A stretch of DNA of 64,000 nucleotides from Rhizaria sp. SCN 62-66. Taxonomy: Eukaryota. Made by a program: the position numbers and the translations under genes. Below, piece by piece: positions 1-64,000 of this stretch (the first letter of the stretch is position 1; each line of letters starts with the position of its first letter). Under the pieces are notes generated by a model. The model was not told where the DNA came from. It made no database searches and saw nothing but the letters and a program-made list of their open reading frames with translations. The stretch covers positions 1 to 64,000 of the forward strand of contig MEDY01000024.1 in assembly GCA_001724265.1 (NCBI GenBank). Direction: 5' to 3'.

Positions 1-343
1 CGATGGAATATTTCGCTCGTAGTGAAATAGAAAAGTGCGCACCAAGGCGCGAAAATCGCGGAAAACACGTTTTTTCATAAACCTCTACATCGGGGGTACG
101 TACATATGTAAATGATTGTATTCTATTCTAGGTCGTGTGAATAACAGTAAGACATGACAAAATAAACATGAACAAACATAACGAATGCGGCGCGTGAGAC
201 AGCATGTTAAGTCACAAATGATGAAATCAAAACGATCAAGGCACATTCCGTAGGGTTGCTTGCTCTCTGCACCGAATTCTAGCGCACGAACGTCATCACA
301 CGCCGCTCATCGTCAATGTTCGAACTGTGTCGCAACTCATTAC

Positions 344-3300
344 TCAGTGCAGGAGCGCGAGCTGCGGTCCGTTGCTACCATCGATCGCGACGGCAGCCAC
401 GGGCATCGCGCCCGCAGCCACGAACCCAGGCGTGAGACGGACGCTGTTCACACGGCCGTGCGCCGAGTAAGACGAGGAAGTCAGGCCGCCCGCGCTTGAA
501 GTCAAGCCGCCAGCCGTGACATCCCAGAGCGTCTGCGCCTCTGATGAGGCAGTCGCTGAGGCCGCGTCTTGGTCGCCTGGCGACATTGCAAACAGGCTAC
601 TGCCCTGACTAGAGCCGGTATGGCCGCCGCCGTATCCGTAGCCATCATCGTCATCATGATCCTGGGTGCCATAGCTATCATCGCCGTCCCCGTGGTTTGC
701 ACCGTCAGCGCTCGCAGTGTGACCGTTGTCATCCAGACTTCCGGAGCGGCAGAACGCGGAGCCCGCCGCGGCGCTGAAGTCGACGAACCCCACGCTGCCG
801 TCGTCGCGCCCCACCAGCACGCCACTCGCACTCGCTCTCGCGCCTCCACGAGCGCCGGCGACTGCGACGGGGGCGAGGGCGGCCACACCGGCACCGGCGT
901 CGCCGCCGCAGGAGACGGCCGCCAGCAGACCGCGCGCCGGACGCCGCTTCCTGCCAGCGCCAGAGCCCGCGCCAGCGCCGGTGGAGACGACGGAACCGAG
1001 GTCCCAGAGACGGACCTCCCCGTTGGCGGCGCCGGTGAGCAGCGCCAGCCCGGCGCCGCCGGTGCTGTTGACGGCGGCGCCGGCGAGCGCGACCGCGGTG
1101 ACGTCGCAGCCGGCGTCGCCGAAGGGGGCGAACTCGCGCACGCAGCCCTGGGCGCGCGTGTCGTACACGCGCACTTCGCCGTTATCGTCGAGCGACACCG
1201 CGACGCGCCCGCACAGGGACAGCGCAGCGGCGGTGACCGCGCCCGGAAGGTCCGACAGAGGGTCGCCAACGGCGCCGGCCGCGGGCAGGCGGGGGCGCGA
1301 TGGCCATGGGGCCTGCATGAGCGAGCACGCGTCCAAGCTGAACGCCGCGGCGGCCGGAACCGACCACAGAGGCAGCGGCCCGCTGCCCGCCGTCGCCAGG
1401 TGGCCGCGGACACCGGTCTGACTGTGACCCGCGTGGCCGCCGTGGGATGACGGCGAGAGCGTGGCCGTGGGCGCGGGAGCCGGCGCCGCGAGGTCCCAGA
1501 GCTTGAGCGCGCCGTCCAGTCCGCCCGTCAGCAGCGACCCGGTGACTGGCGCGAACGACAGCGCGGTGACGGCGGCGTCGTGGGCCGCCTCGACGGTGTG
1601 CGTGACGTTGCCGTAGTCGGTGCAGTAGAGGTACAGCGTGCCATCGGCGCCCGCGACGACGACGTTGCCGCCCTGCGGATCGAGCAGCTCGCACTGCGTC
1701 AGCGCCAGCGTCGACAGGCGCAGCGTGCGGCAGATGCGGCCCGTGGCGGGCGCCCACGCCTTGAGCACGCCGTCTGCCGTGGTGAGGAAGACGAGCGCCG
1801 GGCACGACGGCGATGCCAGCAGCGCCGCCGCCACCGAGTTGCTGCGCGCGTCGGGGTTGCAGTCGTCGCCGCCCGCAATCGCAGAGCTGGGGCTGCCGCT
1901 GACCGTGGGCAGGGTGGGGACGGCGCAGGTGACCGCGGCCGTGGAGTGGAACGGCGCCGCGGGCGTGTAATGCAGCGGCTTGGTCGTGAACCAGTCGTGG
2001 CCCACACTCACTTGCTGCTGCTGCTGCTGCTTTGAGGTCCGCCCAGTGCCGCTGCCGGTACTGTTGTGCGCAAACGAAACGCGAGTGTTGCGACGACTGA
2101 TCGTATCGTCGCGGTAATTCCCACTGCTGTTGTTATTATTGAGAGCGCTGTCGAGGTCTCGCTCACGTTGCTCCTGCTCGCGCTGCTGAGCGTAAGTCTC
2201 ATCCGCAGCCTCCACCTCGGCCTCAGCAAAGCGCGACCGCGACCGCGAGCGCTCGCGCGCGCTGCTGCCGCTGCTGTTGCCGGCGACATACACGGTAGCA
2301 GTGCTCGAGCCGGCGCGCGCGATGGTGCTGCGGCGGCGGCGCTCGAGCGAGGCCGAGGCGGCGGACACCGCGGGCGCGGCCGCGGAGGCGGGGGCGGAGG
2401 CGGGGATGAGGGACGACATGGCGAGTAGCTGGGTCAGGTCGTCGGCGTCAGCGTTGTTGCCGTCGTTGTTGGCCGTGTTGTTGTTGATGTTGCTCAAGAG
2501 GTCGTCGTCGTCATCGTCATTGTCGCTCTCCTGCTGGCCGAAGATATTGCTGCCGTCGCCCACAGCCACGGCGTCGACATCGGGCTCGGCAGCAGGAGCA
2601 GCGGCAGCAGTATCTGGCTCAGGCTCGGATACTGGAACAGTGTCAGCAGCAGCCTCCGCAGCTGCAGCTTCGGCCTCGCACTCTTGCTTTGTCGCAGCAT
2701 CAGCAGAAGCAACAGCTTCAGCTTCAGCAGCAGCAGCAGCAGCATCAGACTTAGGCTCAGCTTCGGTAGCTTCAGCATTAGCGGCGCTAGCTTCAGCAGT
2801 ATTGGGCTCGCCGCTGTTATTTTTGTCATCAGAGTCAGCGCCAGAGTCGGCCTCGGAGTCACTAAGCGTCTCGGGCGCGTCGTCTAAGGGCTTGCCGTCC
2901 TCGAACGCCCACCCGGAGCCACCCGCACTGAGATCGCCGCCGCTCGCCACCGCGCTGCGCAACAGGGCGCGCGCGGCCCGCGCGGCGGCGGCGGCGTCCC
3001 CACGCCGCGGGTGGGGCCAGCGGAAGAGCAGCCGCGGCGTCTGGCCGAACTCGAGCATCTGCGTGACGAGCTGCTCGCGCTCGCGCGCGTCGGCCACAGC
3101 GTCCAAGTCCACCACGCCCTCGTACGTCAGCGGGTAGAAAAGGTTATCCGCGGCGGCCGCGGCGGGCCCGCGCTGCTTGGCGCCGAAGACAAGGTCGATC
3201 CAGTGGTGCAGCCGAGCCGACACGTGGGGCGACTCGAGAGCGGTGCGCATGAGGGACACAAAACGCGGGGCGGAGCCGCGCGCCCATGGCGGCAGCGCAA

Positions 3301-6300
3301 CGTCGTCCAGATCGGAGCCCGAGGCCGTCTCGCCGAGCGGCAGCCCTAGCGCGTTGACCAGGAACGAGCCCGAGGACGAGGTGACTGGCGCCTCGGCCAC
3401 GTCGACGACGGCGCCGGTGCCGCTCAACTCCTCATCAGCAGCGCTGTAAACAGCAGTTGCTTTGCCGTCGTCCGCGGAGTCGCTGCCGCTCAGAGTGGCG
3501 GCGGCGGCAGCAGCATTATCGACAGACGCCGAGAGCGGGTACGCGAGCCCAGTGTCGTAGAACTCCGGCACGAGCTCCTTCAGGTCGCCGGGTGCCGAGG
3601 TGGCTGACCGCCACGCCTTGGCGAGGGAGCCGAACGCGCGGTCGGGGTGGTCGAACTTGCCGTTTTGCAGCCGCAGCATGAGCTCCGGCGCGGACCGCAC
3701 GAGGTAGTGCAGCACGTACCCCGGCGCGCTATAATGCGTGCCGTAGAGAAACGCGCGACCGTAGGGCCGGTCCTCGACGGGGGTCTCGCGCAGGCGCATC
3801 TGGTAGTGCGCCAGCCGCTGCGGCGTCAGCGCGCCCATGGGCTTCGTCAGGTCGCGGTATGTGGCCGGGGAGCTCAAGTCGAGCCGCGGGGAGGCGAAGT
3901 CCGCGATGACCCAGGGGAAGACGGGGTACTGCGAGATGTCTTGGAATGAGCGGCCCGCGCTGAGGTTGAGATACAAGAGGTAGTCGTAGTTGCTGACGAA
4001 GCCGGCCGACCAAGCAAGCAGCACGGACCGCGGCGGTGGCGGCGGCAGCGGCTTGTACAGCGGCTGCGCCGTGATGGTGGCCAGCACGAGATCGCGCAGC
4101 GCCGGCGTGGGCAGGGTGAGGTACAGCGACGTGTGCGACTGCGGTGTGATGAGGCTGTACTTGCGCCAGAACGAGCGCGCCTCAGCCTCCTCCTCCGTCT
4201 CGGCCGCCGCAGCCGCAGCGTCAACGCCGCCGTCTCCACTCGCGGCCTCGGAGCCAGAGATCAGAAGTTGCTGCTGACTCAGCAGCAGCTGCTGCTGTTG
4301 CTCGCAGTCGCCCCCCGCGGCGATCGCACTGCCCGGGCCTGCGCCGGCACCAACAACGTCGCCGCCGCCGCCGGTTGAGAACGAGCGCTGCGCCGATTTT
4401 TTCGGAACCATGATCTCCAGCCCGACGTCGCGCATGCCGAAGCGGCGCGGGTACAAAGCGTCGATGCTCGCGATCTCGAGCTTGAGCAGCGGGTTGGTTG
4501 TCAGCGAGGGGAACGAGTGGAAGTAAAGCCGCTCGGAGCTCAGGAACAGGCGCCCGGGGGTGATCATGAGTGGCGTCACCAAGTGCGCGAGGACCGTGTG
4601 CTGACTCGTCGTCGTGTGGCCGCCGTTGCCGCCGCCCACCGCGCCGCCGCCAACGTCGCTGCTGTCGGCGACACTGGAGGGCGTTGCGCTACTCGTCGTG
4701 AGCGAGAGGTTCGCAACAGCCATCTCAGGACTCGATGCAGTGATCGCGGTGTTGTTGTTGTAACTATTGTTGGGCGCATCATTGTAGCTGATGTGCGCGG
4801 GCAGCTGCGGCGTCTCGCGCAGCGACACGATCCACGTCGTGTCGAACTCGATGCGCCGCTCGTGTTCGGCCGTCACCGCCGCCACCGCGGCGCGCGGCTG
4901 CGGAAATAGCGCCAGCGCAGTGCACCTCAGGAAAGGCAGCGTTGCCGCCGTCGAGACGGGCATGCACGGCGGCGGCGGCGGCGCGGCCGCAGCAGCAGCT
5001 GCTGTAGCCGCAGAGCTGGAGCCCGCGCTGCTAGAGCTAGAGCTGGAGCTGGAGCTGCCGAAGAGCTTGAACTTGAAGAAGCCGCCGCCGCCGCCGCCGC
5101 CGGAGGTGCTGTTGGCGGGGGTGCCCGTCAGCGTGGGCTTGCGCTGCAGCTGCGAGGACGCCTGTGTGCCGAAGCTCGAGCTAAAGTTCGAGGCAGAGAC
5201 AGAGACGCAGTGGCCGAGAGCGGCGGCCGGGCCCTGGCCGATGGGGACGCCGGGGGCGATGATCCGGGCGACGGCGGCGACGACGCTGTAAGGGACGCCG
5301 AGACCGTCGTTCTCGCGGGAGCCTCCGGCGACTGTAAGGGCCCCATTGCCCGCCGCTGCCGCAGAGGCCGCCGCAGAGGCCTCCGAGGCGTCCAGGGGAA
5401 TGGGGACGATCGCCGAGCCGACCGCAGACGCCCCGGAAGTTAGGCCGCCGGCTTGTGCGTTGGCGCTGCCGGTGCGCTGCAAGCGGACCGCCGTGCCAGT
5501 TAGAGGCGTGCTCGTACCGCTATTGGTCCCGGAGCTGGCACTGCCGCCGCCGACGCCCCCGATGAGCTTGCGGGTCAGCCACGACAGGCCGCTGCTACTA
5601 GAGCTGGAGCTAGAGCTGGAGCTGGAGCTTGATGTGGTGCTCACAGCGTCGTCTGCGTCGTTGGCGTTGCTGCTGCTGTTGTTATTGAAGTCGTACTTGC
5701 TGGTGTAGGCTGAGAGCATGCGCGTGCGCTCTGCGACGACGGCGTGCTCGATGAGGAACAGCGCGGCCGTCAGAGGCGCGAGCTGATCGACGTGCGAGTA
5801 CGAGGTCGTGATCAGGAACTCGCACTGCGCAGTCGTACCCCCGCCGCCCACGTTCACCGCGCTAATGTTACTGCTGCTGCTGCTGGCGCTCATGTTGGCG
5901 GCGGTGTTGCTGTAGTTGTACGGGGCTGCGGCGGGGCCGAACGACAGCTGACCGCCGGCGCCGCTGCCGCTGCCGCTGCCGCTGCTGGCGTCGGTGGCGC
6001 CGGACAGCGCGGCCGCCGCGGAGATGGGCGTCGCGCCTGCCGCGCCCACGCTAGCAGCACTGCTGGACACGCTCGAGCTGCTCGGTGCGTTGGTCAGAGG
6101 GCAGGGGCGCGTGACGGTGGTGTAGGGCTGGTTGACGTGGATTAGCGTGTAGCTCGGACACAGGGCGAGGAAGCTACCCATGTCGCTGTCCATGGCCCCA
6201 GCACCCGCGGCGGCGCCCGCGGCTCCAGTGGCGTAGGTGCCCGAGGCCAGGGAGAGCGACGTCGACAGCGACAGCCCGGGCGAGCCGCCGAGGCCAAGGC

Positions 6301-6757
6301 TGTTGCTGCCGGCGCTGCTGAAGCCCGGCGCGGTCGCGGTAGGAGACTGCCAGCCATCGACCGCGTTGCCGCTGCCGCCGCTGCTGCTGCTGGAAGGCGC
6401 GAAGTATGTGAGCTCCGGCATGGCGGCGAACGGGAGGCGGTAGATGGGCTGGCGCGACTCGTCGGGCTCGAAGTAGAGGTTGCGCGAGCAGACGTGGAAG
6501 CGGCCCTTGAGGCGCGTGCGGCCCTGCGCTGCCGCGCGCGACCACGCCCACGGCGCGGGCGCGGGCACGGGCGTCGCGCTCGCCGCGGAGGCGGCCGTAG
6601 TGGCGACCGGGAGGGAGACGGGGCGCAGCGGCGGGTCCGCAGCCGAGGCGGCGGGCAGGGTGAGGAAGCCACCGAAGTCTTTGTAGTAGTACTCGCGCTC
6701 CTCAAGAAAGAGGAGGTTGAAGCGCTTGATGTTGTTCTTCGGGGTTGTGCCCAGCAT
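344..6757 (-). CDS. NSMAF: FAN/NSMAF-like BEACH-domain protein (PH/GRAM-like, BEACH, WD40), 2137 aa, single exon, with many low-complexity insertions
   Basis: N-terminal KRFNLLFLEEREYYY resembles the FAN N-terminus. Also has PGRLFLSSERLYF (PH/GRAM-like), BEACH motifs SNYDYLLYLNLSAGRSFQDISQYPVFPWVI, YGTHYSAPGYVLHYLVR, DLKELVPEFY, LHHWIDLVFG and EFGQTPRLLF, and WD repeats (AHDAAVTALSF...TGGLDGALKLWD). Ends in TGA. Confidence 0.9.
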   Translation of the reverse strand: MLGTTPKNNIKRFNLLFLEEREYYYKDFGGFLTLPAASAADPPLRPVSLPVATTAASAASATPVPAPAPWAWSRAAAQGRTRLKGRFHVCSRNLYFEPDESRQPIYRLPFAAMPELTYFAPSSSSSGGSGNAVDGWQSPTATAPGFSSAGSNSLGLGGSPGLSLSTSLSLASGTYATGAAGAAAGAGAMDSDMGSFLALCPSYTLIHVNQPYTTVTRPCPLTNAPSSSSVSSSAASVGAAGATPISAAAALSGATDASSGSGSGSGAGGQLSFGPAAAPYNYSNTAANMSASSSSSNISAVNVGGGGTTAQCEFLITTSYSHVDQLAPLTAALFLIEHAVVAERTRMLSAYTSKYDFNNNSSSNANDADDAVSTTSSSSSSSSSSSSSSGLSWLTRKLIGGVGGGSASSGTNSGTSTPLTGTAVRLQRTGSANAQAGGLTSGASAVGSAIVPIPLDASEASAAASAAAAGNGALTVAGGSRENDGLGVPYSVVAAVARIIAPGVPIGQGPAAALGHCVSVSASNFSSSFGTQASSQLQRKPTLTGTPANSTSGGGGGGGFFKFKLFGSSSSSSSSSSAGSSSAATAAAAAAAPPPPPCMPVSTAATLPFLRCTALALFPQPRAAVAAVTAEHERRIEFDTTWIVSLRETPQLPAHISYNDAPNNSYNNNTAITASSPEMAVANLSLTTSSATPSSVADSSDVGGGAVGGGNGGHTTTSQHTVLAHLVTPLMITPGRLFLSSERLYFHSFPSLTTNPLLKLEIASIDALYPRRFGMRDVGLEIMVPKKSAQRSFSTGGGGDVVGAGAGPGSAIAAGGDCEQQQQLLLSQQQLLISGSEAASGDGGVDAAAAAAETEEEAEARSFWRKYSLITPQSHTSLYLTLPTPALRDLVLATITAQPLYKPLPPPPPRSVLLAWSAGFVSNYDYLLYLNLSAGRSFQDISQYPVFPWVIADFASPRLDLSSPATYRDLTKPMGALTPQRLAHYQMRLRETPVEDRPYGRAFLYGTHYSAPGYVLHYLVRSAPELMLRLQNGKFDHPDRAFGSLAKAWRSATSAPGDLKELVPEFYDTGLAYPLSASVDNAAAAAATLSGSDSADDGKATAVYSAADEELSGTGAVVDVAEAPVTSSSGSFLVNALGLPLGETASGSDLDDVALPPWARGSAPRFVSLMRTALESPHVSARLHHWIDLVFGAKQRGPAAAAADNLFYPLTYEGVVDLDAVADAREREQLVTQMLEFGQTPRLLFRWPHPRRGDAAAAARAARALLRSAVASGGDLSAGGSGWAFEDGKPLDDAPETLSDSEADSGADSDDKNNSGEPNTAEASAANAEATEAEPKSDAAAAAAEAEAVASADAATKQECEAEAAAAEAAADTVPVSEPEPDTAAAAPAAEPDVDAVAVGDGSNIFGQQESDNDDDDDDLLSNINNNTANNDGNNADADDLTQLLAMSSLIPASAPASAAAPAVSAASASLERRRRSTIARAGSSTATVYVAGNSSGSSARERSRSRSRFAEAEVEAADETYAQQREQEQRERDLDSALNNNNSSGNYRDDTISRRNTRVSFAHNSTGSGTGRTSKQQQQQQVSVGHDWFTTKPLHYTPAAPFHSTAAVTCAVPTLPTVSGSPSSAIAGGDDCNPDARSNSVAAALLASPSCPALVFLTTADGVLKAWAPATGRICRTLRLSTLALTQCELLDPQGGNVVVAGADGTLYLYCTDYGNVTHTVEAAHDAAVTALSFAPVTGSLLTGGLDGALKLWDLAAPAPAPTATLSPSSHGGHAGHSQTGVRGHLATAGSGPLPLWSVPAAAAFSLDACSLMQAPWPSRPRLPAAGAVGDPLSDLPGAVTAAALSLCGRVAVSLDDNGEVRVYDTRAQGCVREFAPFGDAGCDVTAVALAGAAVNSTGGAGLALLTGAANGEVRLWDLGSVVSTGAGAGSGAGRKRRPARGLLAAVSCGGDAGAGVAALAPVAVAGARGGARASASGVLVGRDDGSVGFVDFSAAAGSAFCRSGSLDDNGHTASADGANHGDGDDSYGTQDHDDDDGYGYGGGHTGSSQGSSLFAMSPGDQDAASATASSEAQTLWDVTAGGLTSSAGGLTSSSYSAHGRVNSVRLTPGFVAAGAMPVAAVAIDGSNGPQLALLH

Positions 6758-7696
6758 CGTGCGCGCGGACGGGGGTCAGGGCTGTGAGCGCCTGAGTGCG
6801 TGCGAGGCCGGAGAAGAGGGGCGGGTCGGAGTGGCTGTCAGCGAAAGGACGGATCGTTGGAGTCGGTTCTGGAGTCTAAGGAAGTTAAAAATGAGGTTCG
6901 GACCAAACAAATATGGTATGATAGAAGAGTTAGTCATTGGATATTCCAGTTTTGTTTCAGATCGTGGGGCCCAACTTTAGATATAGCAGGTGGTAGACGA
7001 GGTCAGCAAGAAAGGCATACGGCTGGCACGCGAACGAGATAAACAAGGCAAGCACTACATTTTTTATATTGGTATAAAGTAAGCACATAAGATTCATAGC
7101 CTTCTGTATGTTGGTCCTCGAACTAATGCTATCGACGGACACGGGGTGCTACTGTATTAGGGTGAAAGAGCCGTCCCTAATCTTAGGCCCAGAGTCGGCG
7201 TTAACTTGACATACTTAAAGGATTACTCCAAATCTCGTCAGCCGAGTATGTGGCGTAGCGTTAACTAGAGTAGACTCTTGAAAACTAATTGTGTATAATA
7301 TATATTGTTTTTGATTGAATATATAGCGTCTGTAAAACAATGTGCATATCTACGCGATAAACAACGCATCTGGAGCAAACGACCCCGTTTTTCATTGTTC
7401 TGACTCACTCGCACCGCTGGGGGTTGCTGCGCCGTCATTCGTTCTCGGAAGAAACAGACGCAACGGCCAGATGTAGAGTCAGATGCACATCCACACACGC
7501 ATGTACACACGAAGACGTGTGTTCTAAATAAGAGCCGCAAACGACACTGCAAGGAACTTGTCGCGCAGCGTTGCAGGGTGCAATGCGAGATCAAACAGTC
7601 GTTCAGACCAGCACTGAGTGAGTAATTCCCAGACTCAAGCGCGGTTGGCTGACTTGCAGAGCGTTTCCGACACGATAATACGCGCAGAAGAAAAAA

Positions 7697-7726
7697 TAAA
7701 CAAGCGCGTCTTAAACAAGCGCGTCT
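7697..7726. repeat. Perfect 15-bp tandem duplication (TAAACAAGCGCGTCT x2) downstream of NDUFA2
   Basis: Read directly at 7697-7711 and 7712-7726. Confidence 0.8.
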
Positions 7727-7893
7727 AAAAGCTGTTCGCGGTTGAGTCCACTGTGTGAGACATGCTGGTTGCACGATGTTGCACGTGACCGTGAGAGATT
7801 GCGCGTGGATACTGTGTGCACCGTCGTCACAGAGTCGCTGAGCCACATCAGGGTCGTGGTGCGGTGTAGCGCTGAGGAGGAGCGAAAGCTTAC

Positions 7894-8318
7894 TTACGCC
7901 TTGGGGTTGGTGATGTTCTGGAGGGACTTGAGGATGTCGGCCTCAGTCGCCGCAGACAGGGGGGTCACGGTCTCAACGCCGAAGGCTGTAAAGCGGAAAG
8001 ATGAAAACAAACAAAAAGAACGCAGAAACAAAACGGTGAGATAACGAACTAGGATGATACGGAAGCAATCATGCAAGAGAGTGGTGGTTGGCAGGAATCG
8101 GGCGGAATAGGAGCATAAAACGTACGGAAACGGGTGACCATGACGGAGTCCTTGACGGCGGAGGACTCACGAATGAGGATGGGAAGGGCAGGGTTGTCCT
8201 TCTTGATGGCGACGTAGTTGTTCTGGAGGAACTTGGACGCAGCGTCGGTGCCGGGGAGAGCCTTGTTGAGCAGGAAGCGGACCTCCTTCACGCGCTTAGT
8301 AGCAAGGTTGCGCCACAT
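7894..8318 (-). CDS. NDUFA2: NADH:ubiquinone oxidoreductase subunit B8 (NDUFA2, L51/S25/CI-B8 family), 94 aa
   Basis: Exons 8318-8126 and 7985-7894, intron GTACGT...TTTACAG in phase 1. Spliced protein MWRNLATKRVKEVRFLL...FLQNNYVAIKKDNPALPILIRE...TRFPFGVETVTPL contains the characteristic NY..IK..NP.LPILIRE motif. Probable 5'-UTR intron at 8383-8319. Confidence 0.88.
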
Positions 8319-8762
8319 CTATAGAAATTTAAAAGAAGAATTAAGATAATTTGCTTCGTTAGATAGTGTGTTAGGGTACTCACAGAGATATCAACGGACT
8401 TTACAGCGCGCCGGGCGTGCACAAAGATAAGCCAATCTCGCCACAACCTCAACTGATCGCAGAGCAAGTCGAGGAGCCACTTGCAGGGCGCCCAGCACAT
8501 CATGTGAAACAGCGAGAAGGTTGGCATAACATTCAAATAAAGACAAACTAGTGTAAAAGTATCTAGTAAAACGGGATATACTCTGAAGACGATTTAAGGC
8601 CGACATGAGGTCGAAATAGTTTTACGGCTTAACTTCGTTGGGGCGCAGTTCTGCAAAAAGTTAAATCAATTTGCGCCCCGCTCGGTCGGTCGCCGGTTTG
8701 GCTGTCGACCTGTCCCACTCTTGAGGGGGGATTTGTCGCGTAAAGCATTTATAGATTACGAC

Positions 8763-10287
8763 ATGGCTATGTCCCTGGCGCAGTCTCTGCGCAAGTGTAC
8801 GTCAAAATATTGCTTGAATTGCTAAACACCCTCGTCCAGTCTCCCCTTGTGTCGTCTTTGTGACCTCACTTGGTCGCCACCACACCAACCTGCACGACGA
8901 CCACAAAGCATCTCCGCTCGCCCTCTAATGAATGCTACTGAAGTCAGCATGCTTTTGCAGCACTACTACAGAACACCATATATCTATTCCGCGCACTTAC
9001 ATCTCTCCACACTTCCTCCGCCTTGATCTACTCCTACCTTAAACTCGTCATCACCGCTCCGAACGCACCACTCTCGTGCTCATCACTTTGCGTTGTGCCT
9101 CGTTCGCTCCCTGCGACATCACCGCGCTCCATCTTAACATCATGACGTATATCACCATCACAGCGACTCGTGTCGTCGGCGCTCCCTCGCGTCTGATCAA
9201 CACCTTCCTGACCAAGGGTGAGAACGTCGTGGTGCAGAAGGTCACCAACTCGGGCTATGCCGAGACCGTCGGCACCCTCTTCGGCTCCACCTCCACCCTT
9301 GGCCCCTACGTCACCGAGCGCCTCGCGCGCCAGGGTCTCACGCTTGTGCTGCCCTACCGCGACGACTACTCCAAGGTGCGCCACAACAAGATCCTGGGCG
9401 AGGTCGGCCAGGTCGTCCCGCTGCCCACGGACCTTTTCGACAAGGAGTCCGTCGAGAAGTCCGTTGTCAACTCGAACATCGTCGTCAACATGATCGGCGC
9501 GCACCAGACCACGCTGCACTACAACCTGCACGACGCCAACGTCAAGACCGCGCACCGCATCGCCAAGATCGCCAAGGAGAACGGCGTCACCCGCTTCATC
9601 CACGTCTCTGCGATGGGTGCGGCCCCCGACTCCAAGAGCGACGTTCTCCGCTGCAAGTACGAGTCCGAGCTCGCTGTCAAGTCCTTCTTCCCCAACGCCT
9701 CGATCATTCGCCCTGCGCCAATGTACAATCACGACTCGCGCCTGATTTGCGAGATCGGCCGCGCCGCCGTGCAGCGCTTCCACATCACCTACGGCTCCGA
9801 CGCTCTCATCCAGCCCGTGTCGTACGAGGACGTCTCGCTCGCCATCCAGCAGATCGCCATGAACCCTGAGATTGACGGTCAGACGTGGGAGCTCGCGGGC
9901 GACACCAAGATCACCCGCGGCGAGCTCGCCGAGCTGTGCCGCCTCATCACCGACTACAAGTCGGCCAACTTCTTCGAGCTCAAGTCGTGCATCTCGGTCC
10001 CCCTCGCGCACCTCATGGACAAGTTCATGGTGCCCAAGTACTTCCGTCCCCACGGCCTGCGCACGGGCCGCGCTGAGTACGACGCCTGCGACCTCGTCAT
10101 CAACGCTGCCGCGCCCACTGACGGCATCAAGACACTCCAGGACCTCGGCATCACCCCCCGCCCCTTCAAGCTGGGCGTCATCAAGGCCCTCAAGCCCTAC
10201 GTCGCGGCCGACTCCGTCGTGCAGGCCGGTGTCGACGGCGTCGGTGTGTCCAAGTGGCAGCCCCACGGCAAGGAGGCCGTCCACTAA
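8763..10287 (+). CDS. NDUFA9: NADH:ubiquinone oxidoreductase 39-kDa subunit (NDUFA9, atypical SDR), 385 aa
   Basis: Exons 8763-8796 and 9164-10287, intron GTACGT...CACAG in phase 1. Splicing gives a mitochondrial-presequence-like start MAMSLAQSLRKSTRVVG. Motifs LVLPYR, LGEVGQVV, SNIVVNMIG, RFIHVSAMGA, IIRPAPMY and IQPVSYEDV are present. Confidence 0.9.
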
Positions 10288-10927
10288 GCGTCGCAACGCG
10301 CGCGCTGATGCCACGCGACGAGGGTGTCAACGCACGATCAAGCGTTCGCACTTGGTTGTGTTTATTATAGTATTCCAGGCGTGCGTTGGATAACTTTAGC
10401 TGAAGCTTACACACGCCTGACATTTTCTTTTTCTCATTTCTTTTTATCTCTTTTTGTTTTTTTGATGTGTATTTTTGTACTCTCTCTACGAGTGTGGTAG
10501 AGAAATTGCAAGTGCACTGACAAAGTAGAGAGTGTTGTTGTCTTCGCGTTTCGATGCAGCACACTCGGTTTTCTACTGACTAAAATCTATTTTACTAAGA
10601 CGTATTCAATAATAAGTTGTTGATTACACACTCAAATACACTTTAGATAAACTTTTAAAACGCCGCACGATGTGTTTGAGTTCCTCGCTCGCCGTAACAA
10701 TCGGAATAATTGTCACTGTGGTATTCGATGTATTCAACGCTCAATGTTAGTTTGACCTTACGTTGACGTTTAGTTTAATAATACGTGGACGCGAAATGAT
10801 TTCGAGATATTATATACATTGTGTTCGTAGCATAATGGCAGTTGCAGTCGCAGCTACTCCTATCAACTCAAATAGCTTCTGCTCACTTAGCCTCCGCACT
10901 GCCTGTCAGGCTGACTTAGTGAGTTGT

Positions 10928-13900
10928 TCAGACAATGGGCTTAACGACCGTGGGCACCTTGATGTCCTCGGCCGGGGGCGCGAAGTAGAAGGGGATGTGT
11001 CCGTCGGCCACAGCGTAGAGGATGGCCTGCGCGGCGCGGTTGATGTCGAGCCGCCCCGACGCAAGCGTGAAGCCGCGCTTGACCGCGTATTGCTCGCAGA
11101 TGGCGTACGCAGACCACGGGTACCGCGGCGAGCCCTCGCTGCCGCCGTCTTCCTCCTCCTCCTCCTCCGCAGCGTCAGCGTCTGCCCCGATCTTGCCGTC
11201 AGCACCCTTCTTGGCGGCCGCGGCCTTGTGTCCGTGCGCACCGGACATGTGGGCCTGCGTGCCGGTTTCGCCGTCGGCGGGCGGCTTGATGCCCAACACG
11301 TCCTCAAGCGGAATGCGCTCGCTGAGGTAGTGCACCGCGGCGACGTACTCGCGCGTGTGCGGAATCGGGAACAGACCCGCAAGCACTTGCAGCGGACGCG
11401 GGATGTCGACCGCGGGAAAGATCAGGCCTGGGCAGTCGCAGAGCACCGTCGTGGCGTTGATCTTGAGCGGTTGCACGATCTTGGTGTGGCCAGGCTGGCG
11501 CGAGACGGAGAGGACCTTCTTGCCCGTCAGTGCGTTGATCAAGCTAGAGTGATGCAAACAAGGAAATTGAACACAAAAGATGTTAGCATGGATACATTGA
11601 CAAAATATGCGCGGAAATATAAGATATTTCAACAATTAGTTCATTTTTTTGTGAGTCGTGCGCGTACCTCGACTTGCCGGCGTTGGGATGGCCGACGGTG
11701 CCAATTGTGAGCATCACGCCCATGGCCTCGGCGGCCGCTTTGGCAGCCTCCGCGGCGGCCTCTTCGTCGACACTGCCCTCGCTGCCGCTGTCATCCTCGT
11801 CCTCGTCCTCATCTTCGGTGTTCTCATGGTCATCGTCGTCGTCGCTGTCGTTGTGCTTGCCCTTGCCGCCCTTTGCGCTCTTAGCACCCTTACCCTTGCC
11901 GCCCTTACCGCCCTTGCTGCTGTCGTAATCCGAGTCAGAGTTGTCGCCCGCACCCTTCTTGCCCGCGTTGAGGATCGCAGCCAGCCCCGCGAGCCGGTTC
12001 CGCGTGCGCCGGTTGCCGCCCACCTCGCCGGCCAGCACACGCGCCACATCATCACCAACATACGCGCGCGCCCGGCCAACCTCACCGCCGCCAGAGCCAG
12101 AACGGTGCGCGCCGCGCTGCCCGCGCTTGTCCTTCTTGTTCTTCTTCTTATTGCTGTTGCTGTTGAGAGACAGTGCAGACAGCGCGGCCGCAGCGTCGTC
12201 GTCGTCGCCGGCCTCGTCGTCCTCGTTCTCGGAGCCCGAGCCGCCCTCGAGGGCGGCGGCGTCCTCGACCGCGGCGCCAAAAAGGCCCTCCGCAGCCTTC
12301 GCCTTAGGCTTAGCCTGACCGGCAACACCGACCGCATCCTCGGCGTCCTCGTCCTCATCATCATCGCCGTCGTCTGCAGTCTTGGTCGCCTTGCCGGCCG
12401 CCTTGCTCTGAAGGTACGCCGCCTGCGCCTTGAGCCGCGCGCGCAGCTCGGCAAGCTCCTGCTCGCGCTTCTCCTGCACCTGCGCGCGCGAGACCGTCTC
12501 GCGGCCTGACAGCAGGCGTGACGCGGTGAAGTTCACCGTCGCAGCCACGGCGTCGGCCTCGAGCTCCTCCGCGGCAAAGTCGCCACTACCCGCGCTGCTC
12601 GTGGTGCTCAGACGGCGCGCGTCGCCGCCCTTGGTAGCCGCCTGCTGCTGCTTGCCGCTCGCAGCGGCAGCGGCCTTGGCCGCTGCGGCAGGCGCGGCGG
12701 CGGGGGCGATGGCGCCCGTGGCAATATTCACGATGCCCGCGCCGCGCTCGCGGATGAGCCCGCGGCAGGCCTCGAGCAGGGCGTCCACGCCCACAGGGTC
12801 GAGCAGCGGCGAGCGCTTCATGCGGCCGACCTGCCGCGCGTGCGCCGCGAGGTCGCTATCGGTCGTGGCCAGCAGCGCCGACTCGATCACGGCCAGCTCG
12901 GAGGCCGAGAGCGAGCGCGCAGCGTCGGCGTCGTGGTGCGCGTGCGCGACGGCAGCCGGCGCGGGCGCGGGCGTGCCGTGCGCGGCGGCCGAGGCGGCGG
13001 CGGCCGCGGCGGAAGCCTCGGATGCGAGTGCGATGCGGTGCGCGGCCGAGGGGTAAGATGAGAAGAGGACGACGTGCAGCAAAGGGTACTTGGCCGCAAA
13101 CCACTTCTGCCACGCACGCAACACAGCCAGCGGCACCAGGTCGATTTTGTTCAGCAGCAACAGCAGAGGCTTCTTCAGGTCCTGTGTCGAGGTGAAAGCA
13201 AGATGTTTGAAAAATAGAGAGTTCGGTGTTAGACAACGAAGATGGATGAGAATAAAGCCAGAGCAGAAATATATTAGATACAAGTTATCCTGCGTCATAG
13301 ATCTTTGTTTTCGTGTGTTAATAAGACTGCCGTAGACTACCGTACCTGCGTGATATAGGAGTAGAGTCCCGGGTTGAAGTGCAGCAGCGGGTGCCGAGCA
13401 TCGGCGACGAGGATGAGGATGTGGCTCTTCTCAGCCGTGCGCCAGAGCTGCCGCCACACGTTGAGATTGTGCTCAAAGTGGTTCAGCCGGTCCGCGCCGT
13501 ACTCGGTGTAGAGCCGTGTAAGATACATGCGGAAGTACTCGGCCTCCTGCGCGTGCAGCTGCGCCGCGGTCATAGTCACAGACCACGGCGGCCGCGACGG
13601 GATCGGCAGCGCCGCGGTGGCGTAGAAGTTCGGCGACGCCGGCGCGCCCGTCAGCCGCGGCGGGTACACGCCGCGCGCGTTGGGCGTGCAGCGGATCAGC
13701 GGCTTCGTGGCGGCCAGACGGCGCTCCTTGATGCCTTCGGCGTCGTCCTTGGCGAAGACTGTGCGGATGGTGGTCCCGCCGCTGGCCTTGGTGCCGGTGT
13801 ATGAGACCGCCGTGCTCTCGAACGAGGTCAGCATGGGCAGCAGGCCGCGGCCGCGGGAGACCGTGTGGAAGCCGCCGTCGTCGGCGGAGGACTTAACCAC

Positions 13901-14251
13901 GCCCGCGGCGGCGTCAGCGGCGGAGAGAGTCGCGGCGGTGAAAGCATCGAGGTTCACGTCTTCGGCGCTCTCGCCAGCGCCAGCGCTGTACTTGCCGGCG
14001 CCAGCGCCACGACCGCCAGCAGCGCTGCCGCCGGAGAACTTGCCGCCCTTGCGGGCACCCTTACCGGAACTGGTGTTGTCGTTGCCGTCAGGGTTGCCGC
14101 CGCCGCCCTTGATGGTCTTTTGCTTGCGGTTCTTGGTGTCTAGCGTGGGGACGTCCTTCCAAACGCTGAGATCAATCGGAGCCGATTCCGGCTCGCGCAC
14201 GGGGGAAGAAGAGTCGTCGCGGTAGCGGTCCTTCTTGCCACGGCGTGACAT
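10928..14251 (-). CDS. GNL1: GNL1/HSR1-like circularly permuted GTPase (YlqF/YawG family), 1011 aa
   Basis: Exons 14251-13346, 13181-11668 and 11543-10928. Motif order is G4 (NKID), G1 (GHPNAGKSS, restored across intron 2), G2 (PGHTK), G3 (DCPG). FEHNLNVWRQLWR...DARHPLLHF and SGRLDINRAA are typical of the GNL1/LSG1 group. Confidence 0.88.
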
Positions 14252-15272
14252 GATAGCTGTGATGCAATGACGCGACGCAAACGGAAAAGAGGGGTAGGAT
14301 CTGTGGTGAGTTTCAAGCGGCACGTATCGATCCAAGAAATATACAGTTTTTGCAAAGACATAGTGCATTAAAATAAAGAATATATATAGTTGCGTATTAA
14401 ACAGTGCTATTGCACTTGATTATATCCTGTTCTCTCGGGAGTGGGTGGTGTAATCTGCGTTGAAGGGCGGCCGAGATCCCGATGTTCCGAAAGAGTGACG
14501 GCAGTCTGATGACACCAGAACTTGTGGTTAGAAACATGTTTCATGCACTTTTGTGCGTTTCTGAAATAATAAAGCCAAAACACTGGCATAACCACATTAA
14601 AATCTGCATTTGATTTTTTATTTTCAGCAACTCGTTTCTTCAAGCTGTGAAAACACAGACATATCTCGTGATCCCTGACTCCAACTCTGCGTAACATAAC
14701 ATTCACAACCTTGTTTACGATAGCTTGCGGTTCTGGTTGCTTCCAACTCTTGCGAAAGCGGCTCTCATGTTGTATTACAACGATTTTTATTTGTTCATAT
14801 GAGCAAACTAAATCGGGTCGATACCTACGCTGGCTCAGCAACTTGAAATAGTTGACCTATGTCATTTATGCGACTTGAAGTCAGACAAACGCGGGAGATA
14901 ATATGGTTATATGAGCGCCTTTACATCAAATACATATGCCAGGAGTGTTAAGTTGGTGTAACATAAGAGTTAGCTCCTGAACTAATGGAATGGCATGAGC
15001 CACTCACAGTCCTAGGTCAAGATGACCAAGGAGAAGGGTCAGCCTGAGATGCGAAACTTCCGAAGATGTTTCGACTTGAGCCAACGATGTTTTGGGGTGT
15101 GCGTGCTACTTAAAGTGCTGCCGTACCGTATTTTTTTTATTCTCACTAACTGTGTTCTTTCAACAACCGTTTCCCCCTCAATCTAAGACGACACGAACAC
15201 TGGGTCACGCATCGCCATTTCGCAAGACCTCCTCGTGCTCTCACATCGTTCTGCGCACTGCACGTGCGTTCT

Positions 15273-18200
15273 ATGCGCATGGCACTAGTATTGCACGCTG
15301 GCAAGGTTTGCATAATGCTTGCGCAAAGCTTACTTTCTGCATTCCTCCTGGCTTGGCTATGCTTTGGACATATTCAAGTTGAGGGCGCACTCCCCACTGC
15401 ATCACCCGTTGTGCATGACGTCGCAAGACCCACTGACGCCGGCAATAGTGACATTTATGCATTAAACACCCCGCCTCCTGCTCCAGTTATGCAGTTAACA
15501 GCGAGCGCGGCGAGCATTTCCCGTCGGCAGCCGATTGAATTCACATCGGCCTCGGTGCCTGACTCTCCCGCTGCAGACTCCTCGTCGCAACGCACTGCAG
15601 ACGCTGCCCGCAACAGTCCCGTTACGCCAGCAGCTTACGCGACCGGACTTCACGATGCAACAAAAATCTTGCACATCGAGCCCGTTGCCCGCCTCACGAT
15701 TGCGTTCCCCGCCATGTCCGCCGCAGCCGCAGCGGCAGCCGCAGCGTTCCCGGCAGCAACACCTCTCTCGCCCCTCCGCTCCCGCGCCCGCGCCACGTCC
15801 CCGCCGGCCGCTTCGCTGTCCCCTCGCCTTGCATCAGCATTCCGCTCCCTCGCCGGGCGCGCGGCGGGCGCCCGCGAGTTCGCCGGCGGCCGTGAAGACG
15901 ACTCGCGCGCCTACACTGACAGCAGGGGCGTCTCGCGGCCTTACGGCGACAGCGTGATGATCGCGTTTGATGCGTACGGGGAACACTTCGAGCTTGACCT
16001 GTCTATTGAAGAGGATTTGTTTTCGCCCGACGTGCTGGTGACGGTGAACTACCCAGGGCCCGGGCCGGCTCCGGCTGATATCAAAGCTAGCTACTCCGAC
16101 GGGCTGCCGCGGCTCGTTCCCACAGCTACAAACACGAACGGCAACGCGGACTCAGTCCGCAGTAGTGACGGTGAGGCTACAACATCAACTACAATGCCTG
16201 CGCCGCGGTTGACCACATTTGTTGGCCAGTTTTCCGAGAGCATCAGCGGTGACGGCAAGGACGACAACGCACACGGCGAGAGCAAAGGCTTTGCAAGTGT
16301 GACACTCTTCCCTGACGGCAGCATCGAGGGCGTCGTAAGCAAGAACGGCGAGATCTACCACGTCCAGCGCGCGCGCGAGCACGAGGTGACCGAGGGCGCC
16401 GCGGCCGCGGACCAGCTCGAAGCGAGCAGTCTCGCGCAAGATGGCGGCGGGCTCACGGTGTACCGCATGAGCGATCTCATGACCGTGGACGAGGACGGGG
16501 AACCGGTGTTGGGCTGCGGCGCTGAGCAGCCGCTCAAGGGTACGGTTACTGTAGGCACGTTGAGGCATGCAGCTGATGGCGACGCTGGGCCTTCTTATGA
16601 CGACGACGACGATGACGACGAGGATGACGATGACTTGTCACTCGAGGACGAGCTGCTGGTATATCAATATCTTGAGCTCGAATTTGGCAGCAACAACGCA
16701 GACAACGCAGCTAATAGAAATAGGCTGCCCGGCGCTGATCAAAATGACAAAGTGTAGCAACTTGAAACCAATCCCGACACTGCAGACAAACCCGTATCCG
16801 TAGAGACTTCAAGTCGCATTGGTCTCTCGCTTGGAGATCGTCTAGGTCGTGCAATGGCACCGCTTCAGGTCAATCTCCTCGAAACTCTTGTTGAGCGCAG
16901 CAACCACTATAACGGGTGGACTCGCACGTCCGAAGGCGGCAACGGTCACGGGCACGGCGGCGCGGCGGAAGATCGCCGCAATGACGGCAGGGACCGTTAC
17001 GAAAGGGCGATAGAATTTGTCGAGCGCAGTCCATACCGTAATCACAGCAAGAGTAGCAGTGGGGGCGAGGCCAACTGCACTGCGGAAGCTCACGCTACGA
17101 ACAACACGTGTGCTAAAAAGACATCGGTTCCATTATCGCAGGTTCTGAGCATGATTGACACAATCTCCAACACACTTTCAAAGATTGTGCCTAAAGTTAC
17201 TCAAAGCACGGGTACCGTAGACGCCGACACTGGCACTGCTAGCCCCTCGGTTTCCTCATCGCATGTGCTCTCTGGCGGGATTCAACTTATGGCTAACGAG
17301 AAGAGCGCCGATACAGGTGCTGCATTCTCTGCGGCTGCTCTGCCGACAGCTATCCCGCAGTCAGTCTCTTCTAGCGCAAACGCAGCTTCTCCAAAGCGCA
17401 GCATTAGTCCTGTTGATCAGGCAAGACGTAACATGCTAAACTGGCGCACAAACATCGCAGCCCGCGCCAAAAACGCCAACACAAACACAAACAACAAGAG
17501 CGGCAACGGCAAGAGCACGGCGACTGCCGCAACTGCAGGGAAGAAGGGCTTTGCAGAAGGGTTGCTGCAACAAGCGAGCACGTCCCGCCGGCCTGCAAGG
17601 CACATGGGCTGGAGCGAAGGCCTACGTGGTACGCATGAAAGCGCGGGTTCAAGTGCCTATGCCAGTTCAGCGAAGAACAAGGTTGCGGGTGCATCAAGTG
17701 CGCAACAGCAAAACAGTCAGCAATTTGACAGTAGTTTAAAGAGTCTCAAGAAAAGTGTGAGAACTATGTCTAACAGTGTTGCAGACAGTCCTGCAACAAG
17801 CGGCAGCAGTGGTGACTTTATGGGTGAAAATGATAATGACACTGATTTATACGCGGATGCAGTGCTACTGGGCGAGCTTCGCCGCCATGGCCAGGAGCTT
17901 AATCGTCTTCTTAAAGAATATCGTCGTAGCAATCGTCGTGATAGGACTCTTAGCAGGCGTAGTGATCGCGCTCACATTGCACACCCACTCACCCACGCCT
18001 ACACTGATAAGCAGAGTGCCGGTGCAGACACGGTAGATAATCTTGCGTCTGCAATGTTTGCGCCTTCCGCATCATCTGCCGCACGCCAAACACTACTAAA
18101 GCGCTGGACCAGCTGCTTTCCCGGCTCAGCCACATCCTCCCGGCGCTTTCATGTGGGTGTTGCTGCAGACATTGGCTTTTACACAGCGCACAACAGTTCG

Positions 18201-20945
18201 CTGGCTACTGTGCAGGCCAAGATCAGCGCCGTGTTCTCCCAGGCCAACGCGGTGTTCCTGACGCAGGTCGGCGTGTACCTCTCGGTTGCGCAGCTCGACA
18301 TGCGCAACGCAGACGGCGGGCCCGACTGGAACAGCTACGGTCGGGCTGACTCGCGCCAGAAGTGTCTCACCACGTCCGCGCTGCTGGACAGCATGGCGAC
18401 GTGGCGCGCCAGCACGTCGCCGTCAACGCGCGGCGCGTGGATGTTGATGACAGACTGTTTTCCGCCGCCGGGCACCGTTGGCTACGCGTACATCGGCACG
18501 TCGTGTCTGAGCAAACACTCTGTCGGCTGGTCGTCGCTGTCGACCGCTCTGTGGCGGACAACAGCACACGAGTTCGCGCACATCCTCGGTGCATCGCACT
18601 CGAGTCTGGGCGGTGTCATGGACCCTACGTCTGACGGCCGCCTGAGCAACACAGACAGTGAAAATCCTGGCGAGTATGGATTCGACAATGTAACCAACAA
18701 ACCTGACATGTGCGAGCATATCACCAAGTCTCTCGCCGGGACCAATACTGTGTTCAGCGGCAACACGCGCATTTCAAACGAGCAGTGCTGGGGCGCAATG
18801 ACCCTCGCGTGCGGCAACGGGGTTGTTGAGACCGGCGAGGAATGCGACCCACCGTCGGCGTGTTGCACCAGCGACTGCCGCTGGCGGCCTCCCGCGGACT
18901 GTAACAACAGCGGGCCGTGCTGCGTGGCATGTCGCGCACAGCCGGTGACCCTGCCATGTGACGATGGCAAGGGATACTGCGCCGCCGGCGGCCAGTGTGC
19001 AGCCTCGGTCTGCGGGAACTATCAAGGTCTTGAGCCGTGCGGAGTTGATCCAACGAACGTGTGCTTGCAGCGGTGCCTTTACCAAGGAACGTGCATTGAC
19101 CTATCAACAGTCAAAAGCAATGGCCAGACGCTGCCGTTTGCTGTGCCCAATGGCTCTCCCTGTGGCGTCGCCAGCGAGCGCCCGACTGCAACGTGCAAGA
19201 CTACCAGCCTCAGTGAGTCAACGTGCGTTCCCGCTAAGTACCAGTGGTACGCAGGCGAGTACGGTGCGTGTTCCCGCTGCTACAACGGCACGCAAGCGCG
19301 CACCGTGCACTGCGTCGACATCACCACGGCCTCAGTTGCTGGCGACGGCAGCACCGCGGCCGTTGTGCACACCGACAACTGCGCGGGGTCTGGGCAGCCC
19401 ACCGCGGAGCGCGCGTGCTCGAGCTCCTGCGACTATAAGTGGGAGCTCGGCGCCTGGAGCGCGTGTACCGGTCCCTGCGGCACGGGGCAGCGCACGCGGT
19501 CCGTGCAGTGCGTCGTCGACAACCACGACGCGAGCACGAGCACGGAGCTCGTTGTGGCGGCAGAAGTGTTGTGCGTGACGGCGTTTGGTGCAAAGCCTGT
19601 CGCGTCCGAGGGATGTGCACTGACGAGCTCGTGCACATACAGGTGGGTGTCGGGTGACTGGGGCAGCTGCTCGATAGACTGCGGAACGACGCCGGGTAAC
19701 CAGACGCGCGATGTCACATGCGCGCGAGTTGGGGACTCCACCAACGCGGCCGTCGATGTTTCACTCTGCACGGCAACGGGGAGTGCCGCGGGAACAAAGC
19801 CCGATGTTAGTCGATCGTGTCAGAATAGTAACGTGTGCGTATTTGCATGGGAACTTAGCACTTACGGCACGTGCACCGCTGCATGCGTTGACCTACCAGG
19901 TATTCGAACGCGCACTGTTACATGTGTCGGTTTGTCGTCAGCTGCGGTAAGCGCTCTTGGTGGCGCCAACAACGTCCCGTCGGTCCTCACCCAGACCGCA
20001 GTCGCACCCGCCACCGGCGTCGTCACCAGCGCAGGCCGCTACACAGTCACGGACACGCGCTGCGTCGCCGCCGACCGGCCTGAAGGCGCTGAGCCCTGCA
20101 CCAGCACCGAGCCGTGCACGTACCAGTGGGTGGCCTCTGAGTGGGGCCAATGCAGCAGCGACTGCGGCCGTGGCACGCAGCGCCGCACGCTCTCCTGCGT
20201 CAAAACAGGCCCCGGCGCCGGCGCGCTAGACTTGGAGCCGAGCACGCTGCCGCTGATGCCGATACCGCCCCAGTCCGTGCCCGCGGCGCTGTCCCTGTGC
20301 GCCGTGGCCGAGAAGCCCACAGAGTCGCGCTCCTGCGCCGAGGCCGAAGGCTGCGCGGAGCTGCTTTGGTACACGGGCGCGTGGGAGATGTGCTCCGCGG
20401 CCTGCGTCAAGGACGGCAACGGCACACAGACGCGACAGGTTGTCTGCACCGAGCGCGCGCAGGTCGCCAACAGTCCAGTACGCGGCGGAGACTACGACGC
20501 CGGCGACGCGGCGTGCCTCACCGCGGTCGGCGCCAAGCCCACCGTGGTGCAGAACTGCCGGGCGCCGTGGGCGTGCGTCTTCGGCTGGGCCGCCGGGACC
20601 TGGGGCGACTGCGTGGTCGACGCCGCCGCGGCCGCGGGCGACGCGTGCGTAGGACAGCAGACGCGGTCGGTGTACTGTGCAGCCACGGGCGACCCCGCTA
20701 AGGCGCCTGTGGCGTTGGGCAACTGCGCCAGTGTGGGCAGCGACACGCTGCCGACGACCACGCGCGCGTGCATTCCGCAGACCTGCGGTGGCGCGGATAA
20801 TAGCGACAGCTCAAGCGCTTCAAATGCGGCCGCTGCAGCTGCGGACTATAGCGCGAGTGCAATGACGGTCGCGATGATTGCGGCGGCTACGATAGGCGTT
20901 ATGATGTGGGCCGCAGCAAAGAACACTGCCAATATGGCTGCGTAA
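15273..20945 (+). CDS. Secreted or membrane-anchored M12B (reprolysin) metalloprotease with prodomain, disintegrin-like domain and seven TSP1 repeats; frame interrupted by one TAG at 16755-16757
   Basis: Signal peptide MLAQSLLSAFLLAWLCFG (ATG at 15273 or 15315). Prodomain motifs FDAYGEHFELDL, GSIEGVV..NGEIYHV and cysteine-switch-like LGCG. Dibasic site LLKR. Zinc motif HEFAHILGASH with Met-turn GVMDP. CGNGVVETGEECD disintegrin start, seven TSP1-type (W..g.wg.C...C..g.qtR.v.C) repeats and a hydrophobic C-terminus. ORFs 15264-16757 and 16854-20945 share a frame with no other stop between them. Confidence 0.85.
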
Positions 20946-21420
20946 CTGCCGTGTGGGACTGAAAGGAACTGAAACCAATTTTTGCAGCAGCTTAATCGTT
21001 TATGAATTGTTTGAGTTTGTGTTGTGATGTTTTTTGTCGTCTATCCGCTGTTGAAACCTGTGCTGTTCCATTATTAGTTTTTAACTGTGATCGTGTTAGT
21101 GAGTTTTGTTGACGGCTCTTCTTGTTCTATCTTGCCGATATGATGCTACAAGTGATGTGATCAAAGTAGTGTCAGTCTGTTTTAATTTTGATTTTTAACT
21201 GATTGGCGTGATCAAGTTTGCATTGCAGAATCACGACTAGTGACTCGATGATGCGTCTTTCATCTCGCCTGACAACGAACGCAATCACACGCGAACATAA
21301 TAGAGATTATACATACAGCAATCAATCAAGCAGTTGTATTAAATACAGTGTGGCTATAACTTGCCAAGATGTCGATGAATCAAGAGAAAATGAACAAAAA
21401 TCAAGGAGAACTGAGCGGCA

Positions 21421-24400
21421 TTAGCGGAGCCACTTGAACTCTGCCATAATCGGCAAGTGATCTGAACCCTCGTGTGCGTTGGGTGTGAAAATGGACTTCT
21501 TAAGTACGTCGCGATCATTCGGCAGCTCCAACACGCCCGTGCAGGTCAGCAGAGGTGCACACTGGGTGAAACGAGAGAGGCGCGAGCTTTGGCTGCGAGC
21601 AAGCGCAGCTGACACCGTGTCATACCCGGCGGCGTTGGCACCCGCATCAGGCTTCTCAGCAGCAGCGGAAGCAAGCTTGCTCTCACAGTCACTCAGCATC
21701 AATGAGCCTGCAGGACCCTCTGAAGACGCTCCCAAACCGGTAGTTGAGACGGTGCTTGTGCCAAGCACGTCGCCGAGCGCGAGATGCGAGTAGAAGATGT
21801 GGTCCACGGTGTTGCGGCCGCGCTCGGTGACCGTGGTGAGTCGTAGCGCGGGCGGCAGCGCGGGGTGCTGGTACGGCGACGACAGGGGCGCGAAGTGGTG
21901 GTGGATGGAGCGGGGGAAAAGCTTCAGCAGCGTCTTGGGAACACTTACATCCCCAGCGTCCCTCGGAGCAACGATCGCGTCAGAGCCAGCGGCAACGGCG
22001 CTCTTGTTGATAATCGCATCAATCTTATCCCAAACAGCAGCGCCCTCGCCCTCCTTCACGCCCTCGCCAGAGCCAGTGCCATATGCGATCGCCGGCGCAT
22101 CGCTGAGCAGCGTGACAGTACTGCTGGCCATCTTCTGCACCACGACCGCTGTTTTGACCGCGGTGACGGCGTCGTCCCTGCACAGAGGCACCAGCTCCGC
22201 CATGCCTTTGTCGGGCCCGACCAGCGCGGCGAGCGCCTTCTTGTTGGCCTCCTGCGCCTGCTTGAGCAGCACGCGGTCGCGCTCGCGGTCACCCGTCGCC
22301 GCAGCGGGATCCAGCGCCACGGCCTCAGGCTGCAGCGGCGGCGCGGGCCGCGCGACGCGCAGCGCAGCCGCCGCGGCTGCCACCACGCACGGCGGGGAGA
22401 AGCCGGGGACAAACGCGCTGGCGCCGGTCGCACCCACACGTGACGACGATGACGACGACGATGATGATGATGATGCGGGCGGTAGTGTCGAGTATGAGGG
22501 CTTGGTGCTGGCGTTCTGGGTGACTCGGAGCGCGACCTCGGCGCGGATGGTGGGCGTCTCCTTGGCGGGCCACGTCGAAGGCGGCCAGGCGTGCGTGCCG
22601 CCGCTAGCGACTACGGCGGCCGCGGCGGCCGCGGTCGAGGCGGCGGCCTCCCGCGACAGCGCCGGGCACGTCGCGGCCACCGCGGCCGCCGCGGAAGCCA
22701 TGAGCAGCGATGAGTGCGCGCACAGAGGGTACTCCTCTTTATCATCGGCAACAGCGTGTGCGTCAGTCGCTGCGGTCACGTTGGCGTGGCAGTGCGCGTG
22801 CGCGTCACCCAGATTCGCAGCCGTCGCGGGAATCGCCGGGACCTGCGTGTGCAGCGCGCGAAGCGCCTCCGCCTCGGCGGCCCTCCGCGAGCGCGAACCA
22901 GAGTACGGCGACTGCGGCGGACTGCCGCCAGCGCCGCCGCCGCCGCCGTTCGCGTTGTTGTCGTATGGTGACTCACGGGGCGCGGTCTCGGAGCCGTCCG
23001 CGAAGGCGGAGGTGGGGGCCGGGAGGGCCGCGAACCCGGCGGCCGCGCCGAGAGCGGGAACCGTAAGCGGCACGAGCAGCGCGCGCAGCTGGGCCTCCGC
23101 CGCAGCCTCCGCCGCGGCCTCGGCCGAGACGGCGGCGCCGGCGCCGCTCGAGTTCGCGCTCACAGGAGCCGGGGCCGGGTCGCCCGACGCTGTCGTGGCG
23201 CGATCAGCGCCGTGTGCGCCATCGCCGGCGCCAGTTTCAGCGTCGCCAGCGCCGGCGCCAGCGCCAGCGCCAGCGGCGGCGACGTCCTTGTTGCGCGGCT
23301 TGCGGTGCTTGACGGGCTTCGGCGGCGCCGGGTTGAAGGCGGGCGGGTCGAGCTCGGGGCTGAAGCTCGAGTCGACACGGAGCGCGCCGAGCGAGACAAA
23401 GCGCACAATCGCCGAGTCGGGCGTCGAGTTGAAGTCGCCGCCCAACAGGAACGCCGTGCGCGAGAGGAAGTCGGCCGGCAAACCCAGTGCAACGCACGGG
23501 GGCACCGCGGTCGCTACCGTGTCGCTGTCATTGTCGTTGATGTTGTTGTTGCTGTTGTTGTTGTTCACGCTTGTGAGAGCGTCGTCGCTGCGGCGCACAT
23601 GCGCAACATGGAGAGAGAGCGGCAAATCGCTAGGGGCAACGCCCGCCGTCGCGCCTGCACTCGCGCGCGCGTCTCCACTCAGCCCGCCGCCGTAACTCGC
23701 GCGCGTGTTAGGGACGGACGGGCACGTGGCCATGACCCCCCAGTGCGTGTGCACGTGCACCGGCATCCCCGGCGTGCCCCCGCCAGCAGCCACGCCCCCC
23801 GCGACAGCCCCCGCGGCCCCCGCGACGGCGGCGGCGAGCATGCGCGTCTGCCCCTCGCTCAGCATCGTGGTGCTTACGCGGTCGTACGGCAGCGCCGCCG
23901 TGGCCGCAGGCGGGCCGGCATGGCGCAGGCTCACCCCGGGGCTGCGGCGGCCCGTGGCGAGCAGCCGCAGCCACGCGGCGGCCGCGGACAGCAACAGGTG
24001 CGTCTGCGCGAGCTTGACGTCGCCGCGCCGCGGGTTGTAGAGGATGTGCGTCGTCACCACGCAGACGTACCGCGTGCCCTCGTCGTCAGCAGCGCGCTGT
24101 GCGATACCACTGCTTTCAGTCTCAGTGGTGGTGGAGAGGTCTTTGAGGAGGAGGACGACGCCGCCCTGCGTCCGATCGCGCGCGCCCGCCGAGGGGTGTG
24201 AAGAGTATTCGACAACGCAGGCCGCAACGGGGGCGAAGCGCGCGCGGTCGTAAAACACGCCCACGGCCTCCTCGTCGCACTCGGCCAGCAGCAACTGCGA
24301 CGCCGGGGGCGCGGGCGCGGAAGCAGTCGCAGTCTCGGGTTCGCTGTCGCTCATGTTGCCGCCGCAGGTGTTCGAGAACGTGTTTGCGCTCGCGTCCGTG

Positions 24401-25485
24401 TTACTGCTGACAAGAGGCATAACGGGGTCGTTTTGCTGTGTGAGATACTCCTGCTTGTCGATAAGCCGCCGGAGCTTGGCCACACAGCCGTAGCCGTGCG
24501 CGTCAAGCAAGGGGAGATAATGCGACGCGCCCGACTCCATTTCCTGCACCAGGCACAGCGCGGGGCGGTGCGCCAGGATCGCGGCCGCGGTCTGCGGCAG
24601 CCGGCGCTGCGGGGCCAGGTCCCAGTCGGAGCTGCTTGGGTAGTCGGCGGGCGTCACGTGGGTCTGCGCCAGCAGGTTGTAGCTCATCGCCGTGAATGCG
24701 GGCGCCGCCGCAGCAGCCGTTGCGTTTGAGGCGACAGAGCTCGCGTCCACAGAGCGAGCGCCCCCGTCCTCCATCGCTGCTGCCGCCGCTGTCGCAGTGG
24801 GCGCGCTGGCTGCGTTGGAGCCGGGGAGCGAGGGAAACGCTGCGTTCCGCGCGCTACTGTTACTCTTCCAGCCGGAAGACTTGCTGCCGCCGCGCGGCGC
24901 CAGCGCGGGCGTGTGCCCGTTCGCGAACACAGCCACGGGCGCGCGAGCGGCCACGGGCACTGTGGTGGCCGCGATCGCCGCGCGCGTGAGCGCCGCGGCC
25001 GCGGCCGGGGAGTCTGCGTTGAGCGGCGAGAGCGAGGAGTTGCAGAGCGCGTCATAAGGCAGGCCAGGGAGCTGCACCCAGTCGCGCGTCAACGAGACGT
25101 CCTTGGGAGGGTAGTCAAACGCGCTCTGGCTGTTGCTGCGGGAGCCGGACTGTGAGAAGCGCGGGCGCGAGTTTGAGCGCGACTGGGAGTAGGGCGAGCC
25201 GGAGCCTGGCGCGTAGCCAGAGCCGGAGCCCTGAGCATATCCGGAGTTGTAGCCTGCGTTGTAGCCGGAGGTGGTGTAGTTGCGGTTGTGAGCGGGGCTA
25301 GCGTTGCGGCTGTTGTTAAAGCCGGAGTTCGAGCTGCTACTGTTGCTGTAGTTATTGTAGCTATTGCTATAGCCACTGGCGGTGTTGTAGCTATTGCTCG
25401 TGTTGTTGACGCTGTTGTAGCCAGGGGCAGGCGATGAAGAAGTACCGGGGCGGCCGAGAGGAGGGCGCGGAGGGTTGAACGACAT
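21421..25485 (-). CDS. ANGEL: Angel/CCR4/nocturnin-family exonuclease-endonuclease-phosphatase (EEP), about 1354 aa, single exon
   Basis: Ordered EEP motifs MSYNLLAQ, CLVQEM, THILYNPRRGDVKLAQ (Angel-type signature), GGDFNSTP, TVDHIFYS and GSDHLPIMAEF. Start placed at ATG 25485 (MSFNPPR), where coding-like composition begins. Confidence 0.85.
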   Translation of the reverse strand: MSFNPPRPPLGRPGTSSSPAPGYNSVNNTSNSYNTASGYSNSYNNYSNSSSSNSGFNNSRNASPAHNRNYTTSGYNAGYNSGYAQGSGSGYAPGSGSPYSQSRSNSRPRFSQSGSRSNSQSAFDYPPKDVSLTRDWVQLPGLPYDALCNSSLSPLNADSPAAAAALTRAAIAATTVPVAARAPVAVFANGHTPALAPRGGSKSSGWKSNSSARNAAFPSLPGSNAASAPTATAAAAAMEDGGARSVDASSVASNATAAAAAPAFTAMSYNLLAQTHVTPADYPSSSDWDLAPQRRLPQTAAAILAHRPALCLVQEMESGASHYLPLLDAHGYGCVAKLRRLIDKQEYLTQQNDPVMPLVSSNTDASANTFSNTCGGNMSDSEPETATASAPAPPASQLLLAECDEEAVGVFYDRARFAPVAACVVEYSSHPSAGARDRTQGGVVLLLKDLSTTTETESSGIAQRAADDEGTRYVCVVTTHILYNPRRGDVKLAQTHLLLSAAAAWLRLLATGRRSPGVSLRHAGPPAATAALPYDRVSTTMLSEGQTRMLAAAVAGAAGAVAGGVAAGGGTPGMPVHVHTHWGVMATCPSVPNTRASYGGGLSGDARASAGATAGVAPSDLPLSLHVAHVRRSDDALTSVNNNNSNNNINDNDSDTVATAVPPCVALGLPADFLSRTAFLLGGDFNSTPDSAIVRFVSLGALRVDSSFSPELDPPAFNPAPPKPVKHRKPRNKDVAAAGAGAGAGAGDAETGAGDGAHGADRATTASGDPAPAPVSANSSGAGAAVSAEAAAEAAAEAQLRALLVPLTVPALGAAAGFAALPAPTSAFADGSETAPRESPYDNNANGGGGGAGGSPPQSPYSGSRSRRAAEAEALRALHTQVPAIPATAANLGDAHAHCHANVTAATDAHAVADDKEEYPLCAHSSLLMASAAAAVAATCPALSREAAASTAAAAAAVVASGGTHAWPPSTWPAKETPTIRAEVALRVTQNASTKPSYSTLPPASSSSSSSSSSSRVGATGASAFVPGFSPPCVVAAAAAALRVARPAPPLQPEAVALDPAAATGDRERDRVLLKQAQEANKKALAALVGPDKGMAELVPLCRDDAVTAVKTAVVVQKMASSTVTLLSDAPAIAYGTGSGEGVKEGEGAAVWDKIDAIINKSAVAAGSDAIVAPRDAGDVSVPKTLLKLFPRSIHHHFAPLSSPYQHPALPPALRLTTVTERGRNTVDHIFYSHLALGDVLGTSTVSTTGLGASSEGPAGSLMLSDCESKLASAAAEKPDAGANAAGYDTVSAALARSQSSRLSRFTQCAPLLTCTGVLELPNDRDVLKKSIFTPNAHEGSDHLPIMAEFKWLR

Positions 25486-26053
25486 ATGCACAGAGTAACA
25501 AGACCTCGCGGCTGTTGTCTGAGAGGCGTAGACGGAAAGAGAAGAGAAGGGCTGCGTCAGGGCCGGGAGCAAGGGGAGACGGGAGACCGTGGTGCGGCGC
25601 TCGTCTGCAGCGAAATCAAAAATGGATGGAGGGGGCGCAATCATTAGTCTAATACTATATTGCTCAAATATTGTGATATTAAGTATGAAATATAGTTCAT
25701 TCCTCACGCGCGCTACCGGTTACGGAAGTTGTGAAGCTGTTCATAACTGCGAAGTGAGGCGCAAATAGGGTGGGGGCATGCGATCTGCATGTGGCTGCGT
25801 ACGCAACCAAAAGGCAACATGTGGCAAGCATATGCCTTGTGGAATGCATTAGAGTGTAAAACTTGAATACGCTACCTTTCAATATGATGTATGCAGTATA
25901 TCGATGTTTTTCATCGTTCAGAAATTGAAATAGTGCTTTGTATCGTTTGGAGACGTAAGGCGCCGTCGCTGTCACATCTGCAACTAACATTGAAAACGTG
26001 CGTATAAAACGCCATAAGTAAAGTCTAAGTAAAAGTAAAGTATAGTAAAGAAA

Positions 26054-29000
26054 TTAAAAGTCCGCTCCAAATTCATCGTCGTCATCGTTATGATGAATCA
26101 TCGCACCGACGACGCCGTTGTTCGCCTGATTGATGTTATCTTCGTTGTTATTTTCGTTGACATAAGACGCGTCGCCAGTGGTTGTCGCGGCGGCAAAGAC
26201 GACCGGCGCGGCCGAGAACACCATGAACTCTTCCGACTCGTTGCCGCTGTTGTCATCGTTGCCATTGCCCGCCATGTGACCGGCCGCAGCAAGCTGTTGC
26301 TGTTGCTGATGCTGTTGCTGTTGTTGTTGTTGCGGCTGCGTGGTACTATGAGCCGATGCATTGACATCAAAAGTATTGCTCGCAGCCGCACTTGCACTCG
26401 AGTTCGCGTTGTTAATTAAGTTCACATTGTTCATGACGTTGTTGTCGCCCTCCGTACCCATGTTCGCGTGACTGCTCATGTTGTTATAGACACTGTTGTT
26501 GTTGTCGGTGTCGATGTTCCCGTCGCGCGTAGACCTCGGCGGCGTCATGGTATGCCCCGTCACGTTGGTGGCGGTCGTGTCGTTGCCGAACATCATCCCG
26601 CCGACGACGCTCGCGCTGGCCGCGTCGGCCGCGTGTGCGACCGCGGGGACGTACGCGTGCTCAGACGGGGGCGCAGCCGCAGCGGCGGGCTCCGTCTCAG
26701 CCTCCGTAACCGCTTGAACAGGCGCGGGCGCAAACACAGGCTCGGCCACAGTTGAAGGTGCAAAGGCGTACGAGTCGTCACTGGCGTTGGCGCCAGGAAC
26801 GGCAGGCGTGGACGCAGGGAAAGCAATGCTGGCGTTGATGTCGCTGGTGATGTGGCCGTTCTCGTTAGCCTCTGGTTCGAACGCGTATCCATCAGAAGCA
26901 TCGGCAACAGCAGCAGCAGGAGCAGCAGCGGCAACAGCGGCAGGCCCAGCAGCAAGGTGAGCGTTCATGTTGTTCATGCCGTCGTAGATCATGTTCGCGT
27001 TCTGCGTGTTGTTCTGCGTGTTGGTACTATTGCCAAGCGGATTCGCGTGTCCGTTCACGCTGGTGTCGTTCTTGGTGTTGAGTGCTGTCGGGGAACGAGT
27101 GGCGGGAACAGAGCCGAAGTCGCCGAAACCGTACGAGTCCTCGTCGGCAGCTGCTGCAGCGCCAGCAGCGACAGGTGCTACTGCAGCAACGGGAGCAAAA
27201 GCAGCGGGGTCATAATCGCTCCGAGCAGAAGCAGCCGTAAAAGCCGCAGCAGCACCAGTAGCAGCAGCAGCACCGCCAACAGCGTTAGCGTCCGCGTTGT
27301 CCGCGTTACCGGCGGCGCTGCTGTTGAGACTGGCCTCAGCATGGTTGGCACTGTTGCTGTAGCTGGTGCTGCGACTGGGACTGAAGCCGTAGCTGCCGCC
27401 GCCGTGGCTGCTCTCGGCCACACTGTGCATGACGTTGCCGCTGGCCGCGATGTTGTTGTTGTTGTCGCGCGCGGCGGAGGCGGGGTACATCGTGTTCTTG
27501 CTGTTGAAGTCGTCGCCGACGCTGGTGGGCGCGGTCGCGGTGGCCGTGGCCGCGGAGGCCAGGGCGGGGACGTACACAGACTGGCCCGCCGCAGCGACGT
27601 TGGCAGCAGGGATCGACGTGTCGATAGCAGCAGCAAGAGCAGGAGCAGCAGGAGCGACAGCGGGGGCAACAGCAGTCGTTGCAGGAACAGAGTAGCCAGT
27701 GTTGCCAAACTCGGCAAAGTCGTTATTGTGGGTGCGACTGTTTGAGTTAGGGGCGAAGCCCGCGTGGCCGTTGTACTGGTCATCGTCGTTATCGGCGAAC
27801 TCAAACGCATCGTCGTCATCAGCGACGTGGCTGTTAGGAGCGTGGGCGTTCGTCTTCGCCGCGAAATTGCTGTTCACAAAAGGAGCAGCATCGAAGTGCG
27901 ATTGAACATCAGGAACAGCGCTCACATTTCCAGGGGCAACAACAAATTGAGACTGAAATTGCGGCTGAGACTCGGGCACCGCGTTGATGCTCGCACCGGC
28001 GTTCGCGTCAGCGTTCACGTTGCTTGAGCTCGAGTCATTGTGGAAGCTGAAGTTCCCCGACGGCGCGTGCTTCGCGGAAGGCGAGGGCGACGACAGCCAG
28101 TCAGCGGCAGCGTTGTAGGCGCCGCCGCTGCCGCTGCCGCTGTTGGTGTTGATGTAAGGGCCCGCCCCCTTAGACTGCGCGGCAGCAAATGAGGGGTTCG
28201 CGTGAGTGCTTGCGGTGTTGGCGTTGTTGCTGTTGTTGTCCTCGAACTCGAAGCCGTCGTCGTCGTAAGTGTTGGTGTTCTTGCTGCTGCTCGGGCTGTG
28301 CAGGAAATCAGGCACGGCTGCAGGCGCAATTGCGGGCGCAACAGCAGGCGGTGCAGTAGCAGCAGGGGCGACGGCAAGGTCGGACACGGCAGTGGTCGGC
28401 GCGGCCAGGGTAACCGCAGGAGCATTGTCGTTATGAGTGTTGATGCTTTGGTGGGGCTCGTTGGTGAAGAGCAGCGACCCGCCAGCGGGGGCGCTGCCGT
28501 GGTTGCCGTACGGGTCCGTGTAAGTACCTTGCTTGGTGTAAGCACCCTGCTTGTAGCTGTAAGGGTCAGCGTAGGTCCCCTGGTCAGCGAACGGGTCATT
28601 GTCGACAAAGTTGTTGTAACTATTGTTATTATCGTTCGCTGCAACTGCTACACCACCATTGCCCACCGTCGCGATCAAACCGCCGCCGCTCGCAGCATCA
28701 GCAGCAGCAGCAGCAGCAGCAGCGCCTCTTGCGTCCATGTTCGCACCACCGGCGTTGCTCGCACCGCGCGCAGTTCCCGCGACCACGGAGTCGTCGACGA
28801 AGCCGTACGCACTCGTGTCAGCGGGGCTGTTCGCGCCAGGTACGGACGCGAACGGACTGGCGGCGTGCGCCGCCGCGGGAGCGGTGCTGCTAACGGCGGC
28901 GGCAGCGTTGGCGGCCGCGGCGTTGGCGGCCGCTGCGGCGGCAAACGAGAACGGTGACAGCACAGGCATGCCCTTGACACCAACGTAAGCACCGCTACTG

Positions 29001-32000
29001 TTCGTATTCGCAGTAAGGTTGGCGTTGGCATTGGCATAAGCGCTAGGGATATTAGGAGGCGTTTGGAGCACGTGACTGTGCGCGCTGTGTCTCATGTGCG
29101 ACGGCGAAGCGCCGACATTGGCAACGGTGGCAACATTGTCTTCGAACTCGTCGTAGTTGTCGCCCTGGTCGCTCTCGCCGCCGTGGTTCACGCGGTTTGC
29201 AGGCGCAGTGAGGCTCGAGACCTGCCCAGCGGGGGCCGCGGCAGCATTCGGGGGCGTGCGACTGCGCGCAGCGGTCGTCGGCCGCGGCGGCAGCGGCGCG
29301 CGCGGCGGCGGCGTCAACAGCATACCGGCCTGTGCAAGCTCGTGACTCTGGGGAGCCCCCGCCTCGGTAGTATGGAGGTCGCGAGCAGGCGGAACAGCAT
29401 GGTCATTGTTGTTGTTGTCGTTCCTACTCTGAGCATGTTGTTGCTGCTGTTGCTGCTGCTGTTGTTGCTGCTGTTGCTGTTGCGAAGGATGAGGCATTTT
29501 CGAGTACGCCGGCGCCGCGGCCGCCACAATCGCCGCGGCCCGCGCCCGCGCCTCGGCCTCGGCGCGCTGCTGACCAGACAGCGCGCCGACGCTGCGGTGC
29601 GCCGGGGACGCGAACCCGCTGTTGCTACCGTTGCCCGACGCAGTCTGCTGCTGGCCATGTTGACCCTGGCCGTGGCTGTTGTACTCATCGCCAATGTTGT
29701 CGTCTTGATCTTGGTTCTGACCGTCGGCGTTAACACTATTGTTGATGACGTTAGCACCCGAGTGCGCTGCGAACACGCGGTCAATGCGCTCGTGCGTCCG
29801 GGACATCTGCGCCACCATCATGGTCCTGACCGCGCCCGCCGCGTTGGTGGCGGGGACGGCGCCGGCGCGGTGGCCGACGTTGCGGTGCCCGCTCACCCCG
29901 CCCGCGCCCACCGGCGCGCCCCCATGCGTACCCCCATGTGTTCCGCGGGCACCCGTGGCGGCATAGTAAGACTGCGTGAGCGGAGTGACCGGCGCGCGCA
30001 CGTCCCCGCGGGGAACGGCAGTGGGAGAGCCGAACTGGGCCAGCGGGGACCCAGGGGTGAAGTCGGCAACGGTGGCACCGTCATTCGCGTCGGCAAAGTC
30101 GTCATCATGTTGCCGCTGCTGCTGCTCGTTGGCGCCAGCGTTGGCGTTGGCGTTGTGCGCGTTGGCGGCGGCGGCCCACGGCGGCAGCGGGCCGGCCCAA
30201 GCCGCCCGCAGCGCCGCCAGCGTCGCCGCCTCGGCTGGAGCCCGCAGCGTGCCGCGCAGCCGCCACGCCGAGGCCGAGCTCGCGCCGCCTCGGCTATTGC
30301 CACCGCCAGCGGTGCCGGTCGCTTTGCGGTGCGCCTGCGCCTGCGCGTGCGCCTGCGCGTTGGCGAAGTCGGCGATGCCGGGCGTGACGTACTGGCCGCG
30401 CTTGGCGGCGCCCACGGTCAGTTCCCCCTTAGACGCGCCCGTGCCCCTTACATTGGCGCCCTTGGCCACCACGGACGCAACGCGGTCTAGGTAGCGCATA
30501 TTGCTGTTGTTGTTGCTGTTGCTGCCGCTGTCGTTGTTAATGTTGGGGTCGGCAAGAGACGCGTGAGACGGGGCCATGTTTCCGTGCGCATCGTAGCCAT
30601 TCTGACTCGAATGCACCGTGAGAGCGTTGCCATCGCTCTGCGCACCGCCGTCGTAGTCATTATGATACGCGATGGGGGCCGACGCCCAGTCGTAATACCC
30701 CGCAACATCAGTGGTGTTGCTGCTGCCCTGCTGCAACTGTGGGTTCGTGGCGCTGCCCGCGCGGCCGCTGCCCGCGCGGCCGCCGCGCGCAGTGTCGGGC
30801 CCCGCGGGCGTGCCCGGTCCGGCCGCGATCGCGGGCCCCGCGGCGGCGGCGGCGCGGCGGCCCGGGGCCGTGTAGTGCGAGTGTCGCAGCACGCCAGTCG
30901 CGCCCGCGGCCACCGCGGCCGCCGCAGCCGCCGCGGAGGCGCCAGTGCGACCCGGGGACGGCGACCGCGACCGTGAGCGCGACTGCGCGCCTTGGCCGTG
31001 GCCGTGGGCAGCGGAGTGACCGTGGGCAGCGGAGCCCATGGTGAGGTTGATGTCGTGATGGTACGTGTTTGTCTGGCCCTGGAAAGTCACCGGCAGCGCA
31101 TACGGCGATGGCTTGGCGCCTGCGCTGCCACGCGCACCGGCGGAACCCATGGTGCCCGCGGTGGCGGCGTACGGGGACTTCGTGCTCGCGTTCTCGTTGT
31201 ACTGGGAACGCGTGGTACTCGTGGGGCGGCGCGCGGGCACGAGTGCCGTGCCCGGCCTGTGCGCAGAAATGCCCCTCTTGCTGCCGTGGCTGCCCGTATT
31301 GTAAGTACCTGCCACACTCGCGCTGTTGTTGTAAGTGCCGCCGGCGGCAGCGGGGTCGATGTAAGTGCCGTTCATGGGCGGCTTGAGATAAAGCAGCTCC
31401 GACGCCAGACGGTACCCGTCAGCGCCGCCCCCAGCCGCGGGGTCTAAGGGCCGATCCCCCTTAGCCCGTCCGCCGGGCCCGCGCGAGTGGTACGGGTATG
31501 CTGCCGCGGTGACACCGGCGGGTGCCACGGGCACGGGGCCCCCGGTCCGGACGCCGCCCGTCTGTCCGGGCCCCACATTCGCCCCACTGCCGTCGTCGCC
31601 TCCTGTGGGATGGGCACCGGTCGCGGGGGCGGTGGCACCGTAAGGGACGAGGGCGAGTGTGGCCGCAACGTTGGCGTCGTCGTCGAACCGCGAGGAGCCC
31701 GGGCACCCGCCGCTGCCCACTGTCACTCCGGAGCCGGGGGTCGCCGCCGCCGCTGCGCCGTGCGTGTTATTATGCGCAGAGTGCGAGTGACTGTGGGCTA
31801 CGGCAGTGAAAGGACGGACCCTCCTGCTGTATCCAGCGTTGGCGCCGGCAGTGTTCGTGTTCACGTTGCTGCTCGCGGTGGCCGGGCGCTGCTGCCGCCT
31901 CGGCGAGCTACTTACATTCGAGCCTGACGCCGCAGCGCGCGTGGTGAGCTGTCCGTGTAGCGTCAAGTGCGTGCAGCCTGCGAGCGCGGGCGTGTCGTCC

Positions 32001-34105
32001 CGGAGGCCCGCGAACGCCAGCGCCGGCGACAGCAGGCCCGCGCCGTAGCCGGTGTCGGTCGTCGCAGAGCCCAGCGCACGCGTGCTGCTGTTGTTGTTAC
32101 TATTGCTCTCAGCATCAGCGCCTGCGTTCCCGTGAGTGCAACTATAGCTGTTGTTGTTGTTGCCGTAGCGAGAGAGCTTGGCGTCGCGCTCCGCGGCCGA
32201 GGTGAACGGCAGCGATGCCGGCACCGCCGCCGGCCGCGGCAGCCGCGGCGTGTGCTTCGCCAACCACAGCGCCTCCGCTAGCGGCTCCGTCGGCCGCGGC
32301 GGCACGTCGGCCTCTGTCGCGCCCCCATTGGCCGCTGGGTCGGCGGCATTCGCGCCTGAGACAGCGTTGGTCGGCGTGGTGCCAGCGGGGTTAACGGCGG
32401 TGTTGTTGGCCGTCGTCGTGTCGAACGCGTCGTCGCCGTACCCGTCCGTGTCCGCGGTCGTCTCCCCGGCATCGGTCACAGCGGCAGCGCCGGCCGCGCC
32501 GGTCGCCGCGTGAGAGTTGCCGTTGACGTTGTGGTGATTGAGCGTCTTCGCGCTCAGCGCAGGGCTCGCAGTGGTCACACTGGCACTGGCACTGCCGGTG
32601 ACGTTCGCGGTGACGCCGCCGGCTGTGGCGGTCGAGCGGCGCGACGGGCGCGGCCGGCCGCCGCCAGCGGTGTGAATATCGGCGCTCGTGACCTCGGAGC
32701 GCACGCTGTCGTCCAGCTCGGAGCTGTTCGCGTGCGCAGTATTGTTATTGTTCGCACTGCTGCTTGGAGCAGCAGCAGCAGCGGTGGCAGCGGCGGCTGC
32801 GAATGATGCAGCAATGGATAAGGGCGGTGACCCAGAGCTAGAGCCGGAACCAGAGCCAGTGCCGGCGCTGCCAGCCGCGGACGTGGAGCTAGCGGGTGCG
32901 CCGGTCGCAGCGGCGGCGGCAGCGGCGGCGGCGGCGGCGGCGGCGGCACGGATTGATTGTGTGGCGTTGGACGCAGAGGCGGCGTGGGCAACCGCGAGCT
33001 GGGCCTTGGCGGCGACGGTGAGCGCGTGCTGCAGCGCGAGCTCTAGCTCCAGGCACTCGGCGGTCAGCTCGACGGAGCGCTGGGCAGCGGCGGAGGCCGA
33101 GACGCGCAGGGTGCCGCACTCCTGTAGGAGAGACGGAGTAGAAAAGCAACAAATGATAAAGGCGCATATCAAAAAGTTATGAGATTCAAAAGAAAGTCAG
33201 TTGGTTTCTCGTGATGTTTATAACTTCTGCAAATGAGATTATGTCATGGCGTTATACAGCGAAGATATAGTGAAGAAACGTACTTCGACCGCGACGTCCG
33301 CGACCGTGCCGAGCACCGCCGCGGCGTCGTACACTGTCTCCAGCAGAGCCGCGGCCGACACAGAGGCCAGCTGGCCGGCCCTGCGGTAGCCGTTATTGCT
33401 CGCCTTGGCGCTTGCGGCGCCCGAGTCACCGGTCCCGTCATCAGCGCCAGCCCCCGCGCTCGTGGCTCTCGGGTTGTTGGTACCCGTGGGGTTGCCCGCG
33501 GCGTACCCGGAGTCGGCGTCGTCGCCGGTACTCGCGGTGCGCAGCGTGAGCGCGCGCGCCGCCCGCAGCACCGCCGCCGCGTCCGCGGCCACCGGCGCGA
33601 GAGCGGGCAGCGCGCGCAGGGCCGAGTTGGCGGCGCCGTCGGACGCTCCCGCCGCGGCGGAGGCCGAAGCTGAGGCGGCCGCGGTCGTCGTGGACAGTAA
33701 CGAGGACAGAGGGGCCGTGAGACGCATCAGTAGAGCGAGCAGCTGGCGTTTGAGGCGGAAATCCTGAAATGGGGCAGTACGCAACAAAGTGAAAACGAAA
33801 ATCATGAGATATTATTACATGCAAGTGCATTGTTGTTCAATTTAATATCGTGAAGATATGTCATATAAGAGTTGTCCCCGCTGTTTCAGTCTTAAAAACA
33901 TATATCCGTCCGTACCTTAGCGTATGCCCGCAGCGCGAGCCAGCGCAGCGTGTGCTTGGTGGCCGCGGCGCCGGCGGCCTCGTGCTCGGCCAGGTCCGCC
34001 CGCAGGGCCTGCTCCCGAGCCTCGGCCTCGGCGACGAGCAGGCTGTGGCGCAGGCCGGCGTTCTCGGCCGACAGTGCGGCCACGGTGGCGGCGGCGGCGG
34101 CGAGA

Positions 34106-34146
<41 letters not shown>

Positions 34147-35757
34147 CGCAGGAGCAGGGGCCCAGGTGGGAGCGGGCTTCTTGACGCTCGCGTTCACGCC
34201 CACGCTCTTGGTGGGGGCGCTCGTGGCAGTGCTGTTGGCGGCGTTCTTGCTGCTTGCGAGCTGGGACTCCAAGAGAGCGATGCGGGCGAGCAGAGCGTCG
34301 CGGTCGGCGTGTTTGGCGTCGAACAAAGGCTGGGTCGCAGTGGCCGTCGCAGCGGTATCAGCAGCCACAGGCTCAGGCTTCGTCTCGGTCTTCGTGTGAC
34401 AAACAGGGATAGAAGCAGTCTTAGCCTCGGTCTCAGGCTCAGCCTCCGCTGACGCTACTGCTGGCTCAGCGGCAGCAGTGCTACTGCTGTTTGAGTCATT
34501 GCCCTCGGAAGCGGCTTGACTTTGAGCAGGATCAGCTCCAGGGCCGGCAACGCTAGCGGTGTGTGGCTGTCCCTGCTGCTGCTGTTGCTGTTGTTCTTGC
34601 TGCTGCAGCTGCCCTTGTTGCGGCTGCAAGTACGGCGACTGCTGCTGCTGTTGTTGCTGCTGCAGATAAGGCGACTGCTGCTGCAAGTAGGGGGACTGCT
34701 GTGGCAAATATGCCGACTGCTGCGACAAATACGGCGACGGCTGCTGCTGCTGCTGCTGTGGATACTGCTGCTGCGGCTGCTGTGCCAGATAGGGCGACTG
34801 CTGCGACAAAAACGGAGACTGCTGTGTCAGATAAGGCGACTGTTGATGTGGCTGTGGCAGATACGAGCTCTGTTGCTGCTGATTCGACAAGTACGGCGAC
34901 TGCTGCAGCGGCTGTTGCGGCTGAGACAGATACGTAGACTGGCTCGGTTCCTGCTGCATCTGCTGATATTGCTGCGGTTGCTGGGCCAAGTAAGGCGACT
35001 GGTGCTGCTGCAGCTGCTGTTGTTGTTGCGGGGGTTGCTGCTCTTGATAAGGCTGGTGCTGCTCGGGTGGTTGTTGCATCGAAGGATGAGACTGAGACTG
35101 AGATTGAGGCTGAGGCTGGGGTTGGGGTTGAAGTTGCAGCTGCTGCTCAGGTACAGGTTGTTGCGGCGCCGGCGTCTGCAGCGGCTCAGGTGCCTGTTGC
35201 TGAGGCTGCTGCTCTTGCTGGTGTGCCTGCGGCTGTTGCTGATTCTGCTGCTGTTGTGGTTGCTGTTGTTGCTGCTGTTGCTGCTGAGGCAAGCCATTAG
35301 GGAACCAGGAGAACTTCTTGGATCCCGCGGCCGCAGCAGCACCGCCGGCGCCAGCGGTCACTGCACCACCAGCGTCAAGAGCTGGTGCAGCAGCAGCAGG
35401 GGCCGCGGGGGCAGCAGCCGCTGTGGGAGCAGCAGCGGCGGCGATCGGCGAGTACGAGTGCGCAGAGTTGTCGTCGTCGAGCCACGATGCGGGCTTGCCG
35501 GGCGCTGTTTGCTGCGGATACGGTTGCGGAGGCGCTAAAAAGGAAGCGAAGCCAACGCCAGCGCCAGAGCCGGCGCCGGAGCCAGCGCCAGAGTTAAAGC
35601 CAGATCCAGCATTCGTGTTTGAGGTGGGGTGCGGGGCTCCGGGAGCTCCCGGAGGGAACATAGAGGATGTGGGAGACAAAAAGCTCGAGTCGGAGTCATC
35701 AAGCCATGAGGACCGCGGCGCGGTGTGCGCGGGGGCGGGAGGCCCGAAGAAGGACAT
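26054..35757 (-). CDS. Giant uncharacterised low-complexity protein, about 3129 aa (Gln-rich repeats, coiled coil, long disordered tail with acidic-Phe motifs)
   Basis: Three ORFs join in phase 0: exons 35757-33916, 33763-33284 and 33121-26054, introns GTACGG...TTTCAG and GTACGT...CCTACAG. Coiled-coil-like segments LLARIALLESQL, LSAENAGLRHSLL and LTAECLELELAL. No family recognised. Confidence 0.75.
34108..34146. repeat. (GTCGGC)6.5 hexanucleotide microsatellite encoding Asp-Ala repeats on the minus strand
   Basis: Read directly; translates as DADADADA. Confidence 0.85.
34624..35004 (-). repeat. Coding imperfect tandem repeat, roughly 13 copies of QQSPYL-like units
   Basis: HQSPYL, SQSTYL, QQSPYL, QSSYL, QQSPFL, QPSPYL and QQSAYL units embedded in poly-Gln. 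Confidence 0.85.
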
Positions 35758-36521
35758 CCTAGCGCGGTGGAAAGAGTCGATTGAGAGGTGGTGGACTGTC
35801 TGGGATATGAGTCGAAATAAAACAAGGACACGAGGAGGAAGATGGCCTTCAGTTTAAACTCTATAAAGGATTCTAAGCAAGTTGTCAGTATAGTTTCGAC
35901 AAATCATGTTTTTAATGATGTTGACGATAAAATTAGGTCTGTGGAGTGGTGCAAATTTGAAGTCTCGGTCAGCGATAACCGTTTGCGACTGTGACTGAAT
36001 GCAGCCCACGGTCATTGCCGAGCCGGCCGTTTGCGACTGCGGTCGGTGTCTCGGACGATCCGGTGAGAGCGCTTCTGTTCGGGCCGTCATTAAGGTATTT
36101 AGACGACGTGTGTGAGGGGTATGACAAGATGTTCGCGTAGATGCTGATGGATTTGATATTTCCCTTTTGCCGTATGCGAGATTTGGGGAGCTTGGGAACG
36201 AAAAATGCGTTTCTGTTGCGATGCCCAAGTCAATACCTTCGCTGCCACTCGCCCCACTCGTCAAGGTTGCATAGCCCACCTTAAATGTCAAGATGTGACC
36301 CGATATATGAACCATGTAATGCGTCTAAAGGCTATGTATAAGCCGGCACCTTTATATTTTTAGCCGAGCCTGATATCTGCGCTATATCCTTGCTGTTTCA
36401 TCCCAGCCACACCCTCGTCACCGCTCCTCTCACTCAAACCTTGACGTCTCCCTGTATATCTCCCCCGCCCGATCTCAACCGGACCTAACAATGTTTTCTT
36501 GTGCCGTATACGTGTTCATAG

Positions 36522-39229
36522 ATGAGTAACGAACCGCACTTGCCCGTCGTGCCCCTCCCCGAGGTGGTGAACCTGGCCCCCGGCATGACCCGTCAGCGCA
36601 CCAACGGCCACTTCTCGCCCCTCGTGTCCCCCTACATCGTTCCTGAGCACAACCCCACGAACCCTCTCTCGCCCAACGACGCGCTCATCCTCGAACCCCA
36701 CGTTGAGGCCGCCGAGCCCGTGCTTGCCGCTTCCCCGTCTGGCGGCCTCACGGGCACCAGCGACCTCGTCACCGGTCTCGCTGACGACTTCGCGTGGTTC
36801 AACCCGCGTAACCTCAACTCGCGCGCGCGGTACAACTTCCTCGCCCAGCTCGCGTCCATCTCACCCCTTGCCGTCCCACCTACGGCCCACGAGCGCACGC
36901 GCAAGACCGGCATCATCTGCACCATCGGCCCCAAGACCAACTCGCCCCAGGTATGCTACAAGAGCCAGTGAGCTTCATATCACTATGTTACCATACTGTG
37001 TATTTGTGCTTTTTTCATCTAGATCGATCGCGTTGTTCTTGAAACTATGCTCTGCGTCTTGTTTTCAAGTCTTTTTCAGTCAATCACTCACTTTTCCCGT
37101 CTCAATCGCCCTGTTTTCTTGTTCTTTCTTTCTTGTGTGACTGACAGGCAATCGCGACCCTGCGCAAGGCCGGTATGAACGTGATGCGCCTCAACTTCTC
37201 CCACGGCACGTACGAGTACCACCAGTCCGTGATCGACAACCTCAAGGCATCTTACGCCATCTGGCCCGGCCCCGAAGTCGCCGTCGCACTCGATACCAAG
37301 GGCCCCGAGATCCGCACTGGCCGCACCGTCAACGACGCCGACGTGCCGCTCGTCACGGGCGAGGAGCTCACGCTCTCCACGGACAAGGAATGGTTCGACA
37401 AAGGCTGCGCAACGTGCATCTACGTCGACTACCAGAATCTGTCCAAGGTTCTCAAGATCGGCTCGTTCATCTACGTCGACGACGGCCTCATCAAGCTCGA
37501 GGTCACCGCTATTGCCGGCACCACCGTCACCACCAAGATCGTCAACGGCGGCCTCATCTCCTCCCGCAAGGGCGTCAACCTCCCCGGCACGCCCGTTGAC
37601 CTGCCTTCGGTTTCCGAGAAGGACAAGAACGATCTCCGCTGGGCCGCCGAGCGCGGCATCGACTTCATCTTCGCCTCGTTCATCCGCAATGCCGCCGCCA
37701 TCCAGGTACGTAGTGTTCACTATTACAACTGCGTTGATGTTATATCATACTTTGAGTGATGTTATTGATCAGCTTGTAGATGTGGTTCTGGTTTATAAAA
37801 GCAATCGCTGGCTTCGCTCTAGTTCGAGATTCAATTACCATCATCGCCATATCTCACTTCTTGTATTCTATTTTTAAACGAATTTGTATGTTGATGCTAT
37901 GATATACTTGATGCGCAACAGGAGATCCGCGACGTGATGGGCCCGGCTGGCGCGCGCACGCAGATCATCGCCAAGATCGAGAACCAGCAGGGTCTGGACA
38001 ACTTCGACCAGATCCTCATCGCCACCGACGGCGTCATGGTGGCGCGTGGCGACCTGGGCATCGAGATCCCCGTCGAGAAGGTCTTCTTGGCGCAGAAGAT
38101 GATCATCGCCAAGTGCAACATCCTCGGCAAGCCCGTCATTTGCGCCACGCAGATGCTCGAGTCGATGACCACCAACCCGCGTCCGACGCGCGCCGAGGTC
38201 TCGGATGTCGCCAACGCCGTCATGGACGGCGCCGACTGCGTCATGCTTTCCGGCGAGACCGCCAAGGGCAACTTCCCCGCCGAGTCCGTCGCCATGATGC
38301 ACACCATCTGCAAGGTCCGTCAAGTGAAATCGCTGAACAACGAACTTATAAATGACTAAAACACGCTTTATAATGTATCTCTTGTATATCGCACACGTAT
38401 AATCTGAATACGCACAATAACGCAAAGAACTGTGTAATCTATCGGTATTCCTAAATTCACTTTGATCATGATAATTCTGTTGTCATATGTATCTCCTCCA
38501 TTCTAACATAACTCCCTTGCTCTCTTTTGCTCTCGACTGACACTGCTCTACAGGAGGCTGAGTCCGCCGTGTCGAACAACGCGCATTACCGCGCCATCAC
38601 GGACATCCACCCCGAGATGTTCCAGACCTCGGAGACCCTCGCCGGCTCGGCCGTCAACGCCGCCTTCACGCGCTCGCTCAAGGCCATCATCGTCTTCTCT
38701 ATGACGGGCCGCACCGCGCGTCTCGCGGCTAAGTACCGCCCGTCGTGCCCCATCATCTGCGTCACCACGGACCCCATCACCGCCCGCCAGAGCTGCGTAC
38801 GTCGCCTTTATCATCACGCTGCCCTCGCAATATTATTGAAACAAGTGTTGAGCTTTGACTAAAGTCGACGAGAGGTGTTATTGTGATTTATCGACAATAT
38901 CCGTCTTTCATGTAACATGTGTTGCATATGACCTCAAATCTCACCTATTCTTCTCTTTTTTTTCTTTGTTTTTTTTTCTTATCTACTGATTTGTGTATCC
39001 TTGCGCTGTCCAGATGTCTCGCGGCGTGTACCCCGTGCTCGTCAAGGAGGCCTTCGACGCCAACAGCATGACCTGGCTGTCGTACATTGAGCGCCAGCTC
39101 CAGGCCGCCGTCGAGTGCTGCATCGACGGCCCCATCCAGATGCTCCAGCAGGGTGACGTTTGCGTCGTCATCCACGGCTGGGCCGGCGGCCGCGGCCACT
39201 CCAACACCATGCGTCTCATCGTCGTCTAA
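36522..39229 (+). CDS. PYK: Pyruvate kinase, 612 aa, five exons
   Basis: Exons 36522-36950, 37148-37705, 37922-38314, 38554-38796 and 39014-39229, all introns phase 0. Motifs [75 protein letters not shown] and SNTMR are intact. Confidence 0.97.
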
Positions 39230-40218
39230 GCGAGTCTAAGCGACGGAGTCTAAGTGTCGGTTGGAGTGCCAAGGATCTAAGTAGTGCTTGCGCATATGGA
39301 TGCGGTTTCATGCAACACAACAACGCAGTGTATCGGTGTCATGTGGGCTTACTCATGTGATCAAAGCACCACTAAACTGTTCTGCGCTGCTGTCTGTTGT
39401 ATGTTAGTTTGTTAGTTGCTGCTGCTGAAAATAGGCAAAGAGATCCAAACAGAACAATTGTTGTCGCCTGTTACGTCTAAGTTTAGTAATAATGTTGTTG
39501 TTATTATCGAATTTTACTCATATTTTTGGTTTTAATCACACTCGAACACACACATACGCCACGTGCGCACACGCTCACATGTACAGGGTATAAGAATAAC
39601 ACTAAACAATCGCCTCAAAAGCAAATTAGTTTGACTATGACTACATGATACGTATAATACAAGGTTTATATTAGCATATCACTCTGAACCCCCCAGATTC
39701 ACGCCTGTGACAACCTAGGTAAATAACGGCGACCTAGCTTGTGTTGGACTTAAAAGAGAGTGGTGCCCTCTTGATATCGTGCAAACCAGTAAAACAACAA
39801 AACGAGGACATCAAGGGCATCAGTGAAAGTATAACATGCACACATAAGCTATAATTCATAGGAATTGCTTTCAGCGCTTTTGTTTCTTGTGGGAGTGAGT
39901 GAGATGTAAAAGAGGAACTGTTACGCATGAGTTCCGGTGACTGGGTACGAATACAGTGTCTGAGTCTTCTCCTTCCTTGGCGAGAGGCCAAATAAATGGT
40001 TGGCTACAGTGCAACACAGTCGTCGTGTAAAACGCTGATGTTGAATTATATACATCAGATTTCTTTTAATAGCACAACTTGCTAATAACACCCCCTTAAT
40101 ATAACTAACAACCGTGTGATTCACGTCCTTCCTTCCCAGCTTCAGTAACAGCTATCTTGCCTCGTCGGCTCTCTCTTCCACCCTACATTGTGCGTCGCGA
40201 CCGCGCCCCCGTCGCATC

Positions 40219-43200
40219 ATGTCGCGTCCCGCGGCTTCTTCCAAGCCGAATCCGTCGCGCTCCTTGCGCCAGCAGTCCTCGTCATTTCTGCTGCCAGCAA
40301 ACGATGCTTCCTCGCACTACCCGTCATCGTCAGCCTCCGGGCTTAACAGCCTCGGCGGCCCCGGCGCAGGCTCCAGCTCCTCCGCGTCCTCGGCGGCGAT
40401 GCTGATGTCCCTCCGCGCGCTTCCGCCCGCGGCCGCGGCCGCCGCGGCTGCTGACTTTGACGGCGCCGTGAGCGGCGAGATCGCGACTCTGATCGCGCAG
40501 GCCTCGAGCCACAGCCCCGGCGGCGTCGGGAGCCTTGGCGCCGCGCTCCCCGGAGCCGGCGTCGGCGCCGGCGCGCGCAACAGCGAGGCGGTTATCTTGT
40601 CCGAGCTGGAGGCCGCCGGCGCCGCCGTCACAGCCGGGTTTGCGACTGTGGCCGAGGCCGTCGCTGCGGGGGTCGTGTCGCCGAATGCGCTCAACGCCAA
40701 CGCGCGCAGCAAGCGGAACAAAGGCGTGAAGAATGTGGCCCGCCGCCGTCGCCGTGAGCAGCAGCAGCAAGAGCAGCAGCAGTTCAACGGCGCTGATATC
40801 GGCGACATCAATATCAGCGATCTCGACGCCGACAACTACTACGACGACGACAGCGACGGCGCGCCATTTGACGCCCTCCAGAACAACAGCAACAGCGACA
40901 GCGACGGCGACGGCGACGGCAACACCAACAGCGACGACGACGGCGCTCCCGCGGGCTCCGGCGGCTGCGGTAACAGCAGCAGCAGCCGCAAAGCCAAGGG
41001 GGACAAGAGCGGCGCGCGCCCCCGCTTCCTCCCCGCGCCGGTGCTAAAATCCCTCTCGCTGCCGCCGCCGCCACTGCCGCACCAGTCTGCCGCCGCCTCG
41101 GGCTCCGGCGCCGCCGCCAGCGCCCTGGGCAGCGCCAGCGCGCTCGCCGCGGCAGCCGCGAGCGGTGGCGGCATGACCGCGGCCTCGGCCTCGGCGGCGG
41201 CGCGCGACCGCCGCGCGCTGCTCGTGGCCGCCGCCACGGCGTCGCTGACCGGCGACGCGTACGCCGCCGCGCTGGCCGCCGCGCGCGCGCGCCACGCGCA
41301 GGAGCGCCGCGCCACGGCCGCGCCGCTGCTGTTCCTGGGCTTCGACGGCGAGCCCATCGCGCCGGGCTCCGCGCTCGAGGCGCTGCTCGTGTGGTATATC
41401 CGCAGCAAGCCTGCGCTGTGGGGACACGCGCTCGCGCGCGTGTGGAGCGACGCGGAGCCGTTCCACGTCGATCTGGCTCAGGCCGCGGCCGCGTTCGCGA
41501 CGACGGCGAGCGTGGCGACTGTCGCGGGCATGGCGGCCGATTTCACCACGAACGGAAACGGAAACAACGGCAGCGCGAACGTGAATGGCGGCAATGGCGC
41601 CGGCGCTGGCTCTGGTAACAGTAGTTCTGCTGCGAACAACGGCAGCACTATTAGAAATAGCTTAGGCAGTGCGTTCGAGTACTATAGCCAGATTGTGTCC
41701 ACGCAGTCGCATGCACAGACGCAACAGATTCTTTCGCTTGCGCAAGAGCAACAGCAGCTGCAGCAGCAGCAGAATGGCAGCAACACGAGCTCTAAAACGA
41801 ACTTTGCGTCAAAAAACGGCGGCAGTAGCGCGCCGATCAGTCGGAAGCATCGCGGCAACTTGGCCACTGCCGCTGCCGTCGCATTGGCGAACCTCGCAAC
41901 ACCGCAAACCTCTGCAACTGCTTCTGTCAACACGGACAACGCGAATCTGAGCAGTGCCAGTAGTAGAAACTCGGTTAACACCGCTGTGTTGGCGATAGTT
42001 CCTCCACCGGCAACTCTCACCCCCGTCCCTGTCTCGGCCAACCCCGTAGCGGCGTCTAAGTATCCCCTCAGCCCCAGCAGCAGCAGTGCCTTCTCTAACA
42101 GTACTCCTAGCGCTGGTGCATACCCGAGCAACGAGACCGCCGCGGCAGACGCGCTCGCACATGCGACGGCGACTGCCGCTGCCACTGCCTACCCCGCCCG
42201 GCTCGTGGCCGCGGCGGCCGAGGTCGGGGCTGCGGCCGCGCCCGCGGTGCTCGTAGCCGCTGCCGCGGTGGCCACGGGGGCGCCCGTGGCTGTGACCGTG
42301 GGCGGCACGGGTCCCGCGGGTTCCCAGGCGACTGCGAAGCGTGGTTCTGGTGTCGGTTTAATGGACAACTTGAGCAGCAGCAGCAGTAGCCAGCTGCGCC
42401 TAGATCCGTCTAAGGGCCACTTAGACGCGGCCTCGCAGACGGAGCATGAGCGAGAGCAGGAGCAAGCGCAGGAAAGCAAGACTGACACCGCCAACGCTGG
42501 CAGCTACAGCAATAGCTGCAATAGCAACGGCGTCGTGCTCTTCACAGTTGGCTTCACGCCAGTGGGCTACTCGTGGTCGCCACCCTTGCCGCCACAGCTT
42601 ACCCACTTGCACCCCGCGACCGTGCCCCTACACTCCGCCAACAGCGGCAGCGGCAGCGGCGGCTACCAGCAGCAGCAGCAGCAGGAGCAGCAGTTGCAGC
42701 AACAGGGCGGCTACTACGACGCCTCCAGTAGCGCCAACGGCGGCGCGGCGCGCATCGCGAGCGTCGGCGCTGCGATGAATCTAAGGGGCGTGGGCACTTA
42801 CCCGCACAACTGCCGCGCGCAGGCGCTGGGCTATCCCACCGTCACGCACCACCAGTCGCTGCCCGCCATCGCCACGAGGCTCGCGCAGTTCGCCCCGGCG
42901 GCGGTGCAGTCGCCCGTACAGTCGCTTTACGGTGGCGCCAACAGCTACGCCAACGCAGACTCTCTCTCGGGCTCGGGCTCGGGCGCTGGCTCGGGCGCTA
43001 AGGGCAGTGGCACCGGAGTCGGCGCTGTCGGCGGCGGTGCTCCCGCCGCCGCCACCGCTGCGGCCGCCGCCACCGCCGCTGCCTCCGCCGCGGCTTCCGC
43101 GTGCGCGCCCGCCGCCCCCGCGGCCGCTGCCGCCGCGGGCGCCGCCGCCGCCGTCACACTGCTCGCGGTCGCGGCCTCTGCGCGGCCCCCCGTCGTCGCC

Positions 43201-46200
43201 GCCGCGGGCTCCCTCGCCGGCAGTGGCGGCGGCGGCGGCGGCGGCGGCGGCGCTCTCGCGCTGGGCGGCGGCGCAGGCTCCGGTGCGGGTGCCAGCGCGG
43301 GCGGCGCGGACGGGGACGACTGGGTCACGCAGGCCGTGCTGGGCAACAAACCGCGCGCGCGCCGCCGCGCCGCCGCCGCAGCCGGCGCTGGTGGTGCCGG
43401 CGGCGGCGCCGCCAGCGGTGGGAATGCGGGCGCGAGCGGCGCTGACGCGGACAGCGCTGGCCGCAAGGCTGCGCTGCCGACCGCGGGCAGCACCGCGAAC
43501 GGCAGCGGCAACGGCGGCGGCAATGGCGGCGCTGGTAAGAACGGCAGTGGCAACAAGGGCAACGCTAGCGCCGGCCAGAGCGGCAGCGCGAGCCGCGTCG
43601 CGCTGTACGCGGCCGGTCTGTCGCAACCGCCTCTGCTGGCCGCCGCCGCGGCCGCCGTGACCGCGGGCGCGGTGTCGCTGATGCCACGCGCAGCCGCCTG
43701 CCCTCTCACCTCTTCCTACCAAGCCGCCCTGAACAACAACAGCAACAGCGGCGGCGGGTCAAACGGCGGCGGCGGCAGCGGCGTGAGCCCCGCGGCGCCG
43801 TGGGCCGTGCTGGCGCGCGTCGCTCCCGCCGCCGTGCTCCGCTGCGACGTCCGCCCGCTGCTGGCCGTGCTGTCGAGGCGCCGCGGCGGACTTGCGGCCG
43901 CCGCGGCGCTGGCCGTGGCCCCTGCGCGCGCCAAGGAACGCGTGACCGCAGGCGCCGTCGCCGGGAACGCGTTCAAAGGCGGCGCACGCGGCGGCAGAGG
44001 CGGCGCGGCGGCGGCGATGGTGCGCGGGAGGCACGCCAGGCACGGGTCAATCTTACCGCTTCTCGCGCCCGTGGCGGCGACGTCGGCGGCAGCGGCAGCG
44101 TCGTCGCTGAGGCAGTCTAACAGCGGCAGCAAGCCTGACGGCGACGCGAGCGACGCCGACAGCGACGCCAACGACGCGGGCGGCAGCAAAGCGACAGGCG
44201 CAGACGCGAGAGACGCCGCGAAGAGCGCCGCGACTGCTGCTGCTGCTGCTGCTGCTGCTGCAAGCGGCGGCGACGACAAGCAGAAGCAGGACCAGGAGCC
44301 CGAGCCGCAGCAGCAGCAGCAGCAGCGCGGCCGCCGGCGCCGCAGCACCGCCAACTCCGGCTCGCTGCTGCTCTCGTCCTCGCGCCTCACGCCCGTGCCG
44401 CTGGCGCTGGCGCATCCCTTGGTCCGCGCTTCGGCCGCCAAGGCGCTGGCGGCCGCGCTCTCCCCGCTGCCGCCCCCGGCTCCCTCCCACGGCGGCGGCG
44501 GCGGCTCCGGCGGCGGCCCCAGTGCCACCGCCGCGGCCGCCGCAGCCGCGGCCAGCGCTGCGATGCACAACAACGCGTACAGCAGCGTGAGCGATCACAG
44601 TGCGGTCGGCGCGGTCGCGGCGGCAGCGGCCGTGGCAGCGCTGGCGTCGGTCTCCGCCACCGTCGCGCCGCTGTCGCGCGCGCGCGAGTTCGCCGTGGCG
44701 TCAGCCGCGACTGTGCGCTCGCTGACACGCCGCGCGACCAGTCTGAGCGTCCCTTACAGCTGCGGGCTCAGCGCGCAGGACGGGACGAGTCTGAGTACCC
44801 CCTTAGTCTCAGGACTCAAGCCGCCGACCGTGGGCCAGGGTGTCCTCGCGCGCCGCTACACCAGCCAAAGCGGCGGCCACGCAAGCAGCGGCGGTGGCAG
44901 CAGCACCAACGGCGGTAGCAGCGGCAGCAGCAGCCACAGCAACAGTCGTGGTCGCGGCGGCCACGGCAGCGTGTTGACGGCGGCGGCCACGGCGGCGGCC
45001 AACTCCAACAGCAGCCTTGTCGCGACCGCGGGCGTCAACGGCAGTGGCGGCGTCGGCGGCTGCGACTGGCTGTTCCTGTCGCCGTTTGTGACGCCCGACG
45101 GCGCTGGCGTCGGCGGGCCTGGCAGCGCGAGCTACTGCGGGCTTTTGCCCGTCAGCTGCGGCTACGCAGGGCTGCTGACGACGGAGCAGGAGGACGAGGA
45201 GGAGGACGACGACGAGGACGAAGACGGCAGCAACAGTGCCAACAACCAGGCACTCCCGCAGCAGCAGCAGGAGTTGGCGAAGAGCCCGAGTGCCAGCCTC
45301 GTCTCCTCTCCCGCGAACGCCGGCGCGGGCAACGCGAGCGCGCGCCTCGCCTCCAGCCCGCGCGCCGCCGACAGCGTCCCCCTCCCTGGCCACACCGGCG
45401 GGAGCGGCGCTGCGATGGTGGCGACATCGGTGACCGCGACGGCGCTCGCCGCGGCGGGCGCTGCGCTGACCGCGCTCGGCTGGGGCTCGGCGCACGGCCA
45501 CTTGCTCACGATCGCCCCGCGCGACGCCTTCGCCACCAAGCTCTACAGCAACAACAGTAATAGCAATGGTAACAACCACAACAACAGCAGCATGAGCGCG
45601 ATGGCGATGGCGAACTTGCATGTGCGCTCCGTCACACTCACGGTCGACAGCGCCTTGTCGCTGCTCGCGCCGTTGCCCTCCGCCGCCGCCGCGGCCGCGC
45701 TGTTCCCCCGCGCCGCGACTCACGCGCTCGCGTCGCCGGCGCTCTGGCGGCCCTTCGCGCCCCTGCCTGGCGCCGCGCTCGCGCACGCGCAGCTCCTCCT
45801 CAGAGCCTCCTCTTCCGCCGCCGCCGCCGCTGGCAATCAGTTCCCCGCCGACGTGAGCGGTGCCGACAGCGCTGCCGGCGGCGCGCGCGGTGGGCGGGCC
45901 GGGGTGTGGAACCCGGCCGCGTGGGCACGCTTCCTCGCCTCCCCGGCCGCGCCCGCGCTCTTCCAGCGGCTCATCGTCGTTGCGCACAGGCAAGTCCTCG
46001 TCTCGGCTGCCGCGGCCACCGCGCGCGCCGCCGCCGCGGGCGAGCTGCCCGCGCTCAACGCCAACGCCAGCACGGCCTTCGCGGTGGCGGGCGCGACCGG
46101 CGTGGTCACTGCGGACGATGCGCTGTCCAAGGCCTCATCGGCTTCGGCGGCCGCGGCGGCCGCGTCGGCGGCGGAGGCCGAGGCTGATGCTGAGGCTGCG

Positions 46201-49200
46201 GTCATGCGTCAGCAGCAGGGCAAGAACGGCAGTGACGGGACCATTGGCGGCAACTTTCATCTCCTGCACCTGAACGTGCATACCCGGTCCCGCGGCCCCG
46301 GCTCCCCGCCACACACCGCGGGGGGCGGCCTGACTTCCCCGCGCTCGGGCAGCGGCACCGGGCTCGCCTCGCCGCACGCGCACACGCACACGCGTAACTC
46401 GCCGGACCTGTCTCCGTACAGCCTGAGCCGCAGCGTGTCGCCCACAGCGGCGGCGGCGCCGATGCCGCTGGTGCTGCGGCGCGCTTCTGCGACTGCCGTG
46501 AGCATCGAGGGCGACGGCGACGCGCTGCTCTCCCCGCACAGCGACGACGTCGACGGCGACCCCGCGCAGAGCCACACGGCGCTGCAGCTCCAGCGCCAGC
46601 GGCTGCGGCGGCAGCAGGAGCAGCTCGAGCGCAGCCGCCGCCAGCCAGTGACGCGCGCCGAGTGGGCGCAGCGGCCCGCGCTCGCCGCTCTTATCGCCCG
46701 GCTCGGACTGGCGCCCGCAGTCGCGCTGGGCAGCGTTGCGCTCGCGCAGTCGCTGCCGCTCACAGTCACCGCGCCTACCAACAGCGCGGTCGCCGCACTC
46801 ACGCCCGCGGCCGCGGCGACCGCGGCCGCGGCGGCGGCGGCGGCGGCGGTCGCGGGCGTGTACAGCCACGGGCACGGACACGGGCGGGGCAGCGACTGGG
46901 ACAGCGACGATGACGACGACGACGACGATGACGATGATGACGTCGCCGCGGCCGTTGGAGCCGATGGCAAGCGCCGCCCCAGCGTCACGTCCTCGACCTT
47001 CGGCAGCGCCTTGGGCGGCAACCGCGGCTCAGTCGCCGGCGGCTTCGGCGTCGGCATTGGCCTCGGTTTCGGCGCCCGCAGGCCCGGGTTCGGCCCCGGC
47101 ACCATGGGTGTCAGCGTCGGCGCAGGCAGGAGCGCGAAGCGCGTGCTTGTCGAGCCCGACTTGCCCGGCCGCTGCATCTGGCTGCCGTCGTCGGTCGGCA
47201 CGTACGACCCTGCGTGCAGTCCGATCATCGCGCTGCCCACAATCGCGCACTCGCACGCGCACGCCCACGCGCAGGCGAACAACAACGGCAACGGGATGAG
47301 CGCGCGTGGGAAGTCTGGCGGTGTGAGCCCTCAAGCGCTGCACGGCACGAGCTTGCAGTCGCAGACAGTCGCGCTGTCGGGCTCGCAGTCGCTGTCGCAG
47401 GGGAAGCTAAGCCGCGTCCTGACCAACAGCAGCAGCAGCGGCATTAACAACGCCAACAGCACCGGCGCTCTGAACAGCAACGACGCGACGGCGACGCAGT
47501 CACGGCTGCCTGCCGCCACAGCGCTTGCAAACAGCAACAGTGTTAGCGACGACGGCAACACTTCGAACGGCGTCAACAGCGCCAGAGACGCCCTGGCCAG
47601 CGGCGGCACTGGCAGCGGGTTCGAGAGCGGCGAGGATGACGGCTCGTTCAGCGCGCTGCCGTCCCCGCGCGGTAGCCCCAGCCCCCGCCTCGCGAGCCCG
47701 AGAAACGGTGCGAGCGGCAGCAACGACGCCAGCAGCCTCAGGGAGGGCGCGTTCAAGGCGCGCCCGCAGCCGCCCGCGTCGTCTGGCTCTTCCCGCGCGC
47801 AGCAGCAGCAGCAACAGCAGCAGGCGCGGGCGCGCGCGCAGGCGCAGGCGCAGGCGGCGGCGCTCGCGCTGGCAGCGCCGACCCCCACTGCTGGGAGCAT
47901 GGGCCCCGGCTCCGCGGCATCCGCGTTCTTCCCTGCGCCCGCGAGCGCCGCCGGCACTGCCCATGGCGCCATCAGCGGCGCTAACGGCGGTGCGAGCGCG
48001 AGCGTGCCAGTGGTGCCCAGCGGCCCCGGCCTCGGCCTGCCCGCGCACTCGTACGCTGCGCTCCCGTCGCTGCCGCAGTCCTCTAACATTAACGCTAACA
48101 GCGGCGGCGGCAGCAGCAGCAGCGGCAGCTTCGCGCTCGCGCCGCACAGTGCGAGGACAGAGGGGTCCAAGTTGGCGCTTACATCGGCGCCCTCGGCCTC
48201 GTCTAAGGGCGCCGGCGGCCAGGGTAAGGGTGTGTTCAAGTGTTTGTCCTCTGCTGCACTCGCGACGGGCGCCGCGCTGGCCGCCGCCACCGCGTCGACT
48301 GCGGACCTGCTCCAGCTCCAGCATCAATCCTCGTCCTCGGCGCTCTCCCACCACGCGGGCGCGGGCGGTCTGGTGAGCAGCAGTAGCAGCTACAGCAAGC
48401 TGGGCGGCGCCGCTGCCTCGGCCTCTGTCGTCGCCGCCACCGCTGCCTCCGCGGCCTTCGCCTCGGCCTCGGCGGCCTCGCTGCCCCCGTCGCCGCTGCT
48501 CTCGGGCCCCGGCGCCGGTCTGCTGCTCTGTGAGGCCTTCGCGGCGCTGTGCGAGACCGTGATCGCGGCGATGCCCGGCGCGCTCGGGCCCGTCGTCACG
48601 CTCCCCAGCCCCGTCGGCGCCGCCTCCACCAAGCCGAGTGCAAGTAACAACAACAACGGAAGCAATCATGCTAGCGCGAGCTCTGGCTTCAACGCTCGTC
48701 CCAGCACTGGCGCGGATTATAGTGACAGCGCGAATGGTTTAGCCTCCGGTCTCGGTGCGCTAGGACTGGGTTTCTCTGTCGCGCTCGACGTCACGCACCA
48801 CCCCGTCGAGGGCGTCTACACCGTCAGGCTGCACCGCGCGCCCTGGGCCGCGCCCACGGTCAACATCCACACAGCCGCAAACACGGCCATCTGCTCCACT
48901 CCGCCCACAGCTCCCGCCGCGGCCACAGGCGCCGTCTCGGGGAGCGCAGTGCACAACACCAGCGCGCTGTGCTTGGTGCCGTCACTACTGTCCTTCGCCC
49001 CGTCGCTGCCTCTGGCGCCGACGCTGCTGCCGCTGCTGCCGCCGCTGACGCTGCTGGCGCTGGCCCGCGACCGCAGTCTGCTGCCCGCCGTGCGCGCGGC
49101 GGCCTGGCGCGCGCTGCCCTCGCAGCTGCGCGTGCGGGAGGCGCTGGCCGCCGCAGCCGCAGTCGCTGCCGTCGCCGCTGCCGACGCGGCCGCCACCGCC

Positions 49201-52200
49201 GTGGCCGCGGGCGCGAGCGCGGCGGCGGGCCGGATAGGCTACGGCGGCCAGGGCCAGGGCCAAGCGGGGATGCGCGGCAGCGACGCCGGCGGAGCTGGCG
49301 GGAACATGATGGTGCAACATAGCAACGCGTCGATGATGGCCGCAAACTACAACGGCAACGCCAGCAGCAGCAGCAGCAGCAGTAGCAGCGCGGGCTCTGG
49401 CTCGAGCGCCGGTCACGGCGGCAGCAGTCTGACTGCGAACGCGGGCGCAAGCGCGGCCGTCGTGCGGGGCATTGTAGCTGCGGTGCCTGCGCTGTCGTTC
49501 GTCACGCCCGCGCTTGCGCAGCTGCCGCCATCAATCGTCGCCGCCGCGCCCGCGCTCGTCGCAGCCTCCGCGGCCGCGGCGGGCGGCACGTACACGGTCG
49601 AGGAAGGGACTTACATCGAGGGTGCGAACGCGCTCGACACGGCTCTGCTGCTCGCACTCGCGACTTCGCCTGCGACGGCAACTGCCAAGAGCAACAATGT
49701 GAGTGCGAACGCGGTTAGTAACGGCGGCGGTGCGCACAATCAGTCGACCCCAGCTCTCATTCCGCCGTTGCTGCAGCAGTCTCAGTCTCCAATCCTGTCT
49801 CATTCCCAGTCACTCGCCCAGTCACTTGCGCACTCTCACTCCCAGTCGCAGACATGGGCCCGCGCGCAGGCGCTTGCCCAGGCCAACACGGCGCTGTTCT
49901 ACTCCGCGTCGCCGCCCACCTCCGCCGCTGCTGCCGCCGCCACCGCGGGCGCCGCGGCGGGGGCCGGAGGGACGCTGCTCACGGCCGCAGACCTGGCCGC
50001 GATCGCGCAGGCTGCCACCGGCAAGCCCGTCAATGCCACGGCGAGCGAGAACAGCGATGACTTTGATCACACTGCGACTGGCGCCAGTGCGAGTGTCGGC
50101 GTGGGCGTGGTTAGCTCCAGCCCGTCGACGGTGGTCGGCGGCCGCGGCGGGCATAGCTACGTCGTCGTCGCGCGGCCGCACTGCCCGCTGTCGCTGCTCA
50201 GCAGCAATAGCCATAGCAACGCCAATCTCAGCAGTAGCGGCCTCCATCACAGTCAGCCGTCAACAGCGTCGGCGGCGGCGGCCACAACGACGTTTGTCGC
50301 GCCCCGCCCAGTGCCCGTCTCCGCGTCGAGCTTCGTGAACAGGAGCAGCAGCAGCAACAACGGCAGCAACGTTACCTCGAGTGCCGCAGGCGTAGGCGCG
50401 AACAACGCGAATGTGAGTGCGAAGCAGCAGATGATGTTGCTGCACGGCCATCGCCGCGCGAGCCTTAACAGCACCAGTAGCAGCGCCGCGGGCAGTATCG
50501 GCGACGACGACGAAGATAGCGACGTCGAGCACTTCCCCCCGAAACCGCAGCCGCAGCAGCAGCCGCTGCAGCCGTCGGGCGACGGTGAACAAGGGCCCGG
50601 CTCCGGCAAGCTGCTCAGCGTGCTGCCCCCCGTTACTGTTGTCGTCGCCGTGAACACCTCGGAGGGCGACGCGGACTCAATGCCTGATAATGGCATTCAC
50701 ACCAGCAGGCGGTCCAACACCGCCAGCAACCACTCTTCTGCGCGGGACAACTCAAGTGCTGCTGTGCGCCCCGCAACTTCGTCTAAGGGGGTCCTTACAA
50801 CGCCGTTCCTCACCGAAGTCGCGGATCCCGACGACAACGATGGCAACACCGGCGCAAACGGGGCTGCGAACACTCGTTACCACAACCATCACGCTCCTGC
50901 CTCTACGGCGGCAGCTGTGTCCGCGCCTGTCGCTGTAGCTGTGCCGGCAAGCTTCAAGCTGACAACGTATCAGGACCCGCAACGCTGCTTGTCGCTGAAC
51001 GACATCGCCAACGTGCAGGTACGCATATTTTATACCTAAAATGCAATCAAAAACGAGCATCACATCATTTATTGCGCTTATTGACACGTATAATTTGAAT
51101 AATTTCTTCGAAGTTCTTTCGATGCCTTTATATTAATACCTCCTCATCTCTCACTTTTGACTCATCCCTTCTTCCTCATTCCGCTCACTTCGAATCTTAG
51201 GCCCAAGCCCGTGTGTATGCCAAACAGCCCCCGCGCTTCGTCTCTATCCTCCGTGCCGCCTTCGCCGGCGACCTCCTCTTGCTCAAGGCCCTGCTCGCCG
51301 CCGAAACCAGTCTCCACATGGCTCTCCACGCCAACAACCCTGGGAATATGGCTAAGTCCTCGAGTGCCGGTGTCTATGGCGTGGACGTGAACGTGCTCGC
51401 GCGCAAGCCCAAGGCCTCGAGCTCGCTGCCCCCCGCCAACCCGCCCGCCCCCGCGATGCCGCCTTCCCTCGCAGCCCTGCAACAACAGCAGCAGTTGGGC
51501 GGTGGCGGCGCGGGCGCGAGCCCGAGAACGCGCGCCGCCGCAGCCGCAGCCGCCGCGATGGCCGCCTACGCCGCCGCCTCGGCCGCCTCGGCCGCGTCCG
51601 TCACCCCCGCGCCCCCGCAGCTCCCCTCAAGCTCTTTGTCGACCGCCGCCTCCGCCGCTGCCCTCAGCCACGTGCACGGCATGAGCGGAGGCAACGCGCA
51701 GCTGCAGCGGTGGGACCCGCGCACGGCGTGCGAGTGGGCCGCGCTCAACGGCTTCCCGCTGACCGCGCTGCTGCTGCGCGCGTACGGAGGGAAAGTAGGA
51801 CCTGTGCCCGCCGCGCTGCTGGCACTCAGGGCGGACAAGTTTGTCGTCGCGGCGCCCGGTGCGGCAGCCGCGGCCGCGGTCGCGGCGGCAGAGCGGCTCG
51901 CACTCGTGCAAGCCCAGGCGCAGGCGCAGGGACAGGACCAAGGGCAGCAAAAGGGCAATCAACACCAACAGCAGCAGCTGCAACAACAGCAAGTGCCCGC
52001 GCTGTTGCCACCGCTGGCCAGGATGCAGATGCCGCCGCAACCGCAACCTCCTAGTGCGCTCATCAGCAGCAGCGCCGCCGGCGCGGGATCGTTCGTCAAC
52101 CTCGCCAACGCGCTGACACACTCCAGCAGCAAGCAAGCGCTCCTGACGACGACCTCAGCAGCAGCGGGCGCGAACAGCTCGAGCGCTAGCGGCAGCGGCA

Positions 52201-52712
52201 GCGGTCGGGGCGCGGGCAACTCCGCGGCCGCGGTCGGCGGCAACAGGGCCGTGGTGCTGGACATCAACGCCGTCGCGGCGCAGCGCGCGCTGCTGCTGCA
52301 GTCGCTGCCGCAACAGCTGCGCCAGCAGCTGGCCGTGAGCAACAGCAACAGCAACAGCAACGGCATCAGCAGCAACAGCTCTGTTGATAGCGCAACAGCG
52401 AACGCGGCAGGCTCCGGCTCCCATGCGGCTGCGTCCGCCGGCAGCGGCGCGGCGGCGCTGAGCAAGGCTCGCCGGCCGCCGCGACTGGCCCCACGCATGC
52501 CCCGCTACGGGCTCAGCGCGGGCTCATTCGGCGCCAGTGCCAGTGTCAGTGCGAGCTCTAGCTCGAGTGCTTCGAGCTCGAGTCCTAATACGAGTACGAG
52601 TGCAAGTGTAAGTGCTACTGCGAACACTGGGGCGGGCTCGAACGCTGGCGCCAACGCAGGAGCTGTTGGCATTGCTGTTGGCGCTGGCGCTCGCACAAAT
52701 AGCAAGAACTAA
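40219..52712 (+). CDS. Giant Ala/Ser/Gly-rich protein with C-terminal ankyrin-like repeats, about 4103 aa
   Basis: Exons 40219-51018 (10.8 kb open frame) and 51201-52712, intron GTACGC...CTTAG in phase 0. Ankyrin-like segments ILRAAFAGDLLLLKALL, GVDVN and RTACEWAALNGFPLTALLLRAYGG lie in exon 2. Confidence 0.75.
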
Positions 52713-53270
52713 CGTGTCGCTCTCACTAACTCAAATATCGCCTCTAAAAAACTATTTGTATCACAAGATTTGCATCTGTACTTTACCCAGCAGGGATATT
52801 TACTCACTTTCAAACTATTAATCACTCGTTATCACATGTAATACATTAGCACTCCATTCTTTTCTCTCTGAAAACAATAACATACAGCCTGAGCACGGTA
52901 TAACTTAAGGGCTACTGTTACGATTTGACAGCATCATTAGTATCTTTGCAGTTAGTCTCTTTGAATGTATTGTACATGTATCTTATTACTAGTACCTTGT
53001 CAGTTTGATGCGTTTCACATTTTACCGTGCCACCATATGGTCACGAATGTATTTGCGGCGACACAAATTTCGATCGCCTAAACATTTTTCATTGAATCGA
53101 AGTACGAAACCAAACATTCACTTGAAGACAGTTTCAGGAAATAAATGCCAGTCAATTAATAACAGGTTTAATTATGTACTAAAATTACATATACGTATTA
53201 CATTCGAATTTCCATGCGATAGTCGCGCATATACATCGTCAAATCAAGAATCTAGTGTTTTATTCTAAAA

Positions 53271-54440
53271 TTAGTCAGTCTTCTTGCTGCTCGTCGCCTT
53301 CTTCACAGCCGACCCGGGGGCCGCCTTAACAGATGCAGAAGCCTTACTGCTCTTGCCAGCGGCGGTGGCGGCGGGCTTCTTGCCCCAGTAGAGGAAGATC
53401 TGCGCGAGAACGATGGCGTTGAGGGCGAACGCGAGCAGGAACGAACCCAGGATCACTACGTCGTCCACCTCCTGTTATTACAATACACAAACAAAATGCA
53501 GTCAAAAGCAACAGAATATGAAAGGAAATGAGAGATAGCATTCTTGATTAGAGATAAACCAGTTCAAAACACACATAATTGTTACGTCGTAACAATGAGG
53601 CGTGATATATGCCTCTAAAAGCGCGTTTTAGTGTAATTTAGAAAGGAGGAAAGGATTTGGATGAGGGCGTACCTGGAGGGTGGTGAAAATGCGGGCCGCG
53701 CACCCGCCGGTCTGGAGCACGGTGGTGGCGAGCGAGAGGATGCCGGTGGACTTGGCGGCGAAGTTCTGCGCGATTTGCTGCACGCGAGACGACATGGACG
53801 TGAGGACGGAGACGGCCATGAGCGCGGGCAGCGCGGCGGGGGGCAGCGACAGGAAGATAGCGACGGCGGCGACGGCGGCAGCGACGGTGACGGCCTTGTG
53901 CTTGGCCGAGGTCGCCGCGAAGCGCCAGCAGAGGGCGACGATGATGCAGTTCTGGACCAGGATCACGAGCGCCTCGGCGTAAGTGCTCAGGGGCGTACCC
54001 GTGAGGAGGTTGTAAGTGCTCGTGGCGGCGTAACTAAGCGTCTCAAGGTAGAGCGCGGAGAGGATCATGCCCTCGGCGGACTTGGCGCGGAGGATGTTGA
54101 TGATCTGCGGCAGCTTGAGCAGGAAGGAGCCCGCGATGATGCCGTAGCCGAGGCCCTTGGAGATGGCGAACTTAACACAAGCCGCGTCGAGGCGCAGGTC
54201 GGTGAAAATGGCGGTGTAGCAGGCAGGAGGGAGAATGCCGAGGAACAGCGGGCCAGAGAGGTCAGTGACGCCGACCTTGGCTACAGTCGCGGTCGCGGCG
54301 GCGGCGGCAGCGGCGGCGGGGGCGGCGGCAGCGGCAGAGTCGGCGGCGGCAGTGACGAAGGAGAGGCAGAGGCTGAGGAGGGAGGCGAGGAGAAACAGAG
54401 CCGGCGCGGCGGCCGAGAGAGCCGAGGACAGACGACTCAT
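53271..54440 (-). CDS. MPDU1: Mannose-P-dolichol utilization defect 1-like PQ-loop membrane protein, 322 aa
   Basis: Exons 54440-53673 and 53471-53271. ACVKFAISKGLGYGIIAGSFLLKLPQI..ILRAKSAEG, KSTGILSLAT..LQTGGCAARIFTTLQE and LAQIFLYW match MPDU1/Lec35. Ends in KKTD, a KKxx ER-retrieval signal. Confidence 0.92.
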
Positions 54441-54853
54441 GCTCTGTGCAGTGATCAGAACGAGGAGCAAGAGTGATGACAGGCAAGCGAAGACATAGGT
54501 GAGGATTTGAGCGATGCTAAGACACGCCATTAGCGGCGTTGTATGCAAGCTGTGAAGGTTTAAAAAGAGTATAGTGACTAAAACATAACACAGACCCGGT
54601 AATCGTTGCATTTATCGCGAACAACGGTTGTTGCAAACGAACAGAGATTGACGAAGAAGAGCAGCGTCAGCAAGTGGCTCGGCGGATTTCGGCTGGCTCG
54701 CTCCGACGGAGAAGACTAACTCGCTAGAACTGTATCTCGACGAAACGTCCGAGAACCGCGACACAGGTCAACTCCACATTTGTCCTGTTAGTTTCTCGCA
54801 CTAATCCTTTTTTATACTGCGTAGTGTCGTATCTGTGACGTTCTGCACTCCGA

Positions 54854-56502
54854 ATGCTCGACAGCTCCTCCGACGCGTCCGACTCCGTCGGCGTCGTCGT
54901 CTCCCCCTCGACTGCGGCCGCCAACGGCTCCCACAGCATGCGCCCCCGCGGCTCCGCGGCCGGCCCGCGCGGCGGCGTCAGCGAGAGCCACCGCGCTGAC
55001 GGCAGTAGCTTCCCCTACGCGAGCAGCAGCAGCGCCGCCGCAGTCCACAGCAACAACCCTGCTGGATGCTCCGTCTTCGGCAGCGGCGGCGGCTGCGGCG
55101 GCGGCGGTGACAGCAGCGCGACCCGCGAGCTCAAGCGCCGCCTTGCCGCGCGCGCCTACGGCAGCGCCAACGGCTCCGCAGCGCACGGCTCGGCCGCGCA
55201 CGGCTCGGCCGCGCAGGACAGCAATCGCAGCACTCGCCTCTGCGGGCGATGGCCCTGGTGGGCCGCCCTCCTCGCCATCGTCGTCTTCTACTTCAAGCTC
55301 CACTTCCCTGACGTGCTCCTCATCCGCCAGGGCTTTTCCTTCCTGCTGCCTGTAACGCCGAACCCGCACGCGCTCATCGTCGACCTGCTGACGTGCTCGG
55401 GCGAGGTCTTCAACAAGCACGGCATTCTGTGGTGGCTCGATGAGGGATCGCTGCTCGGCGCCATCCGCGAAGGTACGCGCTCCGATGTATATCGCGCATA
55501 TCGTCACGTGTTTTATATCTACTCTGCCACCTTATGTACTTGTTTGGTAATTCACATGTGTGTCTATTTTTTCATGATGCGGACTCGATTGATGCTTCCA
55601 AATCCCTCATTTTGTATACTCCAACCTTTGTTGCGTAAATCACACTTGCAGGCGACGTGATTCGTGGTGACAGCGACATCGACATCGGCACCTTCGAGTA
55701 CCAGCAGCATCTCATGCCCGAAGCCATCGCAGAGATCCGTGCCACGTGCGGCTACTACATCGTCACGCGCGACGAGTGCCGCTCGATTCCGGGCTTCTCG
55801 TCCTTTATTCCCAAGCGCATTGTCATGCGCATCCTGCCAGGTAACTTACTAAAACAACGATCTAACCGTCTTTCTATGACATATTGATGCTTTCATATAA
55901 CATTTATTTGTAAATGATTTATATTTCACCTTGTTTTGAGTGGGATTGACGTTTATCTTGCGCTATATAATCCCGATTTTGCTATCTAAACCAATTTTCT
56001 CTCGTTGTCGCTTGTTTGTAACTTAGGCTACTTCGGCCCCAACTGGTTCATCGACGTGCGCGCATACCACGTCGACGCCGACGGCGCCGTGTACGATCCC
56101 TCCTTCGTCACCGACAACGACACGCCGTTCGTCCCGCTCAAGGACATTCTGCCGCTGACTCCGTGCGCCCTGCGCGGCCGCGCGATGCTGTGCCCGCGCG
56201 ACCCCGTGGCAACGATCGTGGACGAGTTCGGCGACAGCTGGCGGACCCCGATCAAGGGGTTCAAGACGTACATGCTGCAGCGCGAGGCCACGTACAAGCT
56301 GCTGGCCAAGTACGCGCAGCAGGGCGACGCGGCCGCGGTCGCGCTTGCGGCGGCATCGGCGACGGCGGCGGGAGCAGCGGCGGGGGCGGCGGCGACTGAG
56401 TCTGCGGCTGCGGCAACTGCGGCGGCGACTGCGGCTGCATCCGTTGCGCCGGAGGAGAAGAAGGCTGCTGTGGCGGCGGCGGCTAATGGTGGGGACAAGT
56501 GA
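54854..56502 (+). CDS. LicD/fukutin/FKRP-family nucleotidyltransferase-fold phosphotransferase, type II membrane protein, 427 aa
   Basis: Exons 54854-55472, 55652-55840 and 56027-56502. Splicing restores WWLDEGSLLGAIREGDVIRGDSDIDIG, the LicD core with DxD. WFIDV, ILPLTPC and CPRDP...EFGDSWRTP follow. Single TM segment WPWWAALLAIVVFYF. Confidence 0.88.
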
Positions 56503-56752
56503 GTGAGGGACTGTAATCAACGCCTGTGAGCAATGACTGCGAGTCTCAGCGCACAATAATGTGAAACAGCAAGGTCTTTGTTAGGGCTTTGTTTGTGATA
56601 TCTAAGGTATATAGTGGGCTGATATGGGGTTATTTATGTTAAAATTGATGTTAGTATATCAAAATACACACGAATGTGTGAAGTTTAAAGTTGAGTCAAT
56701 TTATTTTCCACGAGATATGCGTACGTTTCAGTGAAATACAGAGGCGTGACCG

Positions 56753-56762
56753 TTTGGCGCGG
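56753..56762 (+). promoter_or_regulatory. E2F-consensus site (TTTGGCGCGG) about 290 bp upstream of the TopoVIB-like ATG
   Basis: Exact match to TTTSSCGC in a short spacer ahead of a DNA-metabolism gene. The motif is short and could be chance. Confidence 0.3.
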
Positions 56763-57047
56763 TCGGTGGCGGAAGAGAGGGGGGTCTGACGATTGGTTTT
56801 GAACACTCGGAACTTCTCGCTCAATAGATCGTCAATAGAATATATAACTCACACTCCGGATTTAAACACGCGATTTAACTTATTTCTTTTAAACGTAGAC
56901 CTTGCAACAAACTCTGTCGTGAGATCTACTTTGCAGAGTAGGCCCTCAGAAACACTCGCGATCGCGCGGGACCACGGTCAGCAACCCACTTTGATCCCCT
57001 ACACAGCTAGCCGAAAACTTCGTGATTGCGAGTGATACAGCGGCACG

Positions 57048-58047
57048 ATGGCCTCTACTGCCGTCCCCGGTGGACTGGTTGCTCTGCGCGCGCTTGTGTC
57101 AGTGTTTCTGGACATTCTCGACGCACGCCACATCCCCCCCACTCTCAACATCACCATCACTGGCCATCCCGGAGGCAACAGCAGCAGCGGCAGTGGCGGC
57201 GCAGGCGTGAACCCGAGCATTGTGGACGCGATGGCGCGGGCCGGCAAGAGGCCGGCTGCACTGCCAACACCGGACAACAGTATTCATACCAGCAGCAGCA
57301 CCACCACCAGCAGCAGCAGCAGTGCAAGTGGAAGCGCAAGTGTCTTGGCGGCGAAGCGTGCAAAGCCTGCAAATATCAGTGCAGCCACAGCAGACTCCGA
57401 CTCGGACTCGGTCTCTCTCTTACACAGCAGCAGCAACAACAACAACAACAACAACAGCGCTGGCGGTGGTTCTCAACATAAGTCTGCTGCGGGCGGAGTG
57501 ACTGTGGGCGGAGTGGCTGTGAGCGTCCTCATCCCCGGGTACGCGCTGAGTGAGACAGAGGCCGCGTTTCTCGCCAACCCCGTCGCCATTGCGGCCAACT
57601 ACACGAGTAGCAGCAGCAACAACAGCGGCAGCAACATTGACAACGCAAGTTCTAGCGCTGGCGGCAACGGCCGAGGCTCTGGCACTGGATTCGCTCTGCC
57701 GCAGTCGCGGTCTGACGGCGTCATGCGCACGCCGACGCACACCAACATTAACATCAACAACAGCGGCAGTAGCAACAACAACAACACTGCTGCGGGCACT
57801 GGAGGTCAAGGGAACAGGCAGATCGCGCTTGCGCAATCGCCGGGCAACTCAAACTGCAGCAGCGCGAATACCACCAGCTCCAACAGCGGCAGCAACAAGA
57901 GTAGTGGTAAGGGCGCAGTTGCTGCTGGTGTTGTAAGTGGCGGCGGATGCGGCTTAGCTTTGGTGCCGAACCCGTGGTACTTGCATCAGAGCCGCTACTT
58001 GTCCCCCTTACACGTGGCTGCCGCCATCGCCACTCTTGCGCAATCAA

Positions 58048-58081
<34 letters not shown>

Positions 58082-61000
58082 GTCATTATCGTCGTCAAGC
58101 AGCAGCATCAACCCGAATAACAACTCCAGTTCAAGCTCTAGCGCGAGTGTGTCTGCCAATCATACTGCGAGTGCAAGTGCTCAGTTGAAGCTGTTTGTCG
58201 CTGCTGTGACGACGACAGCGTCCATCGTCCGCCACTCGATCAAAGTCAAGCCGCCCACTTACACGAGTAAGGGTGCGGGCAGTCGGGACGCGAACGCGAG
58301 CGCAGCGGAGGTTGTGGCGGCCGCGGCAGCAGGTGTGCCACTGTCTGTCGTCACAGCTCTTACTACCAACGCAAGCGCTCTACCAAACAACAGCGACAAC
58401 ACTAGCGGCGCACACGTGACCGCGGGTACTGCCAGTGGCTGTGAGGTGACTGTGAGCAGGGGTCCCAGGCCGGCGTCGCTGCCACTGGGGACTGTGGGCA
58501 CCGAGGTGGCCTACTATTGCGCGACTATGGCCGAGGCAGGGGCTGCAGGCAGGAACAACGACTGGGAAGCTATTGTCGTACGTTTGACAGCAAAAAATCA
58601 CAAACGGTATAGATGACATCAATATCATTGATAGAATGGACAGCTCTAAAATGTTGCATGCCTGAGCAGAGCATTTCTTTTCACTTCATTTCGCGAACTT
58701 TCAATGCTTTTTGTACTCGCTTCTCACTTCTTGTTTGTTACTCTCTGCTCTGCTTCTGATTGCTGACTGTGCGTACTTTCTGTGTACAGTCGCACGCGAG
58801 CTACTTAGTCCGCCTCTTTTCTCTCTCCGCACCACACGCGGCCCTTACACTTACACTTGTCCCCCCTAACGCTAGTAGCAATGGTGGCACTAATCCAAGT
58901 GCGGGTGGAGTTGTGGTGTTGAGGCTGCCGCGGCTAGCGCTGCCTCCCCGCGTCCCCGCCTCGGTGCTGGCCCACCCGTCACTGCTCTACTGCTCTGCCC
59001 ACGGTCATTCCGCTGCTCACGGCTGCTCTGCCGGTCAGAGCCAGAGTCTGAGTCGCAGCAACAGCGAGGTGAGCAGTAGCACTCGCGCTGACGATTATTA
59101 CGGTAGCGGCAGCGACGACGGCGACGACAATGACAGCGACGACGGCAATGACAGCACTGGCAGCGACGATGCTGACACAAGGCGTCTAAGTACCCCCTTA
59201 CGCCCCGCCGCACCCTTAGACGGCCTTCCCGGGCGGTTCTTAGCGTTGCTGCTCCAGAACACCAATACGCTGACTTTGCACGCACTGTTGACGCGTGATT
59301 TCACTGGGATCAACGCCAAAGCAGCGACTGCGATCATCGATGCTCTCGGTACGTAGCCCAGTCGACATCTATTATTGTTTCCCTGTTTTGTCTTCTGAAG
59401 TATGTTTTCAATTCAATACCAACGCCACACCACACATCTCACGTTTTCATATTTCTCATCTCTTGCTTTTGGTTGGTCCGCGCGTCCACTCAGGTGGCGG
59501 CTTCGAGCCCGGAACCGACCTGAGGGCTCTCTCGCAGACGCGTCTCCAAGAGCTCGCGCTCGGGCTCGCCGCCGCAGCCACGACAACCGCAGCTAATGCG
59601 GTTAATGCGGTCACTGCCGCTGCAAGCGCTGCGGCGAGCTCGAAAACAGCTGCGACGAGTGGTGCTGGGGTCAAGGCGATCGTGGCAGCGGCAGCGGCGG
59701 CGGCGAGCGCGGCGGCGACGGTACGTCGACGCATCAACACTTCTAGCAACTTACATCGAGCCAACCTCTTTCGTTGTAGAAATGAACAACAATGTTGAAA
59801 CACTGTTGAAACATGATCTGATAGGATATTCTCACACCGCGATTTTCTTACAGTAACACACGCACTTACGTTTTTCATGATTTTTTTTTACTTCGCGTAG
59901 ACTCTGGCGCCGCTTGGTGAGTACAACCTCAGCACCGCCCTCCACCTCCGTCTCCCCACTCCGCCACAGGTCCCCGTACCCATGCCGCCCACGGTTACTG
60001 GCAGCGCGCAGCCCACGGTCATCACAGTCACTTCGACGTCTGACCCATTTCTGTACCGCGGCGGCCCCGCTCTTGTCGAGGTCGCGCTCAATGTTACCCG
60101 CGGTGTCGCGGCCGGGGCTGGCGGCCTCTCACTCTATCGGTACGTGTGCCTGCTAGCGCCACCTCGAGTGCGACTTAGCTTTCACATGCACTTTAAAGGC
60201 ATGAACTGCAAAATCAAATCCTACAGTATCCATCGATTTATCACAATTTGTACTCGTTTCAATTTCCCATTCTTACAACCGAATATTGTGCGCGTATTTC
60301 TTGTTATCTTTTTTTTTTGTTTCATAGCTTCGTCAACCGCGTCCCGCTCTTCCCCATCCCGAGCGCGAGCGCTCGCACTGGCGCTCCCACTGAAGTGACC
60401 GCGGCTGCGGCCGCGGCTGCGGCGCCTGTTGTGACCGACGCCGCAGCTTCCGCGTTGCGTTCCCTCGTCCACGGGTCTCCTCAGACCGGGCCCTGGGCGA
60501 AGCTGGGCCTCACTGCGACTGACCGCGTGACCGTGGTCGTGGCAATGACCACTGCAGCCGCGCCGGCGCTCGCGCTCTCGGCAACTGCGGTTTCCCACAG
60601 CAATGCGAGTGCGAGATCAAGTGCAAACAATGTTGTTGGAGCTGTGAGCGAGCTGCTGGGAGTTGAGTACTCTCCTGTCACACTGCAACAAGACGGCAAC
60701 AACACTGTCACCGGTGATGCAGGACCAGGAGTACCCGCGGTCACGAGTATCGTACCCACAGTCAGCGTCGAGGTGGAGAAGGCGGTGCGGTTGTGTCTCA
60801 AGCGCTGTTGCAAGCAAGTCAGCCGCAAATTGTCGGTCGACGTTACGACTCCGACGTTCAACACAGCGTACAGGCAATCCGTCAACGGTAATGCGTGCGG
60901 TAGGGACCGCAGCGGCAGTCCAAACACAAACAGTAGCGACGGCGACGACGGTGATGAGCAGCTGAGCGTCTCAACCGCGAATGCAAGTACCCCGCACCTA

Positions 61001-61111
61001 CTTACACTGAACAAGCCGCGGCATATTGCACCCTTTGCGACGTCGTTGGACGCGTACTCGCAGCCGCCACCGGTAGTGTTCAGCAACGGCAGTCTTGAGC
61101 TGAACTACTAA
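57048..61111 (+). CDS. TOP6B: Divergent DNA topoisomerase VI subunit B-like protein (degenerate GHKL, H2TH, transducer), about 1112 aa, five exons
   Basis: Exons 57048-58577, 58790-59348, 59494-59720, 59901-60139 and 60328-61111; all four donors are GTACGT and the frame is consistent. Ordered similarities to Top6B: GTEV...NDW...SYLVRLFSLSAPHAAL, H2TH-like TLHALLTRDFTGINAKAATAIIDALG..FEP....ALSQTRLQEL, LAPLGEYNL, YRGGPALVEVAL, LYRFVNRVPLF, DRVTVVV and EVEKAVRLCLKRCCKQVSRKL. The start codon is uncertain. Confidence 0.8.
58048..58080. repeat. (CAT)11 microsatellite encoding poly-Ser (TCA) inside the TopoVIB-like gene
   Basis: Read directly. Confidence 0.9.
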
Positions 61112-62341
61112 GCCTACGTGAATAGAATTGGCACACGTGAGAAACGCCAAAGATCATACTTTAGTTGAGGCGATCCCGTCTTTTTGGAGAGAGCGAACTA
61201 CATATTAAAGATATCCACAATAGTATATTCTATTATTTAAATACAACAGTTTATTTTTTTGTTCGTTGTTGACTACAATTTCGAATTCTCGCGAATGTCG
61301 CTATCGATGGTCAGGAGCTAATACTTTACCGAAGCAACAGCTGCAGAGAGATGTATAGGAGCGGATGTCGTGATTGATCGTTGTTGTTATATTGTTAACG
61401 CGGTGTATTCAGATGCCGTTAATAATATAAAAAGTAGACAAAATTAAACAGACAGGCACACACAGAGTCATCTCCAACTCAGTCAGACAAACCTCCCTCC
61501 ACCAATGAAGTGACGGGGGTGACGACTTTGACACGTTTCAGTATTAAGTTTAAAAAGAAGCAAACTTTAAAAAAACAATGCGTTTGTTGATTTGTTGAGC
61601 ATTAATGAGGAAAAACTTTACTGACTTAATGACAAAGAATGACGACTCTAGATGTGGGTAGGAGTGAAAAAAGACCAGCATTTGAGTGTTTGGGTGTGGA
61701 GGGGAGAGCAAAGAGGGTGTGACTGGATGGGGGCAAGGAGAGAGGGAATAATGTAACAGAAATGACTCGTATCTGCAGCTGCGGGCGCCATCACACAACC
61801 CATGTTTGTGTGCAGATGTAGCATCGCTGCGCGAAAGCATAAGTTGTGCTAGATTACAGCAGATTGACAGAGAGCCCGTTTTAATCAAGAAAATGGGATT
61901 TTAAGTGTACAGAAACAATATACAACTAGAACAACAACACAACCAACACGGCAACAATAGTATAAATACTAAGGTTGTGCTTGAATGTGACTATGTCCTT
62001 GAGTCAACTGTTATTGTACATTTGGAGAGTTCACTGGCACTCGCACGTGCGCGCAAACTTGCTTTAAAACATGCTAACATCATTTGCTTGCCTGGTTTTT
62101 GAGTCCGCACTGACTTTGTAGAGCGCCAGCGTGTTCACTCAATCAGTGTCCACGCTAGAGCGACTGTTAGTGGTAGTGTTTTAACAGTGTTCGAGTCAGT
62201 TACATGTCGGGTTCGTTGTTGTAAAGAGTGAATCTTCATTTTCAGGAGTTTATAAAGTCGTGAAAGATGCACAACAAAGCAACGCGGGCAAGTGAATCAG
62301 CTGCTAAGCTACGTTGGCTAGCATATGCAAGAAGAACGGCG

Positions 62342-62437
62342 ATGTCCGGTAAGAAACAGAGGAAGAAACTAACAGTTTAGTCGTTCGTAAGTTTGTTGCC
62401 CCTTCCTCAGATTTTAGAGTTGTTTCTTACCGGACAT
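62342..62437 (-). other. Inverted repeat / RNA hairpin: perfect 17-bp outer stem plus 7-bp inner stem, starting at the stop codon of the zinc-ribbon gene
   Basis: ATGTCCGGTAAGAAACA (62342-62358) is the exact reverse complement of TGTTTCTTACCGGACAT (62421-62437). GAGGAAG (62359-62365) pairs with CTTCCTC (62402-62408). Confidence 0.85.
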
Positions 62438-62643
62438 TACTTTTTCCTGCAGTCAGCGCAGCGGACGTAGTCGGGGGAAGACGTGGGAATGGACACGTCA
62501 GGCGTGTGCGTGTTCGAGCACGACGGGCAGACCTCCTGCTTGACGCGGCGGCGCGACTTGGACACGGACGTCTCGGACGTGCTCGGGGCGTTAGCAGCGG
62601 CAACGCGGTTCTCGTACTCCTCACGGCTCTCACAGCAGCCCAT
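62437..62643 (-). CDS. Small (68 aa) putatively myristoylated/palmitoylated protein with CxxC...CxxC zinc ribbon
   Basis: GC-rich, codon-biased island. Starts MGCCES and contains CPSC and CADC. Preceded by an apparent 5'-UTR intron 62833-62647 (GTATGT...TTTTTTTAATCCAG) ending 3 nt before the ATG. Confidence 0.7.
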   Translation of the reverse strand: MGCCESREEYENRVAAANAPSTSETSVSKSRRRVKQEVCPSCSNTHTPDVSIPTSSPDYVRCADCRKK

Positions 62644-63236
62644 GTTCTGGATTAAAAAAAGGAAACGGTGCGCGAAGATAGAACAAAGGGTATTCCATGC
62701 GGTGGAAGATGACAGAGTGAGAAAATAATGCGTGGAAAGGCGGGGCAAGGCGGGGAAGAGATGAGGGGAGAGTGCGCTCCTTCGTCCCAACGCCTCCTCG
62801 CGGAGATTGAGAAACGAGAGACAAAACACATACGTCACGAAGTGTGAAATCAAAAATGTGTTGTTTTAGTACCACCACATCCGAGACATGGGTGAAACTG
62901 AGCAGAATACGTCTTGGCGCGGCGCCGTACTCGTCGCGAGAAACGTAACTTGTCTCCTCTGATCGCTGGCCTGTCTGGCGCCTACCTCTCGCTCGTCAAT
63001 CGGCAGAAGTTAAGCCGTGTTCTCCTTTTTAAAGTGTCATAAAAACCTCCCTAAACAACTCACTTCACTTGCGTAGTTTAACTATATCATAGATCGGATA
63101 ATTATAAAACAAAATATCTCTTTATTCATACCTCAAGTCATCACTATCCCTGCCAAAGCTCGCGCGACCGACTTTTCCCGCGCAAAATCTATCCACAAAA
63201 CAACTTTTGTTTCAATCACTCTGCACGTTCACGCGC

Positions 63237-64000
63237 TTAGTAAGAGCGGCCGTACATGATCCACTTGTCGACCTTGCCGCCGCACTTGATGCACGGGAAC
63301 TGGCAGGGGTCCTCGGCGGGCTGCTCGAAGGGGATGCAGAGACTCTTGGCGGCGCCAGTGAGGGGCTCCAGGCCGGGGGCGACACCCTCCTGCAGTAAAG
63401 AATGTACAGTAAGGCGAAACATGTGAGCGTATGAAACTAAAACTAAAAGATAACGTGAAAGTCACTAGAAAACATATTACAACATAGTACTTCCTTCATA
63501 TCACATCATCCTGAAGCAATATGTCAAGGAATGAAATATTCTTGATTTGATTCGTCTAGTTTCAGCGGATCACGTACCTGGTCGTCGTTGTTAGACTCGA
63601 GCGCGGCGAGCTTAACGGAGTCAATAGCGGACTGCTTCTTGACGTCCTGCTCGCACTGCGCAGTGCCGCAGTGGGGGATGACGGCGAGGCAGCGCTCGGC
63701 CAGCACCTTCATGAACTCGTCCCAAGTCTTGGCCGTCTTGATCGAGCCCAGGTGGGTGGTCTTGGCCCGCTCGTACATCTCAGTCTGGATCTTGGCCAGG
63801 AGCGCAGGCACGGTGGTGGCGAGGTCGGCCCACGCCACGGTGGTCTTCTCGCCAGTGTCGCGGCGGACGAGAACAACGACCTCGTTGGTCATGTCCTTGG
63901 GGCCCATCTCCATGCGCAGAGGCACGCCCTTGATCTCCCAGTGGTTGAACTTCCACCCGGGGTTGTAGTGCTCGGACGAGTCGAACTCGGTGCGGATGCC
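63237..64000 (-). CDS. proS: Prolyl-tRNA synthetase, eukaryote/archaeal type, 3' part (5' end outside window)
   Basis: Exons >64000-63578 and 63389-63237, intron GTACGT...CTGCAG. Anticodon-binding domain YNPGWKFNHWEIKGVPLRMEMGPKD and LVRRDTGEK; C-terminal domain AKSLCIPFEQP...CIKCG...YGRSY. Confidence 0.96.

Follow-up and report, generated by a model that had tools for sequence, protein, structure and literature searches.

Among described proteases, the gene analyzed here is closest to the ADAM and ADAMTS zymogens (MEROPS M12B), and cysteine-switch prodomains can act in trans as inhibitors or chaperones. Its frame is broken by one stop codon, which brings three further systems into view: tobamovirus-type leaky stops, exitrons and young unitary pseudogenes with a single nonsense lesion. 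Readthrough is favoured by adenines in the two bases 5' of the stop, and mid-gene cases are rare in cellular genes. The hexamer CARYYA after UAG is an established stimulator of readthrough in the available text of PMC3542737 and PMC4132726, and mutagenesis found every one of its six positions to be important (PMC4132726, available text). Exitrons (Marquez et al. 2015) are described in the available text of PMC4484396 as having intermediate GC content, lengths divisible by three (3n), weaker splice sites, a long host exon and coding ancestry; there, and in the available text of PMC10985678, they are by definition free of stop codons.

Here we compare these systems with a locus in a 64,000-nt stretch of DNA (hereafter, the window) from an uncultured wastewater eukaryote of unicellular type. 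The original prediction suggested that the TAG could be subject to programmed readthrough, and listed a 3n intron, a nonsense allele and a sequencing error as alternatives. Our analysis points, tentatively and at somewhat less than an even chance, to a nonsense allele that arose recently, in a linker under weak constraint, as the simplest reading.

Results

The in-frame TAG is real

The forward-strand frame from ATG 15273 to TAA 20943–20945 covers 1,890 codons, a length beyond chance, and its translation contains a single internal stop (GAC AAA GTG TAG CAA CTT GAA; Table 1). The first in-frame ATG past the TAG lies at 16854, 32 codons on. Both points agree with the original prediction, which had described a sole stop in about 1,890 codons and a frame that stays open for 32 codons to the following ATG.

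Table 1. Features of the protease locus, in coordinates of the window.
Feature	Position	Strand	Basis or remark
Upstream ORF, 494 codons	15273..16754	+	Signal-like N terminus, prodomain-like block, acidic linker; translation
Hydrophobic N-terminal stretch, likely signal peptide core	15309..15368	+	Inferred from translation
CGAEQP, cysteine-switch-like motif ending the prodomain-like block	16515..16532	+	CG(A/T)xxP pattern
Donor-like GTACGG, context AGG/GTACGGTTA	16540..16545	+	PWM, 10.6 bits
In-frame acidic run DAGPSYDDDDDDDEDDDDLSLEDELL	16581..16658	+	Between CG motif and LQVN
Second, weaker 3n candidate intron, 99 nt, from GTATAT to the AG within the TAG	16659..16757	+	PWM
In-frame TAG	16755..16757	+	Codon 495; also in X3 and X4 contigs
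CAACTT, 3' context of the stop	16758..16763	+	CARYYA, 5/6
Downstream ORF, 1,395 codons plus TAA	16758..20945	+	Translation, Pfam
Three in-phase acceptor-like YAGs	16784..16845	+	Ends 16785, 16803, 16845
Reprolysin-type (M12B) catalytic domain	18138..18632	+	Pfam Reprolysin_5
CGNGVVETGEECD, start of disintegrin-like cysteine-rich region	18810..18848	+	Conserved in P0002, P0003, P0004
Thrombospondin type 1 (TSP1) repeat array	19239..20780	+	First to last W-x-x-W-like repeat starts
C-terminal hydrophobic stretch, candidate membrane anchor or GPI signal	20859..20918	+	Inferred from translation

A private assembly error does not account for the TAG. It occurs in run X1 (2015), together with every sampled word of the stretch, and in a 4,052-nt contig of X3 (2017) with 0 differences from the window over 14800–17811, although the window itself may derive from X1 to X3. 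It is also present, ungapped and unchanged, in a 1,232-nt contig of X4, from a separate study (2025), which spans 15847–17078. Across the 6.4 kb compared, X4 differs from the window at three sites, as judged from contigs, assemblies of a kind from which minor alleles are dropped. The TAG thus recurs in a different study, three SNPs away, and its presence in X1, X3 and X4 means that it is not a fleeting variant. Two of the three differences lie upstream of the TAG and are synonymous; the third, downstream, is the non-synonymous R957W, which affects a residue that the window's protein shares with the relative P0003; this is only a hint, from a single site, of relaxed constraint downstream of the TAG.

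Both open reading frames belong to one gene

The ORFs on either side of the TAG are parts of one gene. P0003 (1,850 amino acids), the only full-length close relative, aligns across both sides of the TAG in a single protein, and in P0008 and P0010 a single chain likewise contains the N-terminal block together with the catalytic domain. Two separate genes were considered and rejected: the downstream disulfide-rich extracellular domains have no signal sequence, and relatives join both parts. The downstream part has an intact catalytic motif but lacks its own signal sequence, so a working secreted protease requires the two halves to be joined, as had been argued from the outset. P0003 has sense codons throughout the TAG stretch, and none of the relatives compared has a conserved TAG. 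An exhaustive HMMER search with the upstream ORF returned six matches, none close enough to show a sense codon or a TAG, and a metagenome scan for relatives' DNA yielded 54 loci (best, 34% identity), none near enough for comparison of the TAG region. P0002 is a 61% relative, and its contig is absent among these 54 loci, which were left out of all later comparisons.

The upstream ORF, also called as a separate 492-amino-acid protein (P0007), opens with a hydrophobic stretch similar to those of P0003 and P0010. Its blocks HIEPV, PYGD, VTLFPDGSIE and YRxSD are common to P0003, P0008 and P0010, as is the CG(A/T)xxP motif; the aligned residues of P0009 read CGTLTP. Pfam returned no match for this ORF, even at E ≤ 10 and with Pep_M12B_propep included. 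The TAG does lie between prodomain-like and catalytic parts, as originally placed; the labels 'signal peptide' and 'prodomain' remain putative and come from the hydrophobic N terminus, the position and the block conserved with relatives.

Between the CG motif and LQVN the protein has an acidic run, its sole stretch with at least 10 D/E per 15 residues. The sole such stretches of P0003 fall in the same interval, which measures 116 residues in the window's protein and 136 in P0003. The earlier remark that the segment looks coding, with an in-frame Asp run, was borne out, and the position of the run is common to P0003.

The downstream ORF encodes, in order, a linker, the catalytic domain, a disintegrin-like start, TSP1 repeats and a hydrophobic tail. 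The catalytic domain contains the zinc-binding motif HExxHxxGxxH (HEFAHILGASH, 18567–18599) and matched Reprolysin_5 (52.4 bits, cut-off 27; 55.4 on a subsegment), Reprolysin_4 (37.6, cut-off 22) and Reprolysin_3 (28.1, cut-off 22.4), with classical PF01421 at 13.9 bits, under its 20.8 cut-off. Pfam Disintegrin (PF00200) had no match in the window's protein, and the disintegrin-like label comes solely from the conserved CGNGVVExGEECD start. The repeats matched TSP1_ADAMTS (117.5 bits over five stretches) and TSP_1 (31.1 bits). From the CG motif to the catalytic domain the linker, shared with P0003 alone, runs for about 500 residues; in distant relatives the catalytic domain lies about 50–140 residues past the CG motif. 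When protein clusters (Protein Atlas) were searched with the catalytic region, animal and fungal ADAM clusters only were returned. A pyruvate kinase exon, searched there as a taxonomic marker, matched nothing but clusters of bacterial fragments.

The segment around the TAG is exon-like

When a eukaryotic ORF holds a single in-frame stop, an intron is the usual explanation, and this genome has introns. We built donor and acceptor PWMs from 19 local introns (124–274 nt), selected with a GC < 0.43 filter; six found independently of the filter, four via pyruvate kinase homology (GC 0.36–0.40) and two via ORF breaks, have a GC of 0.35–0.40. Local introns are otherwise very uniform in the lineage. 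The donor-like site at 16540 scored above the leave-one-out median of true donors (10.6 versus 9.6 bits) and fits the local consensus, GTACG followed by T, C or G in 15 of 19 introns, with G at +5 in all 19. Such strength is rare in coding sequence: across 42,911 nt of sense coding sequence, two sites scored as high, one of them a true donor. Elsewhere in coding sequence, 35 of 12,311 pseudo-stop positions had a comparable arrangement, and 20,000 local codon shuffles placed an equal donor upstream of the TAG in 2.0% of cases and added an in-phase YAG downstream in 1.4%.

The acceptors are weak. Introns from 16540 to 16785, 16803 or 16845 would measure 246, 264 or 306 nt, all 3n, the first two inside the local length range and the third outside it. 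The three YAGs scored 0.3, −4.1 and 3.6 bits, and no T-rich tract precedes them; the 19 true acceptors range from −2.7 to 27.3 bits in training (leave-one-out median, 10.2), and just 2 of 19 were as low as the candidates under leave-one-out. GC over 16540–16785 is 0.51 versus 0.31–0.42 in the 19 local introns. Stops per frame in this segment number 2, 12 and 1, the in-frame density being 1 in 82 codons.

An ordinary constitutive spliceosomal intron from 16540 that removes the TAG would thus pair a consensus donor with weak acceptors and a GC above that of all 19 local introns, and would excise an in-frame acidic run whose position P0003 shares. GC is lowest (0.44) in the 99-nt candidate that ends in the TAG, which also has a CTGAT 17 nt ahead of its AG, stop codons in a single other frame, and donor and acceptor scores of 6.6 and 4.1 bits; against it stand an A at +5, where all 19 local introns have G, and a length below all 19, outside the local range. 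We consider constitutive removal of the TAG by any of these introns very unlikely.

The sequence around the TAG is instead exon-like and of coding type. The coding-versus-intron codon score near the TAG is about zero (−0.02, −0.24 and −0.40) and equally low in surely coding stretches of the same ORF, so the score does not discriminate; the low GC and near-zero score that the linker has in common with those stretches fit weak constraint rather than an intron. Similarity of P0003 to 16539–16754 is not significant (E = 3) and therefore cannot by itself show the segment to be coding; it picks up again at RAMAPLQVN, around 16848 (E = 2e-12).

Such a coding-looking interior allows at most a facultative, exon-derived 3n intron ('exitron-like') from 16540 to 16785 (246 nt), 16803 or 16845, which we hold to be possible, if rather doubtful. 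The spliced mRNA would then encode a full-length secreted protease minus the acidic run, the unspliced mRNA a free prodomain fragment, and the stop may be tolerated since splicing bypasses it. The donor AGG/GTACGGTTA, its rarity in coding sequence and in codon shuffles, a 3n length of 246 nt within the local range, the traits described for exitrons (PMC4484396, available text) and the return of P0003 similarity right past 16845 are consistent with this. Exitrons, however, are stop-free by definition in the available text of PMC4484396 and PMC10985678, and this candidate holds the TAG; the acceptors are weak and have no T-rich tract, splicing would remove the acidic run that P0003 keeps at the same place, and the CAA CTT context would be a coincidence (1.9%; see below). 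A comparable strong donor in the same gene, at 17629, was rejected as an intron start for want of a 3n acceptor, so such sites do arise by chance. The 3n intron listed in the original prediction therefore stood as to its donor, which fits the consensus and is rare in coding sequence, and not as to its interior, which is coding-type with a GC of 0.51. The 17629 site sits where the window has about 110 residues extra relative to P0003.

RNA contigs stop short of the site. In the poly(A) RNA run X11, exact contigs cover 16236–16495, 18294–18510 and 19926–20129, and none reaches 16540 or the TAG, nor was a joint reported at these sites; small exact contigs of X11 and X6 flank the TAG, none bridging 16540–16860. 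X6, labelled cDNA and possibly DNA, has contigs inside the candidate intron (16563–16628 and 16599–16688), which were given no weight. Contig joints and loose ends at 16597–16635 were rejected as a splice signal, the (GAC)n run there attracting other organisms' contigs. Searches for shorter proteins that might show a spliced junction gave, among the matches listed for residues 370–570, only the window's own 492-amino-acid ORF, and for residues 497–660 none of 1,243 candidates scored. That no spliced contig or protein fragment was found carries no weight against facultative splicing, as the RNA contigs end before the site.

Stop context and genetic code

The hexamer after the TAG agrees with CARYYA at positions 1–5, confirming the 5/6 match first reported; position 6 is T rather than A and also fails the yeast motif CARNBA. 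Matches of 5/6 or better occurred at 265 of 14,263 in-frame codon pairs in the window's long ORFs (1.9%). With GTG as the codon preceding the TAG, neither of the two bases 5' of the stop is an adenine. RNA folding 3' of the stop was unremarkable (z = −0.56; 50 of 200 shuffles gave an equal or better fold), and tRNA and Rfam scans of the 64-kb window found no suppressor tRNA and no other RNA gene.

Programmed readthrough, in which UAG-CAA CUU would be decoded at a set low rate to yield abundant prodomain and a minority of full-length protease, draws on this hexamer, on the absence of TAG from the placed gene ends and on the intactness of both ORFs. Several observations argue against it: mid-gene cases are rare in cellular genes, the stop has no 5' adenines, the 3' structure is not notable, no suppressor tRNA was found in the window, P0003 is sense throughout the stretch, and the 16540 donor would be a coincidence (1.4%). 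The sixth position fails as well, in a stimulator established in the available text of PMC3542737 and PMC4132726 and of which all six positions matter (PMC4132726, available text). The central proposal of the original prediction thus comes down to a 5/6 hexamer with a 1.9% background, against which stand a failing sixth position, an unremarkable RNA structure and the lack of a conserved TAG in the relatives compared, and we judge it distinctly unlikely.

TAG is not a usual sense codon in this sequence. Other long ORFs of the window, including those of 3,639, 2,380, 2,143 and 1,432 codons, contain no in-frame TAG in about 14,300 codons, and a reassigned codon would be expected to recur. None of the ten gene ends placed is TAG (nine TAA, one TGA), a sample from 64 kb that is too small to show TAG avoidance. 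An apparent TAG end at 13337 lies within an inferred intron. Reassignment of TAG as a sense codon would fit the gene ends and the 13337 site; given the empty long ORFs, the small number of ends and a window without a tRNA gene, it is extremely improbable. The gene ends leave room for weak termination at UAG in the organism.

A recent nonsense allele as the favoured reading

Among the alternatives raised earlier, the nonsense allele remains the simplest, given an exon-like segment, ORFs that form one gene and a recurrent TAG. We propose a premature stop in exonic, coding-type sequence within a lineage-specific, acidic, low-complexity linker, the host gene being a single M12B reprolysin, disintegrin-like, TSP1 protease. 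The TAG would be retained in the mature mRNA, and most translation starting at ATG 15273 would terminate at codon 495. The gene product would then be a prodomain fragment of about 494 residues, predicted to be secreted, that comprises a signal-like N terminus, the prodomain-like block including its cysteine-switch-like motif, and the acidic stretch. Only the few ribosomes that misread UAG, perhaps aided by CAA, would make the catalytic part, if it is made at all.

The nonsense allele would be recent. Against this reading, the downstream 1,395 codons are fully open, so any inactivation must have been very recent; the consensus donor at 16540 with in-phase acceptors would be a coincidence (1.4% of shuffles; 35 of 12,311 positions), and in the absence of any readthrough the CAA CTT context would be a second one (1.9%). 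The TAG also persists in runs from 2015, 2017 and 2025 and is thus not fleeting.

It is unlikely that the TAG is instead kept as a switch, with most transcripts or ribosomes stopping to release free secreted prodomain and a set minority bypassing it. The bypass would then run through splicing of the coding-type 246-nt segment from 16540 or through UAG-CAA readthrough, yielding a membrane-anchored ADAM-like protease. By analogy with cysteine-switch prodomains, freed prodomain could serve as a trans inhibitor or chaperone.

Discussion

The significance of the locus differs between readings. As a nonsense allele, it would be a young pseudogene of the ordinary kind, found in an environmental eukaryote, and would mainly caution against reading too much into stop contexts. 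A spliced segment would amount to a stop-carrying intron derived from an exon, possibly a snapshot of intron birth rescuing a nonsense mutation; a stop that is read through would be a rare mid-gene case of cellular readthrough, setting how much free prodomain is made relative to protease. Were the TAG a switch, a stop-containing 'exitron' or mid-gene readthrough would control a zymogen-to-inhibitor ratio in a protist. Leaving the stop aside, an uncultured microbial eukaryote here contributes an architecture of ADAMTS-like type, unusual for the roughly 500 residues that link the cysteine-switch-like motif to the catalytic domain.

Like ADAM and ADAMTS zymogens (MEROPS M12B), the window's protein combines HExxHxxGxxH and Reprolysin matches with a CGNGxxExGEECD disintegrin-like start, five ADAMTS-type TSP1 repeats, a putative pro-region ending in a conserved, cysteine-switch-like Cys-Gly motif, and a hydrophobic C terminus. 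Unlike them, it has a pro-region without a Pfam match (Pep_M12B_propep included) and a Cys motif separated from the catalytic domain by a linker of some 500 residues that only P0003 shares; its gene comes from an uncultured unicellular-type wastewater eukaryote and its frame is broken by one TAG.

As in the tobamovirus-type leaky stop (UAG CAR YYA), CAA and two pyrimidines come directly after UAG. At the sixth position there is U instead of the A given in the available text of PMC3542737 and PMC4132726, and the stop is a mid-gene one in a cellular gene, with no conserved TAG in the relatives compared. With exitrons (Marquez et al. 2015; PMC4484396, available text) the candidate shares its place within a very long coding exon, a 3n length, a GC content intermediate between introns and exons, a strong donor paired with a weak acceptor, and coding ancestry. 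It differs in holding a stop codon, and exitrons were described from plants and animals, not from such an organism. Young unitary pseudogenes with a single nonsense lesion offer a further parallel, with one stop in an otherwise intact ORF, a weakly conserved region and, in the R957W difference of X4, possible relaxed constraint downstream; unlike them, this stop recurs in contigs from the runs of two studies (2017 and 2025) and is flanked by two independent bypass-type signals, each with a background of about 2%.

One protease gene across the stop

The gene under study runs on the forward strand from ATG 15273 to TAA 20943–20945, a frame of 1,890 codons whose sole internal stop, a TAG at 16755–16757, is codon 495 and is followed 32 codons on by the next in-frame ATG (16854); the original prediction had these letters and coordinates correct. 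The TAG is real, with the base present in contigs of two runs: a 4,052-nt contig of X3, a 2017 run and possibly the window's own source, spans 14800–17811 with 0 differences to the window, and a 1,232-nt contig of X4, from a different study (2025), spans 15847–17078 with no gap or change at the TAG. Over the 6.4 kb compared, three positions set X4 apart from the window: 15305, 16235 and 18141 (K11K, S321S and R957W). R957 is identical in P0003, a relative of 1,850 aa, and this one non-synonymous change downstream of the TAG is a hint, and no more, of relaxed constraint. At 18141 the change is C>T and falls within RRFHVG, where the catalytic domain begins; this could, at a guess, be a dibasic processing site.

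The upstream ORF had zero Pfam matches, even at E ≤ 10. Its HIEPV, PYGD, VTLFPDGSIE and YRxSD blocks and its CG[AT]xxP motif are common to P0003 and two more distant relatives, P0008 and P0010; a third, P0009, begins later and has the last of these blocks. In all four, the N-terminal block and the catalytic domain share one chain, and P0003 (43% identical overall) aligns to the window on either side of the TAG, with downstream similarity restarting at RAMAPLQVN (about 16848, E = 2e-12); two separate genes were rejected on these grounds. Together with the domains (see table), this layout puts the TAG downstream of a prodomain-like part, which carries a cysteine-switch-like motif, and upstream of the catalytic part, within a roughly 500-residue linker found in the window and P0003 only. 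Because the downstream part consists of disulfide-rich extracellular domains without a signal sequence, a working enzyme needs both halves joined, and the architecture first proposed, with a putative prodomain upstream and the catalytic part downstream, holds.

Features of the protease gene and introns of the window
Feature	Position	Details
Hydrophobic, signal-like stretch	start of upstream ORF	
Reprolysin domain	downstream ORF	Reprolysin_5 52.4 bits, cut-off 27; Reprolysin_4 and Reprolysin_3 each exceed theirs (Pfam)
HEFAHILGASH	18567–18599 (+)	downstream ORF
Start of disintegrin-like region, CGNGVVETGEECD	downstream ORF	
TSP1_ADAMTS	downstream ORF	117.5 bits, 5 stretches (Pfam)
Hydrophobic C-terminus	downstream ORF	
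Second intron candidate	16659 to AG of the TAG	99 nt; lowest GC (0.44); CTGAT 17 nt before AG
Pyruvate kinase introns	36951–37147, 37706–37921, 38315–38553, 38797–39013	placed by homology
ORF-break introns	13182–13345, 51019–51200	

Exact contigs of the poly(A) RNA run X11 lie at 16236–16495, 18294–18510 and 19926–20129, so that the locus appears in an RNA library on either side of the stop; they may be DNA carry-over. No X11 contig bridges 16496–18293 except for promiscuous matches to a (GAC)n run, and no protein fragment among the candidates listed carries a splice junction. Upstream of the ATG, within 14800–15174, exact X11 contigs (14800–14885 and 14947–15174) could reflect a long 5′ leader, transcription of the divergent neighbour or DNA carry-over.

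The (GAC/GAT)n run at 16597–16635 attracts contigs of many other organisms and is the source of numerous spurious joints and loose ends among aligned contigs; the depth bin 16512–16725 rises to 195–760 against a baseline of about 6–8 (X3 and X4). Contigs of X6, a run labelled as cDNA, on 16563–16628, 16599–16688 and 19238–19644 open with 15–19 letters foreign to the window. Such misfits affect 3 of the 5 X6 records that lie on unique sequence, each time at the beginning of the record, and look technical (primer or adapter remnants) rather than biological.

Genomic setting and local introns

The window is eukaryotic DNA of a bioreactor or wastewater metagenome. Runs containing the stretch come from bioreactor, wastewater and activated-sludge samples, and eukaryotic origin follows from a BEACH/WD40 gene in one ORF of 2,143 codons, a pyruvate kinase gene interrupted by four introns, a prolyl-tRNA synthetase fragment and a PQ-loop gene, with no tRNA gene found by a tRNA scan of the window and no match in an Rfam scan. 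Base composition is sharply two-toned (exons GC 0.6–0.75, introns and spacers about 0.35–0.42). Within 40120–52712 (+), an ORF of 3,639 codons has no Pfam match and seems to run on into a 503-codon ORF (51201–52712) past a 182-nt intron with donor CAG/GTACGC; other very long ORFs (2,380 and 1,432 codons) likewise lack a Pfam family. At 11583–14419 (−), two overlapping ORFs in differing frames are most simply linked by a 164-nt intron with donor CAG/GTACGG.

As a yardstick we assembled 19 local introns: 4 by pyruvate kinase homology, 2 by ORF breaks and 13 by a scan for GT..YAG with AT-rich interior and GC-rich flanks, filtered at GC < 0.43. They measure 124–274 nt, with GC of 0.31–0.42 (0.35–0.40 in the six found without the GC filter), a GTACG[TCG] donor in 15 of 19, G at +5 in all 19, a YAG acceptor preceded by a mostly T-rich stretch, and usually 2–5 stops in each frame. 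The pyruvate kinase gene (36900–39229, +, TAA stop) has AT-rich introns of 197–239 nt with donors GTATGC, GTACGT, GTCCGT and GTACGT, CAG acceptors and CTGAC/CTGAT-like motifs near their 3′ ends.

Possible splicing of the stop

Removal of the TAG by a facultative, exon-derived 3n intron is a possible but tentative reading. Its donor, AGG/GTACGGTTA at 16540, reaches 10.6 bits under a 19-donor PWM (leave-one-out median of true donors, 9.6); across 42,911 nt of sense coding sequence just two sites do as well, one of them a true donor. A donor as good lies within 232 nt upstream of 77 of 12,311 in-frame positions (35 with an in-phase YAG), and 20,000 codon shuffles of local sequence gave 2.0% for the donor and 1.4% for donor plus in-phase YAG. 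The simpler motif GGTACG[CGT] occurs at 8 chance sites in 43,014 nt, which over a 232-nt stretch comes to about 4%; the true chance rate is therefore probably 1–4%. Candidate lengths of 246 and 264 nt fall within the local range.

The interior, however, is exon-like. Its GC is 0.51, the three candidate acceptors reach 0.3, −4.1 and 3.6 bits where the leave-one-out median is 10.2, and its reading frame has one stop across 82 codons (12 in one other frame). The protein's only acidic run (15 residues with at least 10 D/E) also lies in the segment, after the CG motif and before LQVN; P0003's only acidic runs fall in the same interval, which spans 116 residues unspliced in the window versus 136 in P0003. 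This argument concerns position only, since the segment matches P0003 by BLASTP at E = 3, which is not significant. The original prediction's intron alternative is half right, sound in its donor and not in its interior. The 99-nt candidate has A at +5 and is shorter than all 19 local introns. An ordinary intron removing the TAG is unlikely.

Such donors do arise by chance: GTG/GTACGCATG at 17629, consensus-like and 5 codons past HMGWS in the same gene, was rejected as an intron start because no 3n acceptor exists. It falls exactly where the window exceeds P0003 by about 110 residues, and 17616–17945 includes the gene's lowest-GC stretch (0.37–0.39); given the missing acceptor, we read this region as coding sequence absent from P0003.

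Possible readthrough, reassignment or nonsense allele

The original prediction favoured programmed readthrough of TAG CAA CTT, which we consider doubtful. Its account of the CARYYA motif and its role agrees with passages of PMC3542737 and PMC4132726, and CAACTT matches at 5 of 6 positions. The sixth, however, mismatches both CARYYA and yeast CARNBA, and mutagenesis described in PMC4132726 found that all six mattered. Among 14,263 in-frame codon pairs, 265 (1.9%) match at 5/6 or better and 18 in full; the 126 nt beginning at the stop are no more stably folded than their shuffles (z = −0.56; 50 of 200 at least as stable); and a conserved stop was seen in none of the relatives.

That TAG is a sense codon in this organism is very improbable, as about 14,300 codons, including ORFs of 3,639, 2,380, 2,143 and 1,432 codons, contain no in-frame TAG. 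Ten placeable gene ends, terminal-exon status inferred each time, comprise nine TAA, one TGA and no TAG despite the GC-rich exons, too small a sample to show TAG avoidance or weak TAG termination. An apparent TAG end at 13337, in the upstream ORF of the 11583–14419 (−) pair, sits within the inferred intron.

We lean, at somewhat below even confidence, towards a real stop in the mRNA, namely a nonsense allele of recent origin that leaks little if at all. None of the readings avoids a coincidence at the level of about 2%: if the gene is simply knocked out, both the 16540 donor and the CAA CTT context are chance; splicing makes that context chance and puts a stop inside exon-like sequence; readthrough makes the donor chance and, as a mid-gene case in a cellular gene, starts from a low prior. 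Probabilities of the five readings rest on rough priors and the odds are soft. Short of RNA or protein data for a regulated bypass, the stop holds modest interest.

Comparison with known systems

Exitrons, parts of coding exons that can also be spliced out, are described in PMC4484396 as 3n-long stretches of intermediate GC that have weaker splice sites, descend from coding sequence and sit in a long host exon, features that the segment resembles; by the definition given there they contain no stop, whereas this segment contains the TAG. The gene itself is a new ADAM/ADAMTS-like protease, sharing with that group the reprolysin domain, disintegrin-like start and TSP1 repeats and differing by its unusual long linker.

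Follow-up and report, generated by a model that had tools for sequence, protein, structure and literature searches.

The question raised by this locus, found in the DNA of an uncultured protist from wastewater, is what kind of protein a topoisomerase VI B subunit (Top6B) becomes when it appears to have lost its ATPase but kept its H2TH DNA-binding module. Two classes have been described, and the difference between them lies in this combination. Eukaryotic TopoVIB carries all of the motifs together with H2TH, while TOPOVIBL is without H2TH (PMC9665070). In the sections of the two surveys drawn on here, H2TH is restricted to intact topo VI-B and absent in all of the VIB-like proteins examined (PMC9665070 Table 1; PMC11302465), and the presence of H2TH with intact ATPase motifs is what both use to separate topo VI from the meiotic break machinery and to assign topo VI to protists.

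Gene structure and transcript evidence

The gene lies at 57048-61111 on the forward strand of the window (the whole 64-kb stretch of DNA that was analysed, to which all positions refer), running exactly from ATG to TAA. Its five exons splice to 3339 nt, giving 1112 codons and the TAA with 0 internal stops, and are arranged as follows.

57048-58577, + strand: exon 1 (aa 1-510); GHKL-like region, degenerate and containing long stretches of Ser/Asn/Ala/Gly; donor GTACGT at 58578
58578-58789, + strand: intron 1 (212 nt, GC 0.40)
58790-59348, + strand: exon 2 (aa 511-696 and 1 nt); last part of the GHKL-like domain (APHA and AHP motifs), acidic/Ser-rich insert and first half of H2TH
59349-59493, + strand: intron 2 (145 nt)
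59494-59720, + strand: exon 3 (aa 697-772); remaining half of H2TH, which extends to 59570, followed by a linker rich in Ala
59721-59900, + strand: intron 3 (180 nt), from the gene model and splice consensus
59901-60139, + strand: exon 4 (aa 773-851 and 2 nt); here the transducer begins (APLGEY; RGGPALVEV)
60140-60327, + strand: intron 4 (188 nt), the removal of which alone creates the RFVNRVPL motif
60328-61111, + strand: exon 5 (aa 852-1112 and stop); anchoring-Asn motif, WKxY remnant, switch-Lys position, one long helix and a low-complexity tail

All four introns have the form GTACGT..YAG, are 145-212 nt long and have a GC content of 39-43%, compared with 60-70% in the exons. RNA supports one of the four splice junctions: intron 2 is precisely spliced in the RNA-derived X7 contig record 29, which joins 59347 to 59493, and is read through in the DNA contigs X1 and X2. 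Record 27 of X7 ends at 58577, the donor edge of intron 1, leaving 34 letters unplaced. In run X5, a contig at 58532-58863 crosses intron 1 unspliced, and the polyA RNA contigs of the run include intron 1 as well as the ends of introns; some of the RNA evidence thus comes from unspliced transcripts or from DNA. Cover of the gene is very low, partly unspliced, and too low to state an expression level; 56582-57163 is without RNA cover, and uncovered parts carry no evidential weight. The first-pass annotation had proposed that the gene emerges only when five exons are joined, and the 1112-aa frame, the four consensus introns and the one junction confirmed by RNA agree with this. It is an intron-bearing, transcribed eukaryotic gene.

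The exon-5 ORF is present in public assemblies as P0001 and P0041, identical at 286/287 positions with the start residue as the sole difference, and the exon-1 ORF is absent from the protein collection that contains P0041 (cluster look-up). One of the public contigs with the exon-5 ORF has a length of 132 kb. Upstream on the same strand lies a LicD-like gene, ending at 56502, and the neighbourhood also encodes a BEACH domain, for which the Atlas returned a mixture of eukaryotic taxa.

Similarity to the topoisomerase VI B subunit

The profile used for HMMER and hhalign consisted of seven archaeal Top6B sequences. Against this profile the spliced protein scored 28.2 bits in HMMER (E 3.3e-11, one target) over three collinear domains. 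The controls were 2000 local shuffles and the reversed sequence; a reportable score was obtained for 441/2001 of these, with a maximum of 3.3 bits. With hhalign the match had Prob 95.4% and E 1.7e-8, pairing aa 503-1110 with columns 188-544 over 345 collinear columns; from its start at aa 503 it continues unbroken over the exon 1/2, 2/3 and 4/5 junctions. Exons aligned alone with hhalign each fell at the collinear place (exon 1, E 0.056; exon 2, 0.0026; exon 4, 0.0057; exon 5, 0.053), and HMMER windows gave five collinear segments matching the profile. Using the columns conserved in at least six of the seven archaeal sequences, and counting the aligned part only, 27/54 are identical, including PHA, HP, 6/8 of those in H2TH, PxG, GxxxxVE, RFxNxxPL and W. 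hmmalign recovered the local core only. A profile search of the spliced protein had been proposed in the first-pass annotation, which described the H2TH and transducer segments as Top6B-like, and these scores uphold that description.

Single exons gave a different picture. None matched Pfam at up to E 10, and Topo-VIb_trans (PF09239), a domain that intron 4 splits, was not matched at E 10 by exon 4 or exon 5 alone. Exons 2, 4 and 5 used singly in PDB phmmer searches gave chance matches only and no Top6B. Searches with exon 5 found no homologue among longer proteins, none in the ESM Atlas, and no relative among 1.84 billion protein representatives besides its own ORF call P0001, while JGI metagenome contigs searched with exons 4 and 5 yielded no related loci. 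Standard searches miss such genes because introns split every recognisable block. The lack of any single-exon match is what would be expected if the resemblance to Top6B had arisen by chance in a protein of low complexity, but we consider this scarcely credible, since the best of the 2001 composition-matched controls falls so far below the observed score, the hhalign E value is so low, the five segments are collinear and the motifs are completed by splicing only. Judged on its sequence, the protein is a very diverged Top6B homologue, with a similarity well beyond chance.

Profile searches were also made for related proteins. In the PDB, profile A1 matched the solved Top6B examples 2zbk_B, 2q2e_B and 1mx0_A, and among longer proteins it found three long archaeal proteins and no eukaryotic TopoVIB or VIB-like protein. 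Profile A2 gave 37 matches among longer proteins (917-2615 aa), all of them intein-bearing or long forms; those with a named source are archaeal except for one Acidobacteria MAG, with no eukaryote among them.

The ATPase region, the H2TH and the transducer

The protein has the same order of elements as Top6B, with an N-box helix, the end of the GHKL domain (PHA, HP), an H2TH of equal length and a transducer that shares PxG, GxxxxVE, RFxNRxPL with the anchoring Asn, the Trp and a long helix. It differs from Top6B in lacking the N-box Glu and Asn, the switch Lys, the Tyr of WKxY, the N-strap and any detectable G1 or G2, in being about twice as long owing to low-complexity inserts, and in a C-terminal stalk that is apparently short. 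The positions that matter for this comparison are listed below.

57087-57113, + strand: N-box remnant RALVSVFLD (aa 14-22), a weak match when taken by itself, though located where collinearity would put it
57531-57548, + strand: IPGYAL (aa 162-167), an earlier candidate for G1 matched by eye, with no profile alignment behind the equivalence
59222-59348, + strand: first part of H2TH (aa 655-696), in exon 2, whose hhalign E alone is 0.0026
60335-60337, + strand: anchoring Asn855 in RFVNRVPL, with matches to each of R370, F371, N373, P376 and L377 in L126
60494-60496, + strand: Trp908 of the WKxY position, which reads W-A-K-L, the Tyr being replaced by Leu911
60731-60733, + strand: Val987 at the switch-Lys column (invariant K424 of L126)
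60755-60832, + strand: C-terminal transducer helix (about aa 995-1020); exon 5 hhalign E 0.053; HMMER 0.3 bits; DSSP helix 134-168 of the low-confidence exon-5 model

The first ~500 aa match the Top6B profile at the N-box helix only. There the sequence aligns with the archaeal consensus RELVENSLD, both as HMMER domain 1 and in hhalign (aa 8-40 to columns 43-75, E 0.056; an alternative hhalign match covers aa 6-59 with E 0.12). The catalytic Glu is replaced by Ala15 and the Mg-binding Asn by Val19, while Asp22 is retained, so that the earlier reading of RALVSVFLD as an N-box without its Glu and Asn is substantiated by two methods. For G1 (DxGxG) and G2 (GxxGxG), columns 75-125 stayed unaligned in HMMER, hhalign, the masked search and gap-tolerant chaining, in keeping with the first-pass statement that there is no G2 box. 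The chaining did put a Gly/Ser-rich run (aa 46-67) on the G2 columns, a placement as unsupported as IPGYAL, and GSGGAG is a candidate box found in a low-complexity run by eye only. IPGYAL itself is present at aa 162-167 as had been noted, but no alignment supports its equivalence to G1. Masking of low complexity gave no better detection of the GHKL part.

The N-strap is missing, with Met1 some 13 residues before the N-box and an in-frame TGA 12 nt upstream of the ATG. It could be that the gene model is incomplete, and that an unseen or alternative first exon supplies an intact strap and ATP boxes, making this a normal TOP6B. The short stretch ahead of the N-box would suit such an explanation, as would GTACGT at 56721 with a possible acceptor near 56898, suggestive of a 5' leader intron, and the gap in RNA cover over 56582-57163. 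However, besides the in-frame TGA and the end of the LicD-like gene at 56502 on the same strand, a six-frame Top6B profile scan of all 64 kb found no further Top6B-like piece, with profile positions 1-40 unmatched upstream; the first-pass annotation had named an upstream exon with an intact N-box as the finding that would overturn its reading, and the scan contains none. The degenerate N-box and the switch-Lys column also sit within exons that the rest of the alignment requires. An incomplete model is in our view very unlikely.

At the other end of the catalytic machinery, the switch lysine, which the first-pass annotation could not find, aligns with Val987. The PYK Lys beside this column is replaced by Ser, and besides the switch Lys itself (Lys424 of L126) the conserved His411 is lost together with the Tyr of WKxY. 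From the alignments, the ATPase residues are lost (N-box Glu and Asn, switch Lys and N-strap) and G1 and G2 are undetected, from which we infer that ATPase activity would have been lost as well.

The H2TH and transducer have been treated differently. H2TH is identified by profile between GHKL and transducer at aa 655-722, where a HMMER window covering aa 662-719 scores 15.1 bits alone. Its length of 68 aa is preserved, with a 2-aa difference from Top6B, within a protein that is 33% low complexity. The transducer with its anchoring Asn scores 23.3 bits in the window aa 812-860. Towards the C-terminus the A-subunit-binding region looks short, with one helix of ~25-35 aa (~aa 986-1020, low-confidence model), and no feature was recognised in the tail (aa 1021-1112). 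The AlphaFold2 models, made without an alignment, were unusable (pLDDT 35.9 for exon 1 and 40.7 for exon 5). No clear conservation is seen in the A-subunit-binding helices of the C-terminus, which somewhat weakens the idea of a scaffold.

Relation to the published classes and likely role

The closest published pattern of loss is that of the GHKL-like type of meiotic TopoVIB-like proteins (TOPOVIBL/TOP6BL, MTOPVIB, Rec102) as described in Brinkmeier et al. 2022 (PMC9665070). In common with these the protein has lost the ATPase motifs, strap and switch Lys, has the WKxY Trp as sole remnant and is strongly diverged in sequence. In contrast, it has H2TH where they have a linker, and it keeps the anchoring Asn, which is scored absent for GHKL-like TOPOVIBL in Table 1 of that survey. 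The three Spo11-binding helices and the REC114-binding C-terminal helix that are hallmarks of the meiotic proteins are not recognised here, the first long helix being matched only weakly in a comparison that included no VIB-like sequences. A second resemblance is to Albugo TOPOVIBL of the oomycetes, from which, according to section 8 of PMC9665070, the strap has disappeared along with three boxes (N, G1 and G2) that its clade relatives keep. Compared by published description rather than by sequence, the two are alike in a lineage-specific joint loss of strap and ATP-binding boxes with a conserved transducer, but the Albugo case falls within an H2TH-less VIB-like family.

The protein has the degenerate or absent GHKL motifs of TopoVIB-like proteins and, as predicted from its sequence, the H2TH that they lack. 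With these motif losses and the profile matches to H2TH and transducer, the first-pass description of an ATPase-dead Top6B homologue outside both classes holds: the predicted combination fits neither class as given in Table 1 of PMC9665070 and in PMC11302465. Holozoan protist sequences like this one may already be within the supplementary alignments of these two papers.

The loss of strap, Bergerat-fold boxes and switch Lys with only the WKxY Trp kept, which is the row of GHKL-like TOPOVIBL in Table 1 of PMC9665070, would also be seen if this were the lineage's orthologue of meiotic TOPOVIBL/MTOPVIB that had kept H2TH. The loss of H2TH would then not be ancestral to VIB-like proteins, and the protein would be the "evolutionary intermediate" of the first-pass annotation. 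We regard this as unlikely, as none of the VIB-like proteins examined has an H2TH according to the cited parts of the two surveys, the anchoring Asn scored absent in GHKL-like TOPOVIBL is kept, and the archaeal Top6B profile still scores 28 bits. Among PDB chains, profile A1 (E <= 0.001) lists Top6B, Hsp90-type and histidine-kinase chains and no VIB-like protein, though the PDB copy may contain none. Because the surveys report no VIB-like protein with H2TH among those examined, a secondary, lineage-specific loss of the ATPase appears more parsimonious than a surviving intermediate, and "evolutionary intermediate" is probably the less likely wording.

A secondary loss could also have left a functionless relic; in that case a canonical TOP6B, still transcribed, would be in decay while its lineage gives up topoisomerase VI. 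All catalytic motifs are gone, one third of the protein is low-complexity insert, GC3 (0.67) is at the low end compared with the neighbours (0.68-0.84), the RNA cover is sparse and in part unspliced, and no relatives were found that could show constraint. However, low complexity is genome-wide, making up 10-51% of six neighbouring ORFs, intron 2 is precisely spliced, and the structural-core motifs and H2TH length have been kept while the catalytic motifs were erased. The 1112 codons are open across five exons with four consensus splice sites, while alternative frames of the same DNA are interrupted every 40-150 codons; this open frame and the GC contrast between exons and introns argue against long neutral decay. 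Decay to a relic is, in our judgement, distinctly unlikely.

The best explanation as a whole, and one that we hold to be somewhat on the probable side, is that a protein derived from topo VI-B has lost its ATPase secondarily and still functions without catalysis. This would be a very diverged descendant of the topoisomerase VI B subunit, its ATPase inactivated by the loss of the N-box Glu and Asn, the switch Lys and the N-terminal strap, with G1 and G2 no longer detectable, and its H2TH DNA-binding module and transducer beta-sheet core with the anchoring Asn held under constraint. Such a protein would most likely no longer drive ATP-dependent strand passage, and could serve a type IIB A subunit, either TopoVIA or Spo11, as a partner that binds DNA and has a structural or regulatory rather than a catalytic role. 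It would thereby have followed, independently, the same path as the meiotic TopoVIB-like proteins in their origin. Continued function, an A-subunit partner and a secondary rather than ancestral origin are each what we infer. Among the ORFs of the 64-kb window scanned with Pfam there is no Spo11 or TopoVIA, and the first-pass proposals of a Spo11 partner, a meiotic role and a marker of cryptic sex gain no support from the present results. That an ATP-independent B-type partner for Spo11 or TopoVIA has here arisen a second time and independently, from a full topo VI-B with H2TH, is a tentative suggestion that we would not expect to hold.

An H2TH and a dead ATPase in one protein, as predicted here, would break the survey rule that separates topo VI from the meiotic VIB-like proteins. 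If the independent origin were true, the ATPase can be lost before H2TH, and the equation of H2TH with active topo VI, and of its absence with meiotic VIB-like proteins, would fail in at least one protist lineage. If the protein is functional, it would allow the roles of H2TH and transducer to be tested in a natural protein that does not turn over ATP, and would reveal in what order the parts of a type IIB B subunit are given up on its way to becoming a Spo11 cofactor.

Gene model and transcription

The first-pass annotation held that the gene at 57048-61111 (+) is assembled only by joining five exons. Joining them gives a single open frame of 1112 codons with a TAA stop, and both the splice consensus and a Top6B alignment that stays collinear across three of the junctions bear the model out. 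On this GC-rich, eukaryotic contig the exons have 60-70% GC, against 38-45% in introns and spacers.

Exons of the joined open frame
57048-58577, +, exon 1
58790-59348, +, exon 2
59494-59720, +, exon 3
59901-60139, +, exon 4
60328-61111, +, exon 5

All four introns (58578-60327) start with GTACGT and end in a pyrimidine tract followed by YAG; their lengths are 145-212 nt and their GC content 39-43%. Over the whole window the hexamer shows no enrichment (28 seen, 21.9 expected). Upstream lies a weakly LicD-like gene, also on +, that ends at 56502, and there is an in-frame TGA 12 nt 5' of the ATG. A fifth GTACGT (+) stands at 56721, immediately 3' of an ATG at 56717, with a pyrimidine-rich acceptor near 56898 (region 56717-57035). 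If spliced, this pair would yield a leader intron of ~178 nt and a leader carrying a short upstream ORF of ~47 codons that ends at the same TGA.

DNA near-identical to the window was found in bioreactor, wastewater and activated-sludge runs from several studies, and the exon-5 ORF is recorded on six assembled contigs, the longest of 132 kb, which points to an uncultured protist as the source. Contigs of four runs were aligned to the gene, with thin RNA cover. Those of the DNA runs X1 and X2 continue across the introns. In the cDNA run X7 one contig has 59347 joined to 59493, which is the modelled intron 2 since a flanking G on each side makes the cut equivalent, and another breaks off exactly where exon 1 does, at 58577, leaving 34 letters unplaced. 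The contigs of the polyA metatranscriptome run X5 (58532-58863, 59860-60097 and 60286-60519) span the whole of intron 1 and reach into introns 3 and 4 at their ends; they are therefore unspliced RNA or DNA, arising from intron retention, pre-mRNA or carried-over DNA. Among the contigs listed for the four runs the sole difference, G to A at 60018 in one low-depth RNA contig, would change Val to Ile in exon 4 and could reflect strain variation or an error.

The gene model is independently supported, because the hhalign alignment is unbroken over the exon 1/2, 2/3 and 4/5 junctions and RFVNRVPL is formed only by removing intron 4. That the model is wrong we regard as very improbable.

Relationship to Top6B

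Queries with single exons gave no match in Pfam, even at E 10, in 5.8 billion clustered proteins or in the ESM Atlas; phmmer recognised nothing in the PDB, and 1.84 billion representatives returned only the ORF's own record. We report comparisons of the spliced protein with a Top6B profile of archaeal sequences only, made from seven genes with PF09239 in five genomes reached by a 16S primer scan (Methanosarcina, Haloferax, a Sulfolobales MAG, a Bathyarchaeia MAG and one Thorarchaeota MAG with three paralogues). With HMMER the protein reached 28.2 bits (E 3.3e-11 for one target), spread over three collinear domains. The controls were the reversed sequence and 2000 copies shuffled within 40-residue windows; 441 of them had any score and the best reached 3.3 bits. 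Sliding windows brought out two further, weaker segments in collinear order (aa 367-399 and aa 995-1019), and hhalign aligned aa 503-1110 with columns 188-544 (probability 95.4%, E 1.7e-8, 345 columns). Four exons compared singly also matched, each at its expected place in the profile.

Matches to the archaeal Top6B profile (hhalign residues are counted within each exon)
HMMER, aa 11-39, profile 41-69
HMMER, aa 661-721, profile 246-304
HMMER, aa 812-860, profile 337-384
hhalign, exon 1 alone, aa 8-40, columns 43-75, E 0.056
hhalign, exon 2 alone, aa 149-185, columns 250-286, E 0.0026
hhalign, exon 4 alone, aa 39-64, columns 341-366, E 0.0057
hhalign, exon 5 alone, aa 149-168, columns 450-469, E 0.053

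Homology to Top6B is secure, as first annotated. Ala, Ser, Gly, Thr and Asn abound in the protein, a third of which is low-complexity; a chance resemblance to Top6B is nevertheless scarcely credible given the control scores. The low complexity is a trait of the genome rather than of the gene, since the same measure gives 10-51% in six ORFs nearby.

Other features of the window
344-6775, -, BEACH/FAN-type protein with WD40
16758-20945, +, reprolysin-type metalloprotease with five thrombospondin type 1 repeats
21424-25719, -, giant open frame, 1432 codons, no Pfam family
26057-33196, -, giant open frame, 2380 codons, no Pfam family
37145-38356, +, pyruvate kinase in two frames, hence probably intron-split
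40120-51036, +, giant open frame, 3639 codons, no Pfam family
53628-54611, -, PQ-loop protein
63527-64000, -, prolyl-tRNA synthetase, C-terminal part

The three giant frames are 29-51% low-complexity (Ala/Ser/Gly/Asn). No Spo11 or TopoVIA turned up in the 12 + 29 ORFs scanned, of 162 open frames of at least 140 aa. The Thorarchaeota MAG (G003), an Asgard genome, has three separate Top6B-transducer genes, L125, L126 and L127, whose open frames span 518, 516 and 674 aa; L127 has a diverged N-box region. Many Top6B of 1000-1300 aa (records P0005-P0021 and P0033-P0040) contain an intein and LAGLIDADG domains (PF14890, PF14528), and where a source is named it is archaeal, save for one Acidobacteria MAG; Nitrosocosmicus Top6B is long (940-1004 aa) without inteins.

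Retained and lost elements

In the part aligned by hhalign, 27 of the 54 columns conserved in at least six of the seven archaeal Top6B are identical. PHA and HP are kept at the end of the GHKL domain, as are PxG of the SPIGxE motif and GxxxxVE in the transducer, W908, and R852, F853, N855, P858 and L859, the anchoring Asn among them. By sequence profile the H2TH (aa 655-722) is unchanged in length and identical at six of eight conserved columns. With sliding-window scores of up to 15.1 bits for H2TH and 23.3 bits for the transducer block, both remain Top6B-like, in agreement with the first reading.

The N-box position reads RALVSVFLD against the consensus RELVENSLD. In the profile alignment (exon 1 alone, E 0.056) Ala15 and Val19 replace the Glu and Asn of ExxxNxxD, which in GHKL ATPases serve as the catalytic base and the Mg ligand. 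Their loss had been read from the sequence, where the switch lysine had not been found either; its column aligns with Val987, and the adjacent PYK lysine is also lost. WKxY reads W-A-K-L, without the Tyr, and the His of the IHVCST strand and the AYGG loop are gone. Since Met1 is only ~13 residues ahead of the N-box helix, there is no N-terminal strap. An unrecognised upstream exon with an intact N-box was looked for, and a six-frame profile scan of the whole 64-kb window gave no further Top6B-like piece, upstream or elsewhere.

The G1 and G2 columns were aligned by none of HMMER, sliding windows, hhalign, low-complexity-masked search or gap-tolerant chaining. This accords with the reported lack of a G2 box; IPGYAL, proposed as G1, is present at aa 162-167, but no alignment supports its equivalence to G1. 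A GHKL fold for aa 40-500 is putative. A low-confidence model and a weak profile match suggest a C-terminal stalk with just one helix, of ~25-35 residues, before a low-complexity tail, so the helices by which Top6B holds the A subunit are not clearly present.

Classification and proposed role

In Table 1 of Brinkmeier et al. 2022 (PMC9665070), eukaryotic TopoVIB has a strap, N, G1 and G2 boxes, H2TH, anchoring Asn, WKxY and switch Lys. In that paper a linker always replaces H2TH in the meiotic TopoVIB-like proteins (TOPOVIBL), and 'GHKL-like' TOPOVIBL lack strap, boxes, anchoring Asn and switch Lys. A survey published in 2024 in NAR Genomics and Bioinformatics (PMC11302465) calls H2TH unique to topo VI-B and states that ichthyosporeans, filastereans and choanoflagellates keep topo VI. 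The protein shares H2TH and the anchoring Asn with TopoVIB but is without ATPase motifs, strap and switch Lys; its losses resemble those of GHKL-like TOPOVIBL, from which it differs in having H2TH and the anchoring Asn. By sequence it thus fails a defining feature of each class as these sources describe them. A TOPOVIBL orthologue with H2TH retained would fit the losses and is unlikely, H2TH being reported absent from all VIB-like proteins; on that ground we lean modestly towards secondary ATPase loss in a gene derived from topo VI-B.

Dimerisation and strand passage driven by ATP are very unlikely in a protein that lacks the catalytic Glu, the Mg-binding Asn, the switch Lys and the strap and has no recognisable ATP-lid glycines. 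A transcribed relic would likewise have lost its catalytic motifs, and is rather improbable: those motifs are wholly erased while the frame, four splice sites, core residues and exact H2TH length survive, even though low-complexity runs are freely inserted in this genome, which argues for selection still acting on a non-catalytic role. After secondary ATPase loss, the most economical role would be to bind DNA and, independently of ATP, to partner a type IIB A subunit, either TopoVIA or Spo11, possibly in a meiotic setting. Full-text literature searches listed no paper that reports such a mix of features in its title or abstract, and against current surveys an H2TH beside a dead ATPase is unusual.
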